DNA of 64,000 nucleotides from Caldisericia bacterium (GTDB taxonomy: Bacteria > Caldisericota > Caldisericia > JAAYUI01): assembly GCA_963674785.1 (NCBI GenBank), contig OY771555.1, positions 2,048,001 to 2,112,000 on the forward strand. Direction: 5' to 3'. Numbering within the stretch: the stretch's first letter is position 1; each line of letters opens with the position of its first letter. Positions 1-64,000 of the stretch are shown here, one piece after another. Both the position numbers and the translations under genes were made by a program. Under the pieces are notes generated by a model. That model made no database searches, was not told the origin of the DNA, and saw only the letters and a program-made list of their open reading frames with translations.

Positions 1-1155
1 CCTCTCACGTGTGCATCAAAAATCCTTGATAAATACAGAAGCCTTTTTTCTGCGACATCAGTAGAAAAACTGGAGGAATCAGGAGCAATAATCGTTGGTA
101 AAACCAACATGGATGAGTTTGCAATGGGTTCATCAGGCGAATACTCAGCCTTTGGTGCAAGCAAAAATCCAATTGACGTAAGTCTCACACCAGGTGGCTC
201 ATCATCGGGTTCGGCAGTTGCTGTTGCAAGTGGAATGGCACTTGGAGCTCTTGGTTCTGACACTGGTGGTTCCGTAAGACAACCGGCATCCTTCTGTGGA
301 CTTGTTGGAATAAGACCTACATATGGAACTGTTTCAAGATATGGACTCGTTGCCTTTTCATCATCACTTGACCAGATTGGCACACTTGCAAACACAGTTG
401 ATGACGCAATAACCCTTCTTAACGTGATTCAGGGATTTGATGAAAAGGATTCCACATCGGTTCATCAAAAAGAAGTGGAAAAAATTCCAATCGAAAAAAC
501 AACATTTGGAATACCGAAGCAAATCGAAGAACTAAAGATTTCTCCTGAGATAGTCGAGAGAATGTTTGATTCAAAAAGGGTTCTTGAAAAAAGGGGCGCA
601 AAATTCATTGAAATCGATCTTCCACATCTAAAATATTCCATACCGACATACCAACTTATAGCACCCTCAGAATGCTCAGCAAACCTTTCAAGATTTGATG
701 GTATCAGATACGGTCTGCAGATAAGTGATGAGAATCTTAAAAACCAATATGAAAAAACAAGGGCTGAAGGATTTGGTGAAGAAGTAAAAAGGAGGATCCT
801 TGTTGGAACATACGCTCTTTCTGAAGGTTTCTACGATGACTACTACATTCAAGCATGCAAGATGAGAGCAAAGATATCAGGGGATTTATTTAATGCACTT
901 GATAGTTGCGACGCAATCCTCACACCAACTACACCAACAACAGCATTCCCTCTCGGTTCGGTACAAGACCCTCTCGATATGTACGCGTGTGATCTTCTAA
1001 CAATCATTCAAGCACTCGCCGGAGTCCCCGCAATATCGGTTCCCGCGGGAAAAGACAGAGACGGCAAACCAATAGGGATGCAGATAACTGGCCCCGCATT
1101 TTCAGAAACAAATATTGCTGAGTATGCAAAAATTATCGAATTGGAATTGAATTAA
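1..1155 (+). CDS. gatA: Asp/Glu-tRNA amidotransferase subunit A (5' end outside window)
   Basis: Frame is open from base 1 (PLTCASKIL...GKTNMDEFAMGSS). Amidase signature PGGSSSGSA and LGSDTGGSVRQPA; SANLSRFDGIRYG; GFGEEVKRRI. gatB lies downstream. Confidence 0.97.
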   Translation, partial: PLTCASKILDKYRSLFSATSVEKLEESGAIIVGKTNMDEFAMGSSGEYSAFGASKNPIDVSLTPGGSSSGSAVAVASGMALGALGSDTGGSVRQPASFCGLVGIRPTYGTVSRYGLVAFSSSLDQIGTLANTVDDAITLLNVIQGFDEKDSTSVHQKEVEKIPIEKTTFGIPKQIEELKISPEIVERMFDSKRVLEKRGAKFIEIDLPHLKYSIPTYQLIAPSECSANLSRFDGIRYGLQISDENLKNQYEKTRAEGFGEEVKRRILVGTYALSEGFYDDYYIQACKMRAKISGDLFNALDSCDAILTPTTPTTAFPLGSVQDPLDMYACDLLTIIQALAGVPAISVPAGKDRDGKPIGMQITGPAFSETNIAEYAKIIELELN

Positions 1156-1157
1156 AA

Positions 1158-1601
1158 ATGAACGAAGAAGAGAAAAACGCAAGGGATTTTTCATACATCG
1201 TAAACGATCCAAACAAAAGCGATAAAGAGAAACTTGAGGAGATTGATAGACTGATTGATGATGAGATCGTTGGGGTATCTGATGTAAAAAAAATGAAACG
1301 TCCACGTTCTAAAAATATGCTTATCGCAACAATACTGATCGTTGTTGGTATGAGCATGATCTTCATGGATGTAACAAAGCTCTTCGATAATCAGATATGG
1401 TTTTCAATTCTGGGTTTTTTCCTTATTGTACCTGGAATTGGGTTTTCTATCGCCGGAATCGTTGATATTTTCCCAGATAAACTTGCAAAGATGGACTATA
1501 TGGATGAGGCAAAAGATAGATTAAAAATCCTTAGGAGAGAGAAGTATTTTTTGGAAAAGAAAATATCAAAAAGGGAGAAGGAGGGTGTTCTTGGGGAATA
1601 G
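1158..1601 (+). CDS. Hypothetical membrane protein (coiled coil-2TM-coiled coil), array member 1
   Basis: Two hydrophobic segments flanked by charged helices. The post-TM segment FPDKLAKMDY..AKDRLKILRREK resembles HPPLKTEAVEDY..MTNRIVSLKERK of member 4. Confidence 0.75.
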   Translation: MNEEEKNARDFSYIVNDPNKSDKEKLEEIDRLIDDEIVGVSDVKKMKRPRSKNMLIATILIVVGMSMIFMDVTKLFDNQIWFSILGFFLIVPGIGFSIAGIVDIFPDKLAKMDYMDEAKDRLKILRREKYFLEKKISKREKEGVLGE

Positions 1602-2034
1602 AGCACAAACAAGAAAAATTTGTGAGCTAAAAGAAGAACTTGAGAAGATTGAGAAAAAGATTTCTGCAAACCGGAAAGAGTTACTCAAAAGACATTTAAA
1701 ATTTCCTGTTCTGAATCCAACGTTCTATGGTGCTGCAATTGGGCTAATTGGATACATGGGTTTCTCGCTTATTTTTGCTCAATACATAAAGAATTTTATA
1801 TATCAAGTTATCATCACAACACTTTTGCCGTTTATAATTGTACTTATTGCGGTCTTTTGGGGAGATATTCCAGAGGAGAATATTAACAACGGAAATCGAG
1901 TGATCGAGTTAAAACAGGAAACATACACACTGAAAAGACATAGGAGAATCTATAAACAAATCTTAAAAAAAGGGCAGCAAAAATGGAACAAAGATGATGA
2001 AATAAGGATTTCATTTGAATCTTTGGAGGCATAA
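1585..2034 (+). CDS. Hypothetical 2TM membrane protein, array member 2
   Basis: Paralog of 2049..2546: LKRHLKFPVLNP/LKNHLKLPVVSP, WGDIPEENINNG/WANVPEENVTNG, WNKDDEIRISFES/WSKDERIEIKFVS. Confidence 0.8.
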   Translation: MFLGNRAQTRKICELKEELEKIEKKISANRKELLKRHLKFPVLNPTFYGAAIGLIGYMGFSLIFAQYIKNFIYQVIITTLLPFIIVLIAVFWGDIPEENINNGNRVIELKQETYTLKRHRRIYKQILKKGQQKWNKDDEIRISFESLEA

Positions 2035-2048
2035 AAGGGGGCTATGGG

Positions 2049-2546
2049 ATGAGATGTAAAAAATGCGGATGGGTATCGAGATATCCTGTTTGTAAGGATT
2101 GTGCAACTGATGAGGAAAGGGAGTTGCAATTGTTGCTGGAAAAAACCAATAAAGAAATCAAAGAGAACAACCTCGGGATGCTAAAGAATCACCTAAAACT
2201 ACCAGTAGTATCCCCATTGATTTATATTTCTCTTTTAGTTTTTTTTATATATTCGGGTGTTGCACTCATTTATGCCGAAAGAATCAATAATATGTTGCTC
2301 AAAACCATAGTTTGTTTCATATTTCCAATTTTCTTTCCGATTTTTTTACTAATGATAATTCTCTTTACATGGGCAAATGTACCTGAAGAAAACGTCACAA
2401 ACGGTTTGAAAACAGTTGATCTAAAACATCGGAATCTAATTCTAAAGAGACGAAAGAAAAAGTACCTTAATCAGTTATCTGCACCATTCGATAACTGGTC
2501 AAAAGATGAAAGAATTGAAATAAAATTCGTTTCATATGAATCCTAG
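2049..2546 (+). CDS. Zn-ribbon (CxxC-x8-CxxC) 2TM membrane protein, array member 3
   Basis: N-terminal MRCKKCGWVSRYPVCKDC, then coiled coil, two TM segments and a basic C-terminal helix. Confidence 0.82.
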   Translation: MRCKKCGWVSRYPVCKDCATDEERELQLLLEKTNKEIKENNLGMLKNHLKLPVVSPLIYISLLVFFIYSGVALIYAERINNMLLKTIVCFIFPIFFPIFLLMIILFTWANVPEENVTNGLKTVDLKHRNLILKRRKKKYLNQLSAPFDNWSKDERIEIKFVSYES

Positions 2547-2559
2547 GGAGAGACAAAAG

Positions 2560-3032
2560 ATGAGATGTAGAAAATGCAAAAAACACTCAAGATTTCCGGT
2601 TTGTGCAGATTGTGCAGATGAAGAGGAACTTGAAGTGATAAAATCACTATATGCAATAGATGAAACAATTCAAATTGACAGGGACAGAAAAAAGGCTTTG
2701 TTTGTATACGTGATGCCACTTACCAGACCAATGATAGTTGCAATGCTTATTTTGCGCTTGGATGTACGCTATCAACAACAGCAACATACAGCGCAATATA
2801 CCTAAACATGATTGTCTTCAGTGCAATTCTTTTTATCTTTTCATGGATGATCCATCCACCTCTCAAAACTGAAGCAGTTGAAGACTACAGGGACATGACA
2901 AACAGAATCGTTTCACTTAAAGAACGAAAAGAAATAATGATTGAAATACTTGAAGAACCTTCATCTGCATGGACAGACGCAGAAAAAAGATACATGAAAC
3001 AGAATATCTTCACTGGAACAGGCGATAACTAA
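2560..3032 (+). pseudogene. Zn-ribbon 2TM protein, array member 4, split by a 1-nt frameshift near 2750 (true pseudogene or sequence error)
   Basis: MRCRKCKKHSRFPVCADC from ATG 2560. One extra T in CTTATTTTGCG joins MIVAMLI to FALGCTLSTTATYSAIYLNMIVFSAILFIFSW, which is in frame with ORF 2808..3032 and restores two TM helices. Confidence 0.7.
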
Positions 3033-3047
3033 AAAACTGAGGTAACT

Positions 3048-4487
3048 ATGAGTGATTTAGGAATTACAATCGGGATTGAGGTACACATACAGCTTCTAAG
3101 CAAAACAAAGATGTTTTGCAGATGTAGAAATAGCTACGGAGATGAACCGAATACGAACATCTGCCCAACATGCATGGGGCTACCTGGAGCATTGCCAACA
3201 GTCAACGAAAGAGCCACGAGAATGGGTGTAATGCTTGCATCCGCACTGGAATGCAAAATTAATAAAAACGTCCCATATCATCGAAAGAATTACTTTTATC
3301 CCGATTTACCAAAAGGGTATCAGATAACTCAATTCTACACTCCACTCGGCAGTGATGGAAAACTTCGAGTCTATATTGATAAAAAACCGAAAGATATTCT
3401 CATTGAAAGGATTCATCTTGAAGAAGACTCTGGTAAGATGTTCCACGATGGCGACATAACAACATCGACAAGTTCACTTCTTGACTATAATAGATGTGGC
3501 GCCCCACTTGCGGAAATCGTCACAAAACCCTGTATGAAGAGTGCTGAGGAGGCATGGGGTTATCTAGTTGGTTTGCGAAATCTTGTCAGATTCCTTGAGG
3601 TATCAACTGGGAACATGGACGAGGGAGCACTTCGTTGCGATGTCAACGTTTCAATCGACAACCCTGATGGTTCTCTGGGGACAAAAACCGAGATAAAAAA
3701 TCTCAACTCATTTAGATCCGCCAGAAGAGCGATTGAATTTGAGGTTGAAAGACAAAAAAAGATAATCGATTCCGGGAACAAAGTGGTTACCCAAACTCTC
3801 CATTTTAATGAAAACACAGGAGAAACAAGCCCGATGCGTTCCAAGGAAGAGCTCAACGACTACAGATACTTCCCTGAACCCGATATTCCTCCACTCATCT
3901 TGACTGATACCGAGATTGATGAAATCAGATCTGAAACTCCTGAAACACCGAACACAATGCTCGAAAGATTTATGAATGATTACAAGCTTTCGCTCTACGA
4001 TTCACAGGTTTTGACAGCCGACAGAGACATTTCAAGCTTCTTTGAAGAATCATTGAAATTCTACAACAATCCAAAAAAAGTATGTAATTGGCTAACGATT
4101 GAGTCTTTTGGTAAGCTCGCAAAAGAAAATAAATCATTGGGTGACTCGAACCTCACACCTGAAAATCTTGCCAAACTGGTAAAAATGGTAACGGAAGGAA
4201 CAATAACCGGGAATGCAGGTAAGGAGATATTAGATGATGTCATTTCGGGTCATGACCCAGAGGTTATTGCCGAAAAAAAAGGTTTAAAGGCTGTTGTTGA
4301 TGAAGACATGATTTCGGATATCATCAGTAAAGTTCTTGCTGAAAATGATAAACAATTGACAGCTTACAAGAATGGAAAAACTCAGCTGTTTGGATTTTTT
4401 GTTGGTGCAGTAATGAAGGAAAGCAAAGGAAAAGCACCCGGAAATATCGTTCAAAAAATCCTTAAAAAAATGCTTACGGAGAGTTAG
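3048..4487 (+). CDS. gatB: Asp/Glu-tRNA amidotransferase subunit B
   Basis: IGIEVHIQL, RKNYFYPDLPKGYQITQ, RIHLEEDSGK, LRCDVNVS, EIKNLNSF, DYRYFPEPD; C-terminal Yqey-like tail. Confidence 0.98.
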   Translation: MSDLGITIGIEVHIQLLSKTKMFCRCRNSYGDEPNTNICPTCMGLPGALPTVNERATRMGVMLASALECKINKNVPYHRKNYFYPDLPKGYQITQFYTPLGSDGKLRVYIDKKPKDILIERIHLEEDSGKMFHDGDITTSTSSLLDYNRCGAPLAEIVTKPCMKSAEEAWGYLVGLRNLVRFLEVSTGNMDEGALRCDVNVSIDNPDGSLGTKTEIKNLNSFRSARRAIEFEVERQKKIIDSGNKVVTQTLHFNENTGETSPMRSKEELNDYRYFPEPDIPPLILTDTEIDEIRSETPETPNTMLERFMNDYKLSLYDSQVLTADRDISSFFEESLKFYNNPKKVCNWLTIESFGKLAKENKSLGDSNLTPENLAKLVKMVTEGTITGNAGKEILDDVISGHDPEVIAEKKGLKAVVDEDMISDIISKVLAENDKQLTAYKNGKTQLFGFFVGAVMKESKGKAPGNIVQKILKKMLTES

Positions 4488-4493
4488 AGAAAC

Positions 4494-5048
4494 TTGAGCG
4501 AGTTTGACGCTAAAGCAATTTTGCCAAAAATAGCCAAGGGTGATGAATTGGCTTTCAAATCCCTCTATGATCAATTTGGTGGATATGTTTTTAAGGTTGT
4601 AATTCTCTCCCTTAGAGACCATGCAAAAGCTGAGGAACTTGCTCAAACAATATGGCTCAAGATTTGGAGGTTTGCTGGAAAATACGATACAAGCAGACCA
4701 TTTAAACCATGGCTCTCCAGAATAATTTCAAATGAGATTGTCAGTTACTACAGGGTACAAAAACCAAAAAACTCCAGCCTTGAAGATTTGAAAGAGGTAG
4801 GTTTAGAACCTAGCGATGATGTCGACAAACTCAGAGAAAACGAGTTTGAAAGAGACTTATCTGATGAAATAAAAAAAGCATTAGATTTGCTAACTGACAA
4901 ACAACGGCAAGTGATCGTACTAAAATATTACCAGGGCTTCAAGATACGAGAAATCGCGAAAACCTTGAAAATAGGAGAATCAGCCGTTAAGGCCAGGCTG
5001 TACTCGGGTCTTGAAGTTTTGAGTAAAAGCCAAGAAGGCAGGAGATGA
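4494..5048 (+). CDS. ECF (sigma-70 group 4) RNA polymerase sigma factor
   Basis: Region 2 (AEELAQTIWLKIW...FKPWLSRI) and region 4 (LTDKQRQVIVLKYYQGFKIREIA...VKARL). ATGA overlap with the anti-sigma gene. Confidence 0.93.
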   Translation: MSEFDAKAILPKIAKGDELAFKSLYDQFGGYVFKVVILSLRDHAKAEELAQTIWLKIWRFAGKYDTSRPFKPWLSRIISNEIVSYYRVQKPKNSSLEDLKEVGLEPSDDVDKLRENEFERDLSDEIKKALDLLTDKQRQVIVLKYYQGFKIREIAKTLKIGESAVKARLYSGLEVLSKSQEGRR

Positions 5049-7435
5049 AGAACTGTAAGAATATAAGACATTTATTACTCGATTACCTCGAGGGGTCTCT
5101 TTCTGCGGAAAGAGAAGAGATGGTAAGAAACCATCTGTATGATTGCGAAGGTTGCAGAAAATACTTTGAAACACTCTCAATCACTGCAAAAAATACAGAG
5201 GACATATTGGGTAATTATGCAAAAACAGTCGAACCTCCACCATATCTTTGGGGGAATATCCTCAAGGATGTCCAAAAATCAAAGAGAAAAGTTGCTGTTT
5301 CCTGGTGGAAGGTCGCTGTAGCAACATGCGCAGTTGTTGGAGTTTTGATGACCGGAACACTTGCGCCTGTTTTTGGATATGAAGGAAACCTTCTAAATGT
5401 TATTTCAGGGTCAATCATTGAAAATGCATCCGATGACCTAGGCGAGATAATAAGCGACGACCTTCTTGGCTCTCTTAGAAAAGAAGAGATTATCACTCAC
5501 ATTGTTGATAATTCCGACCTAACCGAAGACCTTGTTTGGGAACTTGAAGAAAAGGGATACACAGAAAAAGACATCGTTCAATGTGCTCAAATCGCAGACT
5601 CCGGCAGTTGGCCAATTGAAAAGGTCATCCAAAAGAGGGACCAGGGTTTTGGATTTGGAAGGATTGCAAACTGGGCTGGGGTTTCAGTTTTCTCTATTAA
5701 AAATAGAATCGCGGAGCCAATACACACTCTTAGAAATGATGTCGAAGGAAGAGATGAGTTTGAGGTAAGAACAACAATTGCAGGATTTAACGAAGACCAA
5801 AAACTAATCTCTCCTCATCTGCCAGAGCCAATTGGATTACCACCGGAAATTCTTGATGATAGTGGTGCCATGATCCATCAGGGAGACATCAAAGACTCAT
5901 TTGTTTCGGTTGTTTTCAGATTCGAAAATGGAAAACCTGTTGCAAAACAGATCATTAAACAAAAGGACAGACCAGCAAGACATTTCAATATCAGAGGAAA
6001 GATCGAATCCGTTGAAGACGGGACACTGACACTTTCATCGCCCAATGACGAATCAATTTCAATGTCACTTGTAAACGGAAAAAGCAACATCTTCGGTGAT
6101 ATTGATGTTGGATCAGAGATTGAGGTCTTTGGGTTTAGATCAATCGACGGAAGAATGTTTGTTGATTTTGTCAGACCGGTTCCTGAAAACATGGACTATC
6201 TTCCACCAAAAACTCCATACGAGAGACCACATCATGGGGCAAATCCCCCTCCACCACCTCCTTTCCCCGAGGATATCAACCCAGAATTCGTAAACCCAAC
6301 CCAGACAGAAGACTTAACTGCCCAAGACAAAGAAATATCAGAGAACACTGCGACCACAGAAGAAAAAATAGAAACTATTCCAAATGATAACAATCCACTT
6401 GAAGACGACAAATCAAGCGAAGTAAAGAATACTGATACACAACCCGAAACTACAAAATTCACAGGGGAGATTGTCACACTCTTCTCCGCAAATGCTAATA
6501 TCATAAACACAAGCTCTGGAACATTTGATATCTCGAACACCAAAGTTGGAATTGATTTTAAGGGCAAGGTTTATCCAATTGGCAAGGAAGTCTTAAGTTC
6601 AACCAGAACTATAAAAGAAATCACAATCAACGGTAAGGATGATAACATCGATACTATATTGATAGACGGTAAATACCTATCAAAAACTGAGTGTCTTGTT
6701 ATTGAAAGAAATCCTGAAAAAACAAGCTACAAACTATATTTTGGAGATGGTGAATCAAAGATTATCAAATCAAACTCATCAACCATCTTCCATCAGAACA
6801 CAAAGAAGATAATAAGAAGCCAGAAAATCAATCTCTATAGATTCGAAGATATCCCTGATCTTGCCATCGCCATCGAAGTTATACCAGACTCCCAAAGCAG
6901 AATTAGAATTGAGGGGCTTGTTGAAGGAATTGATGACCAAGGAATTATTGTAAAAAGCACCAAATATGAGATTAATCCTGAAACCACAGGGATATTTAGA
7001 CAAAATGAACCATCAAGGATTAATCCATATGAGATAAATCAAGGTTCAGAGGTTGAATTGGTTTACACAATCATAAACGACGAACCCGTTGCCATCAGAA
7101 TAAATCTCCTTAAAAAAGGTGAGGGTGACCACCAACCCAATCGAAAGTTCTTCAAGGTGATTAGTTTTGATTACAACAAGGAAAATGGCACAATCACTTT
7201 GTCTATATCAAAAGGTAATGGTGCTGGTGGCAATAGCGGTCAATCCTCAAAAAGAATCGTAGTCACAGGACAGACAGAAATACTGCTAAAGCGACCAAAT
7301 GAGCTATTAAGGAGCATCAGCCTCAAGCAGATGGCAGATTTGAAACTAAATGGAATGGATGTATCCTACGAAGAACAGAATGGAAGGATAATAAAAGTAA
7401 CGATTATGGATTATCCTCCGTTATCTCCATTTTGA
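5045..7435 (+). CDS. Transmembrane anti-sigma factor (zf-HC2) with large extracytoplasmic region containing DUF5666-like OB modules
   Basis: N-terminal HLYDCEGC (HxxxCxxC), one TM segment, Pro-rich linker. Modules such as FNIRGKIESVEDGTLTL...IDVGSEIEVFG and IEGLVEGIDDQGIIV...INQGSEVELVY. Confidence 0.85.
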   Translation: MKNCKNIRHLLLDYLEGSLSAEREEMVRNHLYDCEGCRKYFETLSITAKNTEDILGNYAKTVEPPPYLWGNILKDVQKSKRKVAVSWWKVAVATCAVVGVLMTGTLAPVFGYEGNLLNVISGSIIENASDDLGEIISDDLLGSLRKEEIITHIVDNSDLTEDLVWELEEKGYTEKDIVQCAQIADSGSWPIEKVIQKRDQGFGFGRIANWAGVSVFSIKNRIAEPIHTLRNDVEGRDEFEVRTTIAGFNEDQKLISPHLPEPIGLPPEILDDSGAMIHQGDIKDSFVSVVFRFENGKPVAKQIIKQKDRPARHFNIRGKIESVEDGTLTLSSPNDESISMSLVNGKSNIFGDIDVGSEIEVFGFRSIDGRMFVDFVRPVPENMDYLPPKTPYERPHHGANPPPPPPFPEDINPEFVNPTQTEDLTAQDKEISENTATTEEKIETIPNDNNPLEDDKSSEVKNTDTQPETTKFTGEIVTLFSANANIINTSSGTFDISNTKVGIDFKGKVYPIGKEVLSSTRTIKEITINGKDDNIDTILIDGKYLSKTECLVIERNPEKTSYKLYFGDGESKIIKSNSSTIFHQNTKKIIRSQKINLYRFEDIPDLAIAIEVIPDSQSRIRIEGLVEGIDDQGIIVKSTKYEINPETTGIFRQNEPSRINPYEINQGSEVELVYTIINDEPVAIRINLLKKGEGDHQPNRKFFKVISFDYNKENGTITLSISKGNGAGGNSGQSSKRIVVTGQTEILLKRPNELLRSISLKQMADLKLNGMDVSYEEQNGRIIKVTIMDYPPLSPF

Positions 7436-10400
7436 TTGTAACGGTTCTAGTCTGACCATCCCAAGCAACTTCTGCGCCAAGATTTTCTGAAATTACCCTC
7501 AGTGGAACAAGGGTTCTTCCGTTTCTTATGATTGGGGCAGCATCGAGTTCAACCATTTGAGAATTAATGATAGCTGATTTTTTTCCTATCCAGAGATACA
7601 TCAGCTTGTCACCTTTTATGAACGATACGCGTTTTTCATAATCATTCCACTCAACCGTTGCACCTAAAGTCTCTGCAAGGAATCTAAATGGAACCATAGT
7701 CCTTCCATTTGAAATTATTGGTGGACTATCAAGTGTACTTAAAACACCGTTAACAAAAGCATCTTTGCTGTCTATTCTCAAAGTGATCGTTTTATATGTT
7801 GGTATTTTTGTCACTTCAAACTCAAGCATCTTGGTATTATTGGTAACATTCACCTCATCGGAAATAGTGATGTGTACATAGAGCTTGTGCTTTCCAGGAG
7901 CAAGATAGACCGGGGCAGAGAAGTTAATATACTCATATCCAGACGGAGAGATGCTTTGATTCACGATTGTTTTGAAGAGTGATTCCCTTTTCAGCTCATC
8001 CCAATAATAATAAACAGTGTACTCACCGCTTGGGATTCCTGTTGGATTATAAACTGTTGAAAGGATTGTACAGATTGAGTTTTCTTCAGGACTACTTGGC
8101 TGAATCGAAAGATTAATAACAGCTAGATCAATACCCTCACTTGTTGATATTACAAAACCATCAGAACCACTGGACACAAAAGAAACGGTTAACAATCCAT
8201 TTTGATACACCCATTTCGTTGATGTTGTTGATGTTACTGATTTTGGTTTTCCAGAAATAGCAATCACAAAGCTTGTGCAAAGTCCCTTTGGAGCTTGAGA
8301 AATTATTCGGATACCTTTATTCCATTCATCAACCCAGGGGATTGCACATGTCGAGAATATGAGTTTTGGAGTTTTACTCATATCGGGTTTTACATGAATT
8401 GGGTATTGCTTTTTTGGATACTCACCGGGAGTTTTGAAAACTGATTTTGAAAAATCAATTTCCAAAACCGATTCAGTAATCTGTTCATATGAAGATGGAA
8501 GCATTGGAATTTCAAACCCAGCCTCAACCTTAAAGATATCCAACGAAAACATCGGGTCATTTTTGGTGATGAAGATATAACCATCGCCGGCATTCAAGGC
8601 TTTTTCAGTTTCAATATTTATTACCCCAAGATCTTTTGAAATGATTTCTCCAAGGGAAGTATTGTTGTTCCACCACATATAATCTTTAAACCGAGTATCA
8701 TTTTCATAAATGAGTAGATTTCCACCTGATTCAACCCAGTCCTCAAGAAATTCCATATCATCTTGGGAAACAAAAGTTGTACCCATGTCCAAGATTGCAA
8801 GGTTTGAACCACCCAATCCATCGAATCTAGTTGGCAACAAATGAAAGTCTTTTGAGGCAAAACTCATCTGCCAATTCTGATTAACATTGATTTTATCAAT
8901 CCTCTTTGACCAAACAGTACTTTCATTAACAACCTGAACAAATGTGCATGAGGTTTTCTCTAAATCCTTTTCAACAACAAAGGTTCGTTTATCAGAAACA
9001 GACGTTCCTAAAAAATATCCAGCATCTCGAACACCTGAAATATATGCACGAGTTTTTTCTTCATCTATTATCTGAACATATATTGGTTTACCTATAAATA
9101 TGGCATCGAATACCCCCGCCATATACATCTGGTTATCGCCTGCAAAAGATGGTGGGGTGACGATAATCCTATCCATATTTGCAAATCCATCATACGGAAC
9201 AATCCACTCGGAAAACTCCGAGGGCGAAGGAATCGATACAGCAAGCTCCATTTCGAGTCTGTCGGTGTAAGCTCTTGAAATTGCAAGGGTTTTCTTAATC
9301 CTGTCACTTACAAAGTTGTGGAGCGTAAATGCGAGTCCATCATCAGATTCGAGGTTTGTCCAAAGTCTTTTTCCCCAAATCTGATACTCATCGACCAGCT
9401 CAGGATGGTTATCAAAATCCTCCGTAGAGATAGCACAAGTATCGAGAAGAAAACCATCGCAATCCCCAACTGCATCAAATATATCCACAATAACATCTGA
9501 TGGTTTAAAACCAACAAGCACGTCATGGAAAGGAATAACCATAGAGGTTTTTCCAAATCTCTGGCATTCGGTTATAATCTCGCGATTTTCAGAATCTATA
9601 TATTCAGCACCAATCCATGGACTGTCGGTAACTCTGGCACAAAAATTATTTCTCTCAAAACCTTCTAAACCGAGACCGTCATAATATCCATCTGAGTCCG
9701 TATCAGCATACTTTGTCGAGAGCATCAAAAAAGACTCAACATTGTCATTAAGTCCGTCATTGTCGGTATCAAGAGGTCTGTCATCGACTCCATCGTTCAG
9801 ATCATCATTATCGGTTCTAAAAAGATACGGATCAGTTCCCGTTGCCAACTCAAGACAGGTTGGAATCCCATCCTCATCGTTATCATCATCAAAGGTAAAA
9901 CACAACAATTCACCTTCACCTGTAATGTTCAAAAAACCTGTGGAGTCTGAAATATCAAAAAAAGTAATCCCATCAACTAGCTTTTTTTCAAGTCCATACA
10001 CTTCTAAAGATTCGGGATTTGTAGAAATACAACAAAAGTAACCATGGTCTCCAGGCACAAAAACACGTACAGGTTCATCTGAAAGCACTACTCCATACTC
10101 ACCTGTTTCACCTTCAACAAAGGCGCTCCCCAAATCTGATTTTGTATCAACTGGAGCAAAATCATAAAACATCGTGAAACTTCGGAGTTTTGTTTCTTCT
10201 GTTGTCGAAACCGAAAAAACATTATCACCTTCAACGATTTTTTTCGATATCCAATACTTCCCATCATATTCATTGAGGGCTAGTTCAGTATCATCAATCT
10301 TTGCCGTTATTGGCTTATCAACCTCAACAAAAAAGGACACCCAGGTATCAGTCGCATGCGACACACTATAAGAAATCTCTGTGCTTGCAGGGATAAGTCT

Positions 10401-10961
10401 TCCACCACCTGATGGAAGTGTTGATTCACCAGGCTTTACCAGAAAGCTACTTTCAGTCTCGGAACCTGGGAAGATTTCATGCATTCGATAGATATTAAGT
10501 CTCCACAGAGTAAAGGGTTCTGATGCAGATTCTCTTCTCTTAATTCTTACCCTCATGGGATTTTCAGGTTGGATATCAATTGCAATCTGTCTTTTCATTC
10601 GACCAGATAAATTGCCATCAAGCTGACCTGAAGAATATACAGATGTGAATTCAGCACCACCCATTGAAACATCAATTATGTATGGACCAGCTGCATCAAG
10701 CTCAAGTACAACCGGCATATTTTCAAATATTTGAAATTCGTACTCAACGAAATCATTCGATCGTCTTGTTCCATCTTTTACCCAGGTATCAGAGGCCGCT
10801 GAAAGATATAATCTTTCAAGGTTTGTATCAGGAACTATAACCATCCCGGTTGAAATACTTGGAACTATTTTTTTGACAGAACTATCTTTTGAATAAATAA
10901 AACTTGTCGGGACAACAAAAATAAACGCAAGCAATAAAATAAATACTTTTTTATTCATCAT
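7404..10961 (-). CDS. Large secreted protein with DxDxDG Ca-binding repeats, CARDB-like domain and C-terminal copper-amine-oxidase-like stalk domain
   Basis: Likely start MMNKKVFILLLAF (signal peptide) overlapping the pgk stop. DNDEDGIP/DTDNDGLND/DTDSDGYYDG repeats; DLAVINLSIQPSSP...DEVNVTNN; LDSPPIISNGRTMVPFRFLAETLGATVEW and GRTLVPLRVISENLGAEVAW. Confidence 0.85.
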   Translation of the reverse strand: MMNKKVFILLLAFIFVVPTSFIYSKDSSVKKIVPSISTGMVIVPDTNLERLYLSAASDTWVKDGTRRSNDFVEYEFQIFENMPVVLELDAAGPYIIDVSMGGAEFTSVYSSGQLDGNLSGRMKRQIAIDIQPENPMRVRIKRRESASEPFTLWRLNIYRMHEIFPGSETESSFLVKPGESTLPSGGGRLIPASTEISYSVSHATDTWVSFFVEVDKPITAKIDDTELALNEYDGKYWISKKIVEGDNVFSVSTTEETKLRSFTMFYDFAPVDTKSDLGSAFVEGETGEYGVVLSDEPVRVFVPGDHGYFCCISTNPESLEVYGLEKKLVDGITFFDISDSTGFLNITGEGELLCFTFDDDNDEDGIPTCLELATGTDPYLFRTDNDDLNDGVDDRPLDTDNDGLNDNVESFLMLSTKYADTDSDGYYDGLGLEGFERNNFCARVTDSPWIGAEYIDSENREIITECQRFGKTSMVIPFHDVLVGFKPSDVIVDIFDAVGDCDGFLLDTCAISTEDFDNHPELVDEYQIWGKRLWTNLESDDGLAFTLHNFVSDRIKKTLAISRAYTDRLEMELAVSIPSPSEFSEWIVPYDGFANMDRIIVTPPSFAGDNQMYMAGVFDAIFIGKPIYVQIIDEEKTRAYISGVRDAGYFLGTSVSDKRTFVVEKDLEKTSCTFVQVVNESTVWSKRIDKINVNQNWQMSFASKDFHLLPTRFDGLGGSNLAILDMGTTFVSQDDMEFLEDWVESGGNLLIYENDTRFKDYMWWNNNTSLGEIISKDLGVINIETEKALNAGDGYIFITKNDPMFSLDIFKVEAGFEIPMLPSSYEQITESVLEIDFSKSVFKTPGEYPKKQYPIHVKPDMSKTPKLIFSTCAIPWVDEWNKGIRIISQAPKGLCTSFVIAISGKPKSVTSTTSTKWVYQNGLLTVSFVSSGSDGFVISTSEGIDLAVINLSIQPSSPEENSICTILSTVYNPTGIPSGEYTVYYYWDELKRESLFKTIVNQSISPSGYEYINFSAPVYLAPGKHKLYVHITISDEVNVTNNTKMLEFEVTKIPTYKTITLRIDSKDAFVNGVLSTLDSPPIISNGRTMVPFRFLAETLGATVEWNDYEKRVSFIKGDKLMYLWIGKKSAIINSQMVELDAAPIIRNGRTLVPLRVISENLGAEVAWDGQTRTVTIKMEITEDNP

Positions 10962-12156
10962 CCAACACGGCAATCCCTGGTAGAGTTTTCCCCTCAAGAA
11001 ATGCAAGTGAAGCACCTCCTCCTGTTGAAACATGTGTAAATTCGGATTTCAAGCCAAATTTGGACGCAGCCGATGCTGAGTCTCCTCCACCAATTATGCT
11101 CACCTTCACATTCTTGCTTACCGCATCCATAACAGTTTTAGTACCAACTGCAAATTCGTCTCGTTCAAAAACACCAAGCGGCCCATTCCAAAGCACTGTC
11201 TCACAAGCCGAAAGTGCATCTGAAAAACGTTTTCTAGTTATCGGCCCAATATCCATCCCCTGATAACCATCAGGAATGTCAACAATTTCAACCAAATCCC
11301 TCATGTAACCCTCAACAACTCTAATATCGGAGGGATTTTTAAACTCATCTGCACACACGTAGTCAAATGGAATTAAAACATTTTTTCCTCGGAGTCTTGC
11401 ATCTTCAAGGAATTCCCGACAGCTTTCAAGGTATTCGGTTTGAACCAATGAGTCACCAATCTTGTGACCAAGTGCATGGTGGAACGTGTAAGACATCCCT
11501 CCACCAATCGCGATAACATCGGCGCATTCGACAAGATTATAAATTGCATTCATCTTATCAGAGACCTTCGCGCCACCGAAAACAATTCCAAAAGGTCTCT
11601 CTGGGTTTTTTAAAATTGATCCAAGATGTCTTAATTCAGATAAAAGAAGAAATCCAGCAACAGCAGGTTTCAGTATTGCAGGAACTCCAAAATTGCTTGC
11701 GTGTGCTCGATGTGCTGTTCCAAAGGCATCAGAAACATATATCTCAGCAAGCTCTGAAATCTGATATGCAAACCAATAATCATTCTCGGTTTCTTCTTTA
11801 TGAAAACGAAGGTTTTCAAGCATCATCACTTGTCCTGGTTTCAGGTTTTCTGATGCGGTCTTCGCATCCTGTCCCACACAATCATCCACCATCATGACAT
11901 CTCGATTAAGAGTTTTTGCTAAATAATCAGCAACCGGTTTCAGACTCAGACTCTTATCAAACTTCCCTTTTGGTCTTCCAAGATGAGAACAGATGATTAA
12001 CTTTGCTTCCCTTTCTATAAGATTTCTAATTGTTGGGAGTGTGAGCTGGATCCTGGTATCATCAAGTATCTTGCCATCTTCAAGCGGAAAGTTAAAATCA
12101 GCTCTAAGCAGAACCCTTTTTTCTCTTACATCAATTTGTTCAATAGATTTTTTCAT
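10951..12156 (-). CDS. pgk: Phosphoglycerate kinase
   Basis: RADFNFP, SHLGRPKG, LENLRF, DAFGTAHRAHAS, GGAKVSDK, WNGPLGVFE, HVSTGGGASL. Confidence 0.98.
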   Translation of the reverse strand: MKKSIEQIDVREKRVLLRADFNFPLEDGKILDDTRIQLTLPTIRNLIEREAKLIICSHLGRPKGKFDKSLSLKPVADYLAKTLNRDVMMVDDCVGQDAKTASENLKPGQVMMLENLRFHKEETENDYWFAYQISELAEIYVSDAFGTAHRAHASNFGVPAILKPAVAGFLLLSELRHLGSILKNPERPFGIVFGGAKVSDKMNAIYNLVECADVIAIGGGMSYTFHHALGHKIGDSLVQTEYLESCREFLEDARLRGKNVLIPFDYVCADEFKNPSDIRVVEGYMRDLVEIVDIPDGYQGMDIGPITRKRFSDALSACETVLWNGPLGVFERDEFAVGTKTVMDAVSKNVKVSIIGGGDSASAASKFGLKSEFTHVSTGGGASLAFLEGKTLPGIAVLDDE

Positions 12157-12159
12157 ATT

Positions 12160-13167
12160 TTAGATTGATTTGGCAATCATATTTACAACTTCAGCCGATC
12201 TAACCGAATAACCCCATTCATTATCATACCAGATACAAATCTTGAGCATGTGAGAACCGAGCACCTGTGTTGAAAGCGCATCAACAGTTCCAGAGTATGG
12301 GGAGCCTAAATAATCACTGGAAACAAGGGGTTCCTCTGAATAACCAACGATACCGGAAAGCTCAAATTTTGAAGCCCTTTCAAGTTCAGCATTAATCTGC
12401 TCCACACCGATATCCTCTTTCAATCTGCAAACAAAATCTGTAAGACTTACGGTTGAAGTTGGAACTCGAACAGAAATACCAGTGAGTTTTCCTGCAAGCT
12501 CAGGAATAACAATTCCAACAGAATTTGCAGCACCAGTTGATGTTGGAACAATATTTGTTGCAGCATTTCTGGCACGTCTCATATCTTTGTGGGGAGCATC
12601 AAGAAGTCTCTGGTCGCCGGTGTATGAGTGAATGGTTGTCATGAAACCATACTCAACCTCATATTTTTTATGAAGCACGTTAACAATCGGCGCAAGCGAA
12701 TTTGTTGTACAAGATGCATTGCTTATCACCTGATGTTTTTCAGGGTCATATGAATCATCATTTACGCCACGAACTATTGTTAAGTCGGGGTCTTTCATTG
12801 GGGCAGACACAAAAACTTTTTTTGCGCCATTTTTAATGTGAATACTTGCATCCACTCTTGACTTGAATCTTCCAGTTGACTCAACAACCACATCAATCTC
12901 ATTTTCTCTCCATGGAAGATTTGCAGGATCTGAGTACATCAAACACTTTGTTTTCTTGCCATCAACCGCAAAAGTATCAGAAGTAAGCATTTCTATCTGC
13001 TTATTGTATTTCCCATAGTTACTATCATATTTCAAGAGATGAACAAGCGTTTCAGGGTTAGTTATATCGTTTATTGCAACAATATTATGCTCGGGGAAAA
13101 ATGCTGAAATTGTCTTAAAAACCTGTCTTCCAATTCTTCCGAAACCGTTAATCGCGATATTTGCCAT
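12160..13167 (-). CDS. gap: Type I glyceraldehyde-3-phosphate dehydrogenase
   Basis: INGFGRIGR, SNASCTTNSLAP, PTSTGAA, WYDNEWGYS; GGAGG RBS at 13175-13179. Confidence 0.98.
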   Translation of the reverse strand: MANIAINGFGRIGRQVFKTISAFFPEHNIVAINDITNPETLVHLLKYDSNYGKYNKQIEMLTSDTFAVDGKKTKCLMYSDPANLPWRENEIDVVVESTGRFKSRVDASIHIKNGAKKVFVSAPMKDPDLTIVRGVNDDSYDPEKHQVISNASCTTNSLAPIVNVLHKKYEVEYGFMTTIHSYTGDQRLLDAPHKDMRRARNAATNIVPTSTGAANSVGIVIPELAGKLTGISVRVPTSTVSLTDFVCRLKEDIGVEQINAELERASKFELSGIVGYSEEPLVSSDYLGSPYSGTVDALSTQVLGSHMLKICIWYDNEWGYSVRSAEVVNMIAKSI

Positions 13168-13301
13168 ACTCACACCTCCAGCGGGTACTAGTATTTCAAA
13201 CCCGGACTAGATACTAACAAATTAGTCAAAAATCTCAAGTTACTGAGTTTCACATATCAGCTACAAATTGAGATTTATTCTACAGTATTTAGCATTTAGG
13301 T

Positions 13302-16300
13302 TTATTCAAAGCTTGAAAATGAGTAATCCTCGAGACCAAAATTGAGAGCAGGGATTGGTGTACCAATTTGTGCAGTTACCACAGTTGCATGAATATATTT
13401 TTCTTTAGTATTGGTATATCCAACAACATCGTAGTTTTGATTCACAACAAAATCTTCGCAATTGTACTTCGATGTAAAAAACAGCTTATATGTTTTTCTG
13501 TAATAGGCTACTTCAAGATATGGAACTCCACCTATAACCAGGCACTTCTTATCGGTCACCTTTACTGTAAACTCATTTTCAGCAGGACACCTTGCTTTTG
13601 TAAGCTTGCTCGGGGTAATTGTTGGCGCAACACCAAGAATTCCCTTTGGGACACTCACAGTTCCTGTTGCCGTAATACACTCACCAATTTTGTAGTTGCT
13701 TATACTAAATGGTTTAACAACCTCAATATTGTATGTTGTTGTTTTTTCCAACCCTGTGATTATTCCAGTTTTTGCATTGACACTCGTAATAAATAGAGTA
13801 TGGGTTTCTTCCTCTTTTGGGCAATCTACTTTTTCAATTGTATCTGCTTCAAGATATCCTGACTGAATTCGACCGTAGAACCTTATACAATCACCTTTTT
13901 CTAAAGATGAGCAATTAAAAGAACTTGGATAGAACAAAACATATTCTGAGCTTTCATAATTAACCTTCATAAACCAAAGGTCACAATCAGTGGATGAAAC
14001 AACAGCGTCATATGGACCAGAGCTTACGCATTTTCTTAGTGAGACTCTCTTTGCAATAATATAAGACTCACCTGATGTACCAATTTCTGATCTTTGAGAG
14101 GATTTCATTACTCCTTCAACTGTGATACAGGCTCCGACCTTGAAGGTTTCACATTTCAGATTTTCTGGAAGATACACCTTATAAAAAAGCATACCATCTC
14201 TTGCCAAATAATATGGTTCCTTTGTGTCCCTACAATATGTTCCGAAGATAACCATATCCCAAGTTTCGACATTTTCTGGGCATGCAATTTTTTCAATTTT
14301 CAAAGCGGTGATAATTTGATATTTTTCATCGTAAACACCAGTGATTTCCACACAATCACCAACAACAAAACTTTCACATTTGATGTCTTCTGGAACACCA
14401 ACCATAAATGTTGTCCCATCAATTTCGCAATATAAAAGGTCTTCTACGCAATAGGTTCTTGAAACAACCCCTTCCCAGGTCTGACCTTCCAGTTCTGGTT
14501 CAGGCTCAGGTTCGGGTTCTTCCTCCACAATACATAATTCAATCGGAAGATAATCACCCCAAACAACAAGTGGATACCACTCCATATCAACCATTGTATC
14601 AGTTATTGTTATTGGCTGAGTGCACACCCTTACACATCTGCCAAGTTCAAAATTGATGTATTTTGGAATCCTGAAATAGTCAGGATAATAGAAGTCTTCA
14701 CCTCTATCCTTGCTGTGTTCAAGTTTCATTCGACCAGAATCGTGATCAATCTCTTCCACAATCCCCTTGTAGACCAATCCACCACATTCTCCGATGCACT
14801 CGCTTTGACTGATGAGTTTCATCGAAGTCACAAACAGTATGTTATCAAATGGATTAACTTCGCCGCAAAGTTCAACACAGATTGGATATATCAGTTTTGG
14901 GATTCTATGTAAATATCCTTCAAAAACAGAGTGGCTTTCAAACAAGATTTTCCTTATCAATCCATCTTGCAATATGTATCCAACCTTTTCATCAATGTTA
15001 AGGTGAATAAGTGAGGCTTTTACAGACTCAACCTTGCATGCTTCGCACTCTTCTTCAGAGAGAATGGTCAACTTATCGCAAATGAAAAGCTGTCTCTTTT
15101 TTACGTATGTTCCAATAATCTTGATGCAGTCTCCGACGTTGAGTTTTTCTGATACATCATCTGGGAAATGAATCTCATATTTCCCACCTCTATAATCTAC
15201 AACTCCTGTTTGGTCATCATTAATTTCATAAGTAACACAAACCCAGATGTCGGTTTTGTTTTCACACTCTTCATCAGGTAAAACCCTTATCCAATTTGCA
15301 TTAATAACGATTGGAGTGCTGGATGTTACACCTGTGTTTTCCTGGGAGAATTTTCCACAAATCTCAATACATGTGCCAGATTTATATGCAATTTCGTTTT
15401 CTACACCTAAAACTTCATACCTATTTCCATCGACCCAAACCATGAGTTCACCAAAATCTTCAGCAACAACAGCATGAATCAGGTCATCTTCACAGGTTTT
15501 TTCGGTTTCACACGGAACAACCTCAAACCAACTTGAAGAGAACATTTTTTCATCATCAAGGAGCTCTGTAATACAGATTCTCAAACATAATTCAGGTTTA
15601 AGATCGGTTATCTCGAGGTTTGTTTTAACATCAATCACTTTCCCAGAAACATCGATTACAAGCTTCATCTGCTCTGGGTCAAGATCAACAATCTCTCCCT
15701 CTACCACCTGTCCTTCACATTGATTGGAACAGAGCATTCTTGGGAGCTTTCTTATCCAGGTCGTTACAAAGATTTGGTTTTCAAGTTGCCACTGCCCACA
15801 GGCGACGACACAATCACCAATCTTAAATCTCTTGCAAAGGTTTGGAGCAACTTTCAAAGCCCAGAGAGAAACTCCTTTTTGAAGAGTTATGATTCCTCTC
15901 TCAGCATCAACATCATAAATACTTCCTCTCCACAAATTGCCATCTGAACAATAATAACCACACATATCCTCAGGCATGAATGAAAAGTCTTCGATCTTTA
16001 GATACCCTGATTTCGGGTCAAATCTTACACACAGCTCAACACAATCATCCTCATCAAAGGGAATCCAACCGGGGACTGAAGGTAATTCATAATACATCGG
16101 CTCACTATAACCATAGAGCATTATCAAAGCACCATTCAGGTCATCTTTGCTTTCAACCGCAATGATCTTGCCGAAGAACCTTCTGCCCGAAACACATTTG
16201 TCGTCGTCACAGATTTTTTCTTGTATTTCTCGATAATCCAGAATCACATCTGACCCTTCATCATCAGTGTCAATGCAAAGTCTCAAGCACATTCCTGCTG

Positions 16301-19300
16301 AGACAGATTCAAAAATATCTGGTTTTACAGATATCTGTTTAATCTCTCCATCCAATCTGTATATCAGTGTCATGTTTTCTGGATTCTTCTTGATGATTTT
16401 GACATCAACCATTCTGCCTCCGCAGGTGAATCCAACAGTGCAGTTTATCAACATGAAATTCTGTCCATGATATCTACCATTTTCATCAGTATACACACAG
16501 ATTTCATAACAATTTCCAGCTTTCATCTCACAGAAATCAGTTCGATTAAAATGTATCTTAAGAGGCATTGGAGTTCGAGCTTCAACAGTCAATACCTCCA
16601 TCCCCTCAATATAACCCTCATCACAATAAACATTTTGGATATTGATTTTTATATTTCTATCACATTCAGGTTCAACCTCAGGACACTTCTCGTCTTCAAG
16701 CTTTTCCATCGACAACACAACTGGTGGAATACCCGGAATAACCTTCAAGCAAGCTGAAACACAGTCTCCAATCTTAAACCCATTACAAACAGAAACATCC
16801 TTTGAAATATATGTTTCTTCTACGCCATCGACATCGATTATTATTTTGTCATCTTCTCTACAACCAAGATAAACGATTCTTCCGATAACATCTTCATCAC
16901 ATGTTTCTTCTGCTGGAGGCTCTTCGATACCACAGAGCTCAGGGTCAATTTTTTCCCACCAGATAAGCTCAAAATCTGTAAAACCAACAATCCTCCCACA
17001 AACCTTTGCACATGAATCATTTTCCAATTCGGAACACTTTATGATTGATTCATCAATTGGAAGCTCCATCTCCATGCCCTTAATCATCGAGTGTCCGTCA
17101 ATAATCTTGATTTTCATTGAGTTATTATCGCAATCCACTTCTTTGATGTGGACGATTAACTCGACACCATCACATCCCTGCTCTTCTGTAATCCCACACT
17201 CATCTGGTTCAAGCTCAGCAAACCAGGATAATGATGCTGACCCTGAAAGCTCAAACTTGATACAGGCTTCGATGCACATGTTTTCCTCAAGCTTTTTTGC
17301 CTGTGTTTCAGAGATTGAGAAACTGTATTTTCTTTCGCTTCCATAGAGTTGAATTGTTGCATCAAAACTTGTGACTTTTTTCAATACCCCAAAAACCTGA
17401 AGTCCATCGCAGGAGATTGGGCAATCGATCTTTTTTGCCGATGTGACTGAAAGATTATTTGCTTCGGTTACCACACAAAGTTCATAACATTGACCAATCT
17501 TGAGGTTACAAAGGTTTCTCTGCCCAATCTCAATTTCATATGATTTGCCTAGTCCCAAATCAAAAATAAGCATCTTTGAACAATCAGAAAGGATGCGTTC
17601 AATTCTGGCTTCAATTATCCTTCCATCACAAATCCTGCTACAATCAGATTTCTTAACGCTCAATGCCACCCATTTGTAACTAACATTGGTCGCAATCTCT
17701 GAGTTTATAACCTTGTATGCACAAACTTCAGCACAATTCATTTCATTTAGGCTTTTATCGATCGGAAGTCCTGAAATATCAAATTCGATATAAGTATCAC
17801 CATGCGAGAGTTTCAATATCCCAGCAACCTCAGAGAGAGATAAAACCTTCCCGACAAATTTTTCTCCATTACAGGAATCATCGCTACATGGTTTTGCTAC
17901 AACAATTTTTGCAGAAATCTTATCGGTCGAAATCCTATCTCCGCAAATCCTAACGCACCATGTATCGCTCATCTCCATACAATTGATATTTTTAGGCAGA
18001 GTAACAGTCACAAGATCACCACCATCAAGTTCAACCTTTAAACTGTTACCTATACAATCAATTTCGATAATCTTTCCTGAAAACCAATCTCCATCACATT
18101 CAAACTCATCAGTTTCGCCAGGGCAATCCATAGTTTCGATGTTTTCAGGAACAATGTACAAACCATTATTTGATTCAATTTGTTTACCAGAAACCCTAAA
18201 ACAATCACCTATTTGAAGTCTTCCACAGAACGAAACCAGATTTTTATTGTCGGTAGGCAAAAGTACCATCTGGGAGTCTCCATCAAAATCAGTGAAATGT
18301 ATTTCACCTTTAGCACAATCTAACTCAGTTACTTTTCCTTCCCAGTTTTTGATACCATCATAAGGACATTCAATTATTTCAGCAGTTGAAACATAAAGAT
18401 AACCCGGATAGTCCTCATGATCATTTCTTCCGGTAACCTTGAGACAATCACCAACAAATGGCTTAAAACCATCAGCAAGACTATTCATATTTGCAAGAAG
18501 GTATGACTCCCCGGTAAACGCCTTTAAGTGACCAAGTCCAGTTGAGTCAGAATATCTAACAAGAAGCCCCTCAACGGTTTCTTCACATCTATCAGGAAAC
18601 GATAAAACTGCCTGTTTTGTTGCTGCATACCACTTGACTTCACCCTCCCCAAATGATTCAACTGGGAATCTGAGCGGGATATGTGTTCGACCATTTTTTA
18701 TAAAAGGTACAACCCTTGGATTATTTGGGTCAATTGGAGACTCAACTCCATTTACCTTGGCAACCGATTTGCCAATCCACATTTCGATGGTTTTACCTTT
18801 ATAGACAACGGTTACTTTGCGTTCTATTCCATCCCACAACACCTCAGCTCCAACAGCTTCAGCAACATATCTGATAAGAAGGAAAGCACGGTTATTGTCA
18901 ATGATACACGGTGTTGACATCATTTTTTTGACACCATTTACCATGTATTCTGCAGAATCAATTGTAAATGTGAGAACCAGTTTACATGGTTCAATTAGGG
19001 TTGGTAAATCCTCTAAAACAGAGACACATACCTCGTTTGATTTTAAAAATGAAGAAGCATCATCATCTAGGGCAACGGCATAATAACAATAGTTTCTACC
19101 ATTTTCGACGTTCTTGTCAAAATAAACATTACCCAGAATGCCAAAATCTGTCAGTGGCATCAAATACTGTCCACCTGATGTTTCTCCCCTATACAGATAA
19201 TAACCCTGCTTTGCGTTGGGAACCTCATCCCACCAGAGTTTTACAACACCATCTCCTGCTGTTGCGTAAAGATTAAAACCTTCATCAGCAAAAACCATAT

Positions 19301-19379
19301 CTGTATTTCCAATTGAAAAAGCCGAAAACGACGAGACAATAAGAATAATAGAAATGACCATTGATAATAGTTTCTTCAT
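13302..19379 (-). CDS. Giant secreted protein: signal peptide, FN3, copper-amine-oxidase-like stalk domain, ~22 Cys-rich OB-fold-like repeats
   Basis: ATG 19379 with GGAGG RBS; MKKLLSMVISIILIVSS signal. FN3 pattern (VKLWWD...GYYLYRG...YFDKNVENGRNYCYYAVA). Stalk motifs IRYVAEAVGAEVLWDG and GRTHIPLRF, then the repeat array. Confidence 0.9.
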   Translation of the reverse strand: MKKLLSMVISIILIVSSFSAFSIGNTDMVFADEGFNLYATAGDGVVKLWWDEVPNAKQGYYLYRGETSGGQYLMPLTDFGILGNVYFDKNVENGRNYCYYAVALDDDASSFLKSNEVCVSVLEDLPTLIEPCKLVLTFTIDSAEYMVNGVKKMMSTPCIIDNNRAFLLIRYVAEAVGAEVLWDGIERKVTVVYKGKTIEMWIGKSVAKVNGVESPIDPNNPRVVPFIKNGRTHIPLRFPVESFGEGEVKWYAATKQAVLSFPDRCEETVEGLLVRYSDSTGLGHLKAFTGESYLLANMNSLADGFKPFVGDCLKVTGRNDHEDYPGYLYVSTAEIIECPYDGIKNWEGKVTELDCAKGEIHFTDFDGDSQMVLLPTDNKNLVSFCGRLQIGDCFRVSGKQIESNNGLYIVPENIETMDCPGETDEFECDGDWFSGKIIEIDCIGNSLKVELDGGDLVTVTLPKNINCMEMSDTWCVRICGDRISTDKISAKIVVAKPCSDDSCNGEKFVGKVLSLSEVAGILKLSHGDTYIEFDISGLPIDKSLNEMNCAEVCAYKVINSEIATNVSYKWVALSVKKSDCSRICDGRIIEARIERILSDCSKMLIFDLGLGKSYEIEIGQRNLCNLKIGQCYELCVVTEANNLSVTSAKKIDCPISCDGLQVFGVLKKVTSFDATIQLYGSERKYSFSISETQAKKLEENMCIEACIKFELSGSASLSWFAELEPDECGITEEQGCDGVELIVHIKEVDCDNNSMKIKIIDGHSMIKGMEMELPIDESIIKCSELENDSCAKVCGRIVGFTDFELIWWEKIDPELCGIEEPPAEETCDEDVIGRIVYLGCREDDKIIIDVDGVEETYISKDVSVCNGFKIGDCVSACLKVIPGIPPVVLSMEKLEDEKCPEVEPECDRNIKINIQNVYCDEGYIEGMEVLTVEARTPMPLKIHFNRTDFCEMKAGNCYEICVYTDENGRYHGQNFMLINCTVGFTCGGRMVDVKIIKKNPENMTLIYRLDGEIKQISVKPDIFESVSAGMCLRLCIDTDDEGSDVILDYREIQEKICDDDKCVSGRRFFGKIIAVESKDDLNGALIMLYGYSEPMYYELPSVPGWIPFDEDDCVELCVRFDPKSGYLKIEDFSFMPEDMCGYYCSDGNLWRGSIYDVDAERGIITLQKGVSLWALKVAPNLCKRFKIGDCVVACGQWQLENQIFVTTWIRKLPRMLCSNQCEGQVVEGEIVDLDPEQMKLVIDVSGKVIDVKTNLEITDLKPELCLRICITELLDDEKMFSSSWFEVVPCETEKTCEDDLIHAVVAEDFGELMVWVDGNRYEVLGVENEIAYKSGTCIEICGKFSQENTGVTSSTPIVINANWIRVLPDEECENKTDIWVCVTYEINDDQTGVVDYRGGKYEIHFPDDVSEKLNVGDCIKIIGTYVKKRQLFICDKLTILSEEECEACKVESVKASLIHLNIDEKVGYILQDGLIRKILFESHSVFEGYLHRIPKLIYPICVELCGEVNPFDNILFVTSMKLISQSECIGECGGLVYKGIVEEIDHDSGRMKLEHSKDRGEDFYYPDYFRIPKYINFELGRCVRVCTQPITITDTMVDMEWYPLVVWGDYLPIELCIVEEEPEPEPEPELEGQTWEGVVSRTYCVEDLLYCEIDGTTFMVGVPEDIKCESFVVGDCVEITGVYDEKYQIITALKIEKIACPENVETWDMVIFGTYCRDTKEPYYLARDGMLFYKVYLPENLKCETFKVGACITVEGVMKSSQRSEIGTSGESYIIAKRVSLRKCVSSGPYDAVVSSTDCDLWFMKVNYESSEYVLFYPSSFNCSSLEKGDCIRFYGRIQSGYLEADTIEKVDCPKEEETHTLFITSVNAKTGIITGLEKTTTYNIEVVKPFSISNYKIGECITATGTVSVPKGILGVAPTITPSKLTKARCPAENEFTVKVTDKKCLVIGGVPYLEVAYYRKTYKLFFTSKYNCEDFVVNQNYDVVGYTNTKEKYIHATVVTAQIGTPIPALNFGLEDYSFSSFE
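13363..18587 (-). repeat. About 22 tandem, highly diverged 70-90 aa protein repeats (approx. C-x-G..G-x-I-x-x-I-D-C...L-P...C..L-K-x-G-D-C-x-x-x-C/G...I-x-C)
   Basis: Manual alignment of the translation. Periodicity is clear at the protein level and not obvious in the DNA. Confidence 0.85.
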
Positions 19380-19415
19380 TTTTTGTTCCTCCAAAGCATC
19401 TAGTACTACACCCCG

Positions 19416-19442
19416 ATTATAACACAAATTTTCTGTTGTCTA
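19416..19442 (-). promoter_or_regulatory. Putative sigma-A promoter with extended -10 (TGTTATAAT) for the Cys-rich repeat gene
   Basis: Minus strand reads TAGACA-15 nt-TATAAT with a TG extension, just downstream of the terminator of the previous gene. Confidence 0.55.
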
Positions 19443-19468
19443 CTTGACAAATAATTCATATATCCCAC

Positions 19469-19501
19469 AAAAAAAGAGCCCAGAAAAACTGGGCTCTTTT
19501 T
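19469..19501 (-). terminator. Intrinsic terminator after the AIM24-family gene (symmetric, possibly bidirectional)
   Basis: AAAAAGAGCCCAG-AAAAA-CTGGGCTCTTTTT perfect inverted repeat with A/T tails. Confidence 0.88.
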
Positions 19502-19518
19502 GGTTAGCTATCTTTTAT

Positions 19519-20199
19519 TTATGCTTTATTTGGAAAATAGGGGCTCAAAACCTTTGCGAGGTCTCCTGCACACATGCTCCTGAGCCAAACTTTCCCCGGT
19601 CCTTTGACTTTTGCAAGGAATAATCCCTCTCCGCCAAGAAACATGTTTTTGAATCCCTTAAGTCTTTCAACATCAAACTCAACAGATGATTCAAGTATCG
19701 CAACGTGTCCAGTATCTACCATCAGTACCTCACCATCTGCAAGGTCTTTGACAGTCATTGCACCATCGACTTCAAGGAAAACATCACCTGGGCCAGAGAT
19801 TTTGTTCATTATGAATCCCATTCCACCAAAAAGTCCGGCCATCAATTTTTTTCTGAAGAACATCTCCAACTTAATGTCTTCAGAACCAGCCAGGAATGTA
19901 CCTTTCTGAGCAATTATATGTTGACCTTCTTCAAGTTTCATATGAACAATCTGACCCGGGAATGATGAAACGAAGGCAATTTCATCGTTATTCTCAGTTG
20001 ATGTAAAGGTGTTTACAAATGCACTCTCACCTGCAAGCCCTCTTTTAAAGGCACCCATCAATCCACCCTTCATGCTCGTTTCCATCTTCACACCAGGAGT
20101 CATCCAACTCATTCCACCCGATTCAGACATCATTTTTTCACCTTCTGTCATCTTGCATACAACAACTGGTAACTGACCACCTAAAACTTCAAATTCCAT
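19519..20199 (-). CDS. AIM24 / TIGR00266 family protein
   Basis: ESGGMSWM, LAGESAFVNTF, GLFGGMGFIMNKISGPG, VDTGHVA, GGEGLFLA.VKGPGKVWL; start taken at the ATG after the AGGAG RBS. Confidence 0.92.
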   Translation of the reverse strand: MEFEVLGGQLPVVVCKMTEGEKMMSESGGMSWMTPGVKMETSMKGGLMGAFKRGLAGESAFVNTFTSTENNDEIAFVSSFPGQIVHMKLEEGQHIIAQKGTFLAGSEDIKLEMFFRKKLMAGLFGGMGFIMNKISGPGDVFLEVDGAMTVKDLADGEVLMVDTGHVAILESSVEFDVERLKGFKNMFLGGEGLFLAKVKGPGKVWLRSMCAGDLAKVLSPYFPNKA

Positions 20200-20299
20200 A
20201 AAAGACTCCTTTAAATGTTTTTTTATAATCAAATTCTATCGCTTACCAAAAATATTGCAAACAGTTTTGATTATCTTTTATATGTCTATTTTATTTCAC

Positions 20300-20327
20300 T
20301 TGCCAAAAACTGTTTTTTTGATATATT
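20300..20327 (+). promoter_or_regulatory. Putative sigma-A promoter for panT-coaX-dusB
   Basis: TTGCCA-16 nt-TATATT with TG extended -10. Confidence 0.5.
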
Positions 20328-20335
20328 CCCACTGG

Positions 20336-20398
20336 TGGCATTGTAGAAAACTACAAGCCAAACAAAAAAAGGCTTCTACCAAAATCAGGAGAAGACCT
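20336..20398 (+). ncRNA. Candidate cis-regulatory leader resembling the pan RNA motif (two hairpins with bulged A)
   Basis: Hairpin 1: TGGC-A-TTGTAG-AAAA-CTACAA-GCCA. Hairpin 2: AGG-CTTCT-A-CC-AAAATCA-GG-AGAAG-A-CCT. Both lie in the 5' UTR of pantothenate uptake and kinase genes. Confidence 0.45.
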
Positions 20399-20413
20399 AA
20401 AGGAGTTGAACAG

Positions 20414-21229
20414 ATGTTCAAACTTACAACAAAACAGTTGACTCTCACAGGAGTCTTGGGTGCTCTCATGATAATCATGGGACTTATCGGTGGACTTGTT
20501 CCTGTACCAAATCTTGCAGGCGCAATGACACTTTATCACATCCCCATCATCATCGGTGCAATCGTCTGTGGCCCAACAGTTGGATTCTTGCTTGGAGTTA
20601 TTTTTGCAACGATTCTATTTATCCAAATGGGTGCAGCGTTTCCTCCACACGTTTTGCTTCCTGCAAGAGTTTTAATTGGACCTTTCGCTTGGCTAGCATT
20701 CACCGGAGTAAAAAAGCTCTTTGGTAAAGAAGAAACAATCAAGCCAATTTGGGCATATATAATTGGTGGACTGGTTATTGCTGGGATTTTATTCGTCGGA
20801 ATCAAAACCTTTAATGTTGTTGCACCTGAAGCAATTGCAACCGAGGTCGGTAAAATTGCCAAGTTGAAACCTGAAATTCTCACTCCTCTTCAACAAGGAA
20901 TTCAATCAATCACTCAAGCTTTTAACTCACTGAGTACAAACGGAATCATGTTTACAATTGCTCTTGCATTTGCCTTTGGAATTCCCGGAATCATCACACT
21001 TCTCAAAATGAAAAAAATCAGCACCGCAACATCAGTTGCAGCAGTTGTTGGAACATTAACAAATACAGTAATCACACTTGGGCTTGCCGTAGTATTCGGA
21101 GTTTTCCCATTCGGAGTTGTTGTGAGCATTGCAGCAACAAACGGAGTAATCGAGCTTATTCTAGCTGTTGTTCTTTGCATGGCAATCGTCCCTCCACTTC
21201 TTGAAAGATTTGGCGATAACGCGATTTAA
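20414..21229 (+). CDS. panT: ECF transporter S component, PanT-like (pantothenate)
   Basis: ATG 20414 after AAGGAG. TLYHIPIIIGAI..GP.VG, LLPARVLIG, VGTLTNTV, NGVIELIL; directly upstream of coaX. Confidence 0.8.
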   Translation: MFKLTTKQLTLTGVLGALMIIMGLIGGLVPVPNLAGAMTLYHIPIIIGAIVCGPTVGFLLGVIFATILFIQMGAAFPPHVLLPARVLIGPFAWLAFTGVKKLFGKEETIKPIWAYIIGGLVIAGILFVGIKTFNVVAPEAIATEVGKIAKLKPEILTPLQQGIQSITQAFNSLSTNGIMFTIALAFAFGIPGIITLLKMKKISTATSVAAVVGTLTNTVITLGLAVVFGVFPFGVVVSIAATNGVIELILAVVLCMAIVPPLLERFGDNAI

Positions 21230-21246
21230 GGAAAGCTGGTAAATAA

Positions 21247-22038
21247 ATGAACGGTGGCTCCCTAATTCTTGCTGTAGACTGCGGCAACACAAACATAAAA
21301 TTCGGTGTTTTTGAAGGTTCTGAGCTCAAAAAGCAATTCAGAATCCAAACCGACCCAGCAAAGACATCTGATGAGTACTATGTTATTTTAAGAACTCTTT
21401 TGCTTGCAGATAAAATCGAACCATCAGAATTTCAGGGAGCCATTCTCTCCTCAGTTGTTCCTCCAGTTTTACCACTTCTTGAAAGGGCAATTGAAAAAAC
21501 CCTTGGTCATACTTGTTTAACTGTTCGACCGGGCATCAAAACTGGGGTTGCAATTGCTGCAGAAAACCCAAAAGAACTCGGTTCCGACCTTCTCTGTCTT
21601 GCAGTTGGCGCACACACTCGCCACGAATTGCCAGCGATCATTATCTCGCTTGGAACAGCAACAGCATTTGTTGCTGTTTCTGAAAAAACCGAAATTCTGG
21701 GTGTCGCAATTGCCCCGGGAATTCTTACCGGTGCAAGGTCTCTTGCATCAGGCGCTGCAAAACTTCCAGAAATAGAACTTGCAAAACCAAGCTGTGCCCT
21801 TGGGAAAAATACAATTCAGGCGATGAGATCAGGAATCGTTTATGGTTTTTCCGGGCTTGTTGACCGGGTTTGCATCGAGATGTCAAAAGAGATGAAGAAA
21901 CAACCAATCATAATTGCAACTGGCGGACTTCTGAATATTATCTCTCAAACAACAATATCAATAAACAGGTACGATCCATTCCTTTCACTTTATGGACTTA
22001 AAGCACTCTATGACAAAAACGTGGAAAATAGCAAATAA
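21247..22038 (+). CDS. coaX: Type III pantothenate kinase
   Basis: LAVDCGNTNIKFG, SSVVP, ELGSDL, LGTAT, IAPGI, GKNTIQAMRSG, IATGG. Confidence 0.95.
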   Translation: MNGGSLILAVDCGNTNIKFGVFEGSELKKQFRIQTDPAKTSDEYYVILRTLLLADKIEPSEFQGAILSSVVPPVLPLLERAIEKTLGHTCLTVRPGIKTGVAIAAENPKELGSDLLCLAVGAHTRHELPAIIISLGTATAFVAVSEKTEILGVAIAPGILTGARSLASGAAKLPEIELAKPSCALGKNTIQAMRSGIVYGFSGLVDRVCIEMSKEMKKQPIIIATGGLLNIISQTTISINRYDPFLSLYGLKALYDKNVENSK

Positions 22039-22999
22039 GGAAATTCCAAACAGGGTTATTCTTGCCCCGCTTGCGGGAGTCGGCGACAGAGTTTTCAGGA
22101 AAATCAACAGAAGGCTTGGTGCAGGTCTCATATACACCGAGTTCATCTCTGCTCTTGGGCTTCTCTATAAAAACAAAAAAACTCACAAGATGATTGAGCT
22201 GGGGGACTGGGAAAACCCAGTTACAATCCAGCTTTTCGGAAGAGAACCCCATCATCTTGCAGAGGCTTCCAAACATATCGAACAAACAGGTGCTGACTTT
22301 GTAGACCTCAACTGCGGATGTCCTGAGCCAAAGGTCGTAAAAAATGGCGCTGGTTCAGCACTTTTATCAGAACCAGACAGAATCGCAAGAATCACAGAGG
22401 CAATGGTTAAGGCTGTAAACATCCCCGTCACTGTCAAAATCAGGATGGGACTGACAAAAGACAAACCAATCTACATGGAGCTTTCCAAAATGATTGAAGA
22501 TGCTGGAGCCTCAGCACTTGCAATCAACTGCTGTTTTGCAAGCCAGGGCAGACGTGGCCCATACCACTGGGAGATTCTTAATGAACTGGTTTCTGAGTTG
22601 TCCATTCCTGTTATTGGCAACGGTGGAATCAACACTCCAGAAGACGCTCTTGAAATCATGAAAACAGGTGTGCCTGCTATCATGATTGGAAGGGCTTGTC
22701 TCGGAAACCCGTGGGTATTCAGGCAGATGAACGCTGCACTATCTGGTGAACCAATCCCGGGAGACCCGACAATTGATGAGAGGTTTGCTGTAATGACCGA
22801 ACACCTCACAGAAGAGGTCAAACTTCATGGTGAATACATTGGTATTGCCGAGATGCGTAAGCATTATGCTTGGTATGTTAAAGGTATGCCGGGGGCATCA
22901 ACCTTCAGAGGAAAAGCCGTCAGAGCAAAAACAATGGAGGAGATGTTGGGTTTGCTTGAGGAGTATAGGGAGTATTTACTAAATCCCTCTCATCAATAA
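22010..22999 (+). CDS. dusB: tRNA-dihydrouridine synthase DusB
   Basis: LAPLAGVGD..FR, QLFG, DLNCGCP, GAGSALL, PVTVKIRMG, PVIGNGGI, IGRACLGNPW, MRKHYAWY. Confidence 0.93.
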   Translation: MTKTWKIANKEIPNRVILAPLAGVGDRVFRKINRRLGAGLIYTEFISALGLLYKNKKTHKMIELGDWENPVTIQLFGREPHHLAEASKHIEQTGADFVDLNCGCPEPKVVKNGAGSALLSEPDRIARITEAMVKAVNIPVTVKIRMGLTKDKPIYMELSKMIEDAGASALAINCCFASQGRRGPYHWEILNELVSELSIPVIGNGGINTPEDALEIMKTGVPAIMIGRACLGNPWVFRQMNAALSGEPIPGDPTIDERFAVMTEHLTEEVKLHGEYIGIAEMRKHYAWYVKGMPGASTFRGKAVRAKTMEEMLGLLEEYREYLLNPSHQ

Positions 23000-23085
23000 T
23001 TAAAAGTTCTACTTAAGTATTGTTACAGTTTTTTACAATTTGCAAAATCCAAAACATTTAATTATTATAATTTTTGGAGGTTGTA

Positions 23086-24909
23086 ATGAATAAATCAACT
23101 GAAGTTATCAAATCACCTGAAGTAAAGGCTTCTGATCTAACCATCAAGGGAGTGTTTCAAAGCTTCTATATTATTCCAGAATACCAACGAGAATACGTTT
23201 GGTGTACAGAAAATGTTGAGTTATTGCTATCTGATACTTTTGATACTTTGATTGAATCGAGCGGTGACGAGAAAGATGAGTATTTCATTGGAAGCATCGT
23301 TGTTGTAAAGGATAAGAAGTCAAATTTTCTTGTGATCGATGGGCAGCAGAGGCTAATCACAATTTTTCTTATTTTTTGCGCAATCAGAGATTATTTCAAA
23401 AAACTAGGGAAGGAAAGACCAATAAGCATGATTGAAAAGCTACTTTTCGAAGACCGTCCTGATGATACTGGTTTGGAGAAGATTAATACATTTAGAATCA
23501 AAGTAAATTTTGATGAAACTCAAAAAGTTCTTGAAGCAATAGGCAAAGGAGAAAGTCTAAAAGAATCTATAAAGAAGATTGAACCATTGTCTGAATCAGA
23601 AGAAAAGATCATCAATGCTTATGAGACTGCTTTAGATTTCATAAATGAAAAAAATGATATCAATCTTATTGGTAGATATTGGAAGTATTTAAGCGAGAAA
23701 GTAAAACTGATAAGGATTAATACGGACAATACACAAAATGCAGTAAAAGTTTTTGCCACAATTAATGACCGAGGTCTCGCCCTAGGTCCGGTTAACCTAA
23801 TAAGAAATCTAATTTTTAGCAATGCACAAGATGGTGATTTTGAAAAAATTAAAGATATATGGAAGAAGTTTTCTGAGATTTTATGGAAATCAAAAGAAGC
23901 TCCATTGAGATTTATGAGGTATTACGTATTATCAAACTACAATATCACTCCAAAGGATATCCCAAGACGAGATTCAGTTTACAGCTGGTTTAATAATCAT
24001 TCTGAGCTAATAGGATTAAAAAACAACCCAATAAGTTTTGCTGAAAAGTTATTAGAGCAAGCTCATTTTTGGGATCTCTATGTAAACAGTAAATCTAATG
24101 ATGGGTCCGAAAATGAATTTCTAGAAAATGTTAAAATTATGGGGAACAATACATTCAGACATCATTTTATCCTACTATTAGCTGCAAGAAAATTAGAAAA
24201 AAATCTGTTTGAAAAACTAACACAATCAATCGAAAATCTTATCTTTGTCTACGAAATAACTGGAATCCGATCAAATACAAGAGAGAAAGAGTTTATTTCA
24301 ATTGGAAACAGTTTAAGAAAAGTCACAAATAGCGAGTCTTTTTTTAAATTTTTAGATGAAGGTATTGCAAGGAGAATTAATGAGAATAAACTAAGTTTTG
24401 AAAATAAGTTCAAAGAATTACGCTATATGGAAACTCCTATAAAACAAGCATACAAAATGAAGTATATATTGTCCAAACTCTCTCAGCATCTTGATGATTG
24501 TGCAGGAAAAGGAAAAAGCAAAATCTCAGACTATTTTTCCAAATACTCGATAGAACATATTCTCCCTTCTTCAGTTGCAAAAGGACAAAACCCACAATGG
24601 AAGTTTGACAAAAAAGAGCAAATAAATGATTATGTCAACCATATAGGGAATCTAACTCTACTTGAAACAAATCTCAATTCCTCCGCTAGCGATAAACTCT
24701 TTGAAAAAAAACAGACTGAATATTACAGTGAATCGGCTTCCTTTTTAACAAGACTACTGGGGGGAAAGAAAACAATTGGTGAAAACACCAAGTGGAATAA
24801 AACATTTAAAAGGTATTATTTTGATATCTCTAATTGGGATTCTGTAACGATCAAAAAAAGAGCTGAAAAAATATCAAGATTAGCTTCAAAAGTTTGGTGT
24901 GAAATCTAA
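23086..24909 (+). CDS. DUF262 + DUF1524 (HNH) GmrSD/SspE-like modification-dependent nuclease
   Basis: IPEYQREYVW, YFIGSIV, IDGQQRL, FATINDRGLAL (DUF262); SIEHILP...IGNLTLL...LNS (DUF1524). ATG after GGAGG. Confidence 0.9.
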   Translation: MNKSTEVIKSPEVKASDLTIKGVFQSFYIIPEYQREYVWCTENVELLLSDTFDTLIESSGDEKDEYFIGSIVVVKDKKSNFLVIDGQQRLITIFLIFCAIRDYFKKLGKERPISMIEKLLFEDRPDDTGLEKINTFRIKVNFDETQKVLEAIGKGESLKESIKKIEPLSESEEKIINAYETALDFINEKNDINLIGRYWKYLSEKVKLIRINTDNTQNAVKVFATINDRGLALGPVNLIRNLIFSNAQDGDFEKIKDIWKKFSEILWKSKEAPLRFMRYYVLSNYNITPKDIPRRDSVYSWFNNHSELIGLKNNPISFAEKLLEQAHFWDLYVNSKSNDGSENEFLENVKIMGNNTFRHHFILLLAARKLEKNLFEKLTQSIENLIFVYEITGIRSNTREKEFISIGNSLRKVTNSESFFKFLDEGIARRINENKLSFENKFKELRYMETPIKQAYKMKYILSKLSQHLDDCAGKGKSKISDYFSKYSIEHILPSSVAKGQNPQWKFDKKEQINDYVNHIGNLTLLETNLNSSASDKLFEKKQTEYYSESASFLTRLLGGKKTIGENTKWNKTFKRYYFDISNWDSVTIKKRAEKISRLASKVWCEI

Positions 24910-24948
24910 ATCGCCGGCTCCACCCAGTGAAACCAGCGATTTAGATTT
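24902..24948 (-). terminator. Long hairpin between convergent genes, likely the terminator of the minus-strand operon
   Basis: AAATCTAAATCGC...GCGATTTAGATTT inverted repeat. The inner part pairs fully, through G-U pairs, only in the minus-strand RNA. Confidence 0.72.
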
Positions 24949-24973
24949 TTATTTGGATTATTAATTTGTGAGA

Positions 24974-25732
24974 TTACTTCTTCAACAAATCCCCGATCAC
25001 ATCTTTAATCTGCAATTCTGCAGGGGTTGTGCCTTTTGGTGGGATGAGATAGCTCTGTTCCATGACAAGCCCAACTGTAAATGGAAGTTTTTTGGAAAAC
25101 ATGAATGAAAGAAGATCTGTTGTGTAGTCATCGATTCCTTCGGGAATCTCAAACTGAAGAGCGTTATCCTGAATAGGTATTGGAATCACCATCTCTGAAA
25201 ATTCTTTTCCATCAACAAACATTGTAAGAGTCAAAGGATTGTCAGGTGTCGCATTTGCTGTATAGGCTGAAAGTTTTGTGCCAGCTTCAGAACTCAGCCC
25301 AACATATAACCCAAGGGATTCCATCTGATCATCAAAATATATTGATCTTACCGCTTCAATCTCTTCAGATTCAGCAATTGGACTATCTGCACCCTTCTCC
25401 TTGATGACGATATTCAATGGAGTGATAAGCAGAGAGGCGATCATATCAGGATCGTGTGCACCAGTGATTTCGACGATTGCTTTCCTCCCACCTTCTTGAA
25501 CTTGGAAGATTCGCATGTCGGCGAAATCATAGATTCTTGCTTCGTAAACATCTTTAAGCTCACTCCAATCAAAATCTGTTGCCTCTGGTGGGACTGTTAG
25601 AGTAAGGTGTGTGAAGGAATAGATGTTTGTTGTTTCTGATTCTCTTTTGCAACTTGAGCTTGAAAAAAAGAAAAATACACCAACGATCAAAAGAAAGACT
25701 ATACAAATCGTAATAACTACATTTTTACTCAT
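24974..25732 (-). CDS. Membrane-anchored protein resembling the isolated P1 domain of SecD/SecDF
   Basis: One N-terminal TM, then YEARI...QEGGRKAIVEITGAHDPD...GTKLSAYTAN...LTMFVDGKEFSEMVIPIPI; no multi-TM region. Confidence 0.6.
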   Translation of the reverse strand: MSKNVVITICIVFLLIVGVFFFFSSSSCKRESETTNIYSFTHLTLTVPPEATDFDWSELKDVYEARIYDFADMRIFQVQEGGRKAIVEITGAHDPDMIASLLITPLNIVIKEKGADSPIAESEEIEAVRSIYFDDQMESLGLYVGLSSEAGTKLSAYTANATPDNPLTLTMFVDGKEFSEMVIPIPIQDNALQFEIPEGIDDYTTDLLSFMFSKKLPFTVGLVMEQSYLIPPKGTTPAELQIKDVIGDLLKK

Positions 25733-25738
25733 AAATTC

Positions 25739-26158
25739 CTACTCCTGCTCCAGTTCAAGCAAAACTCCACCGGTTGATTTTGGATGTACAAATGCTATTG
25801 GTTTTCCTGCTGCACCAATTCGAGGTTCATTATCGATCATTCTGATTTCTTTGTTTTTAAATTCTGAAATCTTTTCTGGAACGTCGGCTACCTCAATACA
25901 CATGTGGTGAATTCCCTGACCTTTTTTCTCCATGTATTTTGCAATTGGTGAATCATCAGAGGTTGGCTCAAGCAGCTCAACAACAAGACCATTGTAGACC
26001 ATTTTTGCAACTTTTACTTTCTGCTCTTCGACAACACCCTCATGCTCACAGACAAACCCAAGAGCTTCCCAGGTTTTCTTGCTTTCCTCAATATCTTTTA
26101 CGGCTACTCCAATATGTGAAAGTCCACTCATTTTTGCTATTTTCTCCTTGTCACCCAT
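25739..26158 (-). CDS. mce: Methylmalonyl-CoA epimerase
   Basis: HIGVAV, EEQKVKVA, ELLEPT...SPIAKY, GQGIHH, GAAGKPIAFVHPKSTGGVLLEL; TAATG coupling to the mutase stop. Confidence 0.95.
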   Translation of the reverse strand: MGDKEKIAKMSGLSHIGVAVKDIEESKKTWEALGFVCEHEGVVEEQKVKVAKMVYNGLVVELLEPTSDDSPIAKYMEKKGQGIHHMCIEVADVPEKISEFKNKEIRMIDNEPRIGAAGKPIAFVHPKSTGGVLLELEQE

Positions 26159-27720
26159 TAACCAGCGGTGTATTCTCCCCAAAGCTCACGCATGAGACCA
26201 CAGATGTCACCGAGTGTCGCGTCAGCATCCACACACTCAATGATTGGATCCATGAGGTTTCCTGAACCCTTACAAACTTCTTTGAGATTTTCAAGTGATT
26301 CTTGAAGTTTTTTCTGATCTCTGCCATCTTTGAATTTTTTAAGTTCAGCGGCTCTGATGTCTTCATCGAGTCCAGCGCGGGGTGTGTCATCCATTGGGGG
26401 TTCTTCGGTTTGGAACTTGTTTACACCAACAACAACCTGGTCGCCGGATTCGACATCCATCTGATATTTGTAGGCGGATTTTGCAATTTCACTCTGGAAA
26501 TATCCCATCTCAAATGCTTTGAGGGTTCCACCAATTCTATTGATTCTGTCGAGGTAATCATAAACCTCTTTTTCAATTTTGTCTGTGAGCGACTCCACAT
26601 AGTATGAACCCGCAAGCGGGTCAACAGCATCTGTGACACCTGATTCAAAGGCAATCAGCTGCTGGGTTCTAAGAGCGATTGTTACAGACTCTTCAGTTGG
26701 AAGTGAGAGTGCCTCATCGTATGAGTTTGTGTGTAAACTCTGTGTTCCACCAAGAGCTGCTGCAAGTGCTTGGAATGCAACACGGATGATGTTATTTTTT
26801 GGTTGCTGTGCTGTGAGTGTTGAGCCACCGGTTTGTGTGTGGAATCTGAGAAGATATGATTTTGAATTCTCGGCGTTGTATTTTTCTTTCATCATCTTTG
26901 ACCAGATTCTTCTTGCGGCTCTAAATTTTGCGACTTCCTCAAGAAGATTGTTGTGGGAAGCAAAGAAGAACGAGAGTCTTGGTGCAAACTTGTCAACTGG
27001 AATTCCGCGACTGATGAGCTCATCAACATAAGCGAAAGCATCAGCAAACGTGAAAGCTAATTCCTGGGCTGTTGTTGAACCTGCCTCTCTGATATGGTAA
27101 CCAGAGATGGAAATAGTATTGAATTTTGGTAAGTGATTTGAAGCATATTCAATAAGATCACAGTTGAGCCTCATTGATGGTTCAACTGGATAGATGTAGT
27201 TTCCACGAGCAACGAACTCTTTGAGAATATCATTTTGCACAGTTCCTCTGATATTTGCAACGTTTCCACCCTGTTCTTTTGCGACTCTCATATACATGGC
27301 AAGAATCACTGTAGCAGATGCATTTATTGTCATTGATGTTGAAACATCCTCAAGTGGAATACCATTGAAAAGCTGTCTCATATCATCGATTGTTGAAACA
27401 GCAACTCCAACTTTTCCAACCTCACCTGAACTCATCTCGTGGTCAGAGTCATAACCCATCTGGGTTGGAAGGTCGAATGCTGTGGAAAGACCAGTTTGAC
27501 CTTTTTTCAGGAGAAGTTTAAAACGTTCGTTTGTTTCTTTTGCAGACGAAAATCCAGCATACTGCCTCATCGTCCAGAAACGACCGGTCGTATACATGGA
27601 AGGATAAACACCCCTTGTATATGGATAAGCTCCGGGATCATTCAGTTTCTCTTTATAGTCAAAACCACTCAGATCATCTGGGTTATAAAATGCTTTTTTT
27701 TCTTCGTCACTCATATCCAT
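26158..27720 (-). CDS. Methylmalonyl-CoA mutase, substrate-binding large subunit (no B12-binding domain)
   Basis: PGAYPYTRG, WTMRQYAGF (Tyr, as in MCM rather than the Phe of isobutyryl-CoA mutase), GLSTAFDLPTQMGYD, GTVQNDILKE, SISGYHIREAG, QSLHTN; no DxHxxG motif. Confidence 0.93.
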   Translation of the reverse strand: MDMSDEEKKAFYNPDDLSGFDYKEKLNDPGAYPYTRGVYPSMYTTGRFWTMRQYAGFSSAKETNERFKLLLKKGQTGLSTAFDLPTQMGYDSDHEMSSGEVGKVGVAVSTIDDMRQLFNGIPLEDVSTSMTINASATVILAMYMRVAKEQGGNVANIRGTVQNDILKEFVARGNYIYPVEPSMRLNCDLIEYASNHLPKFNTISISGYHIREAGSTTAQELAFTFADAFAYVDELISRGIPVDKFAPRLSFFFASHNNLLEEVAKFRAARRIWSKMMKEKYNAENSKSYLLRFHTQTGGSTLTAQQPKNNIIRVAFQALAAALGGTQSLHTNSYDEALSLPTEESVTIALRTQQLIAFESGVTDAVDPLAGSYYVESLTDKIEKEVYDYLDRINRIGGTLKAFEMGYFQSEIAKSAYKYQMDVESGDQVVVGVNKFQTEEPPMDDTPRAGLDEDIRAAELKKFKDGRDQKKLQESLENLKEVCKGSGNLMDPIIECVDADATLGDICGLMRELWGEYTAG

Positions 27721-28646
27721 TCTCCTGACTCATTTCTTATCTTTTTTGTATCAGTTGTAATCTGGCCAATAAGCTCATCTCTATTTTCAAACTTGATTTG
27801 CCCTCTAATCATTTTCACAAATTCTATCTCAATTTCCTCATTATAACAGTCATCACTGTAGTCAAGCAAGTGTGCCTCAATACTCCTGTGGTCATCATCA
27901 AAAGTTGGTCTATTTCCAATGGAGACTGCTGATATATACTTGCTGCCTCTTACCTTTACAATACAACCATACACACCATTTACAGGAATAAGTTTGTGTT
28001 TAGATAAAATAGAAATATTAGCTGTTGGATAACCAAGTGTCTTTCCGACACCAGCACCACAGATTACAGTACCAGTTAAAGAGTAATTTCTTCCCAGCAT
28101 TCGATTTGCCGATTCTAAATCACCCGAATTTAGGAGGCAATCTCTTATTCGTGTTGACGAAATAGGCTTATCACCGAATACCTGGGAAGGCATAATCATC
28201 ACGGGTATTTCATGTTCTGATAAAATCTTCTCAAGAATATCTGGGTTTCCAGAGCCACCAACACCAAACCTGAATCCTGGTCCAACAATCACTTTTTTTG
28301 CATTCAATCTTTTTATTAGTATCTCAGAAGCAAAATCCTCTGGAGAAAGGTTTTTCAACCAATCAGTGAACTCAACCATAAAAACTCTCTGAATTCCCAT
28401 TTCAAAGAGAAGTTCACATTTCTCTTTTCTTGTTGTAAGATAACCTCTTGTTGGAATACTTTTTGTATACAGGGGACCATTAAATGTGAAAACTGATGGC
28501 ACAAGTTTTTTTTCTTCAGAAGTCTGCAACGCCTTATTTATAAGCTCTTTATGAGCGATGTGCACTCCATCAAAATACCCGAGAATAAAACATCCATTTT
28601 CAGTCGATTTTAAATCTTTTGGATCACCAACCCAAAGATTGCTCAT
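27711..28646 (-). CDS. ribF: Riboflavin kinase / FAD synthetase
   Basis: GYFDGVHIAH, FRFG, ISSTRIR, LGYPTAN, GNRPTF, IEAHLLD. Confidence 0.96.
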   Translation of the reverse strand: MSNLWVGDPKDLKSTENGCFILGYFDGVHIAHKELINKALQTSEEKKLVPSVFTFNGPLYTKSIPTRGYLTTRKEKCELLFEMGIQRVFMVEFTDWLKNLSPEDFASEILIKRLNAKKVIVGPGFRFGVGGSGNPDILEKILSEHEIPVMIMPSQVFGDKPISSTRIRDCLLNSGDLESANRMLGRNYSLTGTVICGAGVGKTLGYPTANISILSKHKLIPVNGVYGCIVKVRGSKYISAVSIGNRPTFDDDHRSIEAHLLDYSDDCYNEEIEIEFVKMIRGQIKFENRDELIGQITTDTKKIRNESGEWI

Positions 28647-29533
28647 ATCAACCTTTCAGGGTAAAGCAAACCTGTTGAGACAACGAGTTTTCCGAGTCCA
28701 AATAAAGACTTATTGTAAACCATCCGAACAGTCCCAGTCCTGGCTGGTTTCCCATGAACCTGTACTGGATTTCCATTCATCAATTTCTTTGTCTGTTTTT
28801 CGACAATTTCAATTTCAGGAATGTGTTCAATTAAGTCTAAACCCTTAGTTAAAAATCTTTTTCTCAGCTCAAGAGTCTCACACTTTTCAATATCTGAAAT
28901 TGAATAACATTCAGAGATATCAAAATTGTTATCCTTTGTTCTTTCAAGAGAGGTCATGATAGCCCCACTCCCAGCCTCACTCCCAATATCAGAAATCAAT
29001 GACCTTACATATGTCCCTTTTGAGCATCTCAATGTGAACTTTCCAACACCCTTTCCCTGATCGTATTCATTCAAAATCAAAGATTTTATTTCTATTTTTG
29101 ATGGTTTTCTTGGAAGCTCTTCTCCTTCAAGTGCATATTTATAGAGTCTTTTTCCATCAATCTTTTTTGCGGAAAACATTGGTGGAATCTGATCAATTAG
29201 ACCAGAAAACTTCGACATGATGGATTCAATATGCTCTTTCGCTATCGATCCATCATATCCATGTTCGGTAACCTCTCCCCATTTATCATAGGTTGTTGAA
29301 GTTGAACCCAATTCAAATGTTGCAACATACGTCTTATCAGAAACCGGAAGATATGGAATAAGTTTTGTTGAGGCACCAACCATAACAAGCAAAACACCAG
29401 TTGCATTTTCATCAAGAGTACCAACATAACCACCCTTTTTTTCGCCAAAAAGCTTTTTGACAGCATCGGATAACTTGAAACTTGTTATCCCCATTGGTTT
29501 ATTGATAGGGATGGCACCCATTATTCTTCCCAT
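28643..29533 (-). CDS. truB: tRNA pseudouridine(55) synthase
   Basis: INKPMGITS, GTLDENATGVL, QIPPMFSAKK..GKRLY, CSKGTYVRSL. Confidence 0.96.
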   Translation of the reverse strand: MGRIMGAIPINKPMGITSFKLSDAVKKLFGEKKGGYVGTLDENATGVLLVMVGASTKLIPYLPVSDKTYVATFELGSTSTTYDKWGEVTEHGYDGSIAKEHIESIMSKFSGLIDQIPPMFSAKKIDGKRLYKYALEGEELPRKPSKIEIKSLILNEYDQGKGVGKFTLRCSKGTYVRSLISDIGSEAGSGAIMTSLERTKDNNFDISECYSISDIEKCETLELRKRFLTKGLDLIEHIPEIEIVEKQTKKLMNGNPVQVHGKPARTGTVRMVYNKSLFGLGKLVVSTGLLYPERLI

Positions 29534-29536
29534 GAT

Positions 29537-30511
29537 TTATTTTTGAAGTTCCTTTGTAAGTTCGCCTATCAAGGTTTTTTCAATTTCTTCCCAGGTTCCT
29601 TCTAATGTCAGTCCAGCGGCGTTGATATGTCCGCCTCCGCCAAACTTTTTGGCAAACTCATTAAGAGCAATTTTTCCACGTCCACGCATGGAAATCCTAA
29701 ATTCACCTGGCTGATATTCCTTTCCAAGGATATAAACCTCCATACCTGCAAGTTTTCTCACTTCATCAATGATAAAATCCAAATCTGTTTTATTTGCACC
29801 CATCTTTACAATATCAACATTCTCAATTCGAGTGGAAACAAACATCCCATTTTCAGAAACCTTCATCCTTGATAGAGCAACCCCCAGAAGCTTTCTGTTT
29901 GCAATTGTTGCTCTCTCATAAACCATTTCAGATACATAAGAAATATCAACGCCTAACTCGACTAGCTCATAGGCAATCTCAAAGGTTTCCTTTGTTACAT
30001 TTGGATAATGGAATGAACCGGAATCGGTTAAAAGTCCTGTCATTACGGCATTTCCAGTAGAAACTGTGATTGGAAGTTTTGCAAGCTTTAGAATTTGATA
30101 TACAAGCTCTGATGCAGACGCTGTCTCTGGTTCAATGACAGCACTATAATTTGGATTAGCATTTATGCGATGATGGTCAATTACAATAACCTTTGCGTTA
30201 TCTGGAAAAGAATCCAACCCGCTTCGTTCAAAATGGGCAAAGTCGACAAAAATTGGTGTATAACCCTCACCGATATAACACCTCACCTCAGTCTCTTCGG
30301 TATTCATGATCTCATCAAAACCGGAAAGAAAATCAAATGACTTTGGGATTGGACGTGACCCAAAAACAAAGGCTTTTCTGCCTGATAGTTTCAAGCTTTC
30401 AGCCAATGAAAGTGCTGACCCAACGGTATCTCCATCAGGGTTTTTATGAGTAAGTATGATATACTTGTTGTTTTTTAATAGTTCTTCAGCTATCTGCTGC
30501 CTTGTCATCAT
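29537..30511 (-). CDS. nrnA: DHH/DHHA1 phosphoesterase (NrnA-like oligoribonuclease / pAp phosphatase)
   Basis: THKNPDGD, IDHH, TDSGSF, GGGGHINAAG; usual position between rbfA and truB. Confidence 0.88.
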   Translation of the reverse strand: MMTRQQIAEELLKNNKYIILTHKNPDGDTVGSALSLAESLKLSGRKAFVFGSRPIPKSFDFLSGFDEIMNTEETEVRCYIGEGYTPIFVDFAHFERSGLDSFPDNAKVIVIDHHRINANPNYSAVIEPETASASELVYQILKLAKLPITVSTGNAVMTGLLTDSGSFHYPNVTKETFEIAYELVELGVDISYVSEMVYERATIANRKLLGVALSRMKVSENGMFVSTRIENVDIVKMGANKTDLDFIIDEVRKLAGMEVYILGKEYQPGEFRISMRGRGKIALNEFAKKFGGGGHINAAGLTLEGTWEEIEKTLIGELTKELQK

Positions 30512-30854
30512 CTGATTCCTGTGATTGTTGAAGTAATCGCTCCAATTTTTCAGCCTTTGAAGGTGTTTCGTCGAACTTAAACCTTAAAAGAGGAAGAGAC
30601 CTTGTGTCAAGCTGCTTGTACAAGAACTTGGTTATTCTCTTCGAGCTTGCAGAAAGCACTTTGCTTGTTTTTTCTCTTTGAGAGGAAGATCCAAGGACAG
30701 AGTAAAAAACCGTGGCATACTTATCATCTTTGCTTATCTCAACATCAGTTATCGTTATAAACCCAAGTCGAGGATCATCAATGTGACGCCTAAATATTGT
30801 CGAGATTGCATTCTTTATAGCATTTTGAAGTCTTATCTTTCTAATACCGTTCAT
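30486..30854 (-). CDS. rbfA: Ribosome-binding factor A
   Basis: DPRLGFITITDVEISKD...ATVF, PLLRFKFD; operon context. Confidence 0.93.
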   Translation of the reverse strand: MNGIRKIRLQNAIKNAISTIFRRHIDDPRLGFITITDVEISKDDKYATVFYSVLGSSSQREKTSKVLSASSKRITKFLYKQLDTRSLPLLRFKFDETPSKAEKLERLLQQSQESDDDKAADS

Positions 30855-30860
30855 GATTTC

Positions 30861-31151
30861 TTATCTTTGAATTATCTCCTTGCTGCAAATCTGAGCTTCA
30901 AATATACCATTCTCGGTTATCACCTCTTCAATCTTTTCCAAGGTCTTTGTCAATTCAACAGAACTTGTGTTTATTGAAACCACAGAAACAACAGCAACAT
31001 CATGGGAGTCCTGCATATCCGATTCAACCGCAGCACAATTGAAATTATTTCTCAACTTCATAAGGATTGGTCTTATGATGCTTCTTTTTCCTTTTAATGA
31101 ATGAACGCCATGAAGCCTTATCGACACCTCAAGAAGTCCTATTGAAGGCAC
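30861..31151 (-). CDS. DUF503 (YlxP-like) protein
   Basis: HSLKGKRSII...LRNNFN.AAVE..MQD; between infB and rbfA. Confidence 0.9.
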   Translation of the reverse strand: MPSIGLLEVSIRLHGVHSLKGKRSIIRPILMKLRNNFNCAAVESDMQDSHDVAVVSVVSINTSSVELTKTLEKIEEVITENGIFEAQICSKEIIQR

Positions 31152-31154
31152 AAA

Positions 31155-34100
31155 CTACTCTACCTCTTTAACCTCATAGAACTCAAGAATGTCACCAGTT
31201 TTTAGGTCTTCAAAATCCTTAAGTCGGATACCACACTCATATCCAGACTTAACCTCAGTGACGTCCTCCTTGAAGTGTTTTAGTGTTTCAACAGTTGATT
31301 CATGATGCATTACACGATTTCTCATAAGTTTGACTTTAGCATCACTTCTTGCTCTTCCCTCATGAACAAGACAACCAGCGATATTTCCGACACCACCAAT
31401 GTTGAAGATTTCTCTGACTTCAGCTTTACCGATAAGGATATCCTGGAATTCTGGTTTAACCATTCCCTTAAGAACATCAGTAACAGCATCTGTGAGCTCG
31501 AAAATAATATTATAGGTCATCAGGTTGATGCCTTTTTGTTTTGCAATCTTTTTCGTGCTAGGCTCAGGCAAAACGTTGAATCCAATCAAAAGAGCCTTTG
31601 ATGCCTCAGCAAGCAGAACGTCATTATCTCCAATAACACCGATACCCGAGTAGACAATGTTTACAGGGACATCTTTGAGTTTGATTTTTGAAAGTGCATA
31701 TCTTACAGCATCAAGAGAACCCTGGGAGTCTGTTTTGATAACAACATTGAGTTTTGTTGCTTCTTCCTGTTCATACGCAGCAAAGAGTTCATCAAGACTT
31801 GACGGTGTATTAACATCTTTTGCCTCAGGTTTTATTTCAATTGTTGCTTTCTTTTCGGTTTTTCTTCTTCTTGACTTATCTGAAGCAAGCATTACCTGAC
31901 CAGGTTTTGGTACCGAATCAAAACCCATAACTCTGACAGGAGACACGCATTCAGCCTTTTTTATCCTCTTGTCATGGTCATCATAGAGCGCTTTAACCCT
32001 TCCCCATGATGAACCGGCTTCAATGTAGTCACCAACCTTAAGGACACCACTTTGAATTACAACAGTAGCAAGCGGCCCAACAAATTTATCCATGTGTGAC
32101 TCGATAACTGTACCCGCAAGTTTACCACTCTTATTCATTTTTAGTTCAAGAATATCAGTCTGAAGTGATACCATCTCAAGGAGTTCAGGGACACCTTCTC
32201 CAGTTTTAGCTGAAATTGGTACAACAATTGTTGATCCACCCCAATCCTCTGGAATCAATTCGATCTCAGAGAGTTCGCTTTTGAGTTTGTCTATGTTTGC
32301 ACCAGGAAGATCCATTTTGTTTGCCGCAACAACGATTGAAACCTTTGCAGCTTTAGCCATGTTTATGGCTTCCTTTGTTTGTTCCTTGATTCCTTCAGTT
32401 GCAGCGACAACCAAGATGACTACATCTGTGACATTTGCACCTTCTTGCCTCATTGCTGAGAAGGCTTCATGACCAGGTGTATCAATGAAGACAACGCTTC
32501 TGTCTCCAACTTTTACCTTGTATGCACCAATGCTCTGGGTAATACCACCTGCTTCACCCTCAGCGACTGACTCTTTCCTGATGAAGTCGAGAAGCGTTGT
32601 TTTTCCATGGTCTACGTGTCCCATAACGGTGACAATTGGAGAACGTGGAATAAGATTTTCCTCGGATAATTTTCCCTCTTCTGAGGTTTCAAGCCCAAAT
32701 TCCTTAGAAAGCACAGCCAAAACTTCTCCTTTTAACTCTTCATCTGGGTTTGGAATGATTCCATTTTTAATCATGAATGTCATGACTTTCTTTTCCGGAA
32801 CACCAGCAGTTTTTGCAAACACATCAATGGTAAGCTTGACCGGCTTCTTCTCTATGACCACCTGAGTTTCAGTTTTTGTAGTCTTCTTCTTTTTTGTCTT
32901 TTTCTTGATAATAAAGTGCTGTTTTCCAACTACATATGGTTCTGTCGAGATTCTTCCCTCTGTTGTGCCACCAATATCTCTATCACGTTTGAGTTTGTCT
33001 CTCTCCTTACCATAATCTTTCCTACGCTTACCGGTTGTTTGTGGAGGAGTGGCCGTTGGCGGAGGAGCAGATGGTGCGCCACCAGAGAAACGTTTTGCGG
33101 TCCCTTTACTTCTTGTAAATCCTGGTGGTGGTCTTAGAGGTTGCTTCATTTTTTCCAAACGTTCTTTTGGAATTGGTGGAAGCTTAACTGGACTAACTTT
33201 TTTAGGCTTTGAAACTTCAACCTTCACTGGCTCTGCAGTCTTTGGAAGTTTAGCGAGGACATCTGGATTTTCATGGATAACAGGTCTTCTTACTTCCTGT
33301 TTTTCGACAACCAATGGTTCAGTTACTTTTTGTTTTGTCTCTTCCTTGGTTGCATCCACAGCCTCAGGTTTCTTCTCAATCACGACCTTTTTAGGTTTTG
33401 CAACTTCCTTCTTTGGTTTTTCTTCTGCAACCTTAATCTTTTCAATTGCATCAGGTTTTATAGCATCAGCAACCTTTGTTGGTCGCTTTTTTGGTTTCGA
33501 TTTTTTGTCTTGCTCAGTCTTTTTTTCTGCCTTAACCTTAGATTCGGCCTCAATCTTTGCTTTTGCAGCTTCTTCGATTCTCTTTCTCTCTAAGGCCTCA
33601 GCCTCCGCTTTGGCTTTAGCTCTTTCCTCAGCTTCAGATGCTTCTTGTTCAGCTCTTTGTCTCTCTTCTTCCTCTTGGAGACGTTTTTTTTCTTCAGCTT
33701 CTGCCTTAAGTCTCTCTTCTTCTTCCTTCTTTAAGGCTTCAGCCTTTTCACGTTTTTTTCTGTCAAGTTCCTTTTGGAGCTCAGGAGGAAGAGGTCTCTT
33801 TTTGACAACCTTTTTCTTAAGCACAGGGGCAGGTTTTTTTCTTGGTAGAAGCGACTTTCTTGTCTGTTTTTTTGGTTCAGAATCAACCTCTACAGCCTTC
33901 AATGCTGCTTCAGCATCCTGTAACAAATCTTTCGTCACATCGTCATCGATATCTGGTTTAATATCGACAGGAAAAAGCTCTCTATCTGTTGATGTTTTTT
34001 TACTGGACTCAGACTTTTTAGTCTTCTTTGGTGCCTTAATAACCCCAACACTTGCCCTGATCTTAAAAGCAACACTGTCCTCAATTGAAGAGGTTGCATT

Positions 34101-34196
34101 TTTTGGTCTTGCTCCAAGTTCTTTTGCCTTGGAGATTATTGTTTCCTCATCAACTCCTAGTTGTTTAGCTAACTCATCTATTCTTATCCTTGACAT
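31155..34196 (-). CDS. infB: Translation initiation factor IF-2
   Basis: [35 protein letters not shown]; long K/E/A-rich N-terminal region. Confidence 0.98.
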
Positions 34197-34473
34197 TCAT
34201 CACCTTAACCAGAGATCTCAATCCAAAAAGAGACTCTGCCAAATTATTACTTAACCTCATAAGTTCGATCTTATCAATCTTTTTTATCTTCAAAGATCTG
34301 GCAATCGAAGTTTTCCCGGTTGCCAACTTCAAAACACATGATTCATTTCTGCAAACATAAAATCCCCTGCCAATGTCCTTCATCTGATAATCAGGTTCAA
34401 AATTCGCAGAAATCCTTACCATCTCAATTCTTTCCTTCTTCTTGTTACAACAAACACACGTCCTCTCAGGCAT
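34174..34473 (-). CDS. ylxR: YlxR (DUF448 / RnpM) RNA-binding protein
   Basis: PERTCVCC, GRGFYVC...C; between nusA and infB. Confidence 0.88.
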   Translation of the reverse strand: MPERTCVCCNKKKERIEMVRISANFEPDYQMKDIGRGFYVCRNESCVLKLATGKTSIARSLKIKKIDKIELMRLSNNLAESLFGLRSLVKVMNVKDKNR

Positions 34474-35504
34474 TAATCCTCAAGCTCTTGCATATCAATC
34501 TTGAAGCCAGTCAACCTGGACGCCAATCTAACATTGGAACCTTTTTTCCCTATTGCAAGAGAAAACTGGTCGTGTTCAACTAAAACAATCGCCCGTTTAT
34601 CCTCGGGGACTATTTGAACCGAATATACTGTAGCTGGAGAGAGAGAAGATGCAATGAAAAGTCTGGGGTCTTCAAACCACCTGACAACATCTATCCTTTC
34701 ACCCTTCAACTCATCAGATACAACATTGATTCGAACACCTTTTGTTCCAATACAAGAACCGACAGGATCAACTCTCTCCTGTAACGACCTCACGGCGACC
34801 TTTGCTCTTAAACCAGGTTCTCTGACAACAGCAAGAATTTCGATTACACCTTGCTCTATTTCAGGGATTCCCTGTTCCATAAGTCTCTGCAAAAGACCAG
34901 GATGGGTTCTTGAAAGAATAATCAAAGGCTCTCTTGAGGATTTATCTAGCTTTAAAACAAAGAGATGGAATTTATTCCCAGGATAATATCTCTCTCCGGG
35001 GATCTGTTCAGTTTTTGGCAGTAAACCTTCAGACGACCCAACAGTGAAATACACGCCCTTAGAGCCAACTCGACTAACCTCACCGAAAACAATTTGTTTG
35101 ATTTTTGCATCAAACTCACTGATGATCCTCTGTTTTTTGGCTTCCTTGAGCCTCTGCATGATTATCTGCTTACACGTTGAGGCTGCAAATCTTCCGAAAG
35201 ATTCAGGGGTGACTTCAATATCTACTTCCTGACCAACCTCTACGTCTGGATACAGCTTTTTTGCTTTCCTGTACGTGACTTCAGTATGTGGATATTGAAC
35301 CGTTCTGACAACTTTTTTTGTAGCAATTACCCTGATCTTCTTCTCTTTATCATCAACATCGATTCGAAGATTCTTTGAATCACTCCATGTTTTTTTGTAT
35401 GCAGCCAATAATCCTTGTTTGATGGCATCTATAAGGACATCATAATCTATTTTTTTCTCTCTCGAGATATCAGAAATTGCTGAAAAAAGGTCTTCGAGTT
35501 TCAT
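34473..35504 (-). CDS. nusA: Transcription termination factor NusA
   Basis: FGRFAA..KQ, LSRTHP, REPGLRAKVAV, DPVGSCIG..GVR, AIGKKGSNVRLA. Confidence 0.97.
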   Translation of the reverse strand: MKLEDLFSAISDISREKKIDYDVLIDAIKQGLLAAYKKTWSDSKNLRIDVDDKEKKIRVIATKKVVRTVQYPHTEVTYRKAKKLYPDVEVGQEVDIEVTPESFGRFAASTCKQIIMQRLKEAKKQRIISEFDAKIKQIVFGEVSRVGSKGVYFTVGSSEGLLPKTEQIPGERYYPGNKFHLFVLKLDKSSREPLIILSRTHPGLLQRLMEQGIPEIEQGVIEILAVVREPGLRAKVAVRSLQERVDPVGSCIGTKGVRINVVSDELKGERIDVVRWFEDPRLFIASSLSPATVYSVQIVPEDKRAIVLVEHDQFSLAIGKKGSNVRLASRLTGFKIDMQELED

Positions 35505-35511
35505 GCTCCCC

Positions 35512-36039
35512 CTAACCTGCCAACCTTACACTTTTTATGAGTTCAAAATCAATTTCAACCATTTTACCAGAGTCATCAACTTTTAGTTTATTATTCTCAA
35601 TCCCAAGGTTTTTACAGATGAGAACTTCTTTGCCATCGACAAGCTGAGAAAAAGAAATCTGAATATCCAAACCACCAAATATCTCAAATTCCTTCTCGCT
35701 TTTCAAAACTCTATCGATCCCAGGAGATGAAAGGTCAAGGCGTAGAATTTCTGAAATTTTTGTCTTTATGAGGACTTCATCCTGTTCAACTTCACGCATA
35801 AAATCTTTAGAGATTCTCACAAGATCAGCAATATCAACACCATTCTGATTCCAAACAACCGCTTTTACTAGAATGTCATTACGTTTTGCAACATCGCATA
35901 TTTCCACCAAAGAAAATGAATGTCTCTCGATAACTTTGGTAACTAGAGCATAGACATAATTCCTGTTATCTAACCAAAGTGGTCTTTCAACAAAAACCAT
36001 TTCCTTCTCTTGTTTTTTTCTTATCTTATCTTTTTTCAT
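35512..36039 (-). CDS. rimP: Ribosome maturation factor RimP
   Basis: LDLSSPGIDRVL motif; first gene of the nusA-infB operon. Start uncertain (36039 or 36000). Confidence 0.85.
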   Translation of the reverse strand: MKKDKIRKKQEKEMVFVERPLWLDNRNYVYALVTKVIERHSFSLVEICDVAKRNDILVKAVVWNQNGVDIADLVRISKDFMREVEQDEVLIKTKISEILRLDLSSPGIDRVLKSEKEFEIFGGLDIQISFSQLVDGKEVLICKNLGIENNKLKVDDSGKMVEIDFELIKSVRLAG

Positions 36040-36043
36040 AATC

Positions 36044-36105
36044 AAAAAACCTGCAAAAGACAACACTCTGTCTATACCTGTAATTATCATTGCAGGACTC
36101 GCAGG
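36044..36105 (-). promoter_or_regulatory. Terminator-like leader hairpin (possible attenuator) upstream of rimP
   Basis: Minus strand CCTGCAA...AGACA-GAGTGT-TGTCT...TTGCAGG-TTTTTT directly before ATG 36039. Confidence 0.5.
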
Positions 36106-36347
36106 AATTAATCATAGTAGCAAATGGTGAATAATCAAGTCACAATGCTAATTCTTTTTAATTTTAATGAAAAAACTATCTATCTTTTTTCTTAAGTGCT
36201 GAATATCAAAACATAAAGAACTGAATATGAGCGATGAGGTTTTCCACTTGAGAAAAAAACAATTCTGAATACAATACTAATCGATTGATTCTACTATCCG
36301 CATGATGAAAGATTTATCCATGCATTGCTTAGGAAGGGGAGTTCGAA

Positions 36348-39300
36348 ATGGCTGAGAGCGGCGAGCTGAAAATTGGCGATTTGAGTGTTTCAGATATTCT
36401 TGGCATGGGGGGAGCAGGTATTTCCTACAGAGCAAGCAATAAGGATGGTGATCAAGTCTTTTTAAAGGTTTTAAAATGGGAATATTTAAGAAAAAATGAC
36501 GAATTAGAGCAGGAATATGCACTCCACCGTCTATCCGAGTTATCACATCCAGGACTTGCAAAAATATTTGATATTGGATACACAACTGCTGGAAAATTGT
36601 GGTACACAAGAGAGCTTTTTGATGATGAGTCAAAAAACCTCGCATCTTTCAAGCCAACTATACTTGAAATGGACGAAATTGGTGCAGGTTTATTGATTTT
36701 ACAAATACTTGATGCACTTGATTTTCTCCACAGAAATGGATTTGTACACGGAAATCTAAAAGAGAGCAACATCAAACTTGTCAAAGGCAATACTGACACT
36801 AATTTCTTATGGAACAGCAGCAAAAAATCAAAATCTCCTTTTACTGTGAAGCTTACTGATTTTTGTTTACTTGAACCATTCAATGAATCTAATTCTGATA
36901 TCCTGTTACCAACTTTCAAAACGAGAGCGATGATCTTCGGTCATTGGGTAAAATTCTTTACAAAACATACATAGACGATGATTCAAATGGTGACTACTCT
37001 GTCATCAAAATCAGAGATAAGGTTCCTGAACCACTTCAAGTCCTCATTTCAAGACTCCTTGGGATTTCAAGAGAATCTGCCTTTAATTCTTGCGCCGAAG
37101 CGATCTCAGCCATTAGCCACATTTCGCCACAAAGAGCAACTGAACTCAGTGAAGACAAGCTTCAAAAAAACATAAGATTATCTAAAGATATTGAAAGACA
37201 AAACTATCTTCTTGATATACTATCCGACACAGAACAGAGTAACGGCAAGTTCATCATCCTTGAGGGAGAAGACGGGTCTGGAAAAACAGTTTTGGTCAGA
37301 GAATTTGTTAAAACCGCCATGTCTGCAAAAAAACAGGTCTCTATCTTTACGTGTTCAAACCATCACAGACCAGCAGAAGGATTGGTTAGGTTGCTGGATG
37401 ATTTCCTTCACATATTAAGAGATAAAAACCCCGCAATTGTCAACCACTACGAGCAGGTATTTGCAAGAGTCAAAGGAGAAAGGATCCCCGAATCTGGGCT
37501 TCTTCTCGATAACCAGACAGAGCTTTTTGAAGGATTAATTAAGCTCCTCAAAGAGCTTTCTGAACTCAATCCCTTCTGCCTAATAATGGAGGATATCGAA
37601 CTCGCATCAGACTATCTTTTGAACTTCATCTCAATGTTACTCGCTGACCTCAATGATTCAAAAATCCTTTTGGTGGCAACAATAGCCCCATCAAGAATAA
37701 GAAGTCCTCAACAAAGTCTTTTCGATTCTATATGTTCATACGACTCTGTAAACAGGGTACAAATCCAACAACTAGACTACAAAAACACTATTGAACATAT
37801 GAGAAATCTCTTAACGGCTCCCGAGCTTCCAGAAGACATCTGTGCAAGATTTTATGAGTCAACTGGCGGAAATATCCTCAAACTAGACGAACTTGTAAAG
37901 ACCGCTATCGCAAAAGGTGTTCTAGTAATAGGAAATGATTCATATCATTTTGACATAAGAAAATTTTCTGATATCTCAGAAGACATCGAGATCAACCAAA
38001 TTGTTGGAAGGTTAATCTCGGGACTCCACTCAAGCGAACGGGCACTTTGTCAGTTCATATCAATGTTTGGTGGGAAAGCTCAATTGGATGCAATCGAGAC
38101 TTTCGCCAAAAAATCTGATTTGATGAGCTTCAGTAGTCGAAGAGATCTGGCAAACATTGTATGGAATCTCATTGCAAAAGGTGTACTAAGAAGAAGGTTC
38201 GAAGCTGGGGGATATCATCTATTTATCTCTCATAAACTCTTTGCTGATGGGATAATCTCATCTATTCCTATCGAGGAAAGGAAAAGGATTTACGATAATA
38301 TCGTAACTGCTCTCGCAGGTAGCGAGGGTGAGATGTATTTCCCAGAAAGAGATATCAGGATTTCACTTCTTGCACTCAAGGGGAGTAGCCCTGAAAACGC
38401 CATGAGATGGGCAGTTCGAGCTCAAGCAATGTGTGAAAGACAATACGCCCTAGACGAAAAGGTATTCTTCCTTACAAAACTAATACAAATGATCCCCGAG
38501 GAAGAAATCGAATACGCAAACAGTTGCCAGATAAAACTCGCGTTCACACATTTTAGAAGAAAAGAATTTGGGCTTGCCGGGAAAAAAATTGCGAGAGTAA
38601 AAGCAGAAAACCCAATCGATGATGCAATAGTATCGATAGTTGCGAGCAAAACTGAGGGGTTTGATTCATGGATGTATCTCGAAAAAGCGATAAAAAGTAT
38701 TAATCAACTCCAAGATGTTCAGTTAAGAAAAATGCTTATAAACACATACCTTGGAAAACTACAGATAATTGATCCTCGAAAGGCATCTGAGTTTGCAAAG
38801 AATTTCGCTCTTTCAAGTGATAGTTCGTTTGATAAGATCGCCTGCTTTCTTACACTCAGTAGGATATCTGCAGCAATCGCAGATTTTGAAATTGCAGTTG
38901 AGTATGCTGACAAAGCTCTCTCACAAACGAGCGGACTTGAATTTACCTCAGAAAGGATTTTTGTTTCAATCTGGAAGATAAAACTCGCACAAATGATGGG
39001 TGATCAGACAACTGCATCGAGGCTCATCAGAAGAATGAGTGGTTTACTTTCCGGAAATTGGAATCTCAATCTTAAATCTGAATATTATAGGATTGCTTCA
39101 AGGTTTTACATGGACGCAGATGATTCAGTTACAGCAATAAAATATCTTTCTGAATTGGTCTCGGTTGAATCGAAACTTCAAGAGAAAAAGCCCCTAGCAA
39201 GAGCCCTTCTTGAATACGGAATCGCACTTGAGCATCGCGGAAATGACGAAAAATCAAAGAAAATCCTCGAGAGAGCGAGAAGAATTGCTGAAGATGTTGA

Positions 39301-40606
39301 GGATAATTATACCCTGGCAAAATCTTTGATCATGATGGGTAACCACTACCTAGAATCAGAATTATTTGACCAGGCATTAGTCTCGCTTGAGAGAGCTAAT
39401 CGACTGCTAGGAAGTATCGATGATATTGAGGCAAGCGCACAAGTGGCAGAGAGCCTAGGAAAGATTTCCATAACAAAAGATAAGATTGACAAAGCCAAAG
39501 AGTACGCAACTGCACTTTCATCCCTAGCTGATACATCCGGTAACGAGATTCTTCATGCTAAATCCATGATTTTAAATGGGATGATTGCGGCAAAAATTGA
39601 GAAATGGGATAAGGCCGAAGACAACTACACATCCGCCCTCAGAATCTTTGAAAAAAAGAAATTGAAACGTTTAGCAAACACAATCAAAATAGACCTTGCC
39701 CAGCTTTTCATCAACCAAGAAGATTACTTCAGGGCGTTATCGAAGCTATCTGAAGCCGGAATGTTTTTTGGTGATGACGGTGGGGTAAAAGAGCTAAAAC
39801 GAATACAGAAGGCCGAACTCACAATCGACAGAGAGCTTGGAAAATATGGCGAAGACTACAGGAATCTTCGAATGCTACTCGAGATTTCAAGAGCTCTTGT
39901 TGAGGTTGAAAACCTAGACGAGCTCCTTCCAATGATTGTTGATATGGCACTCAGAGTCACTGGTGCTGAACGTGGATACATAATGCTTTTGACCAAATCA
40001 GGTAGTTTGGATTTCAGATATGGAAGAAATAAAAATAAGGAGAATTTGAATCCTGATGAGTTCGCATTCTCCTCATCGGTTACTGATTCTGTTCTTTCTC
40101 AAAAAAGATTGATTTCAATAACTGATACAGAGTCTGATGAAAAGTTTAAGGCAAGAGATTCAATTGTTGGACTGAGTTTAAGATCGATAATGGCTGCACC
40201 ACTTAAGTCGGGCGAAAATGTTATCGGTTTGATTTATGTTGATAGCCAGGTTCCAACATTCTATTTCTCAAAAAAGAATGGTGAATTTTTCGAAGCCCTT
40301 TGCTCACACGCATCAACTGCAATAACGTATGCAGAGTTAAAATCAAAGAATGGTCAATTTGACTCATTATTGGAAGAGAACAAAGCATTAAAAGATTTGA
40401 AAAAAATTCAAAAAGCATATATAAAAAGAAATATGGACATATTGCAAGACTCTGTTATAAGTCTCGATAAGAAGATAAACAGTTTAAGTTCAAGCATCGA
40501 AGGCAATGGGGAACTAAAAAAACGTTTCGATAGTATTACAAGTGATATTCACGAACTCGTAAATATAATTGACCAATTCGAAAAAGAAGTCCAAAATTAT
40601 AGCTAG
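36348..40606 (+). CDS. Pseudokinase - AAA/STAND NTPase - TPR - GAF protein, split by a 1-nt frameshift near 36900 (ORFs 36348..36974 and 36944..40606)
   Basis: LGMGGAG, VFLK, HGNLKESNI, TDFC in the first frame. SDDLRSLGKILY (kinase subdomain IX) lies in the second frame upstream of TTG 36944. Walker A GEDGSGKT, Walker B LIMED, TGGN, TPR-like helices, GAF (TGAERGYIML...RSIMAAPL..GENVIGLIYVDS). Confidence 0.85.
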
Positions 40607-40627
40607 AACAATTGGAAGGTCTACAAG

Positions 40628-42484
40628 GTGATAGGTAAAACGATATCCAGCAGGTACAAGATATATGATAAGGTCGGAAGCGGTGGAATGGCTGAGGTTT
40701 TTCTGGCTCGCGACCTTAGCTCCGGAGAGATTGTTGCACTAAAAGTTTTACGCGAGCAGTTTACAGAAGGCGAAGACTACATAGAGCGCTTTGAAAGAGA
40801 AGCAAAATCAGCAACAAAGCTTAACCACCCCAATATTTGTCTGGCAAAGGACTATGGGCAGGAAGACGATACCTACTACATGGTCATGGAGTACATTGAG
40901 GGGAAAACCCTAACATCTGTCATCGAAGAGAAAGGTGCTCTTCCAATTCAGGAAGCCTCATCATATGTGATACAAATCGCAAAAGCTCTCGAACACGCAT
41001 ATTCAAACGGGCTTGTCGCCCATCGCGATATCAAGAGCCAAAACATCATGGTAACCGCATCTGGTCAGGTCAAAATAATGGATTTCGGAATTGCAAAATC
41101 AAGAGATTTTGCAACCATGACGAGCGCTGGTAGCTTTGTTGGAACACCCGAGTACATGTCACCAGAGCAAGCTCAGGGAGAAAAAGTCGACGGAAGATCA
41201 GATATTTACTCCCTAGGTGTTGTGTTCTACGAAGCACTAGCTGGAGAGGTACCATTTGAATCAGACACCCCTTGGGGTGTTCTGAATATGCACATAAATA
41301 AAGAGCCTTTTCCTTTAAACAATCTTAGAAAAGATATCCCAAAGGAATTGGTTGATGTCATAGTAAGGATGATGGCAAAAGATGTTGATGAGAGATTCCA
41401 GACACCAAAGGAATTGATCGCAACACTTGAAGCAGTTCTTGAATCCATCAAATTGCCCAAAGGAACGATGGTAAAAAAGAAAAAGATTCCAAGAAAGAAT
41501 CCAAAAAGGGCACGAAAAATCAAAAGAGCCTTTTTGATAATCTTTATTATCCTCCTTCTCGGTGGAGGTGGGTATTTTGCATATGATAGATTCATTGAAC
41601 CAAGGCTACCAAAACCAGCAAATGTGATACTCAAAGCAGAGCCAATCGGAGCCAGAATTGAACTAAAAGGACCCAATGATTCTGAATTCATTGAGGTTGG
41701 TATATCTGAACCAGATTTCACTCTTGAAAAATATGCCCCTGGCTCATATGAAGTCAGGATAAGTCATGATGGGTATGTTACACAAACGATTCCATTTGCA
41801 ATTGAGTCTGGAATTGACACAAACCTTGACAACATATCGTTAAAAAGACCTGGGAAACTCGAGACCGCTGTTTCTGAGGTAGACTGGGGAACAGTTGAAG
41901 AAATCCCATTACCAAAAAATATTGAGATAAAAAACTCAGGTGAATCACCTCTTGTTGTGAAGCGTTCAAAAAGCGGTGATTGGTTTACCGTGGAGGAATC
42001 AGATTTAAATATCTCACCGGGCAAATCAATAAGCTTCCCAATCTCTGTTAATTCTACAAATCTTGACCCTGGAGTTTACTCAGGGACTTTGACACTCACA
42101 CCAGAAAATTCAGATGCCCTAGCAATAAACGTAAAACTCGAGCTTGTTGAACCAAAGGTTGAAACCCCAATTTCCAATCCGACATCCACATCAAACAGCG
42201 GTGGTGGGAGCAGCAGCAATAGTGGAAGTGGGTCAAGTGGTGGTACATCGAAACCAATCCCAACTACTGGTACACTACAATTCACATGCAATGTTACTGG
42301 TGTTGCCTATAAAATTGATGGAAATCCAGCCGGAACTACATCCAATTCAAACACCGTCCCAAGCCTAAAACCCGGTACTCACGAAATTGAGATCAGGGAC
42401 AGAAAATATGAAACATATAAAGGAACATTCACAATAGTTGCAGGCAAAACCGAAACACTGAACATCAAATTGGAGTTGAAGTAA
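40628..42484 (+). CDS. Hanks-type Ser/Thr protein kinase (PknB-like) with TM helix and extracellular PEGA/Ig-like domains
   Basis: VGSGGMAEV, VALK, HRDIKSQN, DFGIA, GTPEYMSPEQ, SDIYSLG; TM AFLIIFIILLLGGGG; PEGA-like PGSYEVRISHDGY and PGTHEIEIRDRKY. Confidence 0.95.
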   Translation: MIGKTISSRYKIYDKVGSGGMAEVFLARDLSSGEIVALKVLREQFTEGEDYIERFEREAKSATKLNHPNICLAKDYGQEDDTYYMVMEYIEGKTLTSVIEEKGALPIQEASSYVIQIAKALEHAYSNGLVAHRDIKSQNIMVTASGQVKIMDFGIAKSRDFATMTSAGSFVGTPEYMSPEQAQGEKVDGRSDIYSLGVVFYEALAGEVPFESDTPWGVLNMHINKEPFPLNNLRKDIPKELVDVIVRMMAKDVDERFQTPKELIATLEAVLESIKLPKGTMVKKKKIPRKNPKRARKIKRAFLIIFIILLLGGGGYFAYDRFIEPRLPKPANVILKAEPIGARIELKGPNDSEFIEVGISEPDFTLEKYAPGSYEVRISHDGYVTQTIPFAIESGIDTNLDNISLKRPGKLETAVSEVDWGTVEEIPLPKNIEIKNSGESPLVVKRSKSGDWFTVEESDLNISPGKSISFPISVNSTNLDPGVYSGTLTLTPENSDALAINVKLELVEPKVETPISNPTSTSNSGGGSSSNSGSGSSGGTSKPIPTTGTLQFTCNVTGVAYKIDGNPAGTTSNSNTVPSLKPGTHEIEIRDRKYETYKGTFTIVAGKTETLNIKLELK

Positions 42485-42506
42485 AATTAGAAAAATAACC
42501 ATCCCA

Positions 42507-44825
42507 TTGCTGATATTGCTCATCGCTCTTGTGCCGATAGTTTTTGCACAGGAACCTGACGATTTACTTGTAATGGGTGGTCCTTCCGCGGACGGATTGG
42601 TTCTACCAAGCGGAGTATCCGTTGATCCTGATAACAATTTCCTAATAGTCAATGATGGCACAAATGACATCCTCTCTTTGACAGAAAAACTAGATTATAG
42701 GTTCAGGTTTGGTGGATACAGTACCAACTTTGAAAAAGTACTCGACGCTCCAGCTCATATTATCTTTTCAAAGAAAAGGATGATTATCTCTGATATTGGT
42801 TGCCTAAAAATCTTTGACCTAAAAGGCAACCTTGAAGAGACAATCAAGAACATCGGGGATGAAACACTTAAAAGACCGATGGGTCTCTCAACCGATTCAA
42901 GAAACAGGATTTACATTTCTGACCCTGAACTTGGAAAAGTAATCATTTGTGAGAGTGATTTTAGCCCATACAAGGTAATCGAATCGATTGTCAAAAAACC
43001 TGTTCATTGCTTCGTAACTTCATCGTACCGACATATCATCCTTGATACTGAGCTTAAAAAAGGAATTGTGCTTTCCTCATATCTTGAGAAGATAAGTGAC
43101 TTCGGTGATTTTAAAGATCCAAAATCAATAGTGACCGACGGCTCAAGAAGAATATTTGTTTTAGATGAAAACACAATTCATAGTTTCAGCATCTCAGGTG
43201 ATTCAAGGCAAAAATGGAAACTCTCCCCAAAAAAACCTGAGGGGCTTTATCCATCAATGGTTCTTATCGATGATTCAATTTACCTTACATCCCATGAATC
43301 AGGAGAGTTTCTGGAATTCGACACATCAAACGGAAAAGTGAAAACTGTAATTGAGCAGAATCCAAACAATCTTGTTCTCCCATCTTGTCACGTAACAGAT
43401 GAAAACGGAAGAATATATATTGCGGACACACTCAATGACAGGATTAGAGTTGTGAACCAGCAGGGTGATACACTTTTTAATATCTCATCGAAAAGACCTG
43501 GTAGAATGTCTGTTTCAAGGAATTTCCTAGCAGTAATTGAGGAAAATGAGTACATCCAGGTCTACACAAGAGAAGGTGGAGATCTTTATAAAATTGAAGA
43601 GCTTAACCCGGTTGATTTGAGTTTTATCAGCGATGATTCGCTTCTTATTTTGACTTCGGACGGGCATGTCAAAAAATATATAGGCACCGAAGAGGCCGAT
43701 GAAATTCTTGATGATGAAAAAATAATCGAAAATTCAATCATCCTTGATTCAGCTGAGGATTATTTTGCAGTTGCTTCAAGTGACAAATCAGTTTCCATCT
43801 TTTCAAGGTTTGGTGATTTTGAGTGGTCAATCAAAACCTCGAGTATTCCAAGAGATGTGACTATTCTTTCATCAGGCAAAATCATCGTTGCATACGATAA
43901 TGGACTAAAACTAATAGATAGATTTGGGAAAGTGATCGAAAGCTTTGGAGAAGGTGATGGTCTATTTTCCGAAGGAATCAAAACTGAAAAGGAAATAGAT
44001 TACCAAAAGGATCTTGCCAAATTCACAAAACCTGTTTCAATTTCGAGGTTTGGGGATTGGATTTATGTTTTGGATAACATCGCAATGAGACTCACCAGAT
44101 TCAACAAACAGATTCTCCTCTCACCACCGGAAATAAAGGTTTCACCAGAGATTCTTGATTTCGGTTCAGTTCCTGCTGGAGATGAGACTGAGTCTTCAAT
44201 AGTTATTGAAAATATTGGTGGAGAAACACTTGAGGGAAGTTTATCGGTCATTCCTAGATGGGTTATATCTAATTCAAAACGCTTCAAAGGCGATGATGTA
44301 ATCATAAAACTAAAGACAAGAACAAACCACTTCATTGGTGGGAAAACCTACAGAGAGAATATCGTTATTGACTCAAATGCAGGCAAGATCATAGTTCCAT
44401 GTATTATTGGAATCTCTGATATCTCACTAAATCAAGTGGACATAATAATTGAAATTGGCAATACAAAGGTTGAAGTAGGCGACGAGGTAATCGATCTTGG
44501 TGTTGCACCATACATCAAGGATGGAAAAACAATGGTTCCACTAAGATTCATTAGTGAGGCATTCGGTGGAAGTGTTGAATTTGATGATGGTTATATTGAT
44601 GTATCATTCCCACAAAAAGACTTGTGGGTATCTCTAGAACTGGGAGAAGAAGACGTGATTTTAGATATTGGGGAAGAATCTAAGTTTCTCACAATCAGCC
44701 CTCCACCACAGATTAAATCTGGAACAACCTTTGTACCGCTCACATTTTTCACTGACATCTTGAGTTGTGAGTATTACTGGGATTCTAAAACAAAATCAAT
44801 CCGTTTAGTCTATATTCTCGATTAA
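42507..44825 (+). CDS. Secreted NHL/beta-propeller protein with Ig-like domain and C-terminal stalk domain
   Basis: Signal peptide; PSGVSVD, PMGLSTDSRNRIYISD, GRIYIADTLNDRIRV; PEILDFGSV...IENIGGETLEG; APYIKDGKTMVPLRFISEAFG. Confidence 0.87.
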   Translation: MLILLIALVPIVFAQEPDDLLVMGGPSADGLVLPSGVSVDPDNNFLIVNDGTNDILSLTEKLDYRFRFGGYSTNFEKVLDAPAHIIFSKKRMIISDIGCLKIFDLKGNLEETIKNIGDETLKRPMGLSTDSRNRIYISDPELGKVIICESDFSPYKVIESIVKKPVHCFVTSSYRHIILDTELKKGIVLSSYLEKISDFGDFKDPKSIVTDGSRRIFVLDENTIHSFSISGDSRQKWKLSPKKPEGLYPSMVLIDDSIYLTSHESGEFLEFDTSNGKVKTVIEQNPNNLVLPSCHVTDENGRIYIADTLNDRIRVVNQQGDTLFNISSKRPGRMSVSRNFLAVIEENEYIQVYTREGGDLYKIEELNPVDLSFISDDSLLILTSDGHVKKYIGTEEADEILDDEKIIENSIILDSAEDYFAVASSDKSVSIFSRFGDFEWSIKTSSIPRDVTILSSGKIIVAYDNGLKLIDRFGKVIESFGEGDGLFSEGIKTEKEIDYQKDLAKFTKPVSISRFGDWIYVLDNIAMRLTRFNKQILLSPPEIKVSPEILDFGSVPAGDETESSIVIENIGGETLEGSLSVIPRWVISNSKRFKGDDVIIKLKTRTNHFIGGKTYRENIVIDSNAGKIIVPCIIGISDISLNQVDIIIEIGNTKVEVGDEVIDLGVAPYIKDGKTMVPLRFISEAFGGSVEFDDGYIDVSFPQKDLWVSLELGEEDVILDIGEESKFLTISPPPQIKSGTTFVPLTFFTDILSCEYYWDSKTKSIRLVYILD

Positions 44826-44844
44826 TTTTATAAGGAGCGCTTTT

Positions 44845-47800
44845 ATGAAGAAATTGATCACATTTGTGGTTGCAGTTTTTGTATTGGTTTCTGTTTTTCC
44901 AGTATTCAGTTTGGATGCACAAGAAAGGTTTGAGCAAATTGAACTTCCACTATCACCTGGGGACTTCACACTCGCAACCTCAAACCTTCCCTCAATTCCA
45001 GTCCATTTTGAACTGAATCCTGAAAAACTAATAACATTTCAGGGAAAGCTTTTTTATGAGGGAATGGGGCTCACACAGGATTTTGGATATCCACAGATTC
45101 CTGTTGTAACAAAAAGAATCCATCTGAAAAACAAGAATCCAGTCTCCATATCAATTGAGTCAGTTGATTGGGAAATTCGAAATATACCTGATCTTGACAA
45201 ATATCAGCCAAAGACTTGGGGTATGGAAAAAATCGATTACCCAGAGGTAAATTGGGAAGGAATGTATCCTGGAAAGCTTGGTGAATACACTATCGAAGAA
45301 GGTTCAGACGGTAACTGGTTATCTCTTCTTTTTGCACCAATCTCTCTCGACTTTGAAAGAAACGAGATGATCGTTTTCACATCAATTGACCTTAAGATCA
45401 ATTATCAAATCGATTTTTCACTGTACTCATTGGCCGAAGAAAATGAAACAGAGAAAGCAATTATCCTCTGTCCTGACCTCTTAAGGTCAGCTGCCGAATC
45501 ACTTGCTGTCATCCAAAGAGAGGATGGATATGAAGTTGAGGTTGTGACAGTTTCAAGCATTGACTCAAGATATTCTCCTCAAGATAAAGAGCCTGAGAAT
45601 ATGAGTGGTTATGAGGATATGTCAAAATCAGAACGCAAATTCCTCGAAGCATATGACTACGACCTTGCAAAAAAAATCAGAAGTTATTTTGAATCAGAAA
45701 TTGACGAGATTGATTATGTAACTTTGATGGGAGACGGAGAACTTATCCCAGCATCATTCTACAGCATCAGCGGTTGGTCGGATTATGAGTTTGATAGGTA
45801 TATCCCAACCGATCTTTTCTATGCATCACCAGACCTTGATACAATTCCAAATTTTGCACTTGGAAGATTGCCAGTCAGAAACATCGATGAAGCAAATGTT
45901 GTTGTTGAAAAAATCAAAAACTACAGGGAAGCATTAAGAGAAGACGATTGGTTTCATAAAATCAACCTTGGCGGAGGAGACCCATTCAATGGTGGTTTTG
46001 AAGGCGAGATCGATTGCCAAGCTTTAATCGATATGGGAATGCTCGACGGGTTTGAAGTAAATAAGTATTACAAAACAAGAGAGAGATTCGGATCAAAGGA
46101 TATGATTGATGCCCTCAGTGATGAAGCAGGATTTGTTTACACTATCAGTCACGGTTCAGGCGAAGCTCTCATAACTGAACCAGGTGAGGTCACAACAGAA
46201 GATATTCTTAATCTCCCAAAACGAGGAAAGCTTCCAATCCTGTTATCTCCAGCTTGCATAAACGGAATGTATGACTCAACCGTTGTAAACCACAAACTAA
46301 ACGAATATGAGGGCGGAAACGGCCTCTCGTTCAGTCAAGCCTGCATCACATCACCTGGTGGTCCAATTGCGTATTTTGGTGGCTCAAGAATCAACTATGC
46401 TGGGGTAAACTGGATGATTGAGGGTGGAGTCGTTAAAACACTGCCATTTGATGAGATGGACAGATTTATGCAGGAAGTGATGAACTCCTACCACAACTGG
46501 TCAGGCACCCTTGGGGAAATGACCGTCCAGGCATATAAAAAGTATGTTGGAATCGGTAGTTTCAGTTTCTTCGGAACTGGGGATAAGACCCTTCTTGCTT
46601 TTGTGTTCTTCGGAGACCCAACAATAAAACTCCCTGCAACACCTGGTGGCTCCCCACATAGAATTCCTGATATTGAAATTGTTGATGCACCAATGAGAGA
46701 CCTTTCATACGGCTCAATAAAGATTCCAGTTCTCTCAATTATTGATGAGAACACATTGAAGATTAAATCCGATATTCCTTGGGTTAATTACGAAATCCTC
46801 AACCTCGAGACAGATGTTAAAGTGGTCTCAGATTGGCAAAAGGTTGAACCAGGTTCAGAAAGGCTTTTCGATATATCAATAAGTCCTGATGACAAATCAT
46901 TCTGGCAGACAAGAGTCGAACTACCGAACCTCTCTGAGGTTTGGATTTATTACCTGTCAGCAGCTGAGCATGACCTTTCAGTTGAATCTGGAAGAGATTT
47001 CTTCATAACCAAACCAAAAAAGAGAGAACATTTTTATTTCTACATCATAAACGACGGTTTGAAAAAAGAAGAGAACATAACTGTCGATTTCTTTGTTGAT
47101 AACAAGAGGATCAAAACAAGGAATATTTCCGAGCTAGAAAGCGGAGACTATACATCCGTTTACTTTAAAGCTGATGATATAGACATCGGTGATCATCAAA
47201 TAAAAATCGAAACAAGTTTTGATGAAACCGATCAGTACCCAGAAGACAACGAATTTTCCAGGAAACTTGTTGTAACTGAAGAAGATACATGCAAAACTGC
47301 ATGCTTGGTTTCATATTTTTACCCAAGTTATCTTGTAGAGGATTATCTTGAAATCGAAAGATATAATGACATTGCATCAGGATTTGAAGGTAAACCAACT
47401 GAAATCGCAATGATTGGTTCAAACTCATACTGGGCACTTGTTTTCGGCTATCCAATCCCTGATTTAAGAGAAGTTGGAGCAGACTCAGTTATTATAGCAA
47501 ACATCAATGCGATAAATCCTTTCTCAAGCGATAGCATCGACAAACTGAATGCATTTAATTCGGAAGGTGGATCAATAATCTGTATGGGTTCACTTTACAA
47601 CTCAACAGCAGCTCCACTTTTCAACCAGATGTATGATTGGTTTGGTATCAATCCAGATATCAAAACAAAACTTGAAGAAACTGAATCCGACACATTTGAG
47701 CCTGTTTCAGAAGACTCGGTATTTTTCAATGGCATCTCAAAAACCCCATTGGAAATCAAAACAAAATATTCAAACAAACTAATCGATACAACATGGGAAG

Positions 47801-50800
47801 AAGCAATTGAAGACGACAAAACAGTGATTCATGCCAAAACCACAGACAACTCAGGAGCATTAATCAGCAACAAACAAAACATCTTCTTGTCATCTGGGAT
47901 AGATGTAGAAACAGATGATGATTTGAGATTCCTCTACAACCTTCTTTCGTACAATCTCAGACCAAGGTCAGATGCAATGATTTCATTATCAGGTATCGAA
48001 TGCGTTCCACCACTACCCAAAATTGATGAAGAGATTGAGATAATTGTAACCGTCGAAAATGTAGGAAACACAACCCTTAAAAATGTCGCGGTCAAAATCG
48101 ATGAGTTGGGTTTAGAATCTACAATTGATGAACTTCCAAAAAGCGAAAGCAAAGAAGTCTCATTCAACACAAAAGCCCCATCAGAAACTGGTATATTCAT
48201 TGTCTCACCAAGCGTCAATGTCGAAAACGACATCGATGATGAAAACAACTCAACATCTCTCCGAATTAGAATCAACGATAAAGATGAGAATGCAGGAAAA
48301 AATGTAATTTCTGATATAAATATATCCGACGGATCTATCCTTCCAAACGAACTCAAACTCATCAAGGGCAAAGCTGTTGCTGGCTCATTCATCAATATCT
48401 CTGGAAGAGTTGGAAGAGCGGATGAAAAAGGCAATTTTGCAATCCCATATACTCCAACTGGTTTAGAAAATGGTCTATCAGTCAAAACCAAAACCCCATC
48501 AGGACAAACTGAGGATTTCAAGGTTTGGGTTGCCTTCGAGGAAAAGAAAAGCATCGGTTGCCAAATTGATGAAAAATTCTTTATATCATCAACAAACCAT
48601 GTTGTAAAAACCGATGCTCCAGTATTTATAATCGAGAATGAAGTTGGTTATGTAAACCTAAGTGAAATCTCTGAATACCTTGGACTGAAGCTTTCAGAAA
48701 ATGATGATTCAATCATACTCGCCGGGAAAAAGGTTATATATACTGTGAGCAAAGATGGAACAAACATTGTGGCTAAAATCGGCGAATGGGAAGAAACACT
48801 GACAACAAGTAATGCTATCAAGAATTCAGATGGTAAAATTTATCTATCTCTTGAGTCTCTGAAAAAAATGTCTTTTAACGCTGACCTTGAAGATGAACCA
48901 TTCTCGCTTCTCATTGATTTCCCGAAAATAAGTCCGCAGACAGAAACAGTCGGTCTCAACTATGTAAGTTCAAATATAGAAAACCGAAGAATGACGGTTC
49001 CTTCTGAGGCAGACTACGGCAAACCAAAATTGGTATCTTTCGGTGCAATGGATGGTGAAATTGCTTCATTAAAGGAGTTTAAGATAACGTCGAAAAAAAT
49101 GTACCTATGGACTCACCGAGGTATTCAGGAATGGACACTTGATGGAAAATACATGGAAACAAAGGGATTTCCAAAAACTCTTTCTGAAGATCTTGATCTT
49201 TCATGGGCAACAATCTTCCATCCATCAAGTAGCTATTACTCAGGTTATACGATGAGATTCTTTATAACCTCTGATGGTGGCATAATGTTTATCACCAGTG
49301 ATAGGTTAGCAATTTACGATCGGGACTGGAACAGACTTGAACTCATCGAGTTCGACGATGAGATGGACATTAATGCTGCGGGTTGTGATAACGATGGGAA
49401 TCTTTTCGTTTTTGACTATTACGACAATTGTCATGTTTTCTCTTCCAAAGGCAAAAAGATTACAGATTTTGAATTTATCAACAAAGATGAAGAAAGAATC
49501 AGATATATTAGCTCCCACTGTGTGACCCCTGATGGAAACGTGGTTGCTATTGAGAGCAGTTCATCATACGACTTATTCAGTTTCGGTGGCTCGAGTTGGA
49601 GTATTTACCTCTATGATACTAGTGGAAATATCATCTCTTACAAAATCTTTGAAGAGAATGCTGACAGTGGTTTAGAGGAAGACGAAGAACTTCCAGGTGA
49701 ACCTAGCTATATCATGGCAGATAGGGACGGCACATATTGGTTGATTGAAGCTGACTGGTCAACCACAACGGTTAGACATTGGAACTCAAGATTTGAAGAG
49801 ATTGACTCCTATATTCTTGATACAAACCTATTAAGGGCAAGCGGAGCACAACTGGCAGACGATGGTAGATTCTATATTTCAGGATCATTTTCAAAAGAAG
49901 TTGATTCAGCAACAAAAACCTTCGCAATAATGACAATTAACTCTGAACTTGAAGAAGATTATATGGTGCCATATGCCAAATCTGACTCAAAAGACCGATT
50001 CTATTACCCGGATTATTTGACTTACGATAATGAAGGAAATCTTGTTGCCCTTGATGGTGTAGATATAAGAAAATACGACAAGATGGGAACATTTATTGAT
50101 TCGATTCACTTTAAAGACGAATCAGGAGAAAAGGCTTACGCAACCAGGTTTGTTTTTGAGGATGACCAAATATATGGAACTGTCAGCGATTGGAATAATT
50201 CTTGTGTATTCGTCGCCAACAACGATTTTGAGATACAAAGAAAAGTACCTCTTTCTGTTGATGCAACAGAAGAGAGAGACGAGTATATGCTTTATCCAAG
50301 AGGGATTTCTGCCGACCCTGATAGAAACGAAATCTACATAATGGATTCAAGTGAATCAAACATCGTTCAAGTGATTTCAGATTATTCCAATACTGAGAAA
50401 ATGCCCGAGAAGATTGAGATACTAAGATCATTTGTTCCGAGGGGAATTGGCAAGAGTAAGGTTTCAAATCCGAGATATTTGAGCAGATTTGAAGACAAGC
50501 TCTTTATCCTTGATGGAAAAGAAAAAAAGATTGTTGCCTATAACACCAAGGGAGAATTTCTCTTTGAATTTGGTGGAGAGGGAGAGACAGATGGGAAAAT
50601 GATGAGTCCTCAGAGTATGAATATTGATAAAAAAGGACGCATATGGATTTCTGATGCTAAGCTTTCTAAAATCCTCATTTTCGACGTAAATGGTACATAC
50701 ATTACGTCTCTAGGTTCAGAGGGAAATCTTGTACCACCAGGGACTATCAGTGAGTATTCCTCTGACCCATTCACCCTTTTATATCCAATTGAAGTGTGTG

Positions 50801-51555
50801 CCAACGACGGTCAGATAACAATTCTTGATTATTGCCACAACAGATTGATCATGCTAAATTCTCTTCAAGACACCACAAATATGTCTGTTATTCCTGAAAA
50901 TCCAAAACTTTCATATTATCCAACTCAGATGAAAGCCTCGGGGTCTTTTAATATCGTCAACTCTGGACCAGGAACTCTTGAGGTCGAAATCAAATGTGAA
51001 GATGAAAATCTTGAAATTGAACCATCCAAATTCACAGGAAACTTCAAAACAGTCAACCTAAAATATAACTTCGGGAAAAAGGATAACACTGAAATCCCAG
51101 AGTTCCTATTCTTAAGTATTGAAAGCAACATAGGAACAACAGTCATCAAAATTCCACTCAATCAAAACAAAATTGACTTCACAATTAAAGAGAAATCTGA
51201 TGTTGCATCAGGCGCAAATGGAGTAATAAGGTTATCAAACCAGATTACAAAATCAGGAGACACGAACCTCGTTTCATCAAAAGATTTAGTTCAATTAATT
51301 CCACTTTCTGGTACAAAATCAAGTAATGGACAGACCCTTTTCTACAATATCTGTGGAAGGGGTTTAGGTTTCACAATTGACAAGGATGTTGCTGAACTGA
51401 GACTCGGAGAAGATGTATTTAATATACATCTTAATGAAAAGACGCAGAAGAAAGAGGATGGATCGTTTATGCTTCCTCTTGATCTGATTTCAAACTTCAT
51501 CGGATGCGAAATTGTGAAACAAGAAGATGTATTAAAGGTGGTTTCTAGGAATTGA
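44845..51555 (+). CDS. Giant secreted C25 (gingipain-family) cysteine peptidase with CARDB, NHL and stalk-like domains
   Basis: Signal peptide and propeptide-like GYPQIPV; YVTLMGD..IP, TDLFYA, LGRLPV; catalytic dyad candidates ISHGS and SPACING; FFGDPT; two CARDB-like domains; C-terminal NHL repeats (GEFLFEFGGEG...PQSMNIDKKGRIWISD). Confidence 0.88.
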   Translation: MKKLITFVVAVFVLVSVFPVFSLDAQERFEQIELPLSPGDFTLATSNLPSIPVHFELNPEKLITFQGKLFYEGMGLTQDFGYPQIPVVTKRIHLKNKNPVSISIESVDWEIRNIPDLDKYQPKTWGMEKIDYPEVNWEGMYPGKLGEYTIEEGSDGNWLSLLFAPISLDFERNEMIVFTSIDLKINYQIDFSLYSLAEENETEKAIILCPDLLRSAAESLAVIQREDGYEVEVVTVSSIDSRYSPQDKEPENMSGYEDMSKSERKFLEAYDYDLAKKIRSYFESEIDEIDYVTLMGDGELIPASFYSISGWSDYEFDRYIPTDLFYASPDLDTIPNFALGRLPVRNIDEANVVVEKIKNYREALREDDWFHKINLGGGDPFNGGFEGEIDCQALIDMGMLDGFEVNKYYKTRERFGSKDMIDALSDEAGFVYTISHGSGEALITEPGEVTTEDILNLPKRGKLPILLSPACINGMYDSTVVNHKLNEYEGGNGLSFSQACITSPGGPIAYFGGSRINYAGVNWMIEGGVVKTLPFDEMDRFMQEVMNSYHNWSGTLGEMTVQAYKKYVGIGSFSFFGTGDKTLLAFVFFGDPTIKLPATPGGSPHRIPDIEIVDAPMRDLSYGSIKIPVLSIIDENTLKIKSDIPWVNYEILNLETDVKVVSDWQKVEPGSERLFDISISPDDKSFWQTRVELPNLSEVWIYYLSAAEHDLSVESGRDFFITKPKKREHFYFYIINDGLKKEENITVDFFVDNKRIKTRNISELESGDYTSVYFKADDIDIGDHQIKIETSFDETDQYPEDNEFSRKLVVTEEDTCKTACLVSYFYPSYLVEDYLEIERYNDIASGFEGKPTEIAMIGSNSYWALVFGYPIPDLREVGADSVIIANINAINPFSSDSIDKLNAFNSEGGSIICMGSLYNSTAAPLFNQMYDWFGINPDIKTKLEETESDTFEPVSEDSVFFNGISKTPLEIKTKYSNKLIDTTWEEAIEDDKTVIHAKTTDNSGALISNKQNIFLSSGIDVETDDDLRFLYNLLSYNLRPRSDAMISLSGIECVPPLPKIDEEIEIIVTVENVGNTTLKNVAVKIDELGLESTIDELPKSESKEVSFNTKAPSETGIFIVSPSVNVENDIDDENNSTSLRIRINDKDENAGKNVISDINISDGSILPNELKLIKGKAVAGSFINISGRVGRADEKGNFAIPYTPTGLENGLSVKTKTPSGQTEDFKVWVAFEEKKSIGCQIDEKFFISSTNHVVKTDAPVFIIENEVGYVNLSEISEYLGLKLSENDDSIILAGKKVIYTVSKDGTNIVAKIGEWEETLTTSNAIKNSDGKIYLSLESLKKMSFNADLEDEPFSLLIDFPKISPQTETVGLNYVSSNIENRRMTVPSEADYGKPKLVSFGAMDGEIASLKEFKITSKKMYLWTHRGIQEWTLDGKYMETKGFPKTLSEDLDLSWATIFHPSSSYYSGYTMRFFITSDGGIMFITSDRLAIYDRDWNRLELIEFDDEMDINAAGCDNDGNLFVFDYYDNCHVFSSKGKKITDFEFINKDEERIRYISSHCVTPDGNVVAIESSSSYDLFSFGGSSWSIYLYDTSGNIISYKIFEENADSGLEEDEELPGEPSYIMADRDGTYWLIEADWSTTTVRHWNSRFEEIDSYILDTNLLRASGAQLADDGRFYISGSFSKEVDSATKTFAIMTINSELEEDYMVPYAKSDSKDRFYYPDYLTYDNEGNLVALDGVDIRKYDKMGTFIDSIHFKDESGEKAYATRFVFEDDQIYGTVSDWNNSCVFVANNDFEIQRKVPLSVDATEERDEYMLYPRGISADPDRNEIYIMDSSESNIVQVISDYSNTEKMPEKIEILRSFVPRGIGKSKVSNPRYLSRFEDKLFILDGKEKKIVAYNTKGEFLFEFGGEGETDGKMMSPQSMNIDKKGRIWISDAKLSKILIFDVNGTYITSLGSEGNLVPPGTISEYSSDPFTLLYPIEVCANDGQITILDYCHNRLIMLNSLQDTTNMSVIPENPKLSYYPTQMKASGSFNIVNSGPGTLEVEIKCEDENLEIEPSKFTGNFKTVNLKYNFGKKDNTEIPEFLFLSIESNIGTTVIKIPLNQNKIDFTIKEKSDVASGANGVIRLSNQITKSGDTNLVSSKDLVQLIPLSGTKSSNGQTLFYNICGRGLGFTIDKDVAELRLGEDVFNIHLNEKTQKKEDGSFMLPLDLISNFIGCEIVKQEDVLKVVSRN

Positions 51556-52220
51556 CAATAGATAAAAAAATGCTTATCGATGGGGTGATACCGTTTGGTG
51601 TCACCCTTTCTGATTATCAGCTTGAACAATTTGAAGAGTTCTACAATGTCTTGATCACGTGGAACAAAAAATTCAACCTTACAGCAATAACAAATCCCGA
51701 TGAGGTTGTTTCAAAGCATTTCGTTGACAGCTTGATAGCGAATGCTTTCCTGCCGGAAGACAAGGCAGGTGTTAAACATATCGACATTGGTTCGGGTTCA
51801 GGTCTTCCTGGTGTTGCATTAAATGTTGCATTCCCAGAGATTGAAACAGTACTCGTCGAATCGATTGGGAAAAAAGCGCGATTCTTGGAAACATTAACTA
51901 GAGAATTAAAGCTCGAGAATATCAAGGTAGTAAATGTTCGCGTTGAAGATCTTCCGGCCTTATATCCCGAATATAACTCATACTTCAATTTCACAACAGC
52001 AAGAGCGGTTGGAAGACTTTTGTGGCTACTCGAACTTGCTGCCCCAACAATGCAACCAGAATCTCGTATCGTTCTTTGGAAGGGAAGAGATCAGATTTCT
52101 GGACTCCCAAAACTAATGAATCAGATCAAGATGAGAGGATTTGATCTTGAAGAAACAAAGGCTTACAAAATCCCTCTGTGGAATATTGATAGATTTTTGA
52201 TTAGCTTAAAACGCTTGTAA
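51552..52220 (+). CDS. rsmG: 16S rRNA m7G527 methyltransferase
   Basis: WNKKFNLTAI, KHFVDSL, DIGSGSGLPG, ESIGKKARFL, TARAV. Confidence 0.95.
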   Translation: MTIDKKMLIDGVIPFGVTLSDYQLEQFEEFYNVLITWNKKFNLTAITNPDEVVSKHFVDSLIANAFLPEDKAGVKHIDIGSGSGLPGVALNVAFPEIETVLVESIGKKARFLETLTRELKLENIKVVNVRVEDLPALYPEYNSYFNFTTARAVGRLLWLLELAAPTMQPESRIVLWKGRDQISGLPKLMNQIKMRGFDLEETKAYKIPLWNIDRFLISLKRL

Positions 52221-52274
52221 TTGATGTTTACTCATATAGTATTTACCCCAAAGCTCGATGTTTAAGGAGGACAT

Positions 52275-53471
52275 ATGAAAGGTTTTAAGGGAAGAATCGA
52301 CACCTTACAGGAAAGACTTAAAAAACTTCGTGAAGAAGAACATCTTTTCTATAACAGAGAGATCCAGGAACACGATAATCAGTTCGTTGTTATTGGTGGA
52401 AAAAGATATCTAAACTTTACAACCTACTCATACATTGGTCTACTTGGACACCCAAGAATCAATAAGGCTGCAAAAGATGCAATCGATAAATTTGGTTCAG
52501 GAACTCATGGAGTTAGAATCCTTGCGGGAACGACCAGCGCTCATGTCAGTCTTGAAAACACTATCGCAAAGTACAAAAGGACTGAAGCTGCAGTAGTCTT
52601 TTCCTCAGGATATGTAACAAACCTTACAACTATTTCAAGCCTCTGCGGAAGAGGAGACGCGGTTTTTTGTGATATGATCAACCATGCATCGATTGTTGAC
52701 GGTTGCTTGCTTTCCTCTGCAAAGTTTGTCAGATTCAAACACAGCGACATGGCCGATCTCAGAAAAAAACTTGAAGAAACCGAAGCTGTTGGAAGAGTTA
52801 TTGTTGTAGACGCAGTCTTTTCGATGGATGGGGACATTGCACCACTTCCGGAAATAATTGAGCTTGCGAAAGAATTCGGGGCACTTGTTTATGTCGACGA
52901 AGCTCACTCAACCGGTGTTTTAGGAAAGACCGGTGAAGGCATAATGGAATACTTCGGTCTGACTGAAGGTGTCGATATTCTTATGGGAACATTATCAAAA
53001 ACGATCCCAGCAGCAGGTGGATACGTTGCTGCAAAAAAAGAGATAATTGATTGGCTCAAACACCAATCAAGAGCATATGTATTTTCTGCCGCTCTTCCCC
53101 CCGGAGCAACTGCCGCTGCTGAAGAGTCTTTCAAAGTGATGAAAGAAGAACAGTGGAGAATCACTAAACTCAGAGAAAACTACCAATACTATATCAAGAC
53201 CCTAAAGGAAGCTGGTTTTGATACAGGTCCATCAGAAACCGCCATTGTTCCAATCATACTCGGAGACGAATGGAGAACATGTGAAGCAACAAGACAACTC
53301 TTTGAAAACGGAATCTTCATCATGCCAATACTGTCTCCTGCGGTACCACCAAACACAAACAGATTGAGGGCAAACGTCACTTCCTGGCACACCAAAGAAG
53401 ATATAGATTTTATGGTCAATACTTTATCGGATGTCTGGAAGAATATGGGTATCAAACCTGGCTCTGAATAA
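52275..53471 (+). CDS. PLP-dependent alpha-oxoamine synthase (BioF/Kbl/SPT family)
   Basis: SYIGLLGHP, FSSGYVTN, NHASIVDG, VFSMDGD, VDEAHSTG, GTLSKT, PAVP...RLR. Confidence 0.9.
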   Translation: MKGFKGRIDTLQERLKKLREEEHLFYNREIQEHDNQFVVIGGKRYLNFTTYSYIGLLGHPRINKAAKDAIDKFGSGTHGVRILAGTTSAHVSLENTIAKYKRTEAAVVFSSGYVTNLTTISSLCGRGDAVFCDMINHASIVDGCLLSSAKFVRFKHSDMADLRKKLEETEAVGRVIVVDAVFSMDGDIAPLPEIIELAKEFGALVYVDEAHSTGVLGKTGEGIMEYFGLTEGVDILMGTLSKTIPAAGGYVAAKKEIIDWLKHQSRAYVFSAALPPGATAAAEESFKVMKEEQWRITKLRENYQYYIKTLKEAGFDTGPSETAIVPIILGDEWRTCEATRQLFENGIFIMPILSPAVPPNTNRLRANVTSWHTKEDIDFMVNTLSDVWKNMGIKPGSE

Positions 53472-54087
53472 ATACTAAAATATCAGAATCCGTTTCGATT
53501 GAGAACTCTCCATCTTCTGTGATGTTACTCAGACATCTCGAGGAAAATGGGGTCAGTGTGTCTTCGAACCTGAATTTCAATCGCCCAAGCCTTATGAATG
53601 CAGAACTATTTAACGCATATATGCTTACGATTGCGCCTGGTTTTGAAGTAAACCTGTGTAGTCCTTTTCTGAAAACTTGAATCTTAAACCCCTGAGTAAA
53701 TGATGTGATTGGAATATCATTTATTCTGTTGTTCAAGAGCAAATAATTACCAAAGGTATGATCAGGTCTGTTACCAATGAGTCCGATAACCTTAATTTCA
53801 GAAAATTGAGGTTTATGGTGCAGAAGAAATTGAACCGCTAATTCCCCATCGGTGAAGTTTTTATCCTCAGGATACTTCATTGTAGATATGCTGTTCTGAT
53901 TTATATACTTCAACCCATCTTTTGATATTGAATCCATATCTCCGATTACAATATCAGGGGCGATCTTAAACTTTATTGCAGAATCAAGACCCGAATCTGC
54001 ACAACAAACAAAATCAAACTTTCCTATAGAAAGAATATCTTTTTGTTCGACAGTGCCCCCCAGAAAAAGAAGCGCTACTTTTCCCAA
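53452..54087 (-). CDS. thiN: Thiamine diphosphokinase
   Basis: CADSGL, IGDMDSI, DKNFTDGELA, GNRPDHTFGN, LSN. Confidence 0.92.
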   Translation of the reverse strand: MGKVALLFLGGTVEQKDILSIGKFDFVCCADSGLDSAIKFKIAPDIVIGDMDSISKDGLKYINQNSISTMKYPEDKNFTDGELAVQFLLHHKPQFSEIKVIGLIGNRPDHTFGNYLLLNNRINDIPITSFTQGFKIQVFRKGLHRFTSKPGAIVSIYALNSSAFIRLGRLKFRFEDTLTPFSSRCLSNITEDGEFSIETDSDILVFIQSQV

Positions 54088-55598
54088 ACCTTTTCTCCAT
54101 CAACAAAGGTTGCCTTTACAGAAGTTTTCAATACATCCCAGGGAGCTTTCCCAATAAAATCATCTGTGACAATCAGGTCGGCTTTATAACCCTTTTCAAT
54201 ACTTCCTCTTTTTGGACCACCAATTATATCTGAGGAGTCTTTAAAGGCTATTTTCATGGCCGTGTTAAACGGAATTGCCTCTCGAGGATTAATTGTGCCG
54301 GTATTGATTCCTTTTCTCGTTGTGGCACACACAATTGCAAAAAAGGGATTGGCAGTTACAACTGGTGCATCGGAACCAAAACCAATCTTCACCCCAGCAG
54401 ATTTAAGCGACCTCATAGGATAAACCATGCTCTTAAGTTCTTTCCACTCAGAGTTTATCGATTCAAAATCAACAGGCATATGTGATGGATTCAGGACTAC
54501 ATTAACATCAGTTTTTGCTATCTCATTTATTGATGCGTTCGAGGAACACTGAAAATGTTCGATGGTATCTTTATTTGTTCCGTTTTTGAGAACCTTCACA
54601 ACATTATGAACAGCAACATCACCAATTGCGTGGATTGCCACACCAAATCCCTGTGTATGTGCTTTATCAACAATTTCTTGCATCTGTTCAAATGGCATAA
54701 CTGGAAGACCGTACGTACCGTCACTGTATGGCTTTGATATGAGTGCAGTCTTTGAACCAAGTGAGCCATCAGCAAAAATCTTTATCTGACCAAGCCAAAA
54801 CCTCTCCGTTCCGCTTCCTGTTTGGGTTGCCAAAGTGGTTGCCCAATCAAGAGCAGTATCCGGAATTGATGCTGATATTCGGAGTTTTAATAGATTCTCT
54901 TGTTCAAGAGAGGCAAGCATCAAAAAATCATCGAGAGTTCCAAAAGTCCTGCATGAAGTTATTCCAAGCGATAAAAGGTGTTCTTGAGCAAGAAGAACAC
55001 TTTCCTTAGTTTTTAAAGGGCTTGGATCAGGAATCAATGGTTTAATCTTTTCCGTAAAAACATTATCAAAAACAATACCAGTTGGTTTACCATCATTGTA
55101 TTGAACATGTTTTCTTAATTCTGGGTCTTTAATCTCATGTATCCCAGCAAGAACCATCATTTTGGAGTTAAGGAACCATGAGTGACCATCTGATCTCGTA
55201 AGTATTGCTGGATGATTTCCAGTTACACTGTCAATCAGTTCACATGTAGGCTTAACACCATCCTCCCATTCCTGCTCATTGTAACCGTAACCAAGCAGAA
55301 AATCATCGTCATCGAGTTTATCCGAAAAGTCTTTTACCTTATTTACAAGCTCAGTTGAGGTTTCAAGCTCCCTTAGATCACATCCAGATAGGATTTTCCC
55401 TAACCAGACCAAGTGTAGGTGTGCATCGGTAAAACCAGGTAGAATCACAGAATCACTATAATCAAAAACCTCATACCCTAAAGATTTATAATCTGTAAAA
55501 TCTCCAACTTCTTCAATCTTATCCTCATCGATGAGTACAGAATCGAAATTAAGCCCCTCACCCCAAACACGTTTCCCACGAATTACTTTTTTACTCAA
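54075..55598 (-). CDS. Amidohydrolase-3 (YtcJ-like) metal-dependent hydrolase
   Basis: PGFTDAHLH, DGHS..LNS, KIFADGSLGSKTA, HAIGD, IEH, FGSDAPV; likely TTG start overlapping the cdaR stop. Confidence 0.9.
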   Translation of the reverse strand: MSKKVIRGKRVWGEGLNFDSVLIDEDKIEEVGDFTDYKSLGYEVFDYSDSVILPGFTDAHLHLVWLGKILSGCDLRELETSTELVNKVKDFSDKLDDDDFLLGYGYNEQEWEDGVKPTCELIDSVTGNHPAILTRSDGHSWFLNSKMMVLAGIHEIKDPELRKHVQYNDGKPTGIVFDNVFTEKIKPLIPDPSPLKTKESVLLAQEHLLSLGITSCRTFGTLDDFLMLASLEQENLLKLRISASIPDTALDWATTLATQTGSGTERFWLGQIKIFADGSLGSKTALISKPYSDGTYGLPVMPFEQMQEIVDKAHTQGFGVAIHAIGDVAVHNVVKVLKNGTNKDTIEHFQCSSNASINEIAKTDVNVVLNPSHMPVDFESINSEWKELKSMVYPMRSLKSAGVKIGFGSDAPVVTANPFFAIVCATTRKGINTGTINPREAIPFNTAMKIAFKDSSDIIGGPKRGSIEKGYKADLIVTDDFIGKAPWDVLKTSVKATFVDGEKVWEK

Positions 55599-56787
55599 CT
55601 TGAATCCCAACCGTTGGCACCGTAACCAAGTACACACCTGAAGGCAAACCTGTTACTTCAACCTCTAGTTCATGGAAACCTTTTGCTAGATTTGTAATAT
55701 CAATGGTAACATTTGCACCCAATGCCTTATCAATCAGACTCTCGGGACCTCTAATAACTAAATCAACAGTTCTTGAACTGATTTGGTATAAAGCATCATC
55801 TGGTATAACTTTCACAGACAAGTTACTGAGAGTTTTTGTTGCAAGTTTTTCAATTATAAGCGTCGCTTTAACAGTTTTCTGATCTACAAACTCAGCCCCC
55901 TCTGGAAGAGAAACGGAAAGGGTGTAGGTATTACTCATGGTTATTCCATTTAGGTTTAGAGGAGTTGTGTTTAACACACTCAAATCCTTAAGAGTATTGT
56001 AGTCACCTTTAACACTTAAGGCTTTTGGCTCCCAATCCATTGAAGAAATAATATATCCATTTGGAATATTGCCACTGGTATTTAAAAGAGTTGGGATCAA
56101 ATGAGTGCTGATTTTCAAATCACCGGTATAACTGACGGAAACTTTTTGAAATTCGGCACTTATGTTGTTGGTCTTCCATCTTACGCTGCTAAACTCATCA
56201 TTCGTATTTGTGATAAGTTTGAATGGTAATTGTTCTACGTTCTCACCCGGTTTTGAGTCTGTCAAATCAACCGTAACCAACGCATTTTTTAAGGTAGAAA
56301 CAATACTATACGGACCGGAGATTTTTATCTGTTCAGGTTCAACTTGTGGTTCTGAGATATTCAATCCAACCTGCGCCTCACCAATAAATTCATACTGAAT
56401 GTCAAGCACGGTTGACGTATAGTTCTGAAGATCTATTGATACAGTTTTTGGTGAAATTTTATCTAAACTCACCTCAGATGGATAATTTGTTTCAATCTTT
56501 ATCTGATGAAAACCGGCATCTTTTTCAGAAAGGTTTATAAAAGCAGATATATTGTCCTTTGTAATGTTCTCCAAAACTCTTTCTGAACCACCAAGCGTTA
56601 TTGAGACTTCTGGAAGTTCACCCATCAAAATCATTTCCTGAGGAATATTTTGAGCAACAACAGGAATACCACTGAATTCCTTTGTTCCATCGGCACCCTC
56701 TTGATAATAGACATATACCCACAAAACAATGGCGCACACGAGGGCTAAGATTTTTATACCGAGATTTGAACTATTTTTTCGAGCCAT
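55591..56787 (-). CDS. cdaR: YbbR-domain regulator of diadenylate cyclase
   Basis: KILALVCAIVLWVYV anchor and four YbbR-like repeats; overlaps the 3' end of cdaA. Confidence 0.9.
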   Translation of the reverse strand: MARKNSSNLGIKILALVCAIVLWVYVYYQEGADGTKEFSGIPVVAQNIPQEMILMGELPEVSITLGGSERVLENITKDNISAFINLSEKDAGFHQIKIETNYPSEVSLDKISPKTVSIDLQNYTSTVLDIQYEFIGEAQVGLNISEPQVEPEQIKISGPYSIVSTLKNALVTVDLTDSKPGENVEQLPFKLITNTNDEFSSVRWKTNNISAEFQKVSVSYTGDLKISTHLIPTLLNTSGNIPNGYIISSMDWEPKALSVKGDYNTLKDLSVLNTTPLNLNGITMSNTYTLSVSLPEGAEFVDQKTVKATLIIEKLATKTLSNLSVKVIPDDALYQISSRTVDLVIRGPESLIDKALGANVTIDITNLAKGFHELEVEVTGLPSGVYLVTVPTVGIQVE

Positions 56788-57682
56788 TGAAATTATTCCT
56801 TATAGAGCTGAAAAATGTCGTCTTTTTCTGATCGAGCATATATCTTAAAAGACCCTCTAGCTCAACATCGGACAGATACCTTGTTAACGAACCAGCTGTC
56901 GCAAGTGAAATAATACCTGATTCCTCAGAAACGCATATAACAACAGCATCAGTCTCTTCAGAAAGACCAACAGCAGCTCTGTGCCTCGTTCCTAAATCTT
57001 CGTCGAGATTTGCATCCTTTGATAGCGGAAAAACACATCTGGCAAATGCAATCCTATCACCCCTGATTATTATTCCACCATCATGAAGAGGAGAAGAAGT
57101 ATTAAAAATGCTTTCAATAAGCCCCGATGTTATCAGAGAATCGATTCTTGACCCACGAGACTCATAATCACCAAGACCAACTTGTCTCTCAATTGCAATA
57201 ATTGCTCCTGTTTTTGATTTCGACAGATGGCTCATCGCATTTACAACTTCTTTTACCAAATGCTTTATCTGACCTGGCTCAATCAAATCAATAGGTTTTT
57301 CAAAAACAGACTTCCCACCCAAAGAGCCAAGGGCTTTTCGAAGCTCAGGTTGAAACAAAATCGCCAGAAAAATCAAAAGAGTTGTTGGTAAGATTTCAAG
57401 TGCTTTTCTTACAATGAAGTTGATCGAAATAAGGTTAACTGGTTTAAGACCTGTAACATAATCGATAAGAACCAACACAATCAGAAAAATTGCCAAACCT
57501 TGAAAAAGCTGCAAAGCTTTCGATTCTCGTACCACTTTTAGAATATAGTAGATCAGTAGGGCAAGCAAAAAAATATCAACGAGGGTTTGTATTATTGGAA
57601 TATTACTATTTGCCTGGGTAATTGGATTCACTGCCCAAAAGAGAGACTTCAATACCTGAGTCAGTGAATCCAGAACTGGCAT
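56771..57682 (-). CDS. cdaA: Membrane diadenylate cyclase
   Basis: N-terminal TM helices, FQPELRKAL, GAIIAIER, SPLHDGG, LGTRHRAAVGLSE, VSEESG. Confidence 0.95.
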   Translation of the reverse strand: MPVLDSLTQVLKSLFWAVNPITQANSNIPIIQTLVDIFLLALLIYYILKVVRESKALQLFQGLAIFLIVLVLIDYVTGLKPVNLISINFIVRKALEILPTTLLIFLAILFQPELRKALGSLGGKSVFEKPIDLIEPGQIKHLVKEVVNAMSHLSKSKTGAIIAIERQVGLGDYESRGSRIDSLITSGLIESIFNTSSPLHDGGIIIRGDRIAFARCVFPLSKDANLDEDLGTRHRAAVGLSEETDAVVICVSEESGIISLATAGSLTRYLSDVELEGLLRYMLDQKKTTFFSSIRNNFNGSKK

Positions 57683-57686
57683 CTAA

Positions 57687-58715
57687 TTAGTTATCCTCGT
57701 TGTTTAGTGAATCAACAAGTTCTCTGGGGGTCATTTCTTTTGCATCGGTTGGGATTTTTATATCAACATGATCACCAGAATCGATGCATGTGAAGTGGTA
57801 CTCACCCTGCTCGCTTATCGGATTCTCACCGGTGTCCTTAAAAACAATGTCGTACCAAACACCAGTTTTTGTGAATAGAAACATCACCGATTTTCCCATA
57901 AGAGGTCCTTCGGGATCCCAGGATGTCCTTACACCAATCAATAATTCATCTGGGTTTTTTGGATTTCTCACAAGAACCTGCTCATACTCCGTTGTATTTC
58001 CATATGAGTAAAGAGGCTCCAAAAACCTTTTAGGATTAGCGTTGCCCAAAATTGCAACCTCAAAATCCAAGTCCTCGGATGATTTGAATGTTATCCAGTC
58101 TGTTGTATCACCTTTGTAATAAACTTGAGGCACATGGTCTTTATACAACATTGAACCAATATTCTCAGGATCCGCACCGATAACGATTGTGTTATGTCCA
58201 GAATCAAGAGGTCCATCCATCGTGTTACTACTATCCTGGCTAAACAGTTGAGCCTCAGGTGTTACAACAAATACAGTTTCAATCTTATTGGCAACACTAT
58301 CTGAATCATCGAAATGTGAATACGAAATCGTTGAGTTTTTAAGCACATAATGAGTCTTTGAATACAACTGTTCCTGACAAACCGCAATCATAGATTCAAA
58401 CGAGCTGTGATTGAGTTTTATCTCAACCGGTTTCGAAAGATCAAATCCAGTTAGGTAACTTGAAAATCTGTCAAAACAAGGATGATCCGCGGTAATTACT
58501 TTCCTTGAAAACGGAGAGACCCATCTCTGAAACTCACCGCTCTCATTACAGAGAGTGGAAACCCCATCAATTGAAACCGAAGCAAATGGAACTGGTTCTC
58601 CTTTGCCAGAAGAAACAACAACCCCGCTAACCGATGACCCAAAGACTAGAAAAACCAGGAACAGTGCGAGAAGGAATCCTCCGATGATAAGTACGCCAAG
58701 ATTCTTCAGAGACAT
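57687..58715 (-). CDS. Membrane-anchored protein with carboxypeptidase-regulatory-like domain
   Basis: TM followed by VSGVVVSSGKGEPVPFASVSIDG...NESGEF; remainder unrecognised. Confidence 0.7.
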   Translation of the reverse strand: MSLKNLGVLIIGGFLLALFLVFLVFGSSVSGVVVSSGKGEPVPFASVSIDGVSTLCNESGEFQRWVSPFSRKVITADHPCFDRFSSYLTGFDLSKPVEIKLNHSSFESMIAVCQEQLYSKTHYVLKNSTISYSHFDDSDSVANKIETVFVVTPEAQLFSQDSSNTMDGPLDSGHNTIVIGADPENIGSMLYKDHVPQVYYKGDTTDWITFKSSEDLDFEVAILGNANPKRFLEPLYSYGNTTEYEQVLVRNPKNPDELLIGVRTSWDPEGPLMGKSVMFLFTKTGVWYDIVFKDTGENPISEQGEYHFTCIDSGDHVDIKIPTDAKEMTPRELVDSLNNEDN

Positions 58716-58717
58716 TA

Positions 58718-59221
58718 TCAGTATTCAGTTTCCCTTAATTTCCAATTGCCAGTCGAGTCTTTGGCTAAAAACATTGAACCGACAAACGAATCCTTTAAGA
58801 TTTTCACCTTATAAAGACCGTTTTCAGGTTTTCCAGGGTCTTTTTCTCTTGTTGTCTGATCATACTGCATGATAGTGTAAAGGACTTTTGCTTCTGTATT
58901 GACTTTATTTCTCATCACACCATCAATTCGGATGCCGACATATTCAGTACCGTGGTTTTTTCCACGTTCCCAGGTTTCTGTAAAGGTCGAAAGATCACCC
59001 TTTAGCTCCATCATTGGAGAGTTTTCAAGAATGTAAGACCATGCCTTCTCGTAGTCACCTTTGAAGCTTGCTTCAAAATAATTTCTAATTGCTTTTGCAG
59101 GAGTATCGATCATAAACAAACTAATCCCATAAAAAAAGCCGAACAGCAAAACGACAAGCAATATCCAGGTCAAAGGACCCGACAAACTGAATTTATTTTT
59201 TAACTCTAATGTATTTTCCAT
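58718..59221 (-). CDS. Membrane-anchored NTF2-like (DUF4878-like) protein
   Basis: TM then TPAKAIRNYFEA..GDYEKAWSYI ... LAKDSTGNWKL. Confidence 0.72.
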   Translation of the reverse strand: MENTLELKNKFSLSGPLTWILLVVLLFGFFYGISLFMIDTPAKAIRNYFEASFKGDYEKAWSYILENSPMMELKGDLSTFTETWERGKNHGTEYVGIRIDGVMRNKVNTEAKVLYTIMQYDQTTREKDPGKPENGLYKVKILKDSFVGSMFLAKDSTGNWKLRETEY

Positions 59222-59273
59222 ACTACCCCTCATTTTATTTATAGTAACTCATGTCAAACAAACTGTTTGAAGT

Positions 59274-59735
59274 CTATTTTGGAACCACGCCCTTGTATAT
59301 CTTCCATATGCCATCAGCAGGATCTTTTTTTAAGTAATAGTTTTTTGGATCAGATACCTTTGGGTTTCCAGAAACAAGATTGTTTGTCCTGATTTGAACT
59401 ACAGGAACTTTCATGTTTTCAAACGGATCCATTTCCCAAAAATAATCTAGAACCTCAACATTTGTGATTTTTGTTCCTGATGCCCTCGCAAGAATAAGGT
59501 CTTCAATGAATTTGTTCTTATCGAGTGTCGGACCACCTTTAAGTCTCATAAACTCAGATTGAGGATAGATATAATTCCAGGCTTCTTCATACTTCTCGTA
59601 TTGAACATCAAGGAAGAAATTTCTCACAGATTTTGTAGGAACATCTGGCACAACCCAAATCAGATACCAGAGACCAAACAACACAACCAAGATCACACCG
59701 ATTGCGATTAAAGCTTTTGTAGTACTTTTATTCAT
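59274..59735 (-). CDS. Membrane-anchored NTF2-like (DUF4878-like) protein, paralog of the adjacent gene
   Basis: TM then VPTKSVRNFF...YEEAWNYI ... LKKDPADGIWKI. Confidence 0.72.
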   Translation of the reverse strand: MNKSTTKALIAIGVILVVLFGLWYLIWVVPDVPTKSVRNFFLDVQYEKYEEAWNYIYPQSEFMRLKGGPTLDKNKFIEDLILARASGTKITNVEVLDYFWEMDPFENMKVPVVQIRTNNLVSGNPKVSDPKNYYLKKDPADGIWKIYKGVVPK

Positions 59736-59750
59736 ATATATGCCCTCACA

Positions 59751-60836
59751 CTACTTTTGATAATCAACTATATCATTCTGATACTCAACATAAAGATTTC
59801 TTACAAATTCGCCACTAATTTCCATATTCTTATTGGATTTCCAATCAGAATAAACCCTCTCTCTAACCGAAATCTCATTCATCTTCCCGTTTGAACTATC
59901 AAAAATGCTAAATTTTCCATCAAAATCGGGGGACTGGGATGGGTTTCTGTAGAGGAGATTGAGGATAAATATCCCATTTGTTGTTTCAACATACAGTGGT
60001 TCACCAATCTTTGCCGCACCTGGATAACCCTCATAAGGCGGGAAAAGTGCGTTAGCAATTTCTGGAATTGGGATATCTGATTTTGTCATAATCGGCATCA
60101 GACCACCAGCTTCTCTGACAGCATCATTTTGTGAGAAATCATTCACAACATCTGCAAAGTCCTTACCACTATTAAGGAATCCAATAGCCTTTTTGCATGT
60201 TGCCATATCAGGCACCATAAGCTGTTGATACTCTACTGCCTCGGGCATAACATAGGTTTGTCTGTTCTGATCAAAATGAGATTTTAACTCAGTGTCTGAA
60301 GGTTCTGGAACTTTTGCAGAAAGTGGATCGAGAACACGCTCAAAAACGAGTTGATGCTCCACCTGCTCCCTAAATTCGTCCTCAGATATGTTTCCCTGTT
60401 CTAGGTATGTGTCAATATTAACTTGGCTTTGACTAAGAACAGCTTCAATCCTTTCATCAACCTGTTCATCGGTAATAGTGTTAAGATTGTTTCTCTCAGC
60501 ATAAGTTAAAACCAGGAAGAAATCAGTAAGATTTGAAATAGCCTGTTCTCTAAGTTTACCCTCAAAAAGGTCAACTTCTTCTTGGCTACTTCCCTCGGGT
60601 GCAATGTACCCATACATTCTCATATTGGTTATTTCTTGTTCGACCCTTGCTTCAGTAATCTTGAATGAGCCAACCTTCCTAACAACCTTTGAGTTATCAA
60701 TAGATGTCTTTTTCCCGGATGTGTTGTCGCCACTTGGATTAAAGAAAAAAACAGCCCAGACTATAAGGATGGCGACAATGCCGATTCCAATTCCTAAAAT
60801 CTGTATTATCTGATTCTTTTTCATATTAGTATTCAA
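59751..60836 (-). CDS. PrsA/SurA-like foldase with degenerate parvulin domain
   Basis: TM anchor, SurA-N-like helices (ITDEQVDERI), GKDFADVVNDFS...GGLM; parvulin His residues absent. Confidence 0.8.
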   Translation of the reverse strand: MNTNMKKNQIIQILGIGIGIVAILIVWAVFFFNPSGDNTSGKKTSIDNSKVVRKVGSFKITEARVEQEITNMRMYGYIAPEGSSQEEVDLFEGKLREQAISNLTDFFLVLTYAERNNLNTITDEQVDERIEAVLSQSQVNIDTYLEQGNISEDEFREQVEHQLVFERVLDPLSAKVPEPSDTELKSHFDQNRQTYVMPEAVEYQQLMVPDMATCKKAIGFLNSGKDFADVVNDFSQNDAVREAGGLMPIMTKSDIPIPEIANALFPPYEGYPGAAKIGEPLYVETTNGIFILNLLYRNPSQSPDFDGKFSIFDSSNGKMNEISVRERVYSDWKSNKNMEISGEFVRNLYVEYQNDIVDYQK

Positions 60837-61977
60837 ATCCCATTACTTTATTGAAAAGTGCTGGACCAAGAAGTTTGCCAAAGAACTGTTCAAGACCGTC
60901 CCATGGAATGTTTCCTTTAATTCTATCATAAATCTGAGGTTCATATCTGTCTGAAAGCTTTCTCACAAATGCTGCAACATTTGACTGTCCCTGTGCAGCC
61001 ATCCATGATGCTTCAACCTCGGCATAGACATCAACATCCACATAATCATTTTTTTCTAAATCCCAAAGCTTAAACACTCCATGTAAATCAGGCTTCTGTT
61101 CGGGATGTCTTGCGAGGACCTTGATGATTTTGTATCCACTCTTTTGAGTAACAACACCGCGTGTCTCACCAACACCAATTGATGCATAATTCTCAGAAGG
61201 TGGGAACAAAGCATTTGCAACTTCAAGATCAGAGATTGCTGCCTTCATAACAGACTTCATAAGACCACAATTCTCTTTGCTTTCAACATCAGTTGAGTAT
61301 TCTTGAACGAGATCACAAAAATCTTCACCTTCCCTGAGCTTATTGATTACCTCATTATGAGCTTCCTCATCTGGAACAGCAATAACTCTGTAGTCAACAT
61401 TTTCAGGTACAGTGTATGATTGACGATTTATTTCAAAGTAATCTTGAAGCTCATTTTCTGATGGAGTTGGAACATTATCCATGATTGGGTATGTAACCTT
61501 CTCGTATGTGAGCTGGTTAATTACCTGTGATCTGAATTCTGATTTGCTGACTCCACCTTCTGCAAGATACTCATTCAACTCCATGTTTGCGATCTGTAAA
61601 ACATATTCGATTCTTGCGTCAATCTCTTCATTTGTTGGTGGTTCAACATTTGTATCTTTTGCGTGCTGAAGGACAACGAAGAAATTGGTTAGGTTTGTGA
61701 TCGCTTGCTTTCTTGCAGCCTCATATGTCTCTTCCTGTTCGGCAACTGTCGCATTTGTTGGAGCTTGAAGGCCATATCTTTGGAGATTCATGATTTCAAG
61801 TTCAATCATTCTCTCGGTGATTGGATAATCAACAACAACTCGGGCTATGTCTCTTTTTGAATAGACATACAAAAACATGCTACCCAAAACAATAATTATC
61901 AAAACAAGAAGTCCGGCAATATATGGTAAGATATTGAATCTCTTCTTCGGTTTCTGATCAATAACTTTTCTACTCAT
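60826..61977 (-). CDS. PrsA/SurA-like foldase with degenerate parvulin domain
   Basis: Close paralog of 59751..60836 (QAITNLTNFFVVL/QAISNLTDFFLVL; NRQSYTVPE/NRQTYVMPE; ANALFPP); GEDFCDLVQEYSTD. Confidence 0.82.
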   Translation of the reverse strand: MSRKVIDQKPKKRFNILPYIAGLLVLIIIVLGSMFLYVYSKRDIARVVVDYPITERMIELEIMNLQRYGLQAPTNATVAEQEETYEAARKQAITNLTNFFVVLQHAKDTNVEPPTNEEIDARIEYVLQIANMELNEYLAEGGVSKSEFRSQVINQLTYEKVTYPIMDNVPTPSENELQDYFEINRQSYTVPENVDYRVIAVPDEEAHNEVINKLREGEDFCDLVQEYSTDVESKENCGLMKSVMKAAISDLEVANALFPPSENYASIGVGETRGVVTQKSGYKIIKVLARHPEQKPDLHGVFKLWDLEKNDYVDVDVYAEVEASWMAAQGQSNVAAFVRKLSDRYEPQIYDRIKGNIPWDGLEQFFGKLLGPALFNKVMGFEY

Positions 61978-62006
61978 CTGTATGATATCTCCTTTAAGCT
62001 CGAAAA

Positions 62007-63713
62007 TTAAGGTATGACAGTTTCTGTCTGTGTTCCAAAACCATTTGGTTGAGTCATATACTCAACGTTAAGCTCTTCTCTTGCTTTCTCCATCCATTTA
62101 TTTTCAAACTCAGCTTTTAACTCATTTGTTCTGTCAGAAACAACTTGTTCTTTTATATCAGAAAAGACAGCAATTGATTCATCCCTGTGCATTATGACTT
62201 TACCAATTACCCAACCGTTTTCAACCTGTATTACTTCAGGATAAACCTCTCCATCATCAATTGTCCAAAGCTTTTCAATAACAGCTTTTTCATATGGATA
62301 CATTCCCTGTCCATCAAGTTCAGTGGCTATATCAAGGCTTGCCCAGAAGAATCCACTTGAATCAGACGCCATGAAGGATGGCATTTCTCCGCCATTTGAT
62401 TTTGTTATCTGGTCATCAGAATACAAAGAAACTGCTTCAACAAAATCTAATTCGCCGCTGAGAATTTTCTTTAATGCCTCATCTGCTCGAACTTTTGGAT
62501 TAACTGGCATTTCGCCATCTTCATCTGGTTCTGCACTGTTGAGAATATTTATCGTAGCAAGTCTGATTCCTTCTGGGAGATCATATCTTGTTCCATTAGC
62601 ATCAGCATCAATTATTTTGATAACATGGAAACCGAACTGGGTCTGTACAACTGGTGAAATCTCTCCAAGCCTTAACCTTAAAGCAGCCTGCTCAAATTCG
62701 GTCACAAATTGTCCGCCCTGATCTGAAACAAGTGCCCCATTTGAAATTGTGTACCAACCAAGATCTCCATGATTTTGTTTGGCAGTTGGATCTTCTGAAA
62801 CATCAAAAGCAAGTGATAAAAAGTCTGAGTCTGAAAGTGCTGTCAATCTTGCTTTCTCAGCGTTTTCTCTTGCTTCTTTTTCAAGCTCTTTTGGGTCACT
62901 TTCAGGGTTAAATGAATAAAGAATATGGGCTATTCTAATTCTGCCTGGAGCTTCGAACCAACTTCTTGCCTCGGTCTCAGATACCTTTATGCTATCGAGC
63001 TCTTCACCATAAAGCATTCTTTTGTAGGTGTCAGTTGTAAGTTCAGCGGGGTATCTCATCACAAAGTCGTTCTTCAGATCATCATCTGAGCCGAACCCCT
63101 GCGATGCAAGCCAGGTTTCCCACTGTTCCTGATCATTTTCATCCCATTTTGAAACATCTTTACCGGACACATATGGTTTAATCTGTGAATCAATTGTCAA
63201 AAAAGCGGTTTGAGCAATATCATCATCTGATAACTGTATACCTTCTTTTTTTGCATACTCCTCAAAGATAATCTCCTGAACCATCTGACCCAAAGCATAA
63301 TTCTTTGCTTGAGCGATTTGTCCTACTATTTGTGGATCTTCAAGGTCAAGCTGTTCTGGAGTCATTTGCTGCGATTGAGCAAGAATTCTGATTGCACGTT
63401 CAGTAACTTCACCATCAGTGAGTTCTCTATCAGCCACTTTTGCAAGTGTTTCACCAGCCTCAATAGAGATGCTGGGGGAATTATCTGCGGGAACATTTAC
63501 ATCATCACCACTTTTTCCAGATGGCTTCCCAACAATATAAAAAACTAGAAAGGCTATTAAGGCTATAAGAACAACCCCCATGACCCAAAGAATCCAATTG
63601 TTACCTTTGTTTTCAGCTGTTTCAATCTCAGCTGTCTCCCCAACCAATTCACTATTCTTCTCGGTTACCTGTTCTTCAATCTCATTAAAAACCTGATCTT
63701 TTTCTTCTTCCAT
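62007..63713 (-). CDS. PrsA/SurA-like peptidyl-prolyl isomerase with two parvulin domains
   Basis: TM anchor. Intact domain IAHIL...SEDPTAKQNHGDLGW...FEQAA...GEISPVVQTQFGFHVIK; second domain lacks the His residues. Confidence 0.88.
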   Translation of the reverse strand: MEEEKDQVFNEIEEQVTEKNSELVGETAEIETAENKGNNWILWVMGVVLIALIAFLVFYIVGKPSGKSGDDVNVPADNSPSISIEAGETLAKVADRELTDGEVTERAIRILAQSQQMTPEQLDLEDPQIVGQIAQAKNYALGQMVQEIIFEEYAKKEGIQLSDDDIAQTAFLTIDSQIKPYVSGKDVSKWDENDQEQWETWLASQGFGSDDDLKNDFVMRYPAELTTDTYKRMLYGEELDSIKVSETEARSWFEAPGRIRIAHILYSFNPESDPKELEKEARENAEKARLTALSDSDFLSLAFDVSEDPTAKQNHGDLGWYTISNGALVSDQGGQFVTEFEQAALRLRLGEISPVVQTQFGFHVIKIIDADANGTRYDLPEGIRLATINILNSAEPDEDGEMPVNPKVRADEALKKILSGELDFVEAVSLYSDDQITKSNGGEMPSFMASDSSGFFWASLDIATELDGQGMYPYEKAVIEKLWTIDDGEVYPEVIQVENGWVIGKVIMHRDESIAVFSDIKEQVVSDRTNELKAEFENKWMEKAREELNVEYMTQPNGFGTQTETVIP

Positions 63714-63811
63714 GATAATTCCTTTCCACAAAAAAGTGGTAGCAATTCTTGTATCCTAACAAATCAAACCCCACAAATGTTCCAGGATATAAGTGCATCC
63801 TCAGATGATAC

Positions 63812-63868
63812 AAAAAAAACGGGGCAGAAACAGTAACAAACCGTTACATGTTATCATACCCCGTTTTT
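63812..63868 (-). terminator. Long bulged hairpin with U8 tail, likely terminator of the upstream minus-strand gene
   Basis: Minus strand CGGGGTA..AACA.GTAAC-GGTTT-GTTAC-TGTT..TGCCCCG-TTTTTTTT. Confidence 0.7.
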
Positions 63869-63898
63869 GTATTTATTCTTTACTTAAAAATACGGCAA

Positions 63899-64000
63899 CT
63901 ATGGAGCAGTGGCTTCACCACCCTGTTGTTGGAGTATCTGCTGTAATTCTTCCTGGGTCATCTCTGGCATATCTAATGGAACCTCAGTTGATGTTGAAGA
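63899..64000 (-). CDS. 3' end of a gene that starts outside the window
   Basis: Open frame SSTSTEVPLDMPEMTQEELQQILQQQGGEATAP* followed by the terminator hairpin. Confidence 0.6.
   Translation of the reverse strand, partial: SSTSTEVPLDMPEMTQEELQQILQQQGGEATAP

Follow-up and report, generated by a model that had tools for sequence, protein, structure and literature searches.

The stretch of DNA analysed here (the window; 64,000 nucleotides of a Caldisericia bacterium) carries on its minus strand a gene for a secreted protein of 2025 residues, the greater part of which is a head-to-tail row of 22 individually distinct modules with an OB fold, in which cysteines come and go as up to three co-varying pairs. 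We consider it probable that this protein is a Sec-exported, envelope-attached, semi-rigid fibre or adhesin of 22 disulfide-stapled OB barrels.

The gene and the termini of its product

Positions 13302 to 19427 of the window form a single open frame on the minus strand, in which translation starts at the ATG at 19379 (MKKLLSMV...). The features of the locus, in window coordinates, are as follows.

19468..19497, minus strand: hairpin and T-run (AGAGCCCAG / CTGGGCTCT, then a T-rich tail) 3' of the upstream AIM24 gene; read from the sequence, its role being putative
19416..19424, minus strand: putative extended -10 promoter element, TGtTATAAT, noted on inspection of the sequence
19388..19392, minus strand: Shine-Dalgarno sequence GGAGG, read from the sequence, 8 nt ahead of the start codon at 19379
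13302..19379, minus strand: whole gene, from its sequence a secreted protein of 2025 residues with 99 Cys, pI 4.56 and about 224 kDa when mature
19287..19379, minus strand: putative signal peptide, about residues 1-31 (MKK, hydrophobic core, VFA/DEG), from the translation, with a presumptive cleavage site
18996..19283, minus strand: N-terminal domain, about residues 33-128, with C98 and C118, from the translation
18612..18941, minus strand: Cu_amine_oxidN1 ("stalk") domain, residues 147-256 (Pfam PF07833, 102.1 bits, E 2.1e-29)
18366..18602, minus strand: module 1, residues 260-338, with pair C and the conserved orphan C265 (module HMM, Cys occupancy)
18123..18365, minus strand: module 2, residues 339-419, with pairs B and C and a match to Pfam tRNA_anti-codon, an OB family (Pfam, Cys occupancy)
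14532..18122, minus strand: modules 3-17, residues 420-1616, the pair-A block (Cys occupancy; AF2 models of module 8 and modules 3-5)
13371..14531, minus strand: modules 18-22, residues 1617-2003, the distal block without pair A (Cys occupancy)
13305..13370, minus strand: C-terminal tail of 22 residues (C-terminal sequence)

The -10-like element was missed by a consensus promoter scan because it stands without a good -35. Given the hairpin and T-run that follow the AIM24 gene, the sequence suggests that the array gene has a transcription start of its own.

The signal peptide region has no lipobox Cys. The domain that follows it had been labelled FN3, a label we could not confirm: no FN3 profile, nor any other Pfam family, matched residues 30-135 at E ≤ 10, and residues 30-264 gave no PDB sequence match except two chance thioredoxin matches at E ~0.8. 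The Cu_amine_oxidN1 domain is matched well above its gathering cut-off of 24.2 bits. Residues 1-270 match large ORFs in all 41 genomes of the class, and the N-terminal domain together with Cu_amine_oxidN1 is a unit common to many paralogous surface proteins, of which the class holds dozens of large ones. Association of the PF07833 domain with the cell wall is mentioned in PMC4137172, and we presume that the domain is an envelope or cell-wall attachment unit here. At the other end, the last 120 residues (C-terminus ...NFGLEDYSFSSFE) show no sortase anchor, with no LPXTG, hydrophobic segment or basic tail, and the 22-residue tail has no hydrophobic anchor.

The modules are OB folds and remote relatives of DUF5666

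An HMM iterated on the protein itself converged on 22 contiguous modules of 69-88 residues (cut from terminal Cys to terminal Cys; the last has 72 residues plus the 22-residue tail), in agreement with the roughly 22 repeats of the original prediction. Each bead is indeed different, the modules being only 5-27% identical to module 8, and no DNA-level repeats were found in the gene.

The AF2 model of module 8 (pLDDT 91.1, pTM 0.77) places strands at 13-23, 29-34 and 37-43, a helix at 46-49 and strands at 57-63 and 71-77; this order, beta1-beta2-beta3-helix-beta4-beta5, is the OB topology, and the model of modules 3-5 (pLDDT 90.0, pTM 0.67) contains the OB unit three times. Searching the PDB with module 8 by Foldseek, every match listed was an OB domain (TMq 0.45-0.64, E 3e-3 or weaker), including RuvA domain I, RPA, cold-shock domains, RecO, the LysRS anticodon domain and IF1. 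Identity to these was 7-19%, so the likeness is one of fold only. One of the 22 modules, module 2, also matches Pfam PF01336 tRNA_anti-codon above its cut-off of 27 bits (31.5 bits, E 1.7e-7, residues 360-415). The OB fold proposed for the modules before any model had been made is thus upheld.

A resemblance to DUF5666, also proposed originally, proves to be a remote kinship. PF18914 (DUF5666; cut-off 27 bits) was not listed for the query at E ≤ 1. The module profile nevertheless retrieves P0032 (E 2.5e-27), in which Pfam marks 16 DUF5666 stretches, as well as P0029 and P0036, and a precomputed PF18914 match is on record for the ortholog P0003. Given that the DUF5666 arrays retrieved in this way are Cys-free or nearly so, the array modules are, as judged by profile comparison, remote DUF5666 relatives and a Cys-stapled offshoot of that uncharacterised family, for which no functional study is evident in the titles and abstracts of the literature mentioning it.

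Cysteines are gained and lost in pairs

Cysteine makes up 99 of the 2025 residues (4.9%). From C312 onward there are 94, the number first counted by eye as "roughly 94"; C265 also lies inside module 1, and four further Cys are N-terminal to it. Pair A is occupied in modules 3-14, 16 and 17, pair B in modules 2, 3, 5, 7-9, 18-20 and 22, and pair C in modules 1-21, module 22 being without either partner. Module 15 has a private pair (C1381 and C1434), while modules 12 and 18 have one orphan each (C1182, at the B2 position, and C1651). All of this matches the originally predicted occupancy exactly. The pair-A block thus has A in all modules except 15, C in all and B in 3, 5 and 7-9, and the distal block has B in modules 18-20 and 22 and C in 18-21. 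In module 1, C265 occupies the A1 position without an A2, and the same state (100011) is found in 8 of 8 proteins examined. At least three Cys, namely C265, C1182 and C1651, are unpaired under the pair scheme.

Within the query, A1 and A2 occur together in 14 modules, with A1 alone in one, A2 alone in none and neither in seven (p = 5e-5, Fisher exact, 22 modules); the corresponding counts for B1 and B2 are 10, 0, 1 and 11 (p = 3e-5, Fisher exact). Over the 102 modules of four proteins, the numbers with both partners, the first only, the second only and neither are 67, 4, 1 and 30 for pair A, 61, 1, 1 and 39 for pair B, and 100, 0, 0 and 2 for pair C. In the same set, pairs A and B are mutually independent (A2 against B1, p = 0.39). 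When 171 non-redundant modules of eight proteins are considered, 151 have complete pairs only (zero to three of them), 8 show the state of module 1, and a single orphan occurs in each of the other 12.

Comparison of orthologous modules, which can differ by exactly one pair, reveals at least 10 instances in which both partners flip together. Pair B has been gained in concert in L012.m04, L013.m11 and L012.m20, pair A has been lost in concert in L011.m13, and pair C is present in L012.m33 and absent from the orthologous module 22 of the query. Paralogues use other subsets of the pairs, including modules with only pair B. This joint presence, gain and loss of partners supports pairs A, B and C as three independent intramodule disulfides, as read from co-variation and topology. 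Of the disulfide stapling originally proposed, then, the concerted behaviour of the partners stands, while the bond itself is supported indirectly.

Redox context of the cysteine pairs

So many disulfides in an anaerobe were described from the outset as unexpected, and the gene content bears this out. In the genome analysed here, G000 (a single contig, 92% complete by marker genes), there were no matches to PF07884, PF02600, PF13462 or PF01323 (VKOR, DsbB, Thioredoxin_4, DSBA), and thus no sign of Dsb- or VKOR-dependent oxidative folding; a search for the terminal oxidases COX1 and cytochrome bd found neither. The search for DsbA, DsbB and VKOR in related genomes, which had been suggested as a check, also came back empty, PF07884, PF02600 and PF01323 being above cut-off in none of the 11 genomes of the family. 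The one weak VKOR-like match, in G003, was rejected, as the protein is polytopic in the membrane and lacks a CxxC. Nor do the predicted exported proteins have an even-Cys bias (196 even against 173 odd, p = 0.25 in a crude test). The sole extracytoplasmic thiol-redox system seen is of the CcdA plus thioredoxin type, with CcdA and about nine thioredoxin-fold CxxC proteins that have a signal peptide or membrane anchor. Systems of this type are usually reductive.

We think it unlikely that the paired Cys are instead reduced in a sulfidic, anoxic habitat and serve as thiol ligands for Fe, Zn, Ni, Cu or metal sulfides, or for sulfane sulfur in persulfide or polysulfide bridges, so that the fibre would be a surface polymer that binds metal or sulfur or is redox-active. 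Such a reading would fit the Dsb and VKOR enzymes and oxidases not found in our searches, the lack of a proteome-wide even-Cys bias, the exported or anchored CxxC proteins with CcdA, and the very acidic, hence cation-friendly, character of the protein. However, pairs A, B and C vary independently rather than as sets of three or four ligands, and C1 and A2, at i and i+4 on one beta strand, are ~13 Å apart by standard geometry, which is too distant for one shared metal. Where modules lack the cysteines, the replacements are T/K/E/S at A2, S/E/P/A at B1 and I/L at B2, and not His or Asp. Furthermore, there are no CxxCH motifs in the 2025 residues, so that the protein does not qualify as a multihaem cytochrome, and two-Cys sites alone make weak metal sites.

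If the pairs are disulfides, their number in an obligate anaerobe whose genome yielded no match for DsbA, DsbB, VKOR or a terminal oxidase would imply an undescribed route of folding. It is a possibility, which we put forward tentatively, that such an anaerobic oxidative-folding route makes as many as 48 extracellular disulfides in each molecule, and several hundred over the paralogous Cys-rich arrays, or else that the pairs are reversible redox or sulfane-sulfur carriers. One candidate for the route would be a group of thioredoxin-fold lipoproteins that are exported and contain CPPC or CEPC motifs; sulfur compounds might re-oxidise them, or they might work with CcdA. Were the pairs such carriers, the fibre would be a redox-active surface polymer and not an inert rod.

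Distribution and conservation of the array

The locus is conserved upstream of gap-pgk in three genera (G001, G002, G007 and G004, and in G005 as far as the contig end), with ~6 to 35 modules, so that the variation in repeat number which the original prediction proposed to look for does exist. Module order is collinear between species. Per-module identity to G003 is 32-75%, with modules 18 and 22 among the best conserved (70% and 73%). Module-8-like beads have been duplicated in relatives (L011.m09; L013.m09 and m19; L012.m07 and m10). The genome holds several paralogous arrays, and the paralogous family is mainly confined to one Caldisericia family. Our literature searches listed no description of a Cys-stapled OB-array architecture, and the names of three homologues from the protein search and of ten clusters, where given, are only generic, in keeping with the initial failure to recognise the architecture. 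The public name of the relatives P0003 and P0016 refers to the PF07833 domain only, which covers ~110 of the 2025 query residues and not the OB array.

The range of bead number at one locus, the repeated duplication of module-8-like beads and the several paralogous arrays could be taken as marks of a diversifying binder repertoire or variable surface antigen, in which beads are shuffled, duplicated or replaced fast, for example in phage escape or on changing substrates. We give this little credence, given that the gene is without DNA-level repeats or cassettes, that its beads are so far diverged from module 8, and that orthologous beads keep their order and 32-75% identity between species of the genus; nor did any diversity-generating element come to notice in passing. 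The binder repertoire of the original prediction, if taken as a fast-varying array, is to that extent disfavoured. An extracellular-DNA binder had also been proposed; binding of extracellular nucleic acid, with the protein as an eDNA-binding biofilm scaffold, is very improbable: although module 2 matches tRNA_anti-codon and the structural neighbours, among the matches listed, are all nucleic-acid-binding OB proteins, that likeness is at the level of fold (7-19% identity), by sequence the protein stands nearest to secreted DUF5666 arrays and not to nucleic-acid binders, and DNA binding is disfavoured because the protein is strongly acidic (pI 4.56, net charge -134, 17 of 22 modules net acidic, and only modules 12, 19, 21 and 22 slightly basic, the last three in the distal block).

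A probable stapled surface fibre

Our preferred reading is therefore the envelope-attached fibre. The small N-terminal beta domain and Cu_amine_oxidN1 would probably hold the protein at the cell wall, and the remaining 1760 residues form 22 tandem OB barrels, each of which would have up to three independent intramodule disulfides. Of these, the near-universal pair C would join the start of beta4 to the C-terminal tail, pair A the N-terminal tail to beta4, and pair B the end of beta1 to the beta3-beta4 helix or loop. The spacing from C2 of one module to A1 of the next is 2-10 residues in 14 of 14 junctions, so that with A and C pinning both module tails to the barrel, only 2-10 free residues would be left between neighbouring barrels. 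With linkers as short as this, the array should be a semi-rigid, protease- and force-resistant rod, with an estimated length of ~55-70 nm if each OB barrel contributes ~2.5-3 nm. The pTM of the three-module model (0.67) is only an indirect hint of rigidity. Because the beads are individually conserved, the protein most likely serves as a structural spacer or an adhesive fibril, and specific beads, probably the conserved distal ones, may bind the partner of the fibril.

This protein gives a structural context to the uncharacterised DUF5666-type OB module, which here would serve to build giant surface fibres, as Ig-like domains usually do. It also amounts to a natural combinatorial experiment in disulfide stapling, with 0, 1, 2 or 3 complete pairs on one fold, a series that should be useful for protein engineering and for the study of disulfide gain and loss. 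It sharpens the question whether exported Cys are oxidised at all in strict anaerobes that lack Dsb and VKOR, and if so by what means, and the Cys-rich arrays would be an abundant, easily assayed substrate on which to ask it. Finally, the array protein offers a first way into the cell surface of the Caldisericota, about which little is known.

Comparison with known systems

Like the query, DUF5666 (PF18914) arrays have a signal peptide followed by head-to-tail small beta-barrel modules and a beta4 motif of the G-D-x-V-x-V-x-G type. The arrays examined (P0029, P0032 and P0036) are nearly Cys-free, with 0-2 Cys, whereas each module of the query has up to three Cys pairs, its 22 beads are all distinct, and a Cu_amine_oxidN1 unit lies N-terminal to them.

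Several OB barrels also follow one another in ribosomal protein bS1, in the CSD arrays of Drosophila Unr and in S. pneumoniae SP_0946, the proteins that the three-module model matched best by Foldseek (E 1e-5 to 2e-5); global TMq is only 0.21-0.30, so that the inter-domain geometry differs. These tandem OB, S1 and cold-shock proteins act in the cytoplasm, are basic, bind RNA and are not known to contain disulfides, whereas the query is exported, acidic and Cys-stapled.

An analogy for the proposed fibre may be seen in the repetitive stalk adhesins of Gram-positive bacteria (isopeptide CnaB and pilin domains, SasG G5-E, Rib arrays), which carry intradomain covalent staples. By analogy, both would have a wall-proximal anchor and a long rod of small beta domains, in which internal cross-links confer mechanical and proteolytic stability and a binding tip is projected. 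They differ in fold (OB in the query, Ig-like in the adhesins), in staple chemistry (Cys pairs against Lys-Asn or Lys-Asp isopeptides), in the anchor (presumably N-terminal and non-covalent against C-terminal LPXTG) and in the organism, here an anaerobic member of the Caldisericia and there a Bacillota pathogen.

The array gene and its product

The array gene lies within one open frame (window 13302..19427, minus strand). We place its start at the ATG at 19379, which encodes MKKLLSMVISIILIVSSFSAFS..., a standard signal peptide; an upstream TTG was rejected as the start. The following elements were read from the sequence, and their functions are putative.

19392-19388, minus strand: GGAGG preceding the ATG at 19379
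19424-19416, minus strand: extended -10-like element, TGtTATAAT
19497-19468, minus strand: hairpin and T-run, closing the preceding AIM24 gene

A consensus scan for promoters and terminators gave fewer sites than it did on shuffled sequence, and none of use at either end of the array gene.

The product has 2025 residues, 99 of them cysteine (4.9%, versus 1.26% genome-wide in a crude whole-proteome translation). The mature protein is of ∼224 kDa and strongly acidic (pI 4.56, net charge -134), and contains no CxxCH motif, no LPXTG and no hydrophobic C-terminal anchor. Pfam places Cu_amine_oxidN1 (PF07833) at residues 147-256 (E 2e-29) and an OB-fold tRNA_anti-codon match at residues 360-415 (31.5 bits, cut-off 27), with nothing else of weight; NCBIfam gave no match. 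The label FN3, originally attached to residues ∼33-128, was not confirmed, as zero Pfam families match there at E <= 10.

An HMM iterated on the array protein itself converged on 22 contiguous modules, or beads, of 69-88 residues when cut from terminal Cys to terminal Cys, with 5-27% identity to module 8. Apart from one GTTCAG run, the gene contains no tandem or dispersed DNA repeats beyond short chance matches, which excludes both an assembly artefact and a recent amplification. The run (GTTCAG x4.7, window 14492-14519) encodes a PEPEPEPE linker ahead of module 18, and orthologs carry PEPEPE runs at the same junction.

The modules are predicted to be OB folds

That the modules are OB folds, as the original prediction held, is supported by modelling. 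Folded from an alignment of 146 modules of the array protein and six orthologs (alignment A1), module 8 gave a model with pLDDT 91.1 and pTM 0.77, whose predicted elements (strands 13-23, 29-34 and 37-43, helix 46-49, strands 57-63 and 71-77) follow the OB order. All matches listed by Foldseek against the PDB are OB domains, namely RuvA domain I, RPA, cold-shock domains, RecO, the LysRS anticodon domain and IF1, at TMq 0.45-0.64, E 3e-3 or weaker and 7-19% identity. Residues 420-653, folded from 28 three-module segments in register (alignment A3), gave the module 8-type OB unit three times (pLDDT 90.0, pTM 0.67).

Searched against PDB sequences, the module profile returned nothing meaningful, its best matches being designed 'Cake' propellers (E 0.0015) and cold-shock proteins (E ∼0.3). 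Matches in a protein atlas (unnamed clusters, DUF1344, DUF5666 and DUF3221) scored 0.76-0.81, under the 0.9 reliability line, and serve as leads only.

Cysteine partners are gained and lost together

Six recurrent positions within a module make up the three pairs A, B and C.

Positions of the paired cysteines within a module
A1: before beta1
A2: four residues after C1
B1: end of beta1
B2: directly ahead of the L-K-x-G-D turn
C1: the C of the G-D-C motif
C2: final residue of the module

An occupancy table reproduced, module by module, the earlier list of pairs, including the private pair of module 15 (C1381, C1434) and the orphan Cys of modules 12 (C1182) and 18 (C1651). Absent from that list was a Cys at position A1 of module 1 (C265) that lacks its A2 partner, a feature of all eight proteins examined.

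Over 102 modules of four proteins, pair A was complete in 67 and absent from 30, with A1 alone in four (all module 1) and A2 alone in one; pair B was complete in 61, single in one case each way, and absent from 39; and pair C was complete in 100 and absent from two, with no single Cys. Pairs A and B are independent of each other (p = 0.39), and Fisher values over the 102 modules overstate the case, given that kin among the modules are not independent. More telling is the comparison of orthologous modules, in which the partners flip jointly at least 10 times, against about two half-changes. Among the orthologous arrays, denoted by L numbers, pair B appears in L012.m04 (module 4 of L012), L017.m03, L013.m11, L012.m16, L012.m20, L014.m11 and L012.m32; pair A disappears from L011.m13 and is acquired by L014.m12; and pair C is present in L012.m33 and absent from module 22 of the array protein. 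In a wider set of 171 non-redundant modules from eight proteins, 151 contain complete pairs only, eight are of the module 1 type and the other 12 each show a single orphan; alignment slips explain some of these 12 (in module 22 of the database homologue P0003, for example, B2 is off by two columns).

Metal sites are disfavoured as a reading of these pairs: C1 and A2 stand at i and i+4 on beta4, which by standard strand geometry precludes a shared metal centre, and the residues that replace Cys are T, K, E or S at A2, S, E, P or A at B1, and I or L at B2, rather than His or Asp. On balance, we conclude that the pairs are probably disulfides, this being the best reading. The growth optimum predicted from the IVYWREL fraction, by a formula reportedly that of Zeldovich et al. 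2007, is ∼37 C, and thermophily is therefore no obvious reason for Cys staples.

Redox machinery

The evidence against disulfides comes from the redox machinery and from Cys parity. So many had been called unexpected in an anaerobe, and the searches bear this out: VKOR, DsbB, DSBA and Thioredoxin_4 were not found in the window's genome (a single contig, 92% complete by markers), and none of the 11 genomes of the family has VKOR, DsbB or DSBA over the cut-off. Two weak matches in relatives were rejected, one VKOR-like (G003, 21.8 bits) in a 449-residue polytopic protein that lacks a CxxC and whose two Cys lie far apart, the other DsbB-like (G005) in a 63-residue frame with an internal stop. Neither haem-copper nor bd oxidases were found, which is consistent with a strict anaerobe. 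Nor do the proteins predicted to be exported show a significant excess of even Cys counts (196 even, 173 odd; 53% even), in a rough test built on 1771 crude ORF calls and a home-made signal-peptide rule that flags 414 proteins as exported, probably too many; cytoplasmic proteins gave 434 even and 445 odd (49% even).

The window's genome, where searches found no DsbA, DsbB or VKOR, has a large predicted extracytoplasmic thiol-redox set. About nine thioredoxin-fold CxxC proteins have a signal peptide, lipobox or membrane anchor, with the motifs CPPC (twice), CEPC, CNPC plus CEPC (in one protein), CHWC, CVAC, CIPC, CVWC and CLPC. A CcdA gene (DsbD_TM, 76 bits; G000:C1:374623-377625, minus strand) adjoins two small genes for anchored thioredoxin-like proteins (CIPC, CVAC). 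The other seven of the thioredoxin-fold proteins have signal peptides or lipoboxes and include giants of 734, 765 and 2034 residues; the set as a whole occupies eight sites besides the CcdA locus. In Bacillus, CcdA together with proteins of the ResA or StoA type is reductive. Elsewhere in the genome, a predicted exported protein of ∼1170 residues and 72 Cys (6.3%; G000:C1:270761-274273, minus strand) has no match to the OB-module HMM, and appears to be a further, different Cys-rich surface protein.

A conserved locus with a variable number of beads

The order array gene, gap, pgk and a gene for a 1209-residue Cu_amine_oxidN1 protein is kept in the relatives G001, G002, G007 and G004, and in G005 up to the contig end, that is, in five of five relatives examined. 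A homologue of the 1209-residue protein follows pgk in four of the five, and thus the four genes form a conserved block. Neighbouring features of the window are as follows.

7404-11033, minus strand: the 1209-residue protein, whose sole Pfam match is C-terminal Cu_amine_oxidN1 (two stretches, E 4e-52)
5045-7435, plus strand: 796-residue protein that has a zf-HC2 anti-sigma zinc finger at its N-terminus and, at residues 623-676, a DUF5666 match below threshold (21.5 bits, cut-off 27); a possible anti-sigma factor, whose OB-like domain would be an extracytoplasmic sensor
23074-24909, plus strand: GmrSD-type restriction endonuclease (GmrSD_N, GmrSD_C), adjoining the housekeeping genes coaX and dus

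Variation in repeat number among relatives, which the original prediction proposed to look for, was found, at least 5 to 35 modules being counted; gaps in the tiling show that a few modules escaped the HMM.

Modules in orthologous arrays
G001: 21 modules, 2010 aa
G002: 35 modules, 3003 aa
G005: 26 modules
G007: 25 modules
G003: at least 25 modules, 2367 aa
G008 and G004: at least 12 modules, 1335 aa
G006: at least 5 modules, 736 aa

Relatives of the same genus keep their modules in the order seen in the array protein, with 32-75% identity to G003, and every bead thus has a conserved identity of its own; conservation is highest in modules 1, 4, 18 and 22 (70-75% to G003). Arrays differ in length because particular beads have been inserted or duplicated, module-8-like copies recurring.

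Paralogous arrays of the window's genome use different subsets of the Cys positions, some modules having pair B only and some an extra CxC in beta1.

Paralogous arrays in the window's genome
2258 aa: 17 modules, 2.7% Cys
1558 aa: 14 modules, 1.9% Cys
1331 aa: 11 modules, 6.9% Cys
1209 aa: 7 modules, 5.8% Cys
1161 aa: 6 modules, 5.3% Cys

The 1558-residue paralogue (G000:C1:387648-392324, minus strand) has modules with pair B only, and several of its neighbouring modules are very similar (residues 377-448 and 541-613, for example), which suggests recent duplication, unlike in the window's array.

Distribution and origin of the module

Three full-length homologues, 30-40% identical, came from a word-indexed search. 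In 41 of 41 genomes of the class, large ORFs match the N-terminal 270 residues, which are therefore a common leader of surface proteins, while whole-genome searches found array-wide matches in the window's own family, f1, only (10 of 10 genomes, three genera). With the module profile at E <= 1e-6, all 10 of these genomes gave 23-55 matches each, six of nine in family f3 gave one or two, and the remaining families gave none (f2, 0/14; f4, 0/14; f5, 0/11; f6, 0/2). The arrays mark essentially one clade.

Among 1.84 billion representative proteins, the module profile found 795 at E <= 1e-3, 95 at E <= 1e-10 and 26 at E <= 1e-30. The strong matches are Cys-rich (5-8%), and the three scanned (P0013, P0016, P0040) have Cu_amine_oxidN1 near the N-terminus. 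The weaker ones are mostly secreted and nearly Cys-free, and Pfam finds DUF5666 arrays in all three scanned, P0032 (16 stretches), P0029 and P0036. Because the profile retrieves these Cys-poor arrays, the array module is, on sequence evidence, best described as a Cys-stapled offshoot of the DUF5666-type OB module; the earlier remark on a DUF5666 resemblance holds to this extent, although the array protein itself stays below the PF18914 (DUF5666) threshold in Pfam. Names of the three homologues and 10 clusters offer a generic domain name at most, the majority being unnamed, and six papers mentioning DUF5666 give, in title and abstract, no hint of work on its function.

Proposed arrangement and function

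The protein would be exported by Sec, given its signal peptide, and the shared N-terminal unit would attach it near the wall, since PF07833 is frequent in cell-wall hydrolases according to a passage of PMC4137172. Beyond this unit would extend a rod of 22 barrels, in which pairs A and C would fasten both tails of a module, N- and C-terminal, to beta4. Between C2 and the A1 of the next module, 2-10 free residues remain at 14 of 14 junctions; this, with the pTM of the three-module model, suggests a semi-rigid chain, whose length we estimate at 55-70 nm, counting about 2.5-3 nm for each barrel. Among the distal modules 18-22, none has pair A, a slightly basic charge marks 19, 21 and 22, and conservation is high in 18 and 22, making this block a candidate binding tip.

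Of the functions suggested for the array, a fast-switching binder repertoire is disfavoured, since DNA repeats are lacking and orthologous modules are collinear, and generic nucleic-acid binding is disfavoured by the strong acidity of the protein.

Comparison with known systems

The PDB neighbours of the three-module model are tandem OB proteins (bS1, Unr CSD456, SP_0946, LEF-3 and HIN domains; E 1e-5 to 1e-3). The array protein resembles them in its tandem OB domains, but with a global TMq of just 0.2-0.3, and its geometry is therefore common to no solved structure. From the DUF5666 arrays P0029, P0032 and P0036, which are nearly Cys-free, it differs in its cysteine content. No description of the architecture or of Cys-rich OB arrays appeared among the literature listings. 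The giant repetitive bacterial surface protein is already known, here built from DUF5666-type OB modules; what is new is the presence of the array in an anaerobic lineage where known disulfide machinery was not found, and the combinatorial three-pair Cys code.
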